Assembly (NCBI GenBank): GCA_965235115.1
Contig: OZ249436.1
Coordinates: forward strand, 56,978,001 to 57,042,000
Length of the DNA stretch: 64,000 bases
Direction: 5' to 3'
Source of the DNA: Laetmonice hystrix
Taxonomy: Eukaryota
Below the pieces are notes generated by a model. That model saw only the letters and a program-made list of their open reading frames with translations. It had not been told where the DNA came from and searched no databases. Every line of letters begins with the position of its first letter. Within the stretch, counting starts at the first letter, position 1. Below are positions 1 through 64,000 of this stretch, one piece after another. Position numbers and translations under genes: made by a program.

Positions 1-170
1 TTCTTTTTCAGTTTACCGGTACTTCCGTTGTCTACTGGCCTAGACTCTGGTACATCGTTACAGTACGAAATAATGTTGGTGAATAGAATTAGTCACGGCA
101 CTTCTCGTACTGACACGACCCATGGAACAATGACATACCTGTGTATTTATGATGCTTTCTTTCTTTCCAG

Positions 171-217
171 CTCCTACAATGGACCCAGGGGAACAGGCTG
201 AGGAGTTCTTCCAAAAG
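171..217 (+). CDS. BICC1: BicC coding exon (47 bp): (A)[15 protein letters not shown]
   Basis: ttctttccag acceptor and gttaga donor. Phase 1 to 0. Aligns to the BICC1 EDFFQK segment preceding IMEET. Confidence 0.85.
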
Positions 218-3200
218 GTTAGAAATAAATGAGCTTGATTGACTTGATTGATGTTTTAAGCTGACTAAGATGAATCCAAGGTATTTTTTCTATCTCCTTT
301 CGTCAGGTTCGTAACTGGGGCTAGTAACACTGATAGGGATTCTGATAGCTCTAAAAAGTAGCCGTAGTCATGCCTGACAGGAGCCATGGACCTAGAGCCC
401 ATAATGGGAGGGTACACCTTAAAAAATAGTATTCAGGGCATGTTTCAGATACATTCTTAATTGTTATCACGTTTGGGGATACGATGGACGTTTTTGAGGT
501 TTCATCATGAGATTTTAAATGATAAATAATCCAGGCACCCGGGTCTGTTTTCTTCAACTGGATAAACTGTACCAAGTACTTCTACTGCGCTGACACAAGA
601 AGATAAGTGAGGCGGATAGAAACATTGCAGTGCAAGACACATAGGAGACAGAACATCTGACAGTGTCACATAGTGAAGGAATGTGTCGTGAGTGTATGGC
701 ATGGTGCCCAAACTGCCAGTAAACCTCATTTAGTAGGGAACTCATGACTGATATCTGTCAGTCTACCAGTGTGCGCCAGGCCCGAGTATATGCGTCACAT
801 GTGCCGTAGCGTCGGTCGTGTCGGTGTTAAGATGGCTTTTGTCTTGTCTCACACTCCAGGATTTTCCCGTCAGTGAGGTATCATGATCGATGATTATATC
901 CTCAGGTAGCATCTCATAGTGGCTGGCACTCACGCTGTGGCTAATAACGTGTCCTTTTGTACTTTCAATTGCAATCATCCCGAAATAGGCAAAATGGGAA
1001 GTATCAGGGTTTTAAGAATTGTTTTTGTCAAAACCCAAAATGAAGTAGAATAATGAAATTTCCACATGCAGGCATGACATGCAGGCAGTGGCTTAGTTTA
1101 AGAGAATGTTTGTGGCCTCAGAGCTAGGAAAAGAAATTTGGAGGGAAAGCCTCACAATCTTTCAGGTTTAAACAAATTTGATCCGTCTTTTACTGAAGAA
1201 GATCGACCAGGCAATCAGAAGCGTTAAGCGTAAGCTTAGGCAAGATCTCAAGTTTGTAGGAGCTGGGCCTTGGATTTGGATTACTCCTTTGCAACAGCCA
1301 GGGTAAAGGTGAGGACGTCAGATTTACTAGGTGAGGAAACTAGGTGAGGAGTACCCGGAGAAAAAACCACCAACGGTTCAGCAGGTAGCTGACAGAATCT
1401 CCCTGCCCTGCAGTCACGTGTCGGGGCCTTAGACCACTGAGCTTCTGCCGTACACTGTAGAGGTGAAGTTTCAGACGGAATATGTTCATATTAGTACCAG
1501 TCTGCATATGTCAAAAGACCTACATATATATTTGGAATTATCTTTATGTCTGTTATGAATGATATTCCATTAATTACATTATGATAGTCATTAGAGTCTT
1601 TTCACCAAAAGGAAAATATTTTTATACCTTGGAGATATGCCTGTCGGTCTGGCCACGTTGTACACCACAAGCTGTCCGTTCGGAGGCGTGGCAGTGAATG
1701 ACCATGTTATCAGTAACACTGTTAGCTAGCTGTTCATCAGACAGAAACCTGCCAGGGACGACTGGAGGTTGCCAGGTAGGTTACCGGTATTCATCCATGC
1801 AAGGCTGCTGCCAGGTCTGTTGGCTTTTTCTGAGCTCTTAACCCAGCAGAGAGCGAGAGTGCAGGCCCCGACCTTGACCTCGGGCATGCTTATGTCCAAT
1901 GACAATATCTCAGATATGCGTACCTTTTTTAGTGATATAAGATATCATACTTGTATGACACAACTGTTATTGTCAAACAGTATCCATCTCTTTAAGTCTT
2001 GACGCGTTCCTCTGACAAAGAATTATCGCAGGAAGACCTTTTTAGAAATTTGGATTATACAGTTTTATGGTTTTAAGATTTGAAAAATTTAGAATAATTT
2101 AATAAAGTTACTGAGGGTCCATAAAGCGTATAGTTATTTTAGGTTGTAGATGGACTATTACAGTTCCAATCCATTGATGTACGCAGGTTCGGTGTATAAT
2201 AATAGTAGGCAAAGTCTCCAAAGGAAAGAATAGATGATAGAAAATCGATTATTTAGTACATGTATACATTATTGGTGATGTATATATACACGCTACAGTG
2301 ACGAATTATTGGCTTCACACTTCGAATGTCACAAATATAGAAATATTGTAGGCCCTATTTGTAAGCACATTCTTTTGACCTAATTGAAAATGTTAATCTC
2401 TCTGTATTGTCAAGGTTCGCACCATTGGGTGTTTTCCAAATGATATTTTACAGGTGGCTTTCAATGCACACGTTTTGGTTTTGTAAAGTTTTTTTATTGC
2501 TTTACCTCAATTTACTTTCCGGAAAGTTGAAAAACACATGGGATTTTAATATTCCATCAGTTAACATGAAAGACCTTGACTCAAAAGGTAACATTAGCAT
2601 TATTCAAAATTGTGTGAGGCGTGTTGAACCTTCTAGGTTATGGATTGATTCGTTTTTCCCAGGAAAAAACGTGTGTGAGAGAATGGTTAATATAAGCCAG
2701 TACTCAGTGGTTCCTTTTGATCAATAATGCAGATCGCACAGCAAGCGTCATAACTACTGGAGTGTTGCTTCGTCCACCACCGGGTTGATGACCAGCTAGA
2801 TACCAGAGCGTTGATCAGACTAATCATGCATACTGGAGTGTGCCGTTGTGTATTGGACAGGTCATTCAGATGCTGTGCGTGATTTATTATCTCTACTGAC
2901 CTCTTGCTTTGAGTTTGATTATTGACATGCAAGGTATGCGACACCCAAGCCTATGTGCACCGTTGTGAAGGTGGTCCAGGCAAATCTTTAAGTACACGTG
3001 CAACCTTACATAGCCATCCATCCATGATATTTTTCCTGACTGTATCTATCTTCACTTCTCCACATCAGACTGGCACCGTTATTATAACCTGCCGTGTCGT
3101 TTTAAGTCCCTTCCCGCCTTTCCCTCTGCATCGCAGCACCCAGGTCCGCTTAAAATCGTTGAGGAGGGGAGCGAGTTCCAAGACACCACGAGCTCGAGCC

Positions 3201-6200
3201 TGTGACAATCTGTATAGACATAGTCAAAATGTGTCCAAAATATAACGTTTTAATGTCAAGCATGTTTTCATCGGCATGCTCAGACTGTACCACAGTGTCC
3301 TGGTTTTGTGAAGTCTGTAACATTAGGAGACACAACTTTTAAGCAGGTTCTTGAGTCTGTCATCGTGGAAACTGGTGTGGGATTTGGCATCAGACTGGCA
3401 TGGAAAACACTTAAGAAGTATACTTTTCTTTTACATTCTTTTACACATTTCAAGAATAGCTAGATTACAAATATCTAGGAGGGGGAGAGTTCCAAAGTTT
3501 GTTTTCAAAAGAACTTTATGAAAAAGTGAAAGTAGTGTTGTCTTAAGGTGTTTTTAGAAGCAACTAAAGTCTCGGAGTCGGAAGGTAAAGAATTTTATAA
3601 ATAAAACGTTCTTCAGGACATGAAATTTTATGAACGTGTTTGCAGTTACTTGATCATTTGGTGCATGTCCCTAGAGAACTGACTTCAAACACGAGATTTG
3701 TTGTCCTGAATGGTGAGTAATGTGCAGCTGTCACTGAGCACCTCCATTGATGTTTTTGTTACTCTGGCGAGTTTCTACAAGGAATTGCAGTGGGCTTGAA
3801 CCTTAATGAAGCCAAAAATTAGTCTTAGATATGAAGATTCGCGAAAATGACAGGGCTTGTAATTTCAAAATAAATTTAATGGGCTTATATCGGGTGATCT
3901 ATTCCGAGTAGTACTTGTCAATGAGGTTCGCAAGAGGCACACGCTCTCTTGACTAAGGGGAGGGGGGCGTGTCCCCTCGGGGACCCTTGTGACCCCTACT
4001 GCGGTCACTACATACTGACCGGACACATTTGTTGAAGTAGTGGCCCCCTGGCGGTATCCATGTGAACACGGTGAGGCGTCAGTTTATCTGTGAATTAGGA
4101 CCAGGTGACATTCTCGATACATGACTTTACTGAGTTTAGGTATGAACTTAATCTGTTCAATTTAAACAAGTAAGGATTGGTTTCAGACCGACTCTAAACA
4201 ACGAACACAATGGAAGCAATTATTAGGTCAGTGGTGAATTAAGGTGGAGATATAAGTATAAGTTAGTAGGCCTACTTAACTATAGTTTGACAGGGACGGA
4301 CCGCAAGGTATTCAAATTTATGATTGCTTCTGGGATTTGTAGGCAGGATGCTGATTGATGGTAGCATACGGGATGATGGGCACGTGACGCACATGTTTTG
4401 TTTGGTTGGGATACCGGAGGGGCGGTGTGTCCTGACTGAACAGATCAACATACCAACTGTAAACACGTACTACCAACCATGGACTGATGAAAAGGACGTC
4501 ACAAAAAGCCCACTCTGGATACATGTACAAAACTAGTTTAGATAATTTAGATAGTTAAGTATAGTTTAGATAGTTAACAGTCTCTGCCTCCTGCCGTATA
4601 AAGGTACCGGTAAAGGTAGTTGATTAGAATACTGCTCACATTTTGCGACTGGATATATCTTAAAATGTACAGAAAGGTGACCTTTTTCGTTGGACGAAGT
4701 TTTGGACGTCTGATTTCAGCGTCGTCGCCACGAGTCGAGCATGATCATTCAGACCAACGTCTTTGGTTCTGGTAGTTACGGGTATTTATCTTCCTAGTAC
4801 AAAAAATTGGTTGTAAAATGGTTGGAAAAAAAGAAAATAGTCTCTGAATCAAACAAAGAGAATAGAAATAACGTAGAATAGCCCAGGAGGATTATCCTGG
4901 GAGGCAGCCTACATTCATCATACAAACACCATACAAGTGAACGCCTGGGTTGACAACCAGTATATGACACACGTGGTAGTTTGACATCTTTACCGACTTG
5001 TGCCAACAGAACCTGGGTCATCATTCACCATAGTCAGCACAATTATAACAACAGGTTAATTGGCGAGGTCTCTTTAGGAAGCATCCATTGGGGTTTTACC
5101 GGATCTGTCGGTATTTCAGCCGTATTCAGAGCCAGAATAATAATTGCAAGGCTTGTTCAGGTATTGATTCCCAAGGGATGACCTTTCGAGGTTTGTTCGG
5201 TACACAATTAAACACCACAACTTTTCAATTTGATCTGTAGCTATCAAAATGGTTTGGAGGCAGTATTTAGAAAAAACTGTTTTCTTTAAGAGGTACACGT
5301 AATGGTATGGACACCACGTTGTGTGTTGATGAGACCCAATATTGCCGACGGGCAGGGATAATTTCGGGCACATGTATCGTGTATTCCACCTGCTAGTGAT
5401 CATTCATAAGATGGGTAAACAACCCTCTCTTGTTAAAGGAAAAACGTAGTTTAACATGCAGTTCTTACGAACCGTTTTGCACCCAACCATGGGACTAGTT
5501 TGGCCTGTGTTACTTTTTTTAATTATTTAATTTATGCCAGTACCCCGTACGTGAACTGAGAGTATTTCATCATGTCATATTGTATTTGTAAAGTAGAAAT
5601 AAACACAGGCATTGAGATTCTTCTTCCCAACATCATATTCGAAATATACCTGTCGCTGTCCTAGCTCTTCTATTTCAACTTTGTTATTCAGTACTGACAG
5701 ACTTACCAGCATATTTCACTCTGTCACTTCTACTATTTAATTTGCACTGTACTATTTAATTAGCACTCTATGTGGCTATGTTGTCTACATGAGTTGGATC
5801 TAATCATCACGTGGACATGTCAGAAATCAGAGTGACCTTTCACAGTGTCTACCTGTGATTAAAGATAATGTTGAATCTAAGATTCAACCATGATACTACA
5901 CCTAGATGTAGCAGGACATATAATTATGATCACATTAAACGTGCAAGGAATGTAGCCGGGAACTAATCATCATATGGTGTTGAATTAGAAATGGCATTGT
6001 CAATCCCAGAATGTAGTCTTGGTATGGCCGACGTTTTACATAAATGTATATACCGTATTCGACCTACTTAGTGTACATACCCTAATAAGCGTACCCCCTC
6101 CCCGCTTTTTTAACCAGCCTAGACCAGATGGTTAGCGTTAGTTTTTACCCTTTTCAGCGCTGAGAGATTCTGCACAAAACATGTCTGGAAAACATACAAT

Positions 6201-9200
6201 CGTGGGAAGTACACGTACTGACAATTTATTACTTTTGAGAACTATTTCTTGAAAAAGACACCTGACTTAAGTTGCTTCTTTACAGTGACTCTAGTTTCAC
6301 GGTTTGTTTAGTCATCGGTACGTGTTGAGCCAGGTGCCTTGACTGTTCTGTACTGCCGGTATGTTGTATCATTTGGAGAAATCCACCAGGGTGTACGCTT
6401 ATTAGAACGTTTTTCCCCCTAAAAAGATTTTTAAGCGTACTGTACACTTATTAGGTCGAATACGGTATGTCACCAAATGCTGGCATATATGCGAGGCTGT
6501 TGTTAGAGAGATATCCTTCGTGTAGATAATTTTTTTTCTTTCCAGTGCCTACTATAATCCATGATGGGGCATGATTAGTCTAATTCGACGATCACTTATT
6601 TTGGGGGAAAGAATCAGGTCGAGAGAGTTGTGGTGCAGCAAGTTGCTAGTCAAAATAACGTCAAAACCAGTTCCGTTTAAAAATGCATGATTAGATGTTA
6701 TTGTTTATAGAAACCGTTCCGAGTTGCCATGAGTCAGTCCACGCACCTAGCTGGTATTTCCACCCAGTGTGGGTGGCTTGGTCGTATCTATGGAAAGTGT
6801 CAACCACTGTTGTTGTAATCACTGTGTTACTAGCGTCTTCAGCATGTTAACGCGCTCTACATAATACATTTATATCCTTTAGAATTACTCGCGCGGGCCC
6901 GTGTTTTACAAGAACATCCAGGAACATTGGTATAGAAGAGTGATGCAGTTGGGTTTGGCTCGTGATGAGACCATTGTTAATTAATGACGAAAAGATCCCG
7001 CATGAAATGTGAAGGCTTTGCTTTATGTATCAGTTAGGCCTGTTGTAATGTAATACTTAACTGGTGTTAGGATGGGTGGCAGAAGTTGTGCGGCCCTATC
7101 CAACTACGCCACCGGTACCAAAGTTTGCATTAAATCATCCATTTCCTGTTAGATGTACATTTTGTAGTGTCACACTTCGTGAGGAGAGCATTAAGAATGT
7201 TGTGTGGGTATGTTGAGGGGGAGGAGAGTTGTCTGGGGGCAATGAAGAGTTAAAGCATCATCGGAAAATGTCGGTTGGAGTCTGGAGTTGGACTTTCAAT
7301 ACAAAGCTCACTCCCCTTGGTAAAACACCGTATGACGGGTTATAATTGAGAGATGACAAAATGCTGATAATTGAGCTGCAAGAAAAGAGGGCAAAACGTT
7401 ATTATAGGTCAGTGGATATACTATGGAGGTCAGTGGACCAATGTAATTCCAGTATAATAATTATTCTTGTCAAGGGAGGACTTAAAACGTCGTTCATTTG
7501 TTTCGTGTTAACGCTGAAATGTTTGCAACGTGAAGAGTAAAGTATCTAACAATTCTTTTCTTTTATCTTGAACCAATCAACTTTGTGAGCCATTTAACGG
7601 AGGGAAGCTTGATATATGCACACACGTAAAGGTCGGGAGGGAAGGCCTCCACTAAAACTAGAGCCTCTTCTTTCCGTTCAACTGCAAACTTCTCGGAACG
7701 CTTCTGGATCATACCTTCCGAACTGTGTTGAGGCAGGTATGGATATTAGTTGAATGTTAGTGTTTATGAGTGTGACTCGCTCTAGACTTTGCCTAGAAGA
7801 TGTCACAACAGGAGATTTGGGCCTACAGATCAGAGTGCAAGATCTTGAAGTCCATCGAAATAAAACACATTGTAGTTATGGTAAAATTATAATAGAGAAT
7901 TTAAGTACTGTAAGGTCTAGATAAGTGTATCTCCGGGTGCATTAACTCGGTTAAAGTCTACGTAGTTCTCGTTGGTTGAAACGTAGACTTATATTCAGGG
8001 GACATTTTTTGGGGGGAGTAGCTGGATAATGGGGGGGGGGAGTCCCCCCCCCCAAAAGAAAAGGCCTGCAGGAAACCCTGATATGGACAATAATAGTCCA
8101 AGGTTACCGAAGCAAGAAGACTAAATTTAGGCACGTAGCCATGACGGCAGTCAACGTCAGCTCAAAGGTTTCAACAATATCCTATCTGAGTCTGTCCCGG
8201 ATCAGTCTGAGGACTCGATACCGTGGATTATGGTCGAACCATGCGCTAAACCCACCACCTTAGATTGGTGTTGGAAATCTCTGACGGCTGACGTGCAAAC
8301 TGAGGCTGGTCGGAAGTAAGAATGACAATGCCATGACAAGTGTTTCCGAGATGACCCTGTATCTCACCGACCGCCAACTATGCTGCCTGGACTCAGGCTC
8401 CGGTTGGTTGACATCATATGGCAGCAGCAGCATCCCCATGGTTAACCACAAAATATGCATTGTGTATCCAGCTGGTTTATCAATCTAAGATTATTCTTTT
8501 TAAACTATACAAATCTGCATTAACTAGATTGCCTTTATATGCCATTATGGTACTGTAATTTATCAATTGTGTGGACATGAATGTCCTGTAAACATGCCTA
8601 CCGTCAACCGTTAGGAAAAGACTGTTGGGCTTGCTGTAGGCCTACTGGCCATAGATTATAAATATGGGTTAAACCTACTTCTGTCTTTGAACTGGCCGAC
8701 GTAGATTGATGAATAACAACATTTGATCCCCATGAAAAGTTTAAACGCTGAGAGAAAACGCCAAAATATGATATGCCCAAAAGAAATGTCCCCATTACTT
8801 TGGGTTCACATCCCTGTGGTATTTGAAATCCATGGCGCCAGGGACCAAGCTTAATTTTTCCGCAGAGATGAGTGATGTGACTTGATGGGAAAGCAAATCT
8901 ATTCATGGCTGGTCACCTCCTGTCCCGTGGTTATACCTCAGTGCGATATCATAATGGTCGCGCAGCACATCCTTAACTAAAAATTACACAGGCGGAAGGA
9001 CAGTTTATTCTGACTTTTCACTGATGACTTACCTGTTAAAAGTGAGCGGTTTACAAGCATACATGCCCAGAAGGACAGTTCACCCAATAAGGAAACGCAC
9101 AGTGCAGTCTCATTCTATCCTGCCCCCCCCCCAACCCCCCCCCCCCCCCCCCACCCCGCCAACGAGACTCGGCCTGGGGAGAGCATGCCATGTGTCACAT

Positions 9201-12200
9201 CAGGTCTGATTGTAACTGGCCACCTGATTCGGTCGGATGATGATCCTTACCTGAAGTCAGCCAGTCCTCTATTGTTGTCCACCGCCACTGCAGGAGACAA
9301 GGCGATCATTCACCGCCAGGTGTCAAAGGTCAGAGGTCAGGCTGGGTCAGATACACAGAGACCTTGGACCAGTACCGTGTTGTCTAGGGTGGACGGCCAT
9401 TGGATGAGGGGACTTCCCCATTCCGGTTGACCTGCTGGATTTACTATTATGTTTATGAATGCCGTGTCAGCATGCCAACCTTGCACTGATATAGACCTAG
9501 ACTGTGATATTATATACGGTGTAACTGTCGTATGCCAGGATTTCTGTAGCAGCTGATTCTTTGGTTAACACAGTCCTGGTAGCCATTCTAATAACGTTGG
9601 CAAAATAATGGGTACAACGCCCGGGATAACTTAAAACCCACGAAATTTAGCCGGAAGTAAAGATCCATAGCCCTGACCTTATCCCTAACCCCGGTCCCTA
9701 CACCTCCTAGAAACATATCCTTATCCTTATCCCTGACCTTAACCCGAATCCCTTTCCAAAAATTTTGTGGGGAAGTTACCATGGGGAAAATAACCAAATA
9801 AGGGCAAAATCAAGGTGACAGAAATGATGATTATCAAAGCAGACCACTATTGAATGGCCACATATATATTCCGAGAATGTCAAGGTAACAGCCGGATTGG
9901 GCGAATATAGAACGATTGTTCTCATAAAGATGCAGTGCACAGACTGCTGCGAGTTTGCCTGGAATATTGTGTGTCAACAACAGGAGTGCTGAAAAACACA
10001 AAACCGGTGATTCACAAACAGGTGACCTGATCGCATAATATTATTAGGTCTACCGGAAGCAAAACGGCTAATCCTCACTGTGGCTGGAAGATATATACCA
10101 CAGCCACTGTCGAGGATAACTCGCATTCGTCGGTAGTCGGAAGTCATGGGAACTGGAGGTGAAGCAGTAAATCACCACTGGAAGTCATGGGCTGGGGTTG
10201 GCGAGTTAGAATCTGCTACATGCCCAGTGCTCCCGATTGGTTAGTGAAAGGACGGCATTGTAGCACTGCTTCTTCTATTTCCCTGCCACTTGTAGAATTG
10301 AGTGTGGCATCCCGGGGTGCGGGTTTAATTATTGATGTTATCACCTTAAATCATCTCTGATGGACATGTTAAATTGAAATGAAAATTGGAGAACATTTTG
10401 TGTACCTCATTGAACTTGGTCAAAGTGTATCGTGTGACCTAAGATATATTGATACCCCCCTCCTCCGGCACTCGACTATAAGGAGCCTGCGTAGTATGTC
10501 TTAACAGTCAATTATTTGATTAAATCTGGGAGTTAAAAGTTTCACGACGACAGCAACGATCTATACTTGTTGACAAGCAAAGTACACTCTTGAAAACACG
10601 GAAGGTTGTGTAGGCCGTGAATGGCTACAGCAATGAAATACTTCGTTACAGACCGCATTGTTTCATTCAGTATCAGTTCTACACTTAGAATCCATAAAGT
10701 TGGGATTTAACCATGTTTCATTTGCAATGTCTGCCTTAAAAGTTTTTTTTCCATAATCTTTTTTAGGCCCCAACCCGAAGGGGCGGGGACTTCTAATTCG
10801 CCCTCCTTTAATGCTTCTCAGAAGAGTATGGGTCAAATTGTATGAAACTTCACACATTGATCAGGCACGGTCTGGGGATGATGCACGTCAAATAGATTTT
10901 TGATATCCTTCTAAATGGCTGCTTGGTGACAAGAGAAGGCATACGGGCAACAAGCGTGTCAATTTATTTTGTGTTCAGATTATATATAAGTGTTCAAGAT
11001 AGCCATATACTTTCTTTCAACAAAGATTAAGAAGTCAATAAGTTCATTTGTCACTATTTCCCTTTACATTGAGTGACCTTGTGAGATCAATCCGGATCAG
11101 GGACATTTTCGACGATTCGTATCTTGAATGCGCTATTCCGCATCTCTCTACGCAGGAATTGTATGGATATTTTGCACTGGTTTTTAAATGTGTCAAAGGT
11201 TTGTCAGTCAGTTCCCGAAGGCCGGTGGTTACTTATTTACTTTCATCATCATCTTCACCGCCGTGATATGACCTTGGCTGTTGCAAGGCGTAAAACCCAA
11301 ATACCCACCTCAAATGTCACTTACAAGCTATTTCTAGTTGACGCTAGATATATGAATTTTCTTTGTAAAGCATAGGGCGAGATGGGGCGCGAATGTCCGG
11401 TCACGTGACACCCTGGCACCGCCTGGGTCTGGTGAATACAAACACCGTTGCCCTCTCGCTTCATTCAGATACATAGTGATAATGGTGACAAACTTTGCTG
11501 TTAATTACTGCAAAATCGGTCCTCATATATGTGAAAAGAGCGGTGGACCTGGTTTATCACTTTCCCAAGCAACTCAATGGCACCGAAGTGGAGAGCTAAA
11601 TGGCCCAGTTTGTTTAATTGGAAGGGTTTTAAAATGGCAAAGAAGTGAAAGCCGCGGAACACTGTGTTCGTCACTTGAACTATATCTAAAAAATACACAT
11701 AGTTCCTAGACACACAGATAATTTCAGTAATAAAAGCACCCAGCTTTAGTGAATAATAAGGGTTATCTTCAGGCGGTTGGATCCTGTTACTATACTGACC
11801 TTACATTATTCAGCCGATGAAATTCACCGGTTCATCGCCCAATGAATTTCATTGGCTGTTTAAGTCAGTGCCAGGTGAACAACCAGCCATAAGCGTAAAC
11901 GATCGCTTCATAGCGGCAACTGGAATGTTGAATTTCATGAGATTTCTCCATTTCTGTGGGTATATATTTATCTAACCTAACAGCCCATGTATGACCTGCA
12001 TTTTCGAGTAATTGAAATGAGAAATATTCTCAGATTGTTTTAGGCCACAAACTATACAAACGACAGAACTTTCATATTTGCTTTCATACTAACTGTGCAT
12101 ACATTATACCGTAGGTATATTTGTATTTATGTATTTTCTCACAGGTGATGGAGGAAACAAGCACGCAAATAACATGGCCTTCCAAATTGAAAATAGGTGC

Positions 12201-15200
12201 AAAATCAAAGAAAGGTGAGTAATATTTTATGGTTTCTTTTATATTGTCATTTCAAAAAGAAGTCTGCCAAGAGACAAGAACGCTCCTGTGCAAAGATTAT
12301 TACAAACACTATTACCGTGGCATAGATTCTTGTGGCTTCTTTCGGAAATGGGGCGGCTTTCCAACAACTGCTTTGAACATGAACTCCAGCATTGTCCTTT
12401 GTATGTGGATTCTTGTGTGAATGTATTAATTAATATTGACTATTGAGGGTGTTGGCACACGAGTCAGAATATTGGGGTGTATTGTAGAAGGATATGCTTG
12501 AAGCAGTACGTTGGACTGTGGCCGATCACGACAAGAGATAAAGTTCGAACTGCCAAGATAGGGGCCCGACGAGTTTGATTCAGCAACAGTAACGTACGGT
12601 GCTCGCTCTCTGACTTGACTCGGTCAAAATAGACCAGACAAAGAGACGAAGTACTTGGAGCCAGTGTTTATATTTATGAATTGAATCTTGGGTCGTATAT
12701 CGAGCAAAAGAGTCACGAAACCTGCTGTGGTTTGACCTTTCTGTTGAGCAAGAACCTTGAGAAATGGCCGGCCTCCACTGTGCTGTCATAGCTGGCAGGC
12801 CTCGGAACCGTGAGGCTGTGTATGGCCGCCCTGCAGGCTGACTCACTGTCTGCATATCAATCACACAAAATTCACCTGGTTGTACAAAAAATTCTAGTAG
12901 TACTTATTAAGTGGTGAACGACTTGTGGTAAATGCCGTATTTAAACAACCGGTCCCCCTCCAACAAAAGTTCTTATGATGTTGAAGTTGGCTGAAGAAAA
13001 TGTCAATTTTTATGAGTATTATGTTTTCAGGGAATGGTTGTTATTACATGTGAATTATTAGATTGTGGCAGATTTGCATTCTAAAAGATTGGGCAAATCA
13101 AATTTGGTATGAAGAGTAGAGTTGGCTTGTTTGCCTGAGTCTATTTGTTTTTAGAACTAGAGCCAAACCACAACTGTTGAACCAGTTTCATTGGGAAAAC
13201 AATCACCATAGGTCAAAACTCTTTATTTTGGACGATGTTGCATCTCCAGGCCCCTTCTGTACACAATTAAAAAATACTAAAGGGTGGGTCCGTTGGTCAA
13301 GTTACGACTGCCAAAGACTAGGCCGAGCCCGGCCTGCTAAACATCAACCAGCTATGTTACAACCGCTAATGTAACTAGACATCATGATTGCAAGCAATAC
13401 ACTAATCCCATTTCCTCCGGACGTCATGAGGAAAACGCCAGGTGCCATTCGTACGCTATCAAGTAACTAAAGTGGCCCATAGCCTTACCACTCTGCCATC
13501 TTGGTTTTACTGTCAGTCCTGGAACCTTTGTCCCAAATCTCAGAAAGGGTAATTGACAGAGGTCAAGTTATGGGAAAATTATCTCTGAAAACCATGTATG
13601 TCAAAACATTTCATAACTATGATTTTGACAAGGCCTCATATCCTGCGTGGTGGTGTTTTGGTATTCAGAGTCTGAAAAATGAGAGAAAAAAATTTCGGTA
13701 TTTGGTGGGATTCGAACCCATGATCTCCAGCCTTTAGGTCGGGCATGCTACCCACTCCGCTATTGAGACTCACGCTTGTAGGGGTACCTAGGTCCTATTT
13801 GAAATAGGTGGATGACGTCATGACACAAAAGAGTGACGTCACAGAAAATTTTTTGCATAAATCTAGCTCAGCATCCCATCCTCTTTAAGCATACTAAGTT
13901 TCATTAAGATCTGTTAAAAACTGCCAGAGATATGACCGATTTCTGGTAAACTTTATCTTTGAGAACCATGTATGTCAAAACATTTTATAACTATGACTGT
14001 GACAAGGCCTCATATCCTGCCTGGTGGTGTTTTGGTTTTCAGAGTGTGAAAAATGAGAAAAAAGTTTTTGTACTTGGTGGGATTCGAACCGATGATCTCC
14101 AGCCTTTAGGTCGGGCATGCTACCCACTCAGCTATTGAGACTCACGGGTATACAGGTACCTGGGTCCTATTTGAAATAGGTGGATGACCTTATGACACAA
14201 AAGAGTGACGTCACAGAAAAAAATTGCATAAATCTAGCTCGGCATCCCATCCTCTTTAAGCCTACCAAGTTTCATTAAGATCTGTTAAAAACTGCCAGAG
14301 ATATGACCGATTTCTGGTAAACTGACCAAAGAATCAAACTTTGATGTCACGTGATTCAGTGAAAAAAGGTCCGATCGCTAAACAACGGCCCCACAATTTT
14401 AAGCTATCCACTAGGAACATCCAGAAGTGGTTTGGTTAAGATTTTCAAAAAAATGAGAGAGTAGTAAGGATTTAACCATATTGTGACCTTTGACCCGAAT
14501 CTCAGAAAGGGTAATGATCCAAGGTCAAGTTATGGAACAAGTATCTTAGAGAACCATCCATGAAGAGGATCTATAACCAATATTTCCCCAAGTAACAGTA
14601 GTTTTGTGTTGGGAGTTGATAAATTGATGCTCCATGTGACGTGTTTGAGACGTCATAAAACGAAGACATGACGTCGCATGACGTCCTGCTTCATATGTAC
14701 AGATCTTCATCCCATGATGAACCCTCCCTGCAAGTTTCAACCTGCTATCTTGAAAAGTGACGGAGATATACCCCTTGTCTTACAACAGGAATAATAATAA
14801 ATAATAATAATAATAGTGTAGACGAAACCATACAAAATCAAAATCCCATTTCCCCGTCAGGGAAATGGGATAATAACGCCCACTATTGTAATAACTGGGG
14901 TGCTAGGGGGGTACCAGGGAAGTACCACCAGAGTACCGGACAGGACCAGGGGAGCATTTTTGGGGTACCCTCTGAGTACCCTCTGGGTACCCCCTGGGTA
15001 CCCAGAGGGTACCAACCGGGGGTTACCAGGGAAATACTACTGGAGTACCGGACAGGACCAGGTGAGCATTTTGGGGGTACCCCCTGAGTACCATGTGGTA
15101 CTTCCCTGGTACCCCCCTAGCACCCCAGTTATTACAATAGCGGTTGCGTTCGCCAGAATTCGCAACCGCTATTGTAATAAAACTTTGTTCAAGGGCTACC

Positions 15201-18200
15201 GACCAGTTCGGTACCTGAGGGTACCCAGGGGGTACCCAGATGGTACTCAGGGGGTACCCCCAAAATGCTCACCTGGTCCTGTCCGGTACTCTGGTGGTAC
15301 TTCCCTTGTACCCCCCTAGCACCCCAGTTATTACAATAGCGGTTGCGTTCGCCAAAATTCGCAACCGCTATTGTAATAAAACTTTGTTCAAGGGCTACCG
15401 ACCAGACCGGGTACCTAAGGGTAGCCAGGGGGTACCCAGATGGTACTCAGGGGGTACCCCCAAAATGCTCACCTGGTCCTGTCCGGTACTCTGGTGGTAC
15501 TTCCCTGGTACCCCCCTAGCACCCCAGTTATTACAATAGCGGTTGCGTTCGCCAGAATTCGCAACCGCTATTGTAATAAAACTTTGTTCAAGGGCTACCG
15601 ACCAGTTCGGTACCTGAGGGTACCCAGGGGGTACCCAGATGGTACTCAGGGGGTACCCCCAAAATGCTCACCTGGTCCTGTCCGGTACTCTGGTGGTACT
15701 TCCCTGGTACCCCCCTAGCACCCCAGTTATTACAATAGCGGTTGCGTTCGCCAGAATTCGCAACCGCTATTGTAATAAAACTTTGTTCAAGGGCTACCGA
15801 CCAGATCGGTACCTAAGGGTACCCAGGGGGTACCCAGATGGTACTCAGGGGGTACCCCTAAAATGCTCACCTGGTCCTGTCCGGTACTCTGGTGGTACTT
15901 CCCTTGTACCCCCTAGCACCCCAGTTATTACAATAGCGGTTGCGTTCGCCAGAATTCGCAACCGCTATTGTAATAAAACTTTGTTCAAGGGCTACCGACC
16001 AGATCGGTACCTAAGGGTACCCAGGGGGTACCCAGATGGTACTCAGGGGGTACCCCCAAAATGCTCACCTGGTCCTGTCCGGTACTCCAGTAGTATTTCC
16101 CTGGTACCCCCCGGTTGGTACCCTCTGGGTACCCAGGGGGTACCCAGAGGGTACTCAGAGGGTACCCCAAAAATGCTCCCCTGGTCCTGTCCGGTACTCT
16201 AGTGGTACTTCCCTGGTACCCCCCTAGCACCCCAGTTATTACAATAGTGGGCGTTATTACATTAGCGGTTGTAACACGAATTCCATGCTCTTTTCTGTTG
16301 TTTTTTATGACATACATGTACATCATTTATGTTTATTTCTTTAGAAATTACTACACAGATTGATATAAAGTTGATTGATAGCAGATTGATTGATATATTT
16401 ATATATAGTTGATCGATAGCAGTAAGCTCTGTATCCATGTTGCAGGAGGACTTATAATGTTATGTTGTCACTGGACTTGTGTTGTGACGTTGCTTGTTTC
16501 ATCACCGTAGTAATAATAAGTCGCTTAATTGTGTTAGAACGGAAACAGCCGAACCACAGCACGTCTGCACAAATCTCTGCCACGTGTAGGAGCTGCATGA
16601 GGCTTAAATGGATTCCTGGGCCAAGCACTTGTGCGAAGTAAAACAACAGGTCAATAAGGGGCTCAGATGAACTTGGAACGCTACACTGGCGTATCCTCGC
16701 CTGACGAATATGCCTCGTGCGTTTTGTGAAATAAGGTCACATTCTTGAAAGTCGGCTTGTGGTGGCGTGAGCAACCGATTCTTGTGTCTTAGAAATAAAG
16801 CACACATAAAAAGTGCTGATTGTGGATATTTTTAACAGAAGGTTTGGGTATTGCATCATCTAGTTTTGTTGCTATGTTGTCATGTGTCAGCCGCAAGGAA
16901 TGCAACATGTTCCCGCGGCTCATGGAAATCATAGACAGAGGGAAACTAAGACCACATGCGGACAAAGTTTGGTGACATGAGAGCTCAGATAGTTGGGAGT
17001 TTTTGTGGCGAGGATCCTAGCCCTTTACATTAGCGGAGGCTGTTGGCTCGGATGGTACCAGATGGCGCATTGAGTGGCTGTATGTGTGAGATACGGTCCC
17101 AGGAAAAGGTGGCTGGCCAGCGCTAAATGAAGCAACGTCTGGCATCCACATGTTTGAATTATTGGACTAAAGGCGAACTTGTCACCCATGTATAGTTGTG
17201 TTCTCAAGAATCTTTAGGGGAATGTTGAAAAAGGGGCCACCGAGGGTACTTGTCTTCTTGAAAACATATGCCCCAGAAAATATATCGATTGTATAATTTT
17301 GATTACTGTGCATTTTTAAGGATGGTTTCTTAGAAAATTTTATGATACGATAAGTTCATGAATTTATAAGCATGAGCTCGTGACAGGTTTTTCTTTGTGA
17401 AATTCAGCCCGCCCTCATGCATTCAGGTATTTATATATCATGCCATCTAAAAACTGAAATAGTATAGCGTTGTGGTTCAGCTAACCTAAAGGGATCATTG
17501 TGACCTTTGGTGACCTTGCACCTGACATACTTGTTAGTACATGTACATAGTATGGTCAGGTCACTTATACCATTAAAACCACCTTTGTCAGGCTTTGACA
17601 CTGTTGAGCAGTTAACGTGTGGTAATTATACGCAGGTTGTCATTTTGCATATTAAATCGTTGACAGTCACAAAAGGCGTGGGTCATGATGTTCTCCGGAA
17701 GATCGGCTTGAGAGGATGTTGAGAGACTAGAATCTGGTACCACATCGTCTGCAAGAAAAATCTACTGCATAACCTGATCGTGGGTTATATTGAGTGGAGA
17801 GCGACTGACATTTTTTCATTGTTTAAGCAGGTTGCAAATTACAGGTTTCATTCTATTTCAGCTAGCCTTGGGACAAAATAGGTTTCAATATGTCTATGAA
17901 TGAAACTGAAAGCGTTCGGAGAATTGTACGATTGTGCAACTCTTGAAGAAGTAGGCACGCTGAATTTTTGTCAGAACCTCTTGTCCATTATCGAGCACAG
18001 AGATCGGCCTGGTTAGCTGATGCTTCTATCTATCTTCATTATGGACTGAATGCTTTTCAAAGCGCTGATTACCTTGGAATGGACCAGTTGGCGGCCAGCC
18101 ATCGCCTACACTGACATACACTTACACCCAAACTGTTTTCCTCATCGTTGGCCTTTTTTCCGAGCCTGCCGTGGAGGGTACACGGGGGTAGAGAGTCGTA

Positions 18201-21200
18201 ACTGAGGTCTGGTGCACTGAGCGCGACCCCCGACCACGTCCTATCCCTTATCACCAGGTGACAGCTGCTGGGAGTTTAACTATACTCCCGCTCAGCCACC
18301 AGCACCCAGGTTCAGTTTCAACCAATCGTTGCCGAGTTTCCAGGTCTGCCCTCAAATCTGGCTGATGGCAGTGAAGACTCGGTCGGTCTGCCAAAAAGTA
18401 ATGAATCGTTGGGGAGGTCCTGTACATTTTACCTGCCCGTGCCATCTTGGAGGGACCTTCTTGCACTATTTTATCTTTTAAAAAAACTCCGGATGATGTT
18501 ATATTGAGATGGGGCAGCTTACTTCGATTGTTGACTTAAATGGGGTGGGTTATACTCTCAAAGCTAGATCCGAGATAGTGTTTTATATACATAAATCAAA
18601 GAAAGTAAGAAGATTAAATGAAATTCGAGAGAATATGATCAATTTGCAACCTGCTTAAACACTGTCTAACGATACGCTACTATGATGCTTAGAAACAGAG
18701 ATGAAATGATATGATTTTTTGTTATCATTTGAACCACATCGGCCTTCCTACGTCACGTTTTAGTGCCGATGGCTCTCTGGTTACAAGCAATATCCAGTAG
18801 TTTAGTTTAGCAGATCGATGCATTGTACATGTAGGCCTACTGTATTTTGAGAAATTATGTCCAAGAAGAGCATGCAGTCAGAGTCTTTGTTGTCGGGCTT
18901 TGGGTGGTCTGCATAGTTCGGTCGACTACATTTATTCACAGACGAGAAAGTCCGTAAATACTTGTACGTAGGACAGAGTCGAACATATATTTTGGAGTGT
19001 TTCTTCAAAGAACATCTGGCGAACAGAGCTTGTGAAGGAAGTGTCTGTAGTTATGTTTAGACGGGAGAACATTAATAAATCGCCAGCTTCCATCACTGGT
19101 TCGTCAAATGTTTCCCCAACATGTCTGCTGACTAGGACTGAACATGAAAATCAGCAGCACATGTTCTGTGACCCCCATTACTGGCTCTGTATGAGAGATG
19201 GTATGCGTAATGTTTCAGTGCTGACCCTACGAGGGCTCCTCAACGTATCTCACCCCCACCGCCACCACCACAGCCTCCACCGTCTCTCAGTAAAACTTTG
19301 ACCAGTCGAACCAAGCTAGTGGTCAGCTATGCGGGCAATGCTGCCGTGTCAGCACATTGGAGGTGTTTCGTCTTGGGTGTGGCTACTTTCAGCACCAACT
19401 AGCGTGAACATTTGACCGATATGATTTCAGGACCCAAAGGATGCCATGTACCCACTGTCAGCCCGCCCTCCCATCAGGTGGGCTCTGATTCACGACTCGA
19501 ACGGTGTCTTACGGTAGAGCTAACCCCACAGAGTGATGATACAAGAGGAATCACATCCTCATCAGATTCATGATTTTAAAATCATGGTTTTAAAGAAGTG
19601 GAGCATACATAAATTGTGAAAGGCTTCGCAGGTTTAGTCGGTTATAGCTCCTATGACATAGGTCATTGCACCGGTTCGTACTTGTTACAACGGAAGTGAC
19701 CAGTTGATTTACAGTTTTCAAAAAAACCCAGCAACTCTGCCCCAGAGTCACGTACATGTTAGGTTTTATATTGCAAAAGACCGGCGCGTCGCTTAATGGG
19801 AGCAGGCCGTGAGCGGTTGGTTTTATTTTGTCGAGTAAGGCGAACCAGGTGGACGGATACTGAGAGGATGCCTCATTGAACTGGGCATGCAGGGTGGTGG
19901 GTGGTTGTGGCATCATCCTCCGATAGCACAGCGACTCGCTGCCATACGTTTGGTATCATTCGGGACAGGTGTAGTTTATGCACCCGGCAGGCGTCAGGGG
20001 ATCGAGCACGGCACCTACAACATCAGCTAATCAGCCAAGATTAACACCAGCTTGCGGAAATCTACACACTCCTTATCCCAGTGCCACCAGTTGTAATACG
20101 TAGGGGTTTTTGGATCGCTCGTATTGGATCTTGTTCACCCTCAGACCAGCTGTGGATCACTTAAGGAGACCATAATGTCGAAAATAAAACACTAGGAAGG
20201 CCTTGCCAGTAGTTCGAGATAACAGCGCGCCAATGTATCTACGTTAACAATATACTGAGACACGGATGGTATACCCCTTCATTACAGCCAAGTGCAGATA
20301 CAAACTTCCTTCTCGGCAGATAGGCCAGAAGGTTGGCCGGTAAATGAAGCCACTGATGGAGGGGAATGTACTAGTCGCCATCATTGACCGATTTATCTCC
20401 TTGTTCTGGTCGGTGTCGACAGCCAGGAGTGGTGCGATCATCATGCAGGGTTATATCAACTCACAAGGTGTTTACGTCCTTCTCTCCAGCCATTAGGATC
20501 CCGGTCAGCACCTGCAAGGCAGACATTGGATTGTTCGAAATACTACTTGGTCTCAAATGCCTTACGATTTTATATACGAATATATTTTGAGGGTATCGAA
20601 AGGGAAAAAAACCATCAACCTAAGTCGTCCCTTATGATCTTACTGTTTAATTTCAATGTTTCAACAGTGACAATGAAATCGGTTATTTGGAAGGTAATTT
20701 TATTTTTTCATACATCCAGGTGTGAATGTTGCGCTGTGTGGTTTTTAAACTACAGCAGACTGACATTGCCTCCTGTGAAAGAAAAAAGTAGACGAGTATG
20801 GTCGAGCAAGAACTGCACAGCTTATATGTTCTGCAAGGGTCATCTTAAGATCCAGTCGTTTCAACAGTCGAGGAGATTATAAAAGAACATCACACAGAAA
20901 GAAGTCAAGCGTAGGCTGTACACAGACACACGTCTACATGGACATGAGTTCTCAGTCCAGTGTTTTACTAACATTACCAGAGACGTTCAGAGCTGGCAGT
21001 TAGGAAATATTTTATGTTTTCCATTCCTCTCAATCTCTAGATTCGCAGACGTTGCACGGTAGTGATTCTGAGAATACGTTGCCCAGATCTTTTTACTGGG
21101 GCAGGATCCTCCTAGTGGTCATATTTATTTAATTGAAATATGATTTGAGTGGTTAAGCTGGTTAGGCCGTTTTGCATTCGAATCTCCTACACAGCCGGCT

Positions 21201-24200
21201 TTAATGTCAAGACAAATTTAGGTAAAGATTATATTTGACTGTGCCTTCCTGGCAGTCTAGAGTGAGGAACTTTCTATGTTGAGACCGAAGACAACAAATT
21301 GAAGCCGACGCCCTTAGGTAGGAAGTAGTTTGTAGTCAGTCGTCAATAAACCATGTAGCCTGTCGTAACATCAAATAGGATCTCCCGTTGGATTAACTCC
21401 GCGTATTTTTTCCTCAATAGCCTAGCCACACAAAAAGCAATGTGTAGCCCCATTAGGTGCAAAAACGTGCCCGTGACATCCCTATGGTGTGGAGGGAGGT
21501 TTCTTTGTACACCTGCCACAGACCCGCAGTCTTTACAAACATTGACCGAACCGTGCGGAGCTGGGAAAAAGTTCAAACAGACAGCACGGGCCGCGGACTG
21601 CAAACCTTTGTGCTGCTTTACTCCGTATTGAGAATCAAACCCTGCCCAGACTTTATGTGTTTAACTAACGCACATATGGACAAGAACCCGGTGGTTCTAC
21701 CATGTGTGCAGTGGATCACACTTTGTGTCCGTCTGCCCTCAAATTAGGGCATTGGAACAGACTATTGTGGTGGTGAAGGTTATTTGGGGATTCTGACTTT
21801 GCAGGTGTCGTGTTACTAACTGCGTTCAGCTTGTCATTGCGTTTCTTCAGGGCTCGCATTCTGATCACATCGCAGTGGAGGCTCCCACTGTTATGCACTG
21901 GCATTTAGATCTCCGATTGTCGTGGTGCAATACATTGGGGGAGTATTGAAGGGTTCATTTGTCCTTCAGGGTCGGGGCTAGGCAGAGAGAGCGTTGGGGC
22001 TCGTCACACATGGCAAAACCTGACCAGAAGCTGAGTGATTTTGGAGACGTGAATAAATGCACCATGCAGAGTTGAAGAACATTTTCAGAAAAGCGTCCTT
22101 CAAAAAGATTAGAATCAAATTTGTTCTTAAAAAAGTTGCCGTTTTATCTCCCAGCTGTATCAAAGACGTTTGTACGTTTGAGTGATGTTATCAGATATGA
22201 ATAAACCGATTTTATAACGTTTTGTATGAGCCCGGGATTCAGTGCACGGGTTCTGCATGGAACGCTCCTGTCGGTTAAAGCCATTTGTTGATGTATTTAG
22301 TCTTCCAAATCTCCACCAGGTGTCGGTAGAATACGACCACATCATGTGGCTGAGTACTGACTACTTGGGGAAGGGCTCGTGACCTTCTATATGCGACAAT
22401 TTGAAACTTACTGAATGCACTCTCGGATTTCAGTCGGAGCTTCATGAGTTGGATCATTTTAGGTGCATATATTGCTGAATCAAAGGCCCGGGTGTTCACT
22501 GTAGGTGGGCATACCACCCCGAGTGGAGACTGTGTGAGAAGGGCAGATTGACGTAAGCTCCACAATGAGGTCTGCAGCGACAGATGCTAGCCGCAGCCTC
22601 TTGACATGTTAACATAGTAACATAGATCTGGTTATCCCTTCACGCTGAGCTCTGTTGACATAGCAGGATAGATCCGAGCCTCCGTGTGTCATAAGAACAG
22701 ATCAGTTCAACAAGCCGGTCTCACCCCCATCCACCCACACCTTGTGTGCAATGGCGGGAATGAATAATACACGCTGGGTGATCCCAAGCTTTGCCGTCAA
22801 AACTCAGCTTCAGATTCCTGTCAGGTGCACGGGGCATAAGTTTTCCCCTGTGTTAGATGACAAAGTACAAAAACGAAGGACAAGATGACAGTAGGGATAC
22901 ACCGGAATTATTTAGTTTTCAATTTAGTTTCCAAAGTTTTTGTATTTTGATTCATCTTGATAAAGAGTAAAGACCCAATGGAAACTTCGATATACGAAGT
23001 CAAATGTTTTCATCCAACAATAGCCTTTCTTTGGATGCCCCACTTAGGCAAATGTGCTCAGTGTCATTTGTAGCAAGTATTGGACATGCAACCAGAGGTC
23101 TTTCGACAAGTTGGATCTTCCATCTGACGTGCCCCATTCAACAGTGGAAACACGTGGGAAGATGTTAGTCCTCGTCGCCGTCGTTAGTACGCTGTTTCCG
23201 CGGGATCACAGTGACATGAGCACAAGGCTTGACTACAACAAACTGCATGTGGCGCTGGCCAGCGAGTTCTGTTTGACGGCCCCCGTGCCCGCTGTGTTAT
23301 GGTTACACCCTCGTGTAGGCAGCACTTGTCAGCTTGGGCCTTGCAACGCTTCCCCGAACCATTTTTGCAAGCAGCAGCTGCTGCTATTGTTTATGTTTGC
23401 TAAAACATGAAAAAAAAAGAAACACCGCAAACCATTTCTATTGTTGAATTTAGGCGTGAGACCACCTAGGACTGTTACATACTGCTGGAATAGCTGAATG
23501 AAAAATAGATTATTGTTGTTTCCCCAACGTAATCTATGAATTCAGTTTGTGAGGTGATATGTAACCTAATAGTTTTCGACCTACTACGACCTACATTATT
23601 GATAATGATGTTGAAAAAAATGTAGGAGACAAGTCAGTTTTGTAGTTACTAGGGACCTGAAGGTATTGAGGGTGCGAAGAAAGTGTACTTTGGATTGTTG
23701 TATTGTAGCTATATTTTATCATTTGTTTCATTTCACAATTGCCCATGGAGTGATGAAGATTTTGAGACGGGTGAGATTATTGTTAGACCAACATTGATAC
23801 GTGTAACTGTATAACAGTTGTCAGTTGACCTTGAGATTGATAATCCCAGGTGTTGATAGCTAGTACTGAAGTGGTCTGTCTGTCTATCTCCAACAGGTTA
23901 GTCAAGTTCTTGTTGATCATGGAGCCGTAAAAAATGCTCCGATACTTTTAATCCTTGGCAATGAATTTTGATTGCAAAGTTTGCTACTCTACGTCCGCTT
24001 TCAGCTTTGAACCTGATAATGAGAGACAGTGAAGGAGCGAGGTGAATATCAGAAATAAAAGTTTGGGTGTACCGTGATGAATGACCCGGTGGCGTGCCCC
24101 CACACTTCTAATTCTATTTTAGAAGACGAAAATACGATGAGAAAGCCGTTGGCAAAGGAGTATGATCATCATAGGCTTCCGATCAGCCATCAAGCGTTTT

Positions 24201-27200
24201 ATTTCTGGACTTTCCTTAATGAGTCCTTACCATGGATAGTAAAGCACACATACCTGGTGAGGGATATGAGCAGCACCAGCCCAGTCACACAACGTGGGCG
24301 CAGGCTGTGCCCGGAGATTGATACTCACCTTTTGGTTAATCGGATTCAACAGGTACTTGAACGGAAAAACCTTATCCATAGATATTTTACCCCACAATGG
24401 CAGCAGCCATGTATTTTACTGAGCAGTTTTGATAGACATAGCACATGGTTACATTTGACTCAGTTGAAAAAAACGCCAGATACGTTAAGTATATATGGGG
24501 GGAGATTTGTAAGTTGCACGTCATGGTGCATTGTAAGAATTTGACGGAATAATCAAGGAAAGGGTTTTTTCCCTCTTGAAATTTTGATTGAAGTTTTACC
24601 AAAAAAATACGGGACAAATGTGCCGCTAATGTACCGTTGACGGATCGTGCTGTGCTGGGTAAATTCCAGAGAGGGGTGAAAAATAGTACCCTAAGTTGTG
24701 ATGTCATTCAGTGTGAAGTTGGACAAAACGGTCTAGAGCCAAATGAACAGAGCTTCAAAGGATGGGCCATACGTGACAAGGAACGCTTGGAGTTGGTGGC
24801 CAAATCAGTCGTGTTTCTTCTAAACTTAAGGAAGGAAGCTGTCCACAAACTGGTGTGGCCGTTTTGTCGCTGCAGTAAAGAATGATAAGAATGATAAGTA
24901 CTGACGAGTGACACCAAGTTGTCCACGCCTAAGGGTCCCGCCAATGTCTCCCTACTGTCAGCGAAGTTTTTACATCCAAGTCGCAACTTAGATTATATCC
25001 CCTTTAAAATTTAGATGACTCAATATGTTTTTGAGGAGCATTTCCAGATACTGCCTATAGTTTTAGTGCTATAGAGTACATATCGACCTTCGAATCAGAA
25101 CTCTATTGATCTACTGCCAAGAGTATACTATTCACTCCGTGCCTTTAAGAATTCCTTATATCTAAGTACGCATAGAGTAATAAGATGAAAAAAATGGAGT
25201 GCGGTAATGGTTTGGCTATTCCTTTGAACAGAGTATCAGTATCACCTCTGTGTTTCATACATGTTTTAAGGAACATGTGGAAGACTAATAGCTTGAGCAG
25301 AAGCATATACCAGCTGCCTCTGTATCTGTTTAGACCACTGGACGTACTCTGAAAGATACTGTGTAAGGAGAAGATGGATACATGCATTGTTTGTCGCATA
25401 GACCTGCAATGGTTCCTGTATAAGTGCTAGTTTTTGTCTCCAGGTCCTTTCCCTAACCGTCTGTTACTACCTAATTGTTAATCTAATCTAAACATTTACC
25501 GGTAATTCCTAAAAAGTTCTTGAAGAATTAGGGAAAAGTCACCAATATATCGCCAAAGGTAATGGAAAAGCATATCAGGTTAAACTTGATTTGCATGTCA
25601 GTCTGCTTAGAATGTTAAATGAATGAGACCGTGCAGTCCTGGTGATATTCAAGGAAGTATATGGTTACCATGAATATCTATTCTACTATTTAACATTATG
25701 TAAATTCAAAGTGAAATGAATAATTTCAGAATACTGCAAGAGAGGCCTTTTTAAAACTGTACAATAGACTGGTCCTCAAATGAATACGTCAGGCGGTTGT
25801 ATTGTTACAGGAGAAGTTTCCATGCTCTGACGCCGTTGTGGGTTTCCAGTGGAACTAGTTGTAACTTCAGATGTGAACTCCCATTCCTCTCCAGTTTTAA
25901 ATTTCATGATGCCAAGATGTTTGCAAAGGTCTTGCCTTTAGAGGTTAGTTATTACGTGACTCGGTTCGGTAACCATCAAAGGTGGCAGTGTAAACGAAAT
26001 TGGATGCGGTCGAAATTTTAACTCTACTAAAATTACTTTGAGGATTGAGTAAGATTTTTCCCTTTAAAAGTTCTGAACAAATGGACACACCGGGACTACT
26101 TTGTTACTGTATCTTTGTCGGCTATTGAAAATTCACCTTAAAGAAAGAAATGAGTCTCCAGCTAATTCAGTGAATCTTTCCAAAAATAAAAATTTGGGTA
26201 GAAGAGTGTTGCTGTAGTAGCAATGAATTCATGTATCTTGCTGAGGTCTCTTCGGACAGCTTCACTGACAACTACACATAGCAGCATAGAAAGGAACTTT
26301 GTGTTCCTGCAGTTACAGTGTTTCTATTGTCCCACTATAGTTTCACGATGAGATACTCTTACTTACTAAAATGGTGGATTGTGTTGCCCAGCTTTTGTTT
26401 GGGAAGTTGAAGACAGCACAGTCATCGGGGTAAAAGACGTTTTAGGCATATACAAGGTCCGAAGCAACAAGCCTGAAGTTGTCTGTTCTGGAGATCCGTC
26501 TGACGGTCTCCATGCAGACCAAGGCGGGGAGTAAGTAAGGAACATGTGTACATACGGTGTTAGTCATGAAAAAACGCTGCAATAACCAGGAAAGCAGGCG
26601 CTGGGGACCAGAGAAATGCTACGTGGCTGTGATGGCTATGACAGCTGTTTTCTTTTTTTCACCTGGCCCATGTTTTATCTGAATGAACATGACAGTAGAC
26701 GTTGGCCCCCGCACCAAGAAGGTACTGCAGAGGATCTCTGTAATCGACGATAATCCGGCCTCTCCATCGGCTCTAACAACTTATAGCCATGATCCACTAA
26801 CCCCATAGGAGGAGTTGGAAGCGAATCACCGGCATTTTACAAGAACAGTAAAGCATTGTTCATAAGTCTCTTGATTTATAGCCACCTTACGATGAACACT
26901 AGTCAGGAAGTCTGAAGTTTCATGTCACAAAGAAGAATCAAATCGTGTTTCGTGACTTTAATATGCATATTGCGTTGATCAGTCTGGGCCAATGTACACC
27001 ACATGTGAACAGCTCGTGTCTAGAGACTCATTAAAAATCGTGTCAAGAGAGGTGAGGCCATTCAGGGTCAGTGGTCATGGCCTCATCATGCAAGCAGCTT
27101 TTATAGGCAGTTGAACTTATTTTGGATATCAAGGTTTATAAGAATGTGTGACTCTGTCTAAAGAAGAACACCCTTTCAAAGATTAATCTATATATACCGG

Positions 27201-30200
27201 AAGTCACAATCGTAGTTTTTCTGTCTAACTGCTACAGATTGGTGTTTATAAAAAAAACCAGTTGGCACTACCTGTACTTTCCTGGAGGGCCACCAAACTC
27301 CATCGGTCAAACTTACTTTCCATTTCAGTTCGGTAGAGGCCTACTTCAAAGGGGGGGGGGGGGAGGGGGCATCAGGGTGCAGCATCATTGTGCTAGTGCC
27401 TGAGCCCCAAATATATGTAAGACAAAATAAGTGTTAGCAACAGTGTAAGTCACGCTCCTTCACGCTAAAGAGGTCAATTTTTTACTACTAATTGATGGGC
27501 AAAAACACAACAATTTGCTGAGTTTAGCAAAAAGGGAGATTAGTATACGTGTATATCTCAGATATTTAATAAATGATCCCATTAAACTCGCCAATACCTG
27601 AGTTACCGCCGTGACTATCCTACCACGTGACCCATCGTCAATCCTCCCTTAATCAGGTCTTTGATCCTTCCCATACCCACAACATCCAAGGTGGATACCG
27701 AAACATTCCAACAGATCCACAATACTTTGGCAGTAATTTCCATTATTTTTTTAATTGTTTTTTTATGGAGGTGTTGAAATGGTGTGACCTTCTTAATACA
27801 GAGAAACCTGATAACGTAGAACCTGTCGTAGAGAGTGGAGATCAGAGTGAAATATGCGCTGGAGTGTGTGGGCCATCTGTCGTCAGTGGCTGGTGTTAGC
27901 CGACCACAGACAGAATGCTGTCGCCAACACCCGCTCTATGTATGGCAATGACATACGCGTGTTGGCTAAACTCTGTATAGTATTTTGATATTTTTATGCT
28001 TGTCAATGTTTATCAGGGCTCAGGTCTTAACTGCCCTATCATGTCTATAATGGATAGGGAGTTAAAATTCCCATGTAATTCGGGTGGGAAAAGTACTTGA
28101 GTTGTTCTCAGTATTCGTGTGATTGTGGATAAGACCAGCCAGCAGAAGTAACTGGAAATAGATGACAAAATCAGGTCAATAATATTATGTTGTATCGCAT
28201 ATCAATTGGCACTCCTTTCAAAAAGTGCCTTTGATCTTCAAGATCATCTTTGTTTACCTTGAGCAATGTTTACATGCCCCATTCAACATCTTTTTCTTTA
28301 CACTTCAGAACAACAGTAGTAGTGGTGATAAAGGTTTGGTCAGGTGATCAGGTAGATAGGACGGTGACGTCCTGCCCGCTGGCTGAGCAAAGTGAATAAT
28401 CTGATATGGCCTAGGGCACGTCAGTCACACCGCCCCCGTTTTTGTTTGTCTATCCACTTTAAGATGTTGGGGGGGGGGGGCGCATTGTTATGAGACCAGA
28501 TAACATTGCCTACTGACACGGAGTAACACCAGTAACGGTGAAGTTAGTGTTACCTGATAACTCCTCGATACGGTGGTGACGCACGCGCCACTGACAGTGT
28601 CAGCACTATATGTGTGTCCGCATCCACTGAAACGCTCATCTATTAGTAATCGATCACAGCAGCATGAAGACGGAGAGGACGGACTATAATTGTTAGCAAT
28701 TCATACCTTTGTTGTAAAGGATATGTCCTCGGTCAGCAGAATGAAGGGCGGCCAAACGTCAGGTAAGCAGGAACAAATGTGGGGGTAAAGGTTTTAAGAA
28801 TAAAAGGCATGTTGAACGGTGACCTTCTATCAGTTATCTTGGCCTCTCTCTCACGCATATATGACTAAAGAGCTTTAAGACACGACCGTATATGTTGTTA
28901 CCGGTATACCCAAGGGATAGTTCTAGAATTATTGCCATACGTTGGGTAATTTTATTTGTTTTGATTTACGTTTTGCCTCAGGTAGTACATGTATACAAAG
29001 AGATAGTGATGAAAACGATTCGAGGTAACTGAATTGTCAGATACTATATAAGGTAGACTTTACTGTTCAGACCCAATCCACAGCAATCAGCAGGCCTTGA
29101 ACTGATCTGAGTTGCTAGGGTCCTCTATTGAAGACCAGACCTGATACAGTAAGGGTTGAACAGGGACGACAGTTGCATGTAAGGATCGTTTAGTTGGTGC
29201 TGGGATGCCAAACCCGGGTGCATGTGAATGCCAACATGTACCCCGGTAACCCATGGCCTTATGGCTTCCTTTAAGCACTGACCTTACCCAACGTTTAGAA
29301 GATACGGAGACATGGCGAGATGACAACCTTCAAAATATTTAAAGAGGAGAGCTTTGATAATTTACTAACGCAGTGGGGTTTTTCTGGAAGGGTAGAGTAA
29401 ACCCAACGAGAATTCGATGTAAAATTTGTACCTTTCATAAAAGTTTGAGATGTTGTTATCTATGCAAACACCAGCTCATAACATTATGTTGTTGTTCATT
29501 TGAGCTTGGAAAATGAGAAGCGGTAACTTGAGATATTTCATAAGTGAATATTTCAAAACAGATAATGGAGTGGGGAGTGATTGCCTGAAGGTATGGTGTT
29601 ACTTGGGAGATAGGGGCCACGAAGGGAGGGCATGGCTGTCTACTCTAGTTTGTCAAAAAATACATTGGTGATGTATTGACGCGTCTTGAGCTTTCATGTA
29701 TGTAGCCTGTCACCCACTTTTCCATTTTCAGTTTTCATAGTAGATTCCATCATACAGATGTCAGCGAAACATTGGTATCTGATCAACTGCCATTAGTCTA
29801 GATTCTTGATAAGACACTGTTCAGTTATAAACATGAGACGTGCCAAGGCAGATTGTGCTGTCAGACGTCGATAATACCAGCGTTTAGTTCTTAATTCTAC
29901 TCCAAAGACGTTAAAAAAAAGGGGGGGGGGGGGTTGTAAGATAGGTCATGAACTTGGAGGGCTTCCTCCAAAAGGTAGGTAGATAGAGTTGGTAGAGGGG
30001 GTTCGAAGAGGTTATTGGAATGAGGGTATAGGCTTTGCGCCTCCTTTCTTTGTAGAATTTTGTCAGATTAGCCCCTTGGATTTGTAGGAACAAAGGTGTA
30101 GCGCGTGGTTTCCTATGTGTGGCGCAAAGGGGGTTGTCCCGGTATACCTGTAGGTTTTATAACAAGTGGGTGAAAAACCTTCACTGTTAGACTTACCATG

Positions 30201-33200
30201 ATGCCAGGGTCCTCGTTAGATCAGGTAGGAAAGACCCTGTAGCGTGCCTTGAAAAAGCGATGCAAGCCTTTCATCTGCGGAAAGCCAAGTGCGGTATTCT
30301 GAGAGAGTCGGTCTGTTCATGCTGCGACAATTACAGGTTAAAGAGGTTGTTGCTTGTTAGGAGAGCAAGAGGATGGATGATATTAACACTTGAAAGGGGG
30401 AAGATTGAACTCCTGTCAGTGGCTGACAATGCTGTCTCATTCCTGGGATGTATCCCAACATGTGAATAGACCTAAATACATTACAATGTGCAGTTTTGCT
30501 CGCCTTGAACGTACAAAGGGTAGAAGATAGCAGTTCACAGTTAACAAAAATAATAGCCTGTGGGCTTACCGGCGTTTTAGAGTATGAAAAGATACGTGAG
30601 GTAGACTAGGGTATTTAGTACGACTGTTTCTACCCCAAGCACCACCTTCTTTCCTTAGAAATACGTGATAAATATGGTAGCGTGTTGTTTTGATATACGT
30701 AATTCCCCCCAGGTCAGTCAAAATGTGTTGCCAAGGCTAGATGGTGCCTAAAAACCCCTAGAACATAATGAATGGGCCTCCAAGGGAAGGCAAAACAGAC
30801 GTGTTGGTGTGTGGCGAATTGAGTGAGGCAGTCAAAGCCCAGAGTTTGAGTAGGTCTTATATACAAGCAGGTTGTAATTTAACTTTTTAAATTTGTACCT
30901 CGTTTAGTTTGAGAAATCAGGGAATACCATCCAAGAAAGTTTACACAAGAGGTAATGGGACCCCGACGTGTTCTGTATTCACAGCGCTTTTCCCAAAGTT
31001 ATTGATATTTTACAGGTGTCGTATTTTGATGCAAAGTAGAGCATATTGTGCACGACAATACGGAAGTCAGGGGCGACTCGTTGCCAGCTCGTGAAGCGTA
31101 TTGTATGAGGTGATCATATTCAACATGCACGACGCAGTAAGATCCATTCAGGATACACGCATGCATCTAATGAGGTCAGCTCAGCCTTCTTGGCAGCCAC
31201 TTTGTGAGTCGCTGGCGGGCATTCGGGTTGCGAGGCTTCGCATAGCGGATCTCCTTGTTCATCCTCATGTGGGGATATAACCTTGTAAAGGCGGGGGGGG
31301 GGTGACAGAGGACTTGGAGATAAGTCTAGGGTGTGGAGGTCCATGTAACTCCATGTGCGCCGCGGAGGTGGGGGTGGGGGGGGGGGGGGCTGTAGCCGTC
31401 CTGTGTAGAGGGGTTGCACCCCACCCCAGAAGGGTTTTTATCAATGCGTGATACTATTATAGCCTATCATCATTGGGTTATTTTTATTAGAATTTTTTGC
31501 CGTGGTCCTCAGGCTAACAGTGAATCGTTCAGCCATGAATTGACCCTCTTTTGGGAGTACACTCTCAGTAATTAGAAAAAATGCTGCATCCTGTACATTG
31601 GCGAAATGAAATAAATTTGTGATCACGTGACTCGGTGATACAAGGTCAAATATGGAAAAATCTATTGTCGCCACAATCCAGTTACGTTAATGATGCAAGG
31701 TCATTGGGGTACCGGGGTCGTGCTTTTGTTTTCGGCAAGTACAGGTGTAGAAGGGGGCGACCAATCGATGGTGGTCGATGAATGCCTGGAGGCCGTTGGC
31801 CGCTGTCTTACAAGTCCAGGTAATGAATCCCTGAGTGTGAGCCCAGGTAGCTAGTCGCACGTTGCTGCGAAGATTCAAGTTGACATCATTAGAGAGTTTC
31901 ACCAAGTGCAGAATTCCTGAGGCCATCACAGCAGCCCGAATTGAACCCAGCCTGGCCAACTGTAGTTATCAGCTTGAGTATGTCGGCAATGTCCAGACAG
32001 TGTGTATGGAAGTGACGGCAGTGATGAGTCAAACATTACACATCAGTGGATGTCATCTATGAAATATAGCACCGCCGCCGGGATACAAATGAAAATGGGT
32101 TCTTGTTGTGTGGAGAAAATGGGTCCGTCGGATGTGTTTTGTTTGATACCTTGGTCCAGTACCGCAGAATGCACACCGTAAAGCTTGTGGCATTTCTTGG
32201 AAATTGGGCGAATGGCTGGTCGTGGTTGATATATAGGGAAGAGTTGGTCCGAAGAACTTAGTGATATAGAAAACTTGAATATTATAGTTTACAAGATTAT
32301 AATAATTGAAAAGATTATAATAGTCAGAATGATGTCCATGTTATTGTTTGTACTTGGCATTTCTTTCTGTGACATTTGTTAGTTTTTATATTCCAAATCT
32401 GTCTGGGTTTTTTTCATCCTTGTCAAATGTTATGTCATTTATCAGTATTAGTGTCATCCTGGTCATATTTCAGATGAGTGATAGTTTCACATGTGACTGT
32501 CATTATGGGTTAGATTAATAGTTTTTACCAGCAAGCTAAAAATGGTGACATTCAATTGGAATGGATCAGAGGCCACTTAGACGAAACTAGGTCGTGGCTG
32601 AGGGTACGGAAGACCCCCGGTTTCTTGAAGTACCCGGCTTGTCAGCAGTTAACTGGTCATAAACACAAATATAACTTATCATTCTCAGAGGGCTTCGCGT
32701 CCACCCCTTCTCGCCTTACCGTAGACCCTGCAGCCTATAGTGCAGGCAAGGACAGGGTGGTTTTTAAACAGATATTCGTCCATAACATTTTAGTAATGTA
32801 CCTCAATGGCCGGATAGTCGCAAATTAGACAAATGACCCATTCCTGAGGATTATTTAGTTTGGTCCATGTGTATTTAAACTGTTTCGACGCCAAACATCA
32901 TAATGTAGGCCTAATTCATTCTAATTGTGTTCTTTTCCCGCCAAGAAACGTTTTGAAAATTGGTTCCCCCCTCATGACAGTTGAAATGGGATATGAAATG
33001 TACTGGATTTAAAGGCATAAAGCAAGACTTGCTCAGCAAAACAAGCGTAATTCCAGCGATTTTGTCGGCCTGTTAGAAACGTAGGTTGACAGCGTTTTGT
33101 AGAACTTGAGAAGATGTCCATCTGTGAATAGTGGCCCTAACCCCAAGACAGGTAGATGTTTGGGCTCAATGGCGTTTGTAGATCTACATGGCAATCATTG

Positions 33201-36200
33201 AATCATATGGTTAGGGAAAATGTCAGAGTAATTATTAGGGTATATTTCGGTAATTGTCGTACCACAGGGCCCATGACAATGGTTCATGAGATGACCCTTC
33301 TTGTTAACAATAACTGTACGATCCCACCTAGCTGCTTACAAGTCTATACGGCTGGTGTAATGCCCCATTATCAGGCGTGTGCACATCATTGATATAATGC
33401 ATGTTATTCGGAACGATGTTATGAGTAGTTTTAGTGCTAATATCGAAGTCTCCTCACGCTCGCAGGTCATGCAGGCTTTATCATATGTTGGGTCTAATGA
33501 AGAATGGTTTAAGGCTGTTGAGAAACAGGTCATTATTATTTGGTAATCAACAAAACATGCAGAATCGGGAGTGTAGTGCATGACACAGAGTTTCACATTT
33601 GAAAGAATAAATGTTCTCCTGAAATCTTTTTATTTGAACCTGTACATGTTGGGAATGTCTCTCGAACTGTCTGGTTATTCTAACACTGTTTGGCATAATC
33701 ATACTTTTTAATTACCTCAACTCGCCAATAGACCTTAAATACAGTCTTCTCTTATGCAGCCGTCCGACCATGTTAGAATGTATGAGAATTATTCATTATA
33801 TTGACTAGGAACATTTTCCTGCTCTTGCAGACCCCCATATTAAAGTGTGCGGTAAGAGGGAAGCAGTGGCCCTTGCCAAGGACCGTATCCTCAACATCCT
33901 TGACACCAAGGTAAGCGCTATTCGGTTATACGAGGCTTTATTAACATCAAACCGTGCTTCTCATATTCAACGTCTCTGATAGGAAAAAGGCGACAGTGAC
34001 AGTAGAGCAATATAATCTAAAGTATGATATTATCAGGTACAGCTGTGTATAAAATATGGAGCAGATGCTGGAAGGTGCCAATGAATTCTAAAAGGATATC
34101 AAAATGGTTTCTTCTTAAAATTTGTCGGGGTTTTTTAATCAGTATAATATGATACTGGTAATGACTGATTCATGTCAGATAGATGACTATGTCTTGACGT
34201 ATAACTAACGATTATTGCATGATGCTTACTTAATTGGGAGCATACGGGCACTCAGCAACATGAATTTCTAAGTGAAAGTTGTAGTAGGCCTATTGGTTCA
34301 TTGTGTGGAGTCACAAATTTTAAGGTGTAGCGGAATGTCGACCTTAAAGTCTTTGACCTGAAGGAGTTAGGGCACTGCGGTAATTATTACAAGACGACGA
34401 TATATACGTCGGGGAGGTGGGCGGCGCCAGTAGAGTTATAGCTACCGTTAGCCTGATCGCCTCCTTCATCGACCTCTGTAGTTACGTAGCCCTAGGTTAT
34501 GTCCCATATGCCCAGCAAAACACTCGCCTACCAACTCTCACTTCGGGTAAAGACGCCTCATGCAAATGGAGATCAAGCCTTTTAACGTATTCTTTGTGGC
34601 TATGGGTGTTCGTGATTCAGGTAATGGTCATTGACGTTGTAACATGAATAACCATCAAAGTTTCCATGATACATTATGAAATAGGATGTTCGAATTCCGA
34701 TACATGATCCAAATACATGCTCCTGCCTCTTTGTCAATGTCGTTTCTACATGTATAGTGCAATTATAGATGCATCTCGGGAGGTTGATATGATAATGTGG
34801 ATTTATTTTAAGGACATAATTTATGTAGGTTTTTTTTCCTGCTGTGGGCAAAACGAAACAAAATAAAATGAAATATGGAATTTTTTACGTGTCTGTGGGC
34901 TCAAACAGAGTAGTTTCTGTATCGAGCTTCGTTCTGCGCAGTTATTACCCCCACACAACACAGACAGCCCTCGTAAATCTGCAATTGTGGACTCATAAAA
35001 CTGATGGGAGATATGAATGACGACGGCTGGTTTTAAGAAACTGGTTCAAATTGAGTGAACCACTGAGATAGGTTTTATAGTTTCGTACCCCTATTAAAGT
35101 TCCCCCCCCCCCCCCAATCATTGCCGCCTGTAAATTCCACCCGAAATGATCAGTGTGGCAAACTGAGCATCATTATCGTTGATAATGTGGTGTACTAAAA
35201 TTCCTGAGCAGTAACTGAACTTGATGATAGCTACCGGTCTCTCCAAGTCTGTCGGTTCACTCGTCCGATTAGATGTGAGATGTGGATGTCAGGCCTCAGG
35301 ACCTCGAAATTAAAATATTCAGTCTTCCGTGTCCACTGTTTGTAACCCAGGGGGTCAAAACAAAAAGTTGTACCAGCGTCGGCATCGTGGGCAGAAAGGA
35401 TAGGATAACAGGGGAACTCGGCTGGATTAGAAAATGAAGCTATCAAAATATAAATCGGTCCTCTAACATTGCTAAGCTATGTCCGACCAAACAACATAGG
35501 GGGTTCCTTTGTGTATTCCAGAGTGGAACACTACTCATGAGAAAGATCCTTTTTTTACTGGGGACAACATCTTGTATGTACAGCTGACCGGGTGTCTGTG
35601 GCTTGGAGGTGTGGTGACTGAATACAGGTGATAAGGAAGGTGTAATCATACCTGTTGAACTGCCCCAACACCATGCAGGTATGTTTACCTGAGGAACAAC
35701 CATCTTTAGCCGTGTAGAGTCGCGGTGTGAGAGAGGGGACTGGGCTGTGTTTGGGTGCCAACTGGGACACCAACCTTCACACTTGCAACCAAGGCTGGGC
35801 CTCTATTCAAACCCGCATGCAGGGTATACATAGGACCAGTATAATGTGCTATGATATTTAATAGATCATATCCACAGAATATTCTCCTCTATTGTAGGCA
35901 ATGTTATGAGGGTGTAATATGGCAGTCTGAGAGCGATTGATGGAAAAGGGCAAACACAAGTTCTTTGTCGTAGGATGTTGAGTGTCTGTTAGAGATTTCT
36001 ATATTACTGGACTCCAATGTAAAACGCATGTTCCCATACCACGCGTCAAGCGTATTGTCTCTTTTATTTTATATTTAGATATCTGTATTTTGGCATTTTT
36101 GCACAGAAACGGCGCTTTCTAACAACCTTTTTAGATAAAACTCTCGTAACCTAAGTAGAAGGCTAACAGATAGACAAACATGAAGATATATCGAACCTAG

Positions 36201-39200
36201 TTACTGCTGAGTGATGTTTAGCTGTTAGCAGCGGTTTTAAAGTGGCTCTGTTGTAAAATGACATTAATTAAGCTGTGAAAATCACATGTTTAATCCCCCA
36301 TTGTGAGATCAGTGCCATGATCTACCCTCTCCAAGTGTATTGGCCTATGGATTACATACATGGATACAAAACCTGTTCTGCAAAACTCCTGATTGGTTTT
36401 CCTGTTAATGTCATGTGTCTTGTCCCTCATACATATACTTATGACTACGGATATCAATGACGAGCCATGAGAATGCTATTTTAATCGTTTGTCATAGAAT
36501 ACTGTACTTGTAATGACTATGCCAGACCTTGTTATACCTGCTGGCAGACAGTGTAAACCAGCGGCAATGCTGACGTCATGGCAGGGTAAATAAATTTATA
36601 AAAAAATAATAATGACACAACATATGCATACACAAGTCCTGGTTAATCTCCAACTGAATTCAAGGAGTAGCTCTCCAAAGATACGGGGGAGTAAGAGTGT
36701 GTGCATGCATCGGAAAGCATCACAGGTGGCAGACCTCACAAAGAAAGTGTAAAGGTATTAGACCTCAGATAGATAAGGAAGCAGTGAAGGTATTGGACCT
36801 CGCATAGATAAGAAAGCCGTATTAGACCGTGCATACATTGGGAAGGATTACAGGTGTCAGACCCCACAGAGAAAGCGTAAAGGTGCATACATTGGGAAGG
36901 ATTACAGGTGTCAGACCCCACAGAGAAAGCGTAAAGGTGCATACATTGGGAAGGATTACAGGTGTCAGACCCCACAGAGAAAGCGTAAAGGTGCATACAT
37001 TGGGAAGGACTACAGGTGTCAGACCCCACAGAGAAAGCGTAAAGGTGCATGTATACATTGGGGAGGATTACAGGTGCCAGACCCCACAGAGAAAGTGTGA
37101 AGGTATTACTGTATACACCGCGCAGAGATAAGGGCGAAGTGAAAGTGTCGGGAGTCGGCGCAGGTACCCCGCGCTCTGATCCCCCACAAGGGACATATCG
37201 CGTGTCAGGGACGGTCGGAGGTGCCAACCAAATTGGCACAGATTGTACAAAATGAGGGGAGTGAGGTTCAGAGGGACAGGCACACGGCCGCTCCAGGGTA
37301 AAGGCATCAGAATCCACATCAAAGGGTTCGTAGTGATAGTTGCTTCACCACATGGTGGGTAGGCTGGACTGGTGGTGACTGCCAGAGTGTGTGGTCGAGA
37401 CCGGAGACAGCACTAACTGTAACTGAACACTTTCAACGATCTGTTTTGGTTGATCTCCTGCAATTTTCTCTTAATAGTAAAGCAAAGCAGGGCCTAGCTA
37501 TCAAGCAAAGCTTCACTCTTCACAATCTGGCCCCATAAGGTCAGGAAGAGTGGTTTCAAAATATACCCTAGTAAACCTTCTGAAATGATATCTTCCTGGC
37601 TAATTCCTTTGTCTCAGTTACGGGGTTGGTTTGGGTGAATGAAACCCCAAGCTGATTACACTCTTGGGTTTTATCATTGTTATATTTCAGGAAGTGGAGA
37701 GAGGATTGTAATCCTGGAACAGTTCACATTTTGTACAGTAGCATGTATTGTCACACAGCGCTGACACTGTTAACCATACTGTGACTAGCTGTAGTGGGTG
37801 CCAGAGAACAACTGTCTTACCCAGGACGAGGTGCTCGAGCATACATGCAGAAACTGCATGGCAATAATAACCCAGGTATCCGCCAAGTATCACGGCGAGG
37901 TGAAATGTCAGTGGTTTTTGTAACGGGACCAACCCTGCTTTTGTAAAGCACAACTTAAATTAAGATACCACGGAGTGACAGTGATTTATACGCTAACTCT
38001 GTAATTGACAGCAAAAGATAGTACAAATGTACACTGTAAGTATGATGTTGATGCATTAAATTTGATTATCTACCTGCCATGCTCAACACTTCGGATTCTT
38101 ATCGGATCTGAGGCATTGAAAGTGATTTTGTAGCTCCGTGACTTGACTCAAGCAATGTTAATTTGTGATCTAGATTGGATAATTATAGGAAAAATAGGAA
38201 CTGACACTTTCAAGAAAAAGAATAGAGCAAAACTGCTGTAAAAAAGCTCTTGTTCCAATAACACTGTTGGTATATAATTTCATGGCCATTGTGGATCTGA
38301 TGAGTGAGGATTTGATGGCAGTATTATCAGGTCGTAGATTCAGTGCGCTCCTTACATATGTCATCATTACAGTTTTTTGGTTTACGGCTGTCACCTTTGA
38401 GATTTGGATAGAGTCCAGGAGTGAGGGGGTGTCGTGACCTTTGCCATCAGTTTTGAATGCACGCCAGGTGCCTGTCTTTGTCACAGTCTAAGCCGAGTTC
38501 TGGACGGTTCAAATATTAGTTTTACTTTTTTTCCACCAGTCTCACTCAGGGTTTAAAGTTATTGATAAAATGGGAGTCGTGGTTTTGTTTTTGTAGAGTA
38601 ACCGAGTGACGTTGAAGATGGACGTGTCCCATACTGATCACTCACACGTTATCGGGAAAGGTGGCAACAACATAAAACGTGTGATGCAGGAAACGGGTTG
38701 CCACATACACTTCCCGGACTCCAACCGCAACAACCAGGTGGAGAAAAGTAATCAGGTCGGTGTGCTTGACACGGCGTCATGCTTCCCTTCAATAGGGTCA
38801 CGGCCTTCATGATCTTTCGTTAAAATGTTTCTTTCAATGACAATGTTTGAGTTTGGAATTGCTTGGTTGAAAGAGGTCCTTCATTGGTACAAGGTACATT
38901 TGTTCAGAAGGAAAAGGGCATCTTGAAAACATGGTGGTGCTCTTAATTACAGTAGTCACATTTAATGTCAATTAAATTTTTAAAGCAAAAGCCTTGTACA
39001 TGAATGAAAGATATTGAAATCTTTAAAGGTTCTGCTGAAAGATTTCATGAGGGTTCTGTTACCTCTTTACAGGTTTCTATAGCTGGTCAGCCAATAGGTG
39101 TGGAACAGGCCAGAGCAAGTATCAGGGTAAGTAATTACTACTAAACTGTTTTTGTAGATTGGTTATTTATTAATGGCTCTTTAGGCAGTCAGTGTCCGAG

Positions 39201-42200
39201 ATAGCGCTTGCTTTCTGCTGACGGTGCCTCTGGTGTTGTTTGCAGGAGTTGCTGCCACTCGTCTTCATGTTTGAGTTGCCGGTGACGGGAGTGCTGCAGC
39301 CGTTGCCTGACGTAACGTCACCCATCATCAAACAGATAACGCACACATACAGCGTCACCATCACCTTCAAACAAAGGCCACGCGTCCTTGTCACTACCGT
39401 CATTGTTAGAGGTTCCGTCAATAACGCCAAGTCCGTCAAGGAGGCAACCATACTGCTTATTGAGCAGCTCACTGGAAACATGGGGGTTCGTACCTTGCCA
39501 CTCTAGAAATATCATTATTACTTCACGGACTTATAATGCTTTATTACAGAAATTCATCCTGCTATCTTTAGGAGCATGTACCTGATGACAATGATGACAA
39601 TGAATTTTTGGATGATAGTCTTTTGTGTCAATTTTGTTGTTGTATTGTTTGACTACCAAAGAATTTAAAGGTTTTTTTTACCAAAGTGTTAATGATGATT
39701 TGTATGGTAATTTCAGACCTCGATCGCCGTGTCGATGCAGCTGGAGATTGCTCCTCAACACCACCTGTTCATGATTGGGCGAGGCGGTGCCAACATTAAA
39801 GTAATAATGCAGCGTACAGGTGCCAGCATCCACTTCCCAGACCCAAACACAGTCACCCCACAACGTAAAGGCACCGTATATATAACAGGGGCCATCGACA
39901 GCGTCTTTCTAGCAAGGCATCAGCTCATTGTAAGTATCCTTGTATAAAAAGATCAGTTACAATGGTGCTGTTCTACAAATACAAAGACAAGGATTTATCA
40001 AGAAATTAATATTTTTCGTACCAGTATGTGGGGTTATTTTGTTGGTTTTCTCCAATTTTAAAGAGTTGAACGTTTTGAATTATTTAAGTGAAATACGGGC
40101 TGGTAGATTTTATACTTAAGATGTTTTTGGTTGAAAAGTAAACTGGAAACGACATGATATTAGTACTAAAATGAAAATTCGGTACGTGTACTTCTGTTGA
40201 TCGAAACTTTGTGTGAAGGCTATTTTCCCATTCACCTGTGCCACTCAGATTTCTGACCTTCATTGTTGTAAAAGTATTCTCATCCAAAGGCATCTCTGTC
40301 GTCTCTGCATAGTTTTGTCAAATTGTGGGTAATTCCAGTCCAATTCACCTGTTCACTATTGTGATTACTTTAGCAGTTTCAAACCCCACACATTCTCACA
40401 ACGCTATTGACTGATTCTATCATAACCCATAATTACGTCAAGTGTTTGTCATTAAGTCTTTATGTTCAAGCCAGAGGCAAACCGCAGTGGTCTCGGACAA
40501 CTCAGGAAGCGCTTTGGCAATAAATTGGTCTGCTTACCATTGTCCTGGTTGAGATTGATAAGGAAGGAACTTGTTGGTGGCACTATCTTAAAATACCAGA
40601 TGGTGGATCTTTTAGTGTCGGGAAGGGTGACAGGGAACGAGTCAGGTAGACAAAGTGTAACTGAGGGAGGGTGGAGGGCCATTGTTGCCTTGGGAAGAGT
40701 TTCTTTTGGGGCAGCCTGGCCTACACTCATGGGATCATATAATTACAGGCTTCACCTCAAACTAATTTGTGGTGTTAGGATAAGAAGCGGCTTTTAATTT
40801 TTATTTCCTAAAAAAAACAAGAAAGCGGGCGAGGAAGGATTGGGAGATGATATCAGGCCAGTTGACAGCAGACCCTTGTCTGATCATCAGTTGGGTAGTA
40901 CTGCACCTTACTCTCTGTCTGTGGCGATGTTACATACGTGAGCGTTCCCCTCGTGATGAAGCACAATAAAAGCAATTCAAGTTTCAGGTTTGTGTCAGAT
41001 TCACCTAAAGGCCCATGTGGGTCGCAACAAAGGCTTGAATACCAGGGACCACTAGGTAGCTGGCCTCTTGTCTGTTTCCTCGTCATCTTGTAAATACCAT
41101 TGCCGGCGAGGTGACAGTATAATCAGAGGTGCCGGACATACTAATCTTTGCTGGCCCTTTGAACCGAACGGGCATGAAGGATAGGACCTTCCATCTCCCA
41201 CCTTCACCCCCGTACCCATTCCTAAACAGTGTAATTTTCCCCCTGGGAGGAGCTGGAAATGTTGAGGGGGAAACAAGAGTTGCCACGTCTGTGAATCAAA
41301 CCTTTAGCGAATTATCTTTTGCACTATAAAGTTCAAGGAAGGGTCAGCGCATTCACACCTTGACAGAACAAAATATCCCGAACACTGTTTTTCTGCCCTG
41401 GGCGATGAAACTGAAAGAATTGAAAAGGGAATTCCGAGCGCTTAAATCTAACTTGTTGCTGAGTGTAACCATTGGGTTATCTGGAGCTCTCAGAGGGAAA
41501 GGCGCGAAATCTAAGTTAACAAAGTTCTGTGCAGTGGCACGATTATGGGACTGAAGTAACGGTAAATATGGCGTAAGACGTACTTCAAACTCTTAAACTT
41601 AACCAGCCAAAGTCTGCAACAACCAGGTTTGCTTATTCAACCAGAGCAGTGGGTAGAATTCTGCGTTTTCGGCAATGACTTAATAGGAGTAAGTGTAATT
41701 GATGAATCCATATTGTAACGATAAGTCAATGCATGGTTTACGTTTATGTTTTTAAATCCAGTACAGAAGAGAGGCACTGTCATCCGTCATGCCTGTACGA
41801 AGAGTTCTGTTAAATGCTAGTTGATGTTGGGATAGAGAGGGTGGCAGTGGCGGGCTACGTGTCCAGGTTAACGGCACGCAGTGAGCGGCCCGTCGGCCCC
41901 GGCGGCGGCGGCTGTAGCGGAACTGACGACTGAGCCGTTGTCTGACTGACTCGGCCGCCGCCTGCCCCGGTCAGGTGGCAGGCGGTCATCCATTGTGAAC
42001 AGACTTCATGACAGGCGCACTGTTTGCAAGATAAGTCCGCACGGCTCAGGGCTCACCATTATAAAGGCCGACGTTCAGTGTGTGAGGAATTAGTAGACCG
42101 TCCAATAGGGCGGAGGCCAGTAATTTTCATGGTTTTTTTTCTCCCGTTCAGTGAGGCAGTTCTGTTGTTGATAGGCCCCCGGTAGGTCAGCCTGTAGACA

Positions 42201-45200
42201 GACCTCAGTTTAGAGTGTGTCATCATGAGAGGTAGTGAGTGGGACTCTATGTATGTTGTAGTTTGTCAAGGCTCATTGAAGTGGTATATTACTACCTCGC
42301 CAGTGACATTAGGGACTCGTGAGAGGATAATAAGGACCTTCTTGTTGAAGCATTGAAAGCCAGCAGGCCGTAGTGTGATATACTGTTACCTGGCGGGGAG
42401 TATTGTCATTAAATTACCAACTTATTCTAGGGTACAAACTAAAGAGAATGTACCTGGACGTCAAATCAATGGATCTTTGGTGGGTTCCCCCTCGTAAATA
42501 GTCCACGACCATCCAGGTGTCGGCATATCGTGTATATTGAAGTGGACTCGGAGTTTTGCTGAAAGGGGTAATTTAAAAAAACGGTATTATGCCATATACA
42601 CGTATTATGTTTTCACTTATTAGTTGGGCGGAGGTAGTTTGGTTATAAAAATGATGGGACGTTAAAACCTCGAAAAAAGCTCTTCTGCCACTCTACAGCC
42701 CTCTATAGTATCCAGGTTATAACGCTAAAACAAATTCGTAGATCAGTTGATACGACTGTTAGGATTTCGATAACCTCAAGTCAGGTACTCTGCCCATTCC
42801 GTCGTCTTTTAACGTTGGAACAGTGGCTGAGGTTTAACAGATGATTGATAATTGACAAGTGACGTTTGTCTTGTGACAGGGCTGTGGAAAATAACAAGTG
42901 ACGTTTGTCTTGTGACAGGTCTGTGGAAAATAACAAGTGACGTTTGTCTTGTGACAGGGCTGTGGTAATTAACAAGTGACGTTTGTCTTGTGACAGGGAT
43001 GTGGTAATTAACAAATGACGTTTGTCTTGTGACAGGGCTGTGGAAAATAACAAGTGACGTTTGTCTTGTAACAGGGCTGTGGAAAATAACAAGTGACGTT
43101 TGTCTTGTGACAGGGCTGTGGAAAATAACAAGTGACGTTTGTCTTGTAACAGGGCTGTGGAAAATAACAAGTGACGTTTGTCTTGTGACAGGGCTGTGGA
43201 AAATAACAAGTGACGTTTGTCTTGTAACAGGGCTGTGGAAAATAACAAGTGACGTTTGTCTTGTGACAGGGCTGTGGAATATAACAAGTGACGTTTGTCT
43301 TGTGACAGGGCTGTGGTAATTAAGAAGTGACGTTTGCCTTGTGACAGGGCTGTGATAACTAACAAATGACGTTTGTCTTGTGACAGGGATGTGGTAATTA
43401 ACAAACGACGTTTGTCTGTTGACAAGATTGTCGCAATTAACAAGTGACGTTTGTCTTGTGACAGGGCTGCCTTCCTCTGGTGCTGATGTTTGATATGAAG
43501 GAGGACGTGGACATTGACCAAGGTAGGATCGGCTTTATTCTGCACAGTCTGATCATACATATCTAAATCAATTCATTTCTTGTGCCTGATCATCGAACAG
43601 TAACTGTAAGCATTGATGTCAGTTAGAATTAGATCGATCTTCCTAACAAAATCAGCTAAGAACTAATTGGTTATAATTGTTCAGAACATTGGTCCTTTGA
43701 AATGCAGTTTGCTCTTGATAAAAGTATAAGAAGAAGGTAGATTAGGAGATAGTTAAAGGTTCCAGAAATTCCAATCTTGGATTCGCTGAAGCAAGAATCG
43801 CGGTGCACTGAGCAACGGGAGCACCATGGTAGAGACAGGCTGCGCAGAAGGACCATTTTCATAACCAGGCGGCCACCTTAAGAACTTTAAAATTACTCTA
43901 CTTGCCAAAGCATATTGGAAGGCCTACCCGATGTATAAAGGTCTGAGAGTGCATTACTCCCATGCTATGTCTTCAAAGTGTGGACATATTGCCATTCATT
44001 CAAGATTTTTTTCAAATTTTTGTTCAAGTTTGTTCCAGCATTGTAATTGTAGTGGTATTGTGCGTTTTGCTGCCCTCTCTTGTATTCGCTTCACCATTAG
44101 CCACAACATTCCAGTGGGTGACGTCAGAGATTTGATTTTTGTGTCCAACAGGCTGGATATGAGCACTCAAAGAGGACATGCGCCCTTAGATTTCTTTAAA
44201 GGAAACCACGTTATTAAGAAAGATTCCAGCTTAGAAATTTTACCTCCGAGATTTTCCTTTTGATAACACACTTTAAATCTATTGTTCAGAACAGACGCTG
44301 GGCTTCCAGGCCATTATAACGGAAAAGAAGTATACCATTTCAAAAGCCTGTTACAGTTATCTGATTCCTTTCTGATGGTCGGGTAACGGACACTTTGAGA
44401 TCATTTGGTCGTATTTCAATCTCAAAATGAGACTCCACACGCCGGTGGTAGTGGTTAGATATGCCAGCCCAGACAGGGAGGCCGCGTCGTCCACCAGATT
44501 AGTGCGGGAAAAACGCTTCATTTTGTGGTTACATATATATAATGATGATGGGTGGGTTCCTCAACCTGCGCTTAAAGGCTTCAGGTTTCCACTTCGATCG
44601 TATTGTGAAGGGTAACCATGCAGGTAGGCCGCGGCTGGAGTGAATGACTGGCATGCTGAGGCTGGGTGACCGAGTGCGAGGAAGGAGGGTGGGAGGGGAA
44701 CTGCTCAGGGGGCAGAGGAAGTTGTCCTTAGAGGTTCTTCATGAGCCCACTAAGTCTTGTCATTGTCCCCTCGCCCCCATGGAAGTCTGTCCTGTTCTGT
44801 ACATGTGAGGCCTCGTAGAGGTTTTTATATATTTGCTCAGGTGAGCTGTATTTATATTGGTAACAGGCACAGGTGTTAAAGTAAACCTGTTATTTGCCAG
44901 TGATGAGGTAGCTATAACGGAGTACCTGACTGCCCTCATCTAGAAACGCTACGTTATGCTTCAGGTGATAGAATTCTGAGAATCTGATACCTATGTTAGG
45001 TTTTAGTTTAGGACATTGCCTTATTAAAGGTTTATCATTGCAGTGGCGTAGCGTGCCTGAGTGTCGTAGGACAAGACTGATATTCTGATGGTTTCATGCT
45101 GTTTCCTTTGCTTTTTACAGCACGCATCAGCCAACTAATGGAACAACTTGATGTCTTCATTAGTGTGAAACCCAAACCAAAGCAACCCAGTAAAGTAAGT

Positions 45201-48200
45201 AGAGTAGTGAAAAATAGATGCAAATTACATCAGAGGAAGAGGCGCTACCTATCATCGTAAGAGGTGAAGCATGGCGCCTTTAGAGTCTCTGAATATTCTC
45301 GAATGTCTTGCAAGAAATAAATTACCGTAATGTAGGTTTCATATTTCAGTTTTTCTTTTAAACACAAAGGAATACACGCTGTGCATTCAGTTCTCAAGTG
45401 GTTTTAAAGAGAAATATTTCCTACCAGAACAGATTTATTTTATGTCTATTGTTATGTACCTTAACAAGTTCAGGAGTAAGGTATGAATTGCTTTTTTATT
45501 TACAGTCTGTGATAGTGAAGAGCATAGAACGTAATGCTGCCAACATGTACGAGGCACGGAGGCGGCTGCTAGGCCTGCTGAACGAACCTCAACCAGTGAT
45601 CAGCTCACCCACCTACGACTTGGCCATCACTAACTCTACCAACAGTCTGGGTCTAGCCGGTCTAGGTAAGCTCCAACAGTCTGGGTCTAGCTGGTCTAGG
45701 TAAGCTCCAACAGTCTGGGTCTGGCTGGTCTAGGTAAGCACCAACAGTCTGGATCTAGTCAGTCTAGGTAAGTTCCAACAGTCTGGGTCTAGCTGGTCTA
45801 GGTAAGCTCCAACAGTCTGGGTCTTGCTGGTCTAGGTAAGCACCAACAGTCTGGATCTAGTCAGTCTAGGTAAGCTCCAACAGTCTGGGTCTAGCTGGTC
45901 TAGGTAAGCTCCAACAGTCTGGGTCTGGCTGGTCTAGGTAAGCTCCAACAGTCTGGGTCTGGCTGGTCTAGGTAAGCACCAACAGTCTGGGTCTAGCCGG
46001 TCTAGGTAAGCTCCAACAGTCTGGGTCTAGCTGGTCTAGGTAAGCTCCAACAGTCTGGGTCTGGCTGGTCTAGGTAATCTCCGACAGTGTGGATCTTGTC
46101 AGTCTAGGTAAGTTCCAACAGTCTGGGTCTAGCTGGTCTAGGTAAGCTCCAACAGTCTGGGTCTGGCTGGTCTAGGTAAGCACCAACAGTCTGGATCTAG
46201 TCAGTCTAGGTAAGTTCCAACAGTCTGGGTCTAGCTGGTCTAGGTAAGCTCAAACAGTCTGGGTCTAGCTGGTCTAGGTAATCTCCGACAGTGTGGGTCT
46301 AGCTAGTCTAAGTAAGCTCCAACAGTATGGGTCTAGTTGGTCTAGCTAAGCTTATGGTCAGGGTACTTCATTTCCTCTTTTTATTTTGGCGCAAAGAGAG
46401 TACAAAATGTAATCAAAAGAAGTGAGTCGTATTATGTTGTCGGTAGTATTTTTATAGCACTCCCAATCATATATCTTTTTTTTCTAATAGTCCTGTCACT
46501 CTGTTATGTGTTCATAATATTTTAGAGAGGGAATATGTGTTGTTAATGTATTGGGTGTAGTCCTTTAAGTTTTGAATTTGAAATGAGCCATTGATTTCCT
46601 ACAAACCAGTCGTATAATAAAGTACGTGAACCAACAAAGAAGGCACCCATCCATTTTATATCCGTGGTTCTATGGATAGAGTCTGCAAGTCTCTTCCTAT
46701 ATTATAAAAAGGCAAAAGTTGTGTTGACAACGAACTCTGTGGGCATTCAGTCCACATGGCAACGTGTACAAACACACTGCTGTTATTTACACTGCCGTGT
46801 GCAGCTTTCAACAAATGACCTCCCGACATAGAGTAGTATAGATTCCAGCAAGCCTTTCATGAAGCATCTTTATTGCTTATTTTACCGATGAGTATTTGAC
46901 TGCTTTGGTCTCTCTTCTAGTTATTATGAAAATGTACAGTAGTATTTCTCACTGCTGCCCCCTATTGCAGGCCTTCTGAGTCACAACCTGTTGAATGTGA
47001 ATAGCAACTCGGTACTGTTGTTGAACGGAGCGCGGAGTCCGCTGGCCAGTCCTGGCAGCCCCGGCAGCAGTCCCTCCCCCCTCATCTCCACCGCAGGTCG
47101 GTATGAGGCTTCGGCCCTGGGCTTATAGTAATACTCCACCCCTACAACTTCATCTTGTTTCCATCCCTACAGCTGGCTGCTGTATACATTTTCCAAATGA
47201 AACTTAACTAAACTCTCAATTTTTCTCCTTCCTTGATGCGGCATGAATTTTCAAACATTTTAGATATACCGGGGTACATGTATTTAAGTCGATGTCTTGG
47301 TCTACCTTTTGAAGTTGTATAGTTTGTCCGAAGCTTTTAACCGTGAACTTTGTATAGAAGTCCTAAAAGATGCTGATAAAATATGTAAAGGCCAGGTATG
47401 TTAGTATGAGGCTCAGTCTACTATCCTCGATCTGTGTTTATCAGGCTGGTACCACGGCGACCACCCTTTAATCTATATAGGGACGTCTTCCCTATTTTGA
47501 GAGCGCAGAGCTACTATTAGTATTGGACACTGAGCCATTTTCCAAACAGATTCCCAATATTGACGTGGTTGGTCTATACAAATAGTGACCCATTGTGGAC
47601 GCCTGACAATGAGAGGCATGGTGTAGTCAGTATGTGGGAACGTTGTTTTCTTTTCCAGGTGTGTACAGTCCGTTGTTGGTGATGTCGGCGGCCACAGGCC
47701 TGTCTCTGCAGTCGCCGGCGTCGTACAGCCTACACACCCCGCCAGCAGGTCACACGGCCGGCGGGGGTGTTGGTGGGGGCCGGGTGATCACCAGCCAGAA
47801 CGGTCTCCACAAGGATCTGAACCAAAACACCGCCTACATCAGAATACCCACACCCTCAGACAGAGGTATATCACAGATTGTATATAGCCGACACCTATTG
47901 TCGTGATTCTCTGTAAACACGTACTCTCATAAACGCCCGTCCACCTGGTTCAGCAGAGAACTCAAGATACACAAAAATGAAAGTTTGATTTATAAGTAAA
48001 ATACCTCCTTACGCGGAGTTAATTCCAGTACACAATCATTTTCATTTAGAGTAGTTGCAATGGCTTCTCATTGGACGGCCAGAAATACTTACAACAAAAT
48101 AAAGTACATGTACATGTATGTGGAGGGTTCAGTCTGATAGCAGTACCGTTGTTGGTCACCAGGTGGCACGAGTGCGAGCGGCAGTGGCCCGGACAGTGTG

Positions 48201-51200
48201 GGCAGTAGTCCACCTTGCGGAAGTCCCATTGATCTACTCAACAAGACGCCATCTAGCGCATCTCAAAATAACACAGAAAGACAACTTGGTAAGTCAGCCT
48301 GCTCCCCGTAACAAAACATAAGCAGTCCAATCTACGTGTATATCAATATGGTAATCGAGAACAAGTTAACATTTACAGCCGACAGTTTCATAATCATGGA
48401 CGTTTTGTTTGTGTAGATGGGTCGACGATTTCATCCAACAACAGTTATGTTGAAGCAGTGCTGCAGCAGAACCCTGTGTCGCCGTGTAGTAGCATCCAGG
48501 ACATGGCTGAACTCCTTGCCAACATCAGCCCTAGTAACTCATTCAACCGTAGCGGCAGCACGAGATCGTCCCCATTCAATCAACCCACTTCTAGTTCAAC
48601 ATACAGTCAAGCCAAATCCAATTCAACGTATCAAGATGCATCATCTAGTTCCCCTTACGGCCACCACGTGTCGCCCAATTCTTCCTTCAACAAAGGAACC
48701 GCCTCGTCCTCGGCCTTCACCAGAGGTTCTTCCGGCTCGCCCTTTACCACTGCTAGTTCCAGTAGCTATCACCAGGTGTCGCCCAACACGTCGTTTAACA
48801 GGGGCTCATCTGGGTCCTCATATAATCCAGGTCCCACAGGGTCCTCATATAATCCAGTCCCGCCAGGGTCCTCGTATAATTCGGGTCCGTCCGGGTCCGC
48901 GTATAATCCAGGTCCCTCAGGGTCCTCATATAATTCAGGCCCCACAGGGTCCTCATATAATTCAGGTCCCACAGGGTCCTCATATAATTCGGGACCGTCA
49001 GGGTCCTCGTATAATTCGGGACCGTCAGGGTCCTCATATAATTCGGGACCGTCAGGGTCCTCGTATAATTCGGGACCGTCAGGGTCCTCATATAATTCGG
49101 GACCGCCAGGGTCCTCGTATAGTTCAGGACCGTCAGGGTCCTCGTATAGTTCAGGACCGTCATTGTCCTCATTCACACAAGGATCTCCAAGTTCATCGTT
49201 CAACAGAAGCAGTTCCGGCGGGTCACTGAGCCAGAAGTCGCCGAGTTCGTCGTTCAATGGCGGCAGTCATGGGTCATTGTTTGATCACGTGTCTCCCAAC
49301 ACGTCCTTTAGTCGCAGTTTGAGCGGTTCGTCGTTACTAAACCAAGGGTCGCCAAGCTCCTCCTTCAACAGAGGCACGTCAGGATCAGCATTTAATCGTG
49401 TACCCACGAGTTCTACCTTCAACCACTCGACGTCGCCGTCAACCTTCAGTCAGGACTCGAGCCATTCATTCAACCATGTCGGTTCAGGGTTCAGTCACGG
49501 TAACGTTATGATGCCAGGTTCTCCCAGCAAACAAAACACGCTACTAGAGGACGCGATCAGGAGCAGCCTCTTCCAGTACGTGTAGTCATGGCAGTAATAC
49601 GTAATCATTTACTGGCATTGTAAACGTTTGTCGTTAGAGAGTTAGTGAGGACACACACGTCACTCGATGATGTAAATTGACCATGTGGTGTCGAATTGTT
49701 GCTGACGAAATGTTCAGTAACAGTGCTGTTGCATTTTGTTTTTGTTAAAGTGATTGATAGTATCCTCGCATAAGTAACCTACTCCTTTGGATGTTTGAAA
49801 AAAGATGAATATTACTAGGGTTTTTTGTGGGGGCGGGTAGAACTAGAAGGTTGGCTATAGCACATTTAACCATATGGTATACATCTTTGTGATTAGAAAT
49901 GGCGAACGGAGGTCGTCGGAGTCAGGATGCGAGTCTGACGGATCGGATCACCGCGCGCCCGGAGCTAACCGCCCACCTCCTGGGCTGCAGCCACCCCCAG
50001 GTCTACAGCCTCCCCCTGGACTGAATCCACCCCCTGGTCTCAACCCCAACCCAGGACTGCCCCAGCCAGCCTCGGCCAACTCGCTCTCATTGTTTGAGGA
50101 CAATCTCTTCTCCGCATTTGACTATGAGCAGAAGAAATTGCTTGCCAATAAAGGTAGAGAATTCCCTATTTTTAATTAACAAATTTCGAAGACGTCTGAA
50201 AGTTTGATGGAGTGATAATTATATTTAATTGAGTATATTTGTTGATTTTTTTTCATATTTGTCCTACTTTTCCCACCTTGTAGCCATGCAGAAGAAACCA
50301 GTGGGTGAGTCGCGCATCCCCACTGATTACTGGTCAGGTATGGGTTTCTCCAAGTCTATGCCAGACCACGCCATTCGGGACAGCTTACTGACTGCCGGGG
50401 TGCCATACACAGAGCCAAGTATGGCCACCACGTATGAGGTGATTATAACAGTGTAAATCACTGAACTTTCTGATAGGTGTAAACATAGGTGTGTATAACA
50501 GAGGTAATATCCTCTCACCAATAACATGGTACACTGGTATAGTGATGAAGGCTCTCACTGTCGTGTTTTATTTATTATATGTATTGTATTTGACCTAACT
50601 GCAGAGTGCCAACGAGGTTGATCAAGACCCATGGAAGGACTCGCCCACTAATCATTCGCCCCAACACCGAGCGCCCATGAATGCCGCCCCAGGAGAGTAC
50701 CCAAGCATGAGGAGAAAAAGTAAGTCCACGTACCACTCCAATACTGGTGGCACTCTTGAAAGTGAAATAAGATTCGGNNNNNNNNNNNNNNNNNNNNNNN
50801 NNNNNNNNNNNNNNNNNNNNNNNNNNNNNNNNNNNNNNNNNNNNNNNNNNNNNNNNNNNNNNNNNNNNNNNNNNNNNNNNNNNNNNNNNNNNNNNNNNNN
50901 NNNNNNNNNNNNNNNNNNNNNNNNNNNNNNNNNNNNNNNNNNNNNNNNNNNNNNNNNNNNNNNNNNNNNNNNNNNAGCATTTTATATCAAGCCACCGGAT
51001 AAAAAAAACAGTGAGCTTACGGCTTTGACTACTATATAAGTTCTATGTCTTGGTCCAAAGTTTCACATTGTCTAGGTTAAGCGACGGTAACTTAGTTGGA
51101 GCACAAACCTTTGTACATGTAATATGTTTTCAGTAGGAGAGTTTGGTCTGAGTAACAGTAATCACATGGACAGTGCCTCGGTACCACCTAGCCAGTCGTA

Positions 51201-52004
51201 CAGCCCCAAAACCGACCTAGCTGAGCTGTTCAGTAAGCTGGGCTTGGGCAAATACACAGACCTCTTCCAGCAACAAGAGGTGAGTTAAAAAAGGCGCAAA
51301 CCTTCTTGTCGAAAATGTAATTGTCTAATTTAAAGATGGATTAAAGATTAAAGAAGGACCAACGGTAAAATTTACATCAAACTTTACTTGGTAATTATAC
51401 TTAGTCGTACTATAGCGTTTTGCTATTAACCAAGTCTTCACGTTTTAGCAACTCTTGTTGCTGTGTTGATCGGGTTGTTTTGGGTGAGTTTATGTTTGCC
51501 GCGGTGAACTCGGTATACGATGACTTGGATCGTTGATGAGGTGGGTTGTGATTATTTCAGATTGACATGGGCACATTCCTCACTCTGACTGATCAGGATC
51601 TGAAGGAGCTGGGTATCTCGACATTTGGTGCCCGACGAAAGATGTTACTTGCTATAGCAGGTGGGTGACATATCTGACCACTTTAACTAAATATAAAAAG
51701 GTATGTGCTCGATCAATTCATACATAGGCCTACACTTACATGTATTTACTGGTTAGGCCTACTGTTCTGGAAACGGGAGAAAGAATCTTTGAATTTGAAG
51801 CTCGTTTGGCTTTCCAGGCTCTACAGACTGTGTAAATCTGTTTATGAAATATAAGAAGGAACATTTGTTGTAGACCTTCACAAACGTCAGACGTTGCTGA
51901 ATGCTGCCCCCGGATCCAACAACCCATTCCGTGATAGCAACTCGGCCGCCGCTCCCAGCAACTGCCGACGTCAGGAGATCGTCAGCCAGAGCGGCAGGTG
52001 GTAG
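171..52004 (+). CDS. BICC1: Bicaudal C homolog (KH/KH-like domains + SAM domain RNA-binding protein), 20 coding exons in window, 5'-partial
   Basis: Spliced translation gives [35 protein letters not shown]...[44 protein letters not shown] (KH, GxxG)...[19 protein letters not shown]...[11 protein letters not shown]...[54 protein letters not shown] (SAM)...SQSGRW*. This closely resembles vertebrate BICC1 as I recall it. All introns are GT-AG with compatible phases. Confidence 0.97.
1300..1440 (-). mobile_element. SINE remnant (Meta/V-SINE-like central domain)
   Basis: Minus strand reads ...ctgtcagctacctgctgaaccgttggtggttttttctccgggtactcc...gtttcctcacc.... This resembles the GGTTTTCTCCGGGTACTCCGGTTTCCTCC core of invertebrate tRNA-SINEs, recognised from memory. 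Boundaries approximate. Confidence 0.4.
6051..6467. mobile_element. MITE with ~27-bp TIRs (TA-CCGTATT...), Tc1/mariner-pogo/Tc2-like
   Basis: Left end TACCGTATTCGACCTACTTAGTGTACA. Reverse complement of the right end is TACCGTATTCGACCTAATAAGTGTACA (2 mismatches). Inner inverted ctaataagcgtac motifs; TA at both ends. Confidence 0.75.
12145..12214 (+). CDS. BICC1: BicC coding exon (70 bp): [23 protein letters not shown]
   Basis: ttctcacag acceptor, gtgagt donor. Near-identical to the conserved BicC motif. Confidence 0.96.
13703..13769 (-). pseudogene. tRNA-derived sequence with Pol III A/B boxes (copy 1)
   Basis: Minus strand GTCTCAATAGCGGAGTGGGTAGC...TGGGTTCGAATCCCACCA. A box TAGCGGAGTGG, B box GGTTCGAATCC with an intact T-stem; no acceptor stem. 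Confidence 0.6.
14075..14141 (-). pseudogene. tRNA-derived sequence with Pol III A/B boxes (copy 2)
   Basis: Same cassette 372 bp downstream: TAGCTGAGTGG ... GGTTCGAATCC. Confidence 0.6.
15094..16035. repeat. ~199-bp tandem repeat (5 units), GGTACC-rich, each unit with a 20-bp perfect inverted repeat
   Basis: ccccagttattacaatagcgg starts at 15123, 15322, 15522, 15721 and 15919. Confidence 0.95.
33831..33910 (+). CDS. BICC1: BicC coding exon (80 bp): (D)[26 protein letters not shown]
   Basis: ctcttgcag acceptor, gtaagc donor. Phase 1 to 0; continues SKK-D-PHIKV. Confidence 0.95.
35440..35960 (-). mobile_element. Decayed non-LTR retrotransposon (CR1/L2-like) ORF2 3' fragment
   Basis: A minus-strand frame gives [20 protein letters not shown] ... 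LMSSVPLWN, resembling the xRRxxxRLxMxYKI...VxIP and S..PxWNxL tail of CR1/L2 RT proteins. Stops and frameshifts upstream. Boundaries approximate. Confidence 0.38.
36829..37106. repeat. 54-bp intronic minisatellite (~5 copies)
   Basis: gtgcatacattgggaaggattacaggtgtcagaccccacagagaaagcgtaaag at 36829, 36883, 36937, 36991 and 37045 (last copy diverged). Confidence 0.95.
38597..38755 (+). CDS. BICC1: BicC coding exon (159 bp): [27 protein letters not shown]...EKSNQ (KH)
   Basis: ttttgtag acceptor, gtcggt donor. KH GxxG loop IGKGG. Confidence 0.97.
39073..39126 (+). CDS. BICC1: BicC coding exon (54 bp): [18 protein letters not shown]
   Basis: ctttacag acceptor, gtaagt donor. Phase 0-0. Confidence 0.95.
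39246..39485 (+). CDS. BICC1: BicC coding exon (240 bp): [12 protein letters not shown]...[11 protein letters not shown]
   Basis: tttgcag acceptor, gttcgt donor. Matches ORF 39240..39506. Confidence 0.93.
39717..39929 (+). CDS. BICC1: BicC coding exon (213 bp): [28 protein letters not shown]...LARHQLI (KH)
   Basis: tttcag acceptor, gtaagt donor. KH IGRGG loop. Confidence 0.96.
42855..43469 (+). repeat. 39-bp tandem array (16 units) whose last unit is the BicC splice acceptor
   Basis: Acceptor-like CAG ends every 39 bp from 42879 to 43386 (14 copies), one degenerate unit at 43425, and the real acceptor ends at 43464. Confidence 0.97.
43465..43522 (+). CDS. BICC1: BicC coding exon (58 bp): [19 protein letters not shown]
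   Basis: tcttgtgacag acceptor (last unit of the 39-bp array), gtagga donor. Conserved [10 protein letters not shown] motif. Confidence 0.93.
45121..45194 (+). CDS. BICC1: BicC coding exon (74 bp): (A)[24 protein letters not shown]
   Basis: ctttttacag acceptor, gtaagt donor. Conserved [21 protein letters not shown]. Confidence 0.96.
45506..45665 (+). CDS. BICC1: BicC coding exon (160 bp): [24 protein letters not shown]...LGLAGL
   Basis: tttacag acceptor. The first GTAAG donor of the 34-bp array is the only donor that yields an open product with the next exon. Confidence 0.92.
45639..46352 (+). repeat. 34-bp tandem array (~21 units) whose first unit is the BicC exon end and splice donor
   Basis: ccaacagtctgggtctagctggtctag|gtaagct. 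GT every 34 bp from 45666 to 46312; the last unit has CT at 46346. Confidence 0.97.
46971..47096 (+). CDS. BICC1: BicC coding exon (126 bp): (G)[41 protein letters not shown]
   Basis: cctattgcag acceptor, gtcggt donor. Phase 1-1, open, Ser/Pro-rich linker like the BicC intervening sequence. Confidence 0.78.
47659..47865 (+). CDS. BICC1: BicC coding exon (207 bp): (G)[22 protein letters not shown]...IRIPTPSDR
   Basis: cttttccag acceptor, gtatat donor. Phase 1-1; lies in ORF 47634..47906. Confidence 0.75.
48163..48288 (+). CDS. BICC1: BicC coding exon (126 bp): (G)[41 protein letters not shown]
   Basis: gtcaccag acceptor, gtaagt donor. Phase 1-1, open frame. Confidence 0.75.
48417..49575 (+). 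CDS. BICC1: BicC large low-complexity coding exon (1159 bp), Ser/Gly/Asn/Pro-rich with 13 x 9-aa repeat
   Basis: tttgtgtag acceptor, gtacgt donor. Phase 1 to 2, matching the next exon (CA+A=Gln). The frame equals ORF 48458..49585. Repeat variation is largely synonymous (third positions). Confidence 0.8.
48812..49162 (+). repeat. 27-bp coding tandem repeat, 13 units (GSSYNSGPS)
   Basis: 351 bp = 13 x 27; consensus gggtcctcrtataattcgggaccgtca. Confidence 0.97.
49897..50153 (+). CDS. BICC1: BicC coding exon (257 bp): [22 protein letters not shown]...PPPGL repeats...[13 protein letters not shown]
   Basis: gtgattag acceptor, gtagag donor. Conserved (K/R)APG and [11 protein letters not shown] motifs. 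Confidence 0.92.
50284..50438 (+). CDS. BICC1: BicC coding exon (155 bp): (A)[26 protein letters not shown]...MATTYE
   Basis: accttgtag acceptor, gtgatt donor. Conserved WSGxGFSKSMP motif. Confidence 0.95.
50605..50719 (+). CDS. BICC1: BicC coding exon (115 bp): [14 protein letters not shown]...YPSMRRK
   Basis: aactgcag acceptor, gtaagt donor. Phase 0 to 1, compatible with both neighbours. Confidence 0.8.
50778..50975. other. Assembly gap (198 N) within a BicC intron
   Basis: Run of N. Confidence 1.
51134..51279 (+). CDS. BICC1: BicC coding exon (146 bp): (I)[12 protein letters not shown]...[22 protein letters not shown] (SAM N-half)
   Basis: gttttcag acceptor (tandem CAG-TAG), gtgagt donor. 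SAM motif. Confidence 0.96.
51561..51660 (+). CDS. BICC1: BicC coding exon (100 bp): [33 protein letters not shown] (SAM C-half)
   Basis: atttcag acceptor, gtgggt donor. Canonical SAM LKELGI...GARRK. Confidence 0.97.
51874..52004 (+). CDS. BICC1: BicC last coding exon: (D)[13 protein letters not shown]...EIVSQSGRW*
   Basis: tttgttgtag acceptor. Ends TGG TAG; the SGRW C-terminus is typical of BicC proteins. Confidence 0.92.
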
Positions 52005-52333
52005 GCCGCCTGGCACGCCGCCTGGTGGTAGGCTGCCTGGCACGCCGTCTTGTGGTAGGCCGTCTGGCACGCCGCCTGGTGGTAGGCCGCCTGGCACGCT
52101 GCCTAGTGGTAGGCCGCCTGGTGGTAGGCCGCCTGGTGGTAGGCTGCCTGGCACGCCGCCTGGTGGTAGGCTGCCTGGCACGCCGCCTAGTGGTAGGCCG
52201 CCTGGTGGTAGGCCGCCTGGTGGTAGGCTGCCTGGCACGCCGCCTGGTGGTAGGCTGCCTGGCACGCCGCCTGGTGGTAGGCCGCCTGGCACGCCGCCTG
52301 GTGGTAGGCCGCCTGGTGGCGCGCCGTCTGGTG
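51997..52333 (+). repeat. 27/15-bp GC-rich tandem array beginning at the BicC terminal codon and stop
   Basis: ggtggtaggccgcctggcacgccgcct (27 bp) and rgtggtaggccgcct (15 bp) units; 14 units contain TGGTAG. Confidence 0.96.
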
Positions 52334-52465
52334 ACGAAACCACAAACTAGAGATACATAGGGTATTCTAAACGGTGTTATCATGAAAGAGTTTATTTTCT
52401 TGAAATGCTCTGCTACAGTAGTGTAGTAGACTCTTGTACAGTCAAATATTGTTAATTCTTCTCCC

Positions 52466-52471
52466 AATAAA
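52466..52471 (+). terminator. Candidate polyadenylation signal (first AATAAA after the stop)
   Basis: AATAAA about 460 nt after the stop. Others occur at 53218 and in each 146-bp unit; the signal actually used cannot be determined. Confidence 0.25.
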
Positions 52472-53410
52472 TAGTCCTCCAAAGTAAGACTATTCATTGC
52501 ACTGGTAATTCTGAATATGTCACGATGGAATATGATGGGACTTGGGGATTTTCGGGGGAAGCTTTATGATTTTGTAGGACGTGGAGAACATGATACTTTG
52601 GTCTGTTCACCACTTTGTGTTTTATACCATCTTGCCAGATAAGTGGATGCAATATCTTCCGGAGATCACACATTTGTATACATTTATTGTTGTGCCATAC
52701 GCAATCAAAAGGAGATCATCTGTCTTCTCCACCCGCACGTTTTCAATCAAGCTGGAAAACTTGATACTTTCAATTAGATTTTTAACAGAGAATCATGCCA
52801 TTTTTATTGTATATTATGAAGACCCCAAAAGTTGGGTGTACTCCGAAGTGAACTTGTAATACTGGATAAGTATGATAAGATGTTTTAGCTACATTTGAGT
52901 ATATTATTGAGAGATGTATTTAAATATAAGGAGACAATGCAAAATAATCAGCTGCATCAAATGACACTTTGAAGGAAGTATATGTATACAATTTTAAAGT
53001 CAGCCTTGAAAGTAACTTGAACAAGCTGAGAGACAAACTGTATCCGTCCAGATTTAGGGCTGCAAAACGTTTTGACCGCCAGGTGGCGCAATGGGCCGTC
53101 TTGTCTACATATCGATTCACCAGAATGGCACAGCCTGTAGTATAAATTCACAACCATCCTCGGGACACTGCTTGTAGTGTTTGAGTAAACTATTGGGAGG
53201 TTTGTCAGGTTGTGAGCAATAAAAGATGTTGAATAGATGATTAAGGTTAATGGTAATACACACTGCTGATTGTGTATTGGGAGAATGTTGACTAATGATA
53301 GAGCTTTTGTGGTAGCAATGAACAGCCATTGTTTTGCCTTCTCAAAATAGTCCTCTCCTCTCTCTTTTTCCTATATTGATGATGTATCCTTGATCTGTTT
53401 CCTTAGTGTT

Positions 53411-53994
53411 TACATCCCTCATGGTAATAAATGTACCCGGTACATGCAGGTTATACAAGGTAAAGGAGAAGTAGAGTTCCCTGTGTTATAGAACATCCAC
53501 CTACGGTAAACCTGTCCAATGTCTACCAGTGATCAGTCTGAATCATACAATCAGTGTACATCCCTCATGGTAATAAATGTACCCGGTACATGCAGGTTAT
53601 ACAAGGTAAAGGAGAAATACAGTTCCCTGTGTTATAGAACATCCACCTACGGTAAACCTGTCCAATGTCTACCAGTGATCAGTCTGAATCACACAATCAG
53701 TGTACATCCCTCATGGTAATAAACGTACCCGGTACATGCAGGTTATACAAGGTAAAGGAGAAGTAGAGTTCCCTGTGTTATAGAACATCCACCTACGGTA
53801 AACCTGTCCAATGTCTACCAGTGATCAGTCTGAATCATACAATCAGTGTACATCCCTCATGGTAATAAACGTACCCGGTACATGCAGGTTATACAAGGTA
53901 AAGGAGAAGTAGAGTTCCCTGTGTTATAGAACATCCACCTACGGTAAACCTGTCCAATGTCTACCAGTGATCAGTCTGAATCATACAATCAGTG
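53411..53994. repeat. 146-bp tandem repeat, 4 near-identical copies, downstream of the BicC stop
   Basis: tacatccctcatggtaataaa at 53411, 53557, 53703 and 53849; 584 bp = 4 x 146. Confidence 0.97.
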
Positions 53995-56900
53995 GACAGT
54001 CCAGAAAAAGAATCACCCATGACTTACATACTGTGTCTGGAAACTTTACAGTCATGATCTGTAGGATTGAATGATTATAATGGTTCAGCAAATACCTTTG
54101 TCTTGGCTACAACAATGTTGTCAGACCACTCGTTGCAGAAGTTATTTTGTCAGTCATTTGCATTCCTAAGTTTTTAAGGACATTAGTTTAACCTGTTTGC
54201 AGCGTTCACCCCATCTGGTAATGGTGTCAGATCAGAGTGTAGCGAATATGGGGACCACTCCAATGCTTTCATATTGTGCAGGCACATATAATAAAGTCCC
54301 CAGGGTTTTCGTTGATTTGGACTGTTAACTGTTATGTAGCACCTGAATTATTATTATGTGATAACAGTAGAAACCTTTGTATTTCTGTGATTTTGTACAA
54401 GTGTTATAGAGAGTATCCTCCCGTGTGAAATACAAAGTGAAAACAAAGGGCAGAAGATTTGTGACTGTTTACATACTGCGTGAAGCAGCCGGTTTATCAT
54501 CTAGAGAAAAACAACATACAGGCGACAGGTGATCTTGTACGTTAGGACTCTGTTTTGTATGGAGTTGAATTTCACAAACTTCACACAGGATAATTAATGA
54601 ACTGGGAGTCATAGACACGGTACTTGAACAAAGCACTTGCCTTAAATTTTTAATGGTGTACATGTGTTCATGTACATGTTAGCTGACTCGCCATATCACT
54701 ATTGTGGGTTTCCGTAACGAACGTCTTTTGCAACATTGTTACCTTAAGTAATTTTAGAAATAGCTGAACTTTTGGACAAGCAAAATGCGTGAGGGATGGG
54801 CCAGCACCTCCCAGAGTAATCATTGTTTGTATCTTGTTTGTGCCTTAAATGGACTTCTGTACAGAAAGTCAGTATTCCGTGCCATATATTCTGTGTATTA
54901 GCCTTACTGAAAGTATCGATCATCCAAAACATGCAAAAAAAAAAGATGTCTTCATGACTTGATTATGTCTGGTGACGTCGAATATGGATAAAAGGGAGAA
55001 AAACGCAGTAGCATAATTACCGGTGGTACCCCAGGTATATACTGTACAGGTTTTGGTCAGCTGAACCCAAAGTAAATAATAAAGAGGAAGAAAACAATTG
55101 AAGAAAACTTGTTGGTCGGGTATATAATGATCATATATCAGGTTGAAGTATTTGCCTGCTTTGGTTCCTTAATGGTTTCCACTAGCGATGAATAAATATC
55201 ACCAGAGAGTGTAATATATTCTCTGATACCACCGCCACCATGTCTTGCTTAAGTAGGTAATGTAGGGCCAAGGTGTTGAGAAAGAAAATGTAACTGCGCC
55301 ACTGTGCATGAAAACACTATGATGTATATAAATATGAAACGAAAAGAAAACCATCATAGGCAGATTTGTATACTGATACTGTTAATATATAAACCAAAGT
55401 TTTCTGATGATGTCATGACCAAACAGGGTATGCTTCTATTGTGTCATTACTTGATGGGGCTTGAGCATCACAGACTTGAAGGCGCCCTGAATGGATTGCA
55501 TTTCTCTCCAGGATCGTTCACAATCCATCACCAATTATTTACAGGAATATAAAAATACTCCACTTTAAAATTATAGGAGAACTACCGGAAAAGACGACTC
55601 CGACCAACAAGCAGTACGTGGGTCAGTAAAATGTGAAAGCGATCAGTGAGGTACATTGTAATAGAAAATGTAGCAATCAAAAAGAGAGAATATGATGCTG
55701 AGTGAATCACTATGACAAGGGCTAATCATGGTGTGTCAGGATATCTCCGTTGATGAATCAATTATGGCCTGCTTTTTTATATTGTCACTGCAAAGTAACC
55801 TAGCACCTGTACTTGTTGGGTGATATTGTGGAGTATTTTGGTGCTGTAGTCAAGTCATTTTATAAGGATACTGTGCGTGATATGTAGTGACTGTATCGTG
55901 ACGCATCTCCTGATAGGGAGTGTGAAGGACGGTAGCTTTTGTTCGTTAGCATTACCGGGTTCCAGAACAATATTCCGCTAAGTGGGGTTTTTTAAAATAA
56001 GATATTCCGCCACAGTCCTTTTCGTAAAGAGAAACTGCAGCTTTAAATTGAAGATGGAAATTTGGAAGATCATGAGACTTGTTATGTAATGTCAGAAGTC
56101 GGGTCATTTTGTTGTGTTTCATTCTGAATGAGACAGTCTTCTGAATGTCAACATACCGGTAATCGCAGTTAGAATTGACGTTTTTCTTCAAAGTAGAATC
56201 ATTGATCTACTACGTGGGGCAAACAGGCATGCAGTGCCCGCCGGGGTATGTAGCTGGGTTCAGTGATGAGTGTGTGATTGCGGCCATGGATGTGCTTACC
56301 TATTTAATATCCCGGTCCTGTTTATTCTTGGGTCTTGAGTGTTATAATTGTTACCGACCTCACTGCGAGTTATCTTCATCTTTTGTACACAAGTGGATAA
56401 CGATATATTTCTTGATTCAGTGACTCGGAATGTATCGACGTGATAAGAGTTTGGTCATATGACAGGGGAGTTGTTGAAATCGAAGTTTTGGGATGTGGTT
56501 ATCAATGTTTTCAGTTAATTAAACCCTTCCAGCACGGTATGGTAACACCCAATGCCCCTCCCTCAGCACAAACCCGCACAGTGTGTGGATTTAAAAGATT
56601 ACAAATGGATTGTTGAATGTGGAACTCAGTTAGTTTATTCAAAATGTACATACGGTACCGTAATGGTATTTGTGTATACAGGTATAGTTAGGTCGAAACA
56701 GAGTGAAACGTTTTGAAATTCTCCTATTTTTGCTACATGGCAATATTACATAGGTGTGGTCACCTACACAAGTCACATTTATTCTATATTGGTCAAAATC
56801 TGGTACAGTGTATCAATTTGTGATTGATATTGCCTCAACTACATAATCTTTCAGTGCATTTCAACTTGTTCATGGGCTTCTTGACACCAGGCCAGATAAC

Positions 56901-58878
56901 TTTAGAATTTTGTACATAAAAGTTTTTAAAAAGCCGTCTGGGAATATGTGCATTTAAATGTAGAGTAAACGCTTCAACAAATCTGACGTGCTCCTATTTA
57001 GCAGTACTACGTTGAGTGCAATTATTATCATTGTCAGTGTGAGTATTGCGGGTATATACATAATATTGGCCCTCAGATGTGCTTGTTTGGCCTTCGTCAT
57101 GAGATGTACCGGTATTCTACAATGGTAGGTCCGTGGATAGCGCTCCAGAAACGCATCATTCCACAATACCAGTAGTAGGTACACGTACTGTCAATGAATG
57201 GGTTATATAATGTATATTTGTCCTCCCACGTAGAGTAATCAAGCTGTCCCAAAGGAACATTAGTGTCGCGTGGGGAAACGATACACTGCGTTCGTATGAT
57301 GTATTTCCAACAGGTGATGGTTTGGAGAAGGGTACGCTATGCTCTGGCATGTTGCGCCCGATTCTGGTTTATGCTCAGTTTTGTTTCTTTATTTGTTAAC
57401 TTTTACATGTTATTTTTGACAATGTCTGAAATTCCAGTAATTGGATTTTGCTTTGGACGCTGAGTGGGCAGTACGAATCACAAATCGTCGCAGTTTTGGG
57501 AGTGAAAATAAAAGATTTGTTCACAGCATTTGTTTGACACCAGAGATGTATGAAATTTTCGCTCTGAAAGCAGACTCGCAGTGTTATATTAGGCTGTATA
57601 TAAACAGCTCTTCCCGGTGACATACCTAATTCTTGTAGTGAAGGTTTCAAGTGAAAGTTTTAAGACACCGATAAAAAAGGAAAGAGTTGCAGTCCCATTT
57701 GAAGGATCGGCGGTGCCCCCCCCCCCCCCCCCATTGTGTTGTTATAAGTCTGAAAGGTACAGACTACAAGCTTCCGTTTAAAGAATGTATGAGGGTCGAC
57801 AGTGGTTGGCATGCCAGGGAAAGAATTCACAGATCTATACCGTTAAACTTTAGAGGCTAGCCTGTATGAGATCTTGATTACTTGATTGCTGTATATTCAC
57901 GGAATCTGACTTTGTGGGAAACGGACATAAGAGTTGTTGTTACCCGGGTCTACGATGCCGATGTAGCTCAATGTTCAAAGAGGCCTTGGTTATCACATGA
58001 ATGCTCATGGCGAAGAGAATATTTTATGAAACATAAGCATCCTGCCTTATGTTGGCAAACACTAGATGTGTGGATATTTTGTTCAGAAATAAAGGATAAA
58101 CCAAATGGATATTTTTGACATAATGATCTCCTTCCAATGGCAAACTCGTATCATAGAAAAATTGCATGTCCAACTGGAGGGGGCACGTGCCCCCTGTGCC
58201 CCCTCCCCAATCCCTGCCTGCCCCAGATACAAAATTTGTCACTGTCCCATTCAGTCCCTGTGCCTTGGTCTACAATCAGAATTTTACTGACTTAGTAGCC
58301 CATATAAATTGCTTACTTATGAACTGCCAGTCAGCCAGTAGACCCAGTTTTATCCATGCATTTTCACGAAGTGCCCCCACGCTAAAAAATGTAGTAACAC
58401 GCCATTGATAAATATTCAGATATTTTCTAAACTCTTTCTTTTATTTTTGTCAATTAAATAAATCGATATTTATATAAAAAAAAATACTGTAATTATGAAC
58501 GCCACCATTCCCAATGCCCTATTTGAGTATTAATTGTGCCCTAAATTAATGAAAAATGACCTGCTGAGGAAATTCCCTATGCCCAACTCCACGGCCACTC
58601 CGACCATGGCTTTTTCAGTCATTTGGTCACGAATTCCTAGGCCGTTTAATCCGTATTAAATTAGTGAACTTACTGAACTAGGGGGTCCGCAAGAAGGATT
58701 GGAGCGACAAACATGCATGCATACAAACTCGCAATTTTCTTTTCGAAAGTAGAACAATTAGGCCCAAGGTAGAGAAGATCTAAGGCGCGTGTCCATGCAG
58801 CGGGTTGGAGATCGAAAAGTGGGGGCGGGGGGGGGGGCATGCGCCCCCATGAATAGGCCTAATAATCAAAAGAAGAAG

Positions 58879-58943
58879 AATAGTGTAGACGAAACCCAGT
58901 AATTTCAAAATCCCATTTCCCCTTGGGGGCCTATGGGATAATA
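58879..58943 (-). mobile_element. Terminal fragment of a second HINE-like element related to 13374-14872
   Basis: aatagtgtagacgaaacc...aaaatcccatttcccc...gggataata matches the 14812-14875 end. The other end was not identified. Confidence 0.5.
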
Positions 58944-58954
58944 TTGAGTTAGTC

Positions 58955-59645
58955 GAGTAACCATGAGTGGGCCGGTTGTTGGTATCAAATATTTTGAAAG
59001 GCTGTGGTTTCCTTAACACTATCCCATCAATCTGCACATCATCTTGTAGGAAATCTTGCTCTCTCAAAAATCAAGAGCGCAAGACCTCAAAAAGACTCAA
59101 AAATAATGTGTGAGGAATCGAAAAGTTGTAGGAGCCAAAATCACCATGAAGTGGGGTCACCATGAGTGGGCCGGGGGGTCACCATGAGTGGACCGGGGTA
59201 TTAATATTATTATTATTAGGCCTATTATTATTATTAGGCCTATTTTTATTATATCTACATTATATTATTATTATAAATCCCAGTAAGCTACTTATGCCTA
59301 TAGATCTACACGTGGCAGCACTGCCTACACTGATCATCCGCACACCGAGCTTCCCTTTAGACTTGAGCCCTACTTTTTGTTTTACCTTTTATTGCTTTTC
59401 TTTCTTTGCCATTGGGCCTGCTATAGCCACCCAGACACATCTCCCGTTTCAGCCTCCTTTCTTCCTTCACTGCCACCAAAAATGCTTTCTGTTTGCTTTC
59501 CTCAACTCTAATGCTCAAATAAAGTATTTGGTTCAATTTTTGTTCGGTAACTTATCTTAAAATATTAGCTATGGGGGCCTTTGGGTGGGTGTTAACCGGG
59601 TGGCCCACTCATGGTGACGGCGGTGGCCCACTCAAGGTAACCCTG
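58955..59645. mobile_element. Probable MITE with subterminal CCATGAGTGGGCC repeats
   Basis: Motif forward at 58961, 59160 and 59182, inverted at 59602 and 59625. Exact termini not resolved. Confidence 0.45.
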
Positions 59646-60577
59646 ACATTATTTACTGAGGACTAGCTACCAATTTAACGTCACATGGGTGGGGAATGCA
59701 AGTTACCCCCCCCCCCCCCTCCCTCCTCATCCCCATCCCAATATACCAGGCGTCACAGGGGTGAGGAATGTAGGTATAGCTCCCCCGCCCCTTCCGCACC
59801 CCCCAGATAGGCCTACTTTGCCTTCTATTAGGCTATGAATTAGGCCTACTAGGCCTAGGCCTATTTATAGTTTACCCACCCTAATTTTCAGAGCTTGACC
59901 AAGGCGTTGCCGGGGTTGGGGGTGGGGGCGCTGCCTAGGCAATTGGGCTGAGGTCTAAATTCTGTAGTGGTGATATCGGGAAGGGGGGGGGGGGGTTATG
60001 TTGCTGTTAGGCTGATCAAGGAGGTCCTTAATTTTGGGTCTGATGTTACTACATGTATTTAAAGAATTTTGTTGGAATCCTGGTTTCAGGGGCATCGTCA
60101 TCCCACAGAAGGAAAATTTAATTAGGCCTATCGTCAGATGGCGACAGGGTTTGTGTAGTTAGTTCCTCTGATTATCATCAGATGGCGAAGCGACCGGAAG
60201 TTGGGCCGAGGTTTTCCGAAAGCCGCGGGCACCTGCTGTGGCACTTCGCGGAGAGATAGGATTCTGCAGTGCTAAGCCAAAAATTTACATCTTAATCGCG
60301 GGGTAGGGGGTGCGGGTATAAGTAGTGCAAATAAAAGGAATAGCCGCGGGGCATCTACTGTTAAAATTTGGAGAAGATACGCAAATGGGAAGTAAACATT
60401 TCACAACCTTTTATGTGTAGCGAATGTAGGCCTACTTACGTGACGGAAATGATTTACAGTTATTTTGAATACTTTCAAGAAACACACGACGTTTATGAAA
60501 TGCCAAGAAATGGAAGTAGTCATATTACATGGTTTTGATACAGAAATACTTCGATGCCCATTAAACAGTGAAGACCG

Positions 60578-63500
60578 AGTGCTCTCTTTTCTATTAGTGA
60601 ACGTACGAGACGATACATGTAGGGAGCTCTACCTCTATTGTTTGCTCTAGCCTAAGGGCAGTCAATATATATAGGGCGTCCTCACTCTAGTGTTTGCTTC
60701 AGCCAATACATGTAGAGAGCTCCCACTGTAGTGTTTGCTCGAGTATCAGGCCAGTCAATATATGTAGGGAACCCTCACGGTAGTGTTTCCTCCAACCGAA
60801 GGGCAGTCAATACATGTAGGGAGCCCTCACTGTGGTGTTTGCTCCAGTCTAAAGCCATCCAATACATGTAGAGAGCCGTCACTGTAGTGTTTGCTCGAGT
60901 ATAAGGCCAGTCAGTCCATGTGGGCAGCCCTCACTGTAGTGTTTGTTCAAGTCTAAGTTCAGTCAATACATGTTGAGAGCCCTCACTGTAGTGTTTGCTG
61001 AGTGCTCTCTTTTCTATGAGCAAACCTGCTGTTTGCTCAAGTATAAGGCTAGACAGTACATGTAGGGAGTCCTCAATGTAGTGTTTGCTTCAGTCTAAGC
61101 TCAGTCAATACATGTAGAGTGCCCTCACTGTAGTGTTTGCTCGTGTATCAGACCAGTCAATCCATGTAGGGAGCCCCCACTGTAGTGTTCGCTCCAGTGT
61201 GATGCTAGCCAATACATGTACGTGGCCCTCACTGTAGTGTTTGCTCCAGTCTAAGGCCAACCAATACATGTGGGTAGGCCTCACTGTAGTGTTTGCTCGA
61301 GCATAAGGCCAGTAAGTCCATGTGGGCAGCCCTCACTGTAGTGTTTGTTCAAGTCTAAGTTCAGTCAATACATGTTGAGAGCCCTCACTGTAGTGTTTGC
61401 TGAGTGCTCTCTTTTCTATGAGCGAACGTACGAGACCAATACTATGTAAACATTCCAGTAGCGAATTACAATACCAGATATGCGTAAACATTGCAATAAT
61501 GACCTAATATTATGTAAAACAAATGTATTTAGCGTTTTAAATCATACAATATCAGAAGCAGCACCTCCGACTGCACTGCCATCTTCCGGCTTCCAATGGA
61601 ATCACCAGGGCGCGTATACCTGACCGGGCCGCTGGCCACTGCCACCTTCCGGCTTCCAAAGGAATCACCACGTATACCGGGCCGCGGGCTGCCGCGGGCA
61701 CCTGCTGTTTGCTCAAGTATAAGGCTAGACAGTACATGTAGGGAGTCTTCACTGTAGTGTTTGCTTCAGTCTAAGCTCAGTCAATACATGTAGAATGCCT
61801 TCACTGTAGTGTTTGCTCGTGTATCAGGCCAGTCAATCCATGTAGGGAGCCCTCACTGTAGTGTTCGCTCCAGTGTGATGCCAGCCAATACATGTTCGTC
61901 GCCCTCACTGCAGTGTTTGCTCCAGTCTAAGGCCAACCAATACATGGGGGTAGGCCTCACTGTAGTGTTTGCTCGAGTATAAGGCCAGTCAGTCCATGTG
62001 GGCAGCCCTCACTGTAGTGTTTGTTCAATCCTAAGTTCAGTCAATACATGTTGAGAGCCCTCACTGTAGTGTTTGCTGAGTGCTCTCTTTTCTATGAGCG
62101 AACGTACGCGACCAATACTATGTAAACATTCCAGTAGCGAATTACAATACCAGATATGCGTAAACATTGCAATAATGACCTAATATTATGTAAAACAAAT
62201 GTATTTAGCGTTTTAAATCATACAATATCAGAAACCGCACCTCCGACTGCACTGCCATCTTCCGGCTTCCAATGGAATCACCAGGGCGCGTATACCTGAC
62301 CGGGCCGCTGGCCACTGCCACCTTCCGGCTTCCAAAGGAATCACCACGTATACCGGGCCGGGCTGCCGCGGGCACCTGCTGTTTGCTCAAGTATAAGGCT
62401 AGACAGTACATGTAGGGAGTCCTCAATGTAGTGTTTGCTTCAGTCTAAGCTCAGTCAATACATGTAGAGTGCCCTCACTGTAGTGTTTGCTCGTGTATCA
62501 GACCAGTCAATCCATGTAGGGAGCCCTCACTGTAGTGTTCGCTCCAGTGTGATGCCAGCCAATACATGTACGTGGCCCTCACTGTAGTGTTTGCTCCAGT
62601 CTAAGGCCAACCAATACATGTGGGTAGGCCTCACTGTAGTGTTTGCTCGAGCATAAGGCCAGTAAGTCCATGTGGGCAGCCCTCACTGTAGTGTTTGTTC
62701 AATCCTAAGTTCAGTCAATACATGTTGAGAGCCCTCACTGTAGTGTTTGCTGAGTGCTCTCTTTTCTATGAGCGAACGTACGAGACCAATACTATGTAAA
62801 CATTCCAGTAGCGAATTACAATACCAGATATGCGTAAACATTGCAATAATGACCTAATATTATGTAAAACAAATGTATTTAGCGTTTTAAATCATACAAT
62901 ATCAGAAACAGCACCTCTGACTGCACTGCCATCTTTCGGCTTCCAATGGAATCACCAGGGCGCGTATACCTGACCGGGCCGCTGGCCACTGCCACCTTCC
63001 GGCTTCCAAAGGAATCACCACGTATACCGGGCCGCGGGCTGCCGCGGGCACCTGCTGTTTGCTCAAGTATAAGGCTAGACAGTACATGTAGGGAGTCTTC
63101 ACTGTAGTGTTTGCTTCAGTCTAAGCTCAGTCAATACATGTAGAATGCCTTCACTGTAGTGTTTGCTCGTGTATCAGGCCAGTCAATCCATGTAGGGAGC
63201 CCTCACTGTAGTGTTCGCTCCAGTGTGATGCCAGCCAATACATGTTCGTCGCCCTCACTGCAGTGTTTGCTCCAGTCTAAGGCCAACCAATACATGGGGG
63301 TAGGCCTCACTGTAGTGTTTGCTCGAGTATAAGGCCAGTCAGTCCATGTGGGCAGCCCTCACTGTAGTGTTTGTTCAATCCTAAGTTCAGTCAATACATG
63401 TTGAGAGCCCTCACTGTAGTGTTTGCTGAGTGCTTTCTTTTCTATGAGCGAACGTACGAGACCAATACTATGTAAACATTCCAGTAGCGAATTACAATAC

Positions 63501-64000
63501 CAGATATGCGTAAACATTGCAATAATGACCTAATATTATGTAAAACAAATGTATTTAGCGTTTTAAATCATACAATATCAGAAACAGCACCTCCGACTGC
63601 ACTGCCATCTTCCGGCTTCCAATGGAATCACCAGGGCGCGTATACCTGACCGGGCCGCTGGCCACTGCCACCTTCCGGCTTCCAAAGGAATCACCACGTA
63701 TACCGGGCCGCGGGCTGCCGCGGGCACCTGCTGTTTGCTCAAGTATAAGGCTAGACAGTACATGTAGGGAGTCTTCACTGTAGTGTTTGCTTCAGTCTAA
63801 GCTCAGTCAATACATGTAGAATGCCTTCACTGTAGTGTTTGCTCGTGTATCAGGCCAGTCAATCCATGTAGGGAGCCCTCACTGTAGTGTTCGCTCCAGT
63901 GTGATGCCAGCCAATACATGTACGTGGCCCTCACTGCAGTGTTTGCTCCAGTCTAAGGCCAACCAATACATGGGGGTAGGCCTCACTGTAGTGTTTGCTC
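60578..64000. repeat. Hierarchical satellite: 52-bp subunits within ~676-bp higher-order units; continues past the window end
   Basis: cactgtagtg at exact 52-bp spacing (61750, 61802, 61854, 61906, 61958, 62010, 62062). HOR junction gggcacctgctg at 61696, 62370, 63046 and 63722. Confidence 0.97.

Follow-up and report, generated by a model that had tools for sequence, protein, structure and literature searches.

The BicC locus and its tandem arrays

The analysed window is a 64,000-nt stretch of the Laetmonice hystrix genome (OZ249436.1:56,978,001-57,042,000, forward strand), and all coordinates given here are positions within it. It carries a BicC gene on the forward strand, for which a spliced model of 18 exons yields a single uninterrupted open reading frame of 1167 amino acids that aligns with BicC orthologues. 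Membership in the BicC/BICC1 family is evident from the KH domains, the C-terminal SAM domain and a conserved C-terminal tryptophan. The KH region shares 71-75% identity with BicC orthologues (tblastn and blastp), in which the Pfam domains KH_BICC1 and SAM_1 are present. In addition, the SAM exons and the terminal SGRW before the stop codon align with the orthologues, and the C-terminus as a whole (SQSGRW, then stop) agrees with them, tryptophan being the last residue in all.

The original prediction held that three sequence-unrelated tandem arrays straddle an acceptor, a donor and the stop codon of this gene, and Tandem Repeats Finder (TRF), together with the orthologue-checked spliced model, confirmed this arrangement, recovering all three arrays at the predicted coordinates. 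Array 1 (42855-43469, forward strand; 39 bp x 15.8, 92% matches) ends in exon 7, array 2 (45639-46352, forward strand; 34 bp x 21, 88% matches) starts in exon 9, and array 3 (51997-52333, forward strand; 27-bp units with 15-bp variants) starts in the last exon. Two more arrays, absent from the original prediction, were found in the same 9.5 kb, both coding, in frame and on the forward strand: a 27-bp minisatellite at 48812-49172, encoding 13 copies of GSSYN[SP]GP[ST] inside exon 12 (48417-49575), and an 18-bp array at 49973-50059, encoding PPPGLQ/N inside exon 13 (49897-50153). Altogether, five of the seven arrays of the BicC gene touch exons. Other features of the locus were considered and rejected: minus-strand open reading frames proved to be repeat artefacts rather than an antisense gene, and a structured RNA found no Rfam match.

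All three boundary arrays are arranged head to tail, with units in the minisatellite size range (about 10-160 bp). Across the 627-Mb genome, arrays 1 and 2 have no match other than their own sequence, and array 3 finds only weak, low-complexity matches elsewhere (67-72%); these genome-wide searches rejected a dispersed-repeat or transposon origin. Each of the three locally amplifies a segment with an acceptor, a donor or the stop, and they are unrelated to one another in sequence. An assembly artefact, by which the arrays or their lengths would have been mis-assembled, is extremely improbable. It could draw on an assembly N gap nearby (50778-50975, inside intron 15 at 50720-51133) and on the Logan contigs, which stop about 30 nt inside arrays 1 and 2, so that no contig spans the interiors. 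Against this, the four edges of these two arrays are each crossed by Logan DNA contigs that begin in unique sequence and come from three runs (the runs probably derive from the same sample as the assembly, and this support is to that extent not independent), the depth of repeat k-mers in these two arrays is several-fold above that of the flanks, and the units show ordered variants and higher-order structure. The N gap itself touches none of the three boundary arrays; a hidden exon within it was rejected, as the flanking exons join in phase 1 with no residues missing relative to orthologues.

Repeated acceptor, donor and stop signals

Array 1 reaches 5 nt into exon 7 (43465-43522, forward strand), and the acceptor is thereby repeated. 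Its unit comprises the 3' end of intron 6, with a branch-like GTGAC, a pyrimidine tract and ACAG, followed by the first 5 nt of exon 7, and the authentic acceptor AG (43463-43464) lies within the last, partial unit; the donor of exon 6 is at 39929. Upstream of it stand 14 intact decoy acceptors and one mutated to ACAA, each predicted to lead to a TAA at codon 5. Homogenisation is seen among the central units, and divergence is greatest in the three full units next to exon 7.

At exon 9 (45506-45665, forward strand; ending TNSLGLAGL), it is the donor that is repeated. Array 2 starts 27 nt upstream of the exon end, and its first unit consists of the last 27 nt of exon 9 and GTAAGCT, which includes the authentic donor GT (45666-45667); the acceptor of exon 10 is at 46971. 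The array contains 16 decoy donors of the form TAG/GTAAG(C/T), each matching at least seven of the nine consensus positions, and 3 of the 16 are closer to consensus than the authentic donor. Use of any of them is predicted to cause a frame shift or a stop. Superimposed on the 34-bp unit are higher-order periods of 102 and 340 bp; together with the divergence at array edges, they suggest unequal exchange. Both arrays have the form of the tandem duplications called "mirages" in amphioxus, in which a terminal unit lies across the exon-intron boundary and the splice signal, here the acceptor in array 1 and the donor in array 2, is repeated in the intron.

The third array begins 5 nt upstream of the BicC stop codon (TAG, 52002-52004) in the last exon, exon 18 (51874-52004, forward strand; DLHKRQ...IVSQSGRW). 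It consists of 14 units of 27 or 15 bp, GGTGGTAGGCCGCCT[GGCACGCCGCCT], with a TAG in the frame of the coding sequence in all 14, and takes up the greater part of the 3'UTR as measured to its first AATAAA (52466). Since the boundary is that between stop codon and 3'UTR and not a splice junction, array 3 is an analogue of a mirage only.

The original prediction also proposed that the arrays act as VNTR dosage rheostats, diverting transcripts into nonsense-mediated decay (NMD) or SAM-less products. On this reading, longer alleles would divert more BicC pre-mRNA to decoy sites, with premature-stop transcripts or KH-only products as the outcome. Several observations speak for such a role: all decoys are predicted to yield premature stops, and decoy donors of array 2 equal or exceed the authentic donor in consensus match. 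Furthermore, there are human precedents in IFI6 and CBS, where splicing does take place at the first one or two of the decoys, and the CBS VNTR has been associated with enzyme activity (both as cited in PMC1557585). Decoy splicing with an in-frame product was rejected, as every decoy in arrays 1 and 2 is predicted to run into a stop or a frame shift. On the opposite side stand the decoys of F7, LMNB2 and PDGF and those of amphioxus Adh3 and globin genes, which are silent (as reported or cited in PMC1557585 and PMC3087553). Moreover, the arrays are not conserved, the amphioxus BicC locus and two further array-poor BicC loci (L038, L039) being almost array-free and that of Lymnaea stagnalis carrying arrays at other junctions, and one shared function for three unrelated arrays would be unparsimonious in a genome that consists of minisatellites to 14-15%. 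A search for sequencing runs turned up four, all from one sample and none of them recorded as RNA. The rheostat reading is rated very unlikely: on the F7 and amphioxus precedents a rheostat role of the BicC arrays is disfavoured, with CBS and IFI6 indicating that partial decoy use can occur.

Boundary-spanning arrays and chance expectation

How unusual three boundary arrays in one gene are depends on the density of arrays. In 264 kb of sequence, 75 arrays were found, covering 13.7%, and the kinase loci gave a similar picture, with 60 arrays over 200 kb, a coverage of 15% and a median unit of 34 bp; for the genome overall, the values are about 0.3 arrays per kb and 14-15% of the sequence. With uniform seeding, about 0.009-0.011 boundary arrays are expected per junction. 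For this BicC gene with its 36 boundaries, the density estimate gives a probability of about 0.3 for at least one boundary array and of 0.004-0.008 for at least three, and a BicC-specific seed simulation gives a mean of 0.29-0.34 boundary arrays and a probability of 0.0015-0.0024 for at least three. With roughly 10^4 windows or genes to draw from, one nevertheless expects dozens of genes with at least three boundary arrays. The three arrays in BicC are therefore beyond chance nominally, and not once the genes or windows inspected are counted. The impression of enrichment in the original prediction holds only in the nominal sense (P 0.002-0.008), whereas its null hypothesis, that repeats arise at random and those at boundaries survive because they are neutral, explains the count at the array density of this genome.

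Controls that had not been selected for repeats were examined in two settings. The kinase control comprised 28 Pkinase exon junctions in 20 ten-kb regions around Pkinase exon pieces, and none of the 28 junctions carried a boundary-spanning array, against 0.3 expected. The BicC locus of the gastropod Lymnaea stagnalis (CAL1537407.1, L036), of which tandem arrays make up 47%, has 3-4 boundary-spanning arrays against 1.8-2.2 expected (observed/expected about 1.6-1.8, P=0.18-0.28). These lie at the donor of the exon-5 orthologue, with an overlap of just 2 nt, at both ends (acceptor and donor) of the exon-6 orthologue, and at the donor of the exon encoding residues 507-560. No boundary arrays occur at the BicC loci of amphioxus, L038 and L039, which are uninformative in this respect because they contain almost no arrays. 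Pooled, the unbiased controls give 3 observed against about 2.1 expected, which leaves room for an enrichment of up to about 4-fold.

A genome-wide motif count was used as a further proxy. Periodic triplets of the donor consensus MAGGTRAGT number 823, against 669 in the reversed control (ratio 1.23), and single sites number 24,378 against 22,533 (1.08), so that consensus donors in arrays show no clear over-representation above the baseline. The power of this proxy is low, as a single-site excess of about 8% leaves few real donors and a few large satellite families dominate the counts. Triplets of AGGTAAG reach 2.3 times the reversed control; this value, which has no single-site baseline, again reflects mainly a few large satellite families and was set aside on that account.

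These data bear directly on the proposal that a process tied to transcription or splicing, such as slippage or repair acting at the ends of exons or on the low-complexity signals found there, preferentially seeds duplications at boundaries and would produce a genome-wide enrichment. Consistent with it are the nominal P for BicC (0.002-0.008), the contact with exons of five of the gene's seven arrays, the Lymnaea ratio of about 1.6-1.8 and the coincidence of the array seeds with short internal direct repeats (GGTCTAGCC/GGTCTAGGT, which encode GLAGLG; GCCGCCTGG in array 3; GTGAC...GTGAC in array 1). Weighing against it, the BicC case was chosen for being striking, the unbiased samples (0 of 28 kinase junctions; Lymnaea P=0.18-0.28) fit the uniform-seed null, and the donor ratio of 1.23 stands against a baseline of 1.08. 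In addition, the boundary arrays of Lymnaea BicC lie at other junctions than those affected here, so that the locus itself is not predisposed. Boundary targeting is thus left without support, since array density explains the count, controls run near the predicted rate and donors are not clearly over-represented; as an explanation of the BicC arrays it is considered unlikely.

Probably tolerated minisatellites and their known counterparts

The three arrays are probably ordinary boundary-spanning minisatellites that are tolerated by the gene, of the kind known as mirages. As we infer their history, a short segment that by chance held an exon boundary would have been duplicated in tandem through replication slippage, and the array would then have grown into the adjacent non-coding DNA by unequal exchange. 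Such arrays could survive because the junction is preserved in the exon-proximal copy and the surplus copies sit in the intron or the 3'UTR, where they would be ignored, with the first donor, last acceptor and first stop being used, or would at worst give rise to a minority of premature-stop transcripts. The presence of three arrays in one gene would reflect a minisatellite-saturated genome and the exon-dense part of BicC, not a targeting of boundaries. The polarity stressed in the original prediction, with the functional copy at the exon-proximal end, is real in its geometry and carries no information, because any tandem duplication across a boundary leaves the sole intact junction at that end. 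A combined reading, in which boundaries or their low-complexity sequence are hotspots of minisatellite birth, several-fold enriched genome-wide, and some arrays, perhaps the donor and acceptor arrays of BicC, leak into decoy splicing and make dosage dependent on array length, appears quite improbable.

On the tolerated-minisatellite reading, the phenomenon is of a kind already known, to which BicC adds three further examples of tolerated repeats, the stop-codon-spanning one being unusual. At least two non-chordate genomes rich in minisatellites, the present one and that of the gastropod mollusc Lymnaea stagnalis, have frequent boundary arrays. The practical consequence concerns annotation in such genomes, where gene predictors and variant-effect callers will be misled by tandem series of perfect decoy splice sites and in-frame stops. 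Should boundary arrays prove to be in excess genome-wide, or their decoys to be used, they would provide a natural setting in which to study how one splice site is chosen from several identical ones, and would be relevant to intron gain by junction duplication.

The closest counterparts are the mirages of amphioxus, described in Adh3, the globin genes BflGb6 and BflGb9, PGBD5 and troponin C (Canestro et al., 2002, as cited in PMC3087553 and PMC3902484). Like arrays 1 and 2 of BicC, these are minisatellite-like tandem duplications over an intron-exon or exon-intron boundary in which AG or GT is repeated. Their units measure 10-160 bp, with homogenised centres and diverged edge units, and they are reported not to disturb splicing (PMC3087553, PMC3902484); the BicC arrays are alike in unit size, and array 1 also in its pattern of divergence. 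In contrast to the amphioxus cases, the present host lies outside the cephalochordates (over its full length, its BicC is most similar to that of bivalves), and array 3 spans the boundary between stop and 3'UTR.

A second counterpart is the 37-bp VNTR in intron 7 of human F7, whose first monomer consists of 4 nt of exon and 33 nt of intron, with repeated donors downstream (PMC1557585). Array 2 is built in the same way, from 27 nt of exon and 7 nt of intron in a 34-bp unit. In F7, which has 5-9 copies, experiments proved that splicing is confined to the most upstream of these identical donors, in keeping with 5'-to-3' scanning (PMC1557585), whereas the 17 donor-like sites of array 2 are read from sequence. 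Further human boundary minisatellites, namely IFI6 (6-16), the 31-bp VNTR of CBS, LMNB2 and PDGF (as cited in PMC1557585), likewise repeat donors after an exon as array 2 does, and the decoy use in IFI6 and CBS represents the known form of the rheostat idea. Finally, Lymnaea stagnalis BicC belongs to the same gene family and carries boundary arrays too, at other junctions and with unrelated unit sequences.

The BicC gene and its three arrays

Most of the Bicaudal-C gene (BicC/BICC1) lies on the + strand of the window (positions 56,978,001-57,042,000 of contig C1 in a 627-Mb assembly of 35 contigs). Exons were placed by tblastn with orthologues found by exon search, and splice sites were set manually. 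The resulting model of 18 exons (12145 to 52004) splices into a single uninterrupted ORF of 1167 aa whose C-terminus is ...IVSQSGRW. Across the KH region it shares 71-75% identity with the BicC proteins of scallop, amphioxus and Argonauta. On full-length bit score the scallop protein ranks first, which makes the host probably a lophotrochozoan, one not represented in the protein collections. Since W is the final residue in all orthologues compared (SGRW, SARW, SGHW and similar), the TAG at 52002-52004 is, from the aligned termini, the ancestral BicC stop. An N run marking an assembly gap (50778-50975) falls within intron 15 (50720-51133). Exon 15 ends and exon 16 starts in phase 1, and their junction (...PSMRRK^, the caret marking the boundary) lacks no residues when aligned to the orthologues. 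All three arrays lie more than 1 kb away from the gap, which is without effect on the boundary-array finding.

TRF and the spliced model bear out the original prediction that three tandem arrays occupy an acceptor, a donor and the stop codon of BicC within 9.5 kb. The segment repeated in array 1 (42855-43469, + strand, 39 bp x15.8) is the 3' end of intron 6 plus the 5 nt that open exon 7 (GGCTG). Among its decoy acceptors, 14 are intact (TTGTCTTGT[G/A]ACAG^G) and another has mutated to ACAA; each decoy, if used, is predicted to open GCG(K/N/I) and then a stop codon. The first unit of array 2 (45639-46352, + strand, 34 bp x21) joins the terminal 27 nt of exon 9, which encode TNSLGLAGL, to GTAAGCT. 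TAG^GTAAG(C/T) is kept in 16 downstream copies, three of which are closer to consensus than the authentic donor. Because every added unit brings 34 nt, use of these decoys would shift the frame or read through into TAA. Array 3 (51997-52333, + strand) starts 5 nt 5' of the stop and comprises 14 units, each 27 or 15 bp long; as both lengths are multiples of three, all 14 carry TAG in the CDS frame. The first AATAAA 3' of the stop is at 52466, and array 3 is therefore the bulk of a short 3'UTR. The suggestion that the arrays serve as a dosage rheostat is supported by nothing found in this analysis and is very improbable.

Arrays 1 and 2 have no other match anywhere in the 627-Mb genome, and array 3 has only low-complexity matches elsewhere (67-72%). 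Logan contigs from three sequencing runs, which probably derive from the assembled individual itself, extend across both edges of array 1 and both edges of array 2. K-mer depth in these contigs is several-fold higher inside both arrays, although array copy number is not readable from contigs. Searches for an antisense gene and for an Rfam family accounting for the array region returned neither.

Two in-frame coding arrays that lie within this 9.5 kb were absent from the original prediction. A 27-bp minisatellite in exon 12 (48417-49575) spans 48812-49172, with about 13 copies of GSSYN[SP]GP[ST] that extend the Ser-rich linker separating the KH and SAM regions. It has no counterpart in the orthologue sequences or tblastn alignments, and is part of why the model (at least 1167 aa) exceeds the orthologues (about 800-1000 aa). 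An 18-bp array in exon 13 (49973-50059, PPPGLQ) takes the position of a ERERELEREREK stretch in amphioxus BicC and of a short ERKN/ERKK motif in other orthologues. Further repeats were observed in and around the gene. Intron 1 of the model (21.6 kb) contains a GGTACC-rich complex array (14906-16224) built of 199-bp units (x5) in which repeats of 11/22 bp and 112 bp are nested. A stretch of about 130 bp in intron 7 (43772-43905) resembles a dispersed repeat or SINE-like element: its contig depth is roughly 10-25 times that of the sequence on either side, and numerous loose ends occur there in every run. A 146-bp x4 array (53411-53998), with AATAAA in every unit, lies 1.4 kb 3' of the stop, and the sequence from 60613 to the window end at 64000 is a higher-order repeat in which 52-bp arrays return every 676 bp. 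Across the 4 kb of 42700-46700, Logan contigs of the three main runs, all from one sample, differ in the allele they carry at about 20 sites, which fits roughly 0.5% heterozygosity.

Chance expectation and controls

In the null model, each array was collapsed to one unit and this seed unit, rather than the whole array, was placed randomly in the gene. With the 7 arrays and 36 boundaries of BicC, the mean was 0.29-0.34 boundary-spanning arrays, with P(>=3)=0.0015-0.0024. Array density was sampled separately in 200 kb surrounding 20 protein-kinase exons, which yielded 60 arrays (0.30 per kb, 15% of sequence, median unit 34 bp) and a spanning probability of about 0.009-0.011 per junction. For a gene with 36 boundaries, this density gives a probability of about 0.3 for at least one boundary array and of 0.004-0.008 for at least three. 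Thus, the enrichment originally suspected stands nominally for BicC (P(>=3) of 0.0015-0.008), but dozens of genes with three boundary arrays, and thousands with one, are expected across the roughly 10^4 windows, or 2x10^4 genes, of this genome.

Arrays covered 0 of 28 internal exon junctions in the Pkinase sample, compared with an expectation of 0.3; the closest arrays start 42 nt into an intron (region L024) and end more than 100 nt 5' of an acceptor (region L019). The Lymnaea stagnalis BicC locus (GCA_964033795.1, CAXITT010000261.1:377524-457665) contains 72 arrays in 78 kb (47% tandem arrays, 0.9 per kb), and exact spliced mapping of Lymnaea's own BicC protein gave 33 boundaries. Overlap with a boundary is 5 nt or more for three arrays and 2 nt for a fourth (61753-62023, 62195-62689, 62807-63388 and 69186-69835 for the three to four), where 1.8-2.2 spanning arrays are expected (P=0.28 and P=0.18). 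The junctions concerned are not those affected in L. hystrix. In array-poor BicC loci (amphioxus and two other genomes), 1-3 arrays were found, none at a boundary. Pooled, these unbiased controls give 3 boundary arrays against about 2.1 expected, which fits the neutral null and rules out only enrichment above about 4-fold.

Genome-wide, donor triplets of MAGGTRAGT spaced 10-40 nt numbered 823 versus 669 for the reversed motif, and single sites 24,378 versus 22,533; the triplet ratio is about 1.1 times the single-site ratio. The test has low power, since the single-site count is only about 8% above that of the reversed motif and few real donors can be among those sites. Of the first 100 matches listed for this perfect donor 9-mer (C1:0.13-2.86 Mb), about half lie in tandem arrays (e.g. 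C1:250437, 2046032 and 2320168). Most splice-site-like motifs of the genome are repeat-borne, a hazard for gene prediction. A mutational bias targeted at exon boundaries gains no support from anything found here and is considered unlikely.

Polarity and origin of the arrays

The intact copy is exon-proximal in all three arrays, as originally described, but this polarity is evidence for nothing, being forced by the geometry of tandem duplication. When an intron tail and exon head are duplicated in tandem, the last copy alone precedes the rest of the exon; when an exon tail and intron head are duplicated, the first copy alone is preceded by exon. Translation, in turn, ends at the first in-frame stop by definition. 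Every boundary-spanning array in a still-working gene must therefore show this polarity.

Units of all three arrays contain short internal direct repeats (GGTCTAGCC/GGTCTAGGT in array 2, GCCGCCTGG in array 3 and GTGAC...GTGAC in array 1), and array 2 carries higher-order periods of 102 bp and 340 bp, typical of unequal exchange. The first duplication would have arisen by slippage on such repeats, subsequent unequal exchange would have spread it into neutral DNA, and the arrays would persist because one intact junction is left. This sequence of events is judged to be the probable origin of the arrays.

Relation to known boundary-spanning repeats

The BicC arrays belong to a class of repeat already described, here in a new host. 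The name "mirages" was given to tandem repeats across exon-intron boundaries in the amphioxus Adh3 gene, and such repeats were subsequently found in amphioxus globin, PGBD5 and troponin C genes (PMC3087553, PMC3902484). Mirages affect both 5' and 3' boundaries, have homogenised centres and diverged edge units, and vary in length between haplotypes, and RT-PCR shows normal splicing (PMC3087553, PMC3902484). In the human F7 gene, the first monomer of a 37-bp VNTR in intron 7 lies across the exon boundary, and the identical downstream donors are functional yet silent, 5' to 3' scanning picking the first (PMC1557585). LMNB2 and PDGF repeats act like F7, whereas in IFI6 and CBS the first two decoys are also used (PMC1557585). 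In array 1, central units are identical to the consensus and units toward the exon are diverged, the pattern expected of mirages. In structure, arrays 1 and 2 are mirages as defined in amphioxus, and array 3 represents a like event at the CDS/3'UTR boundary.
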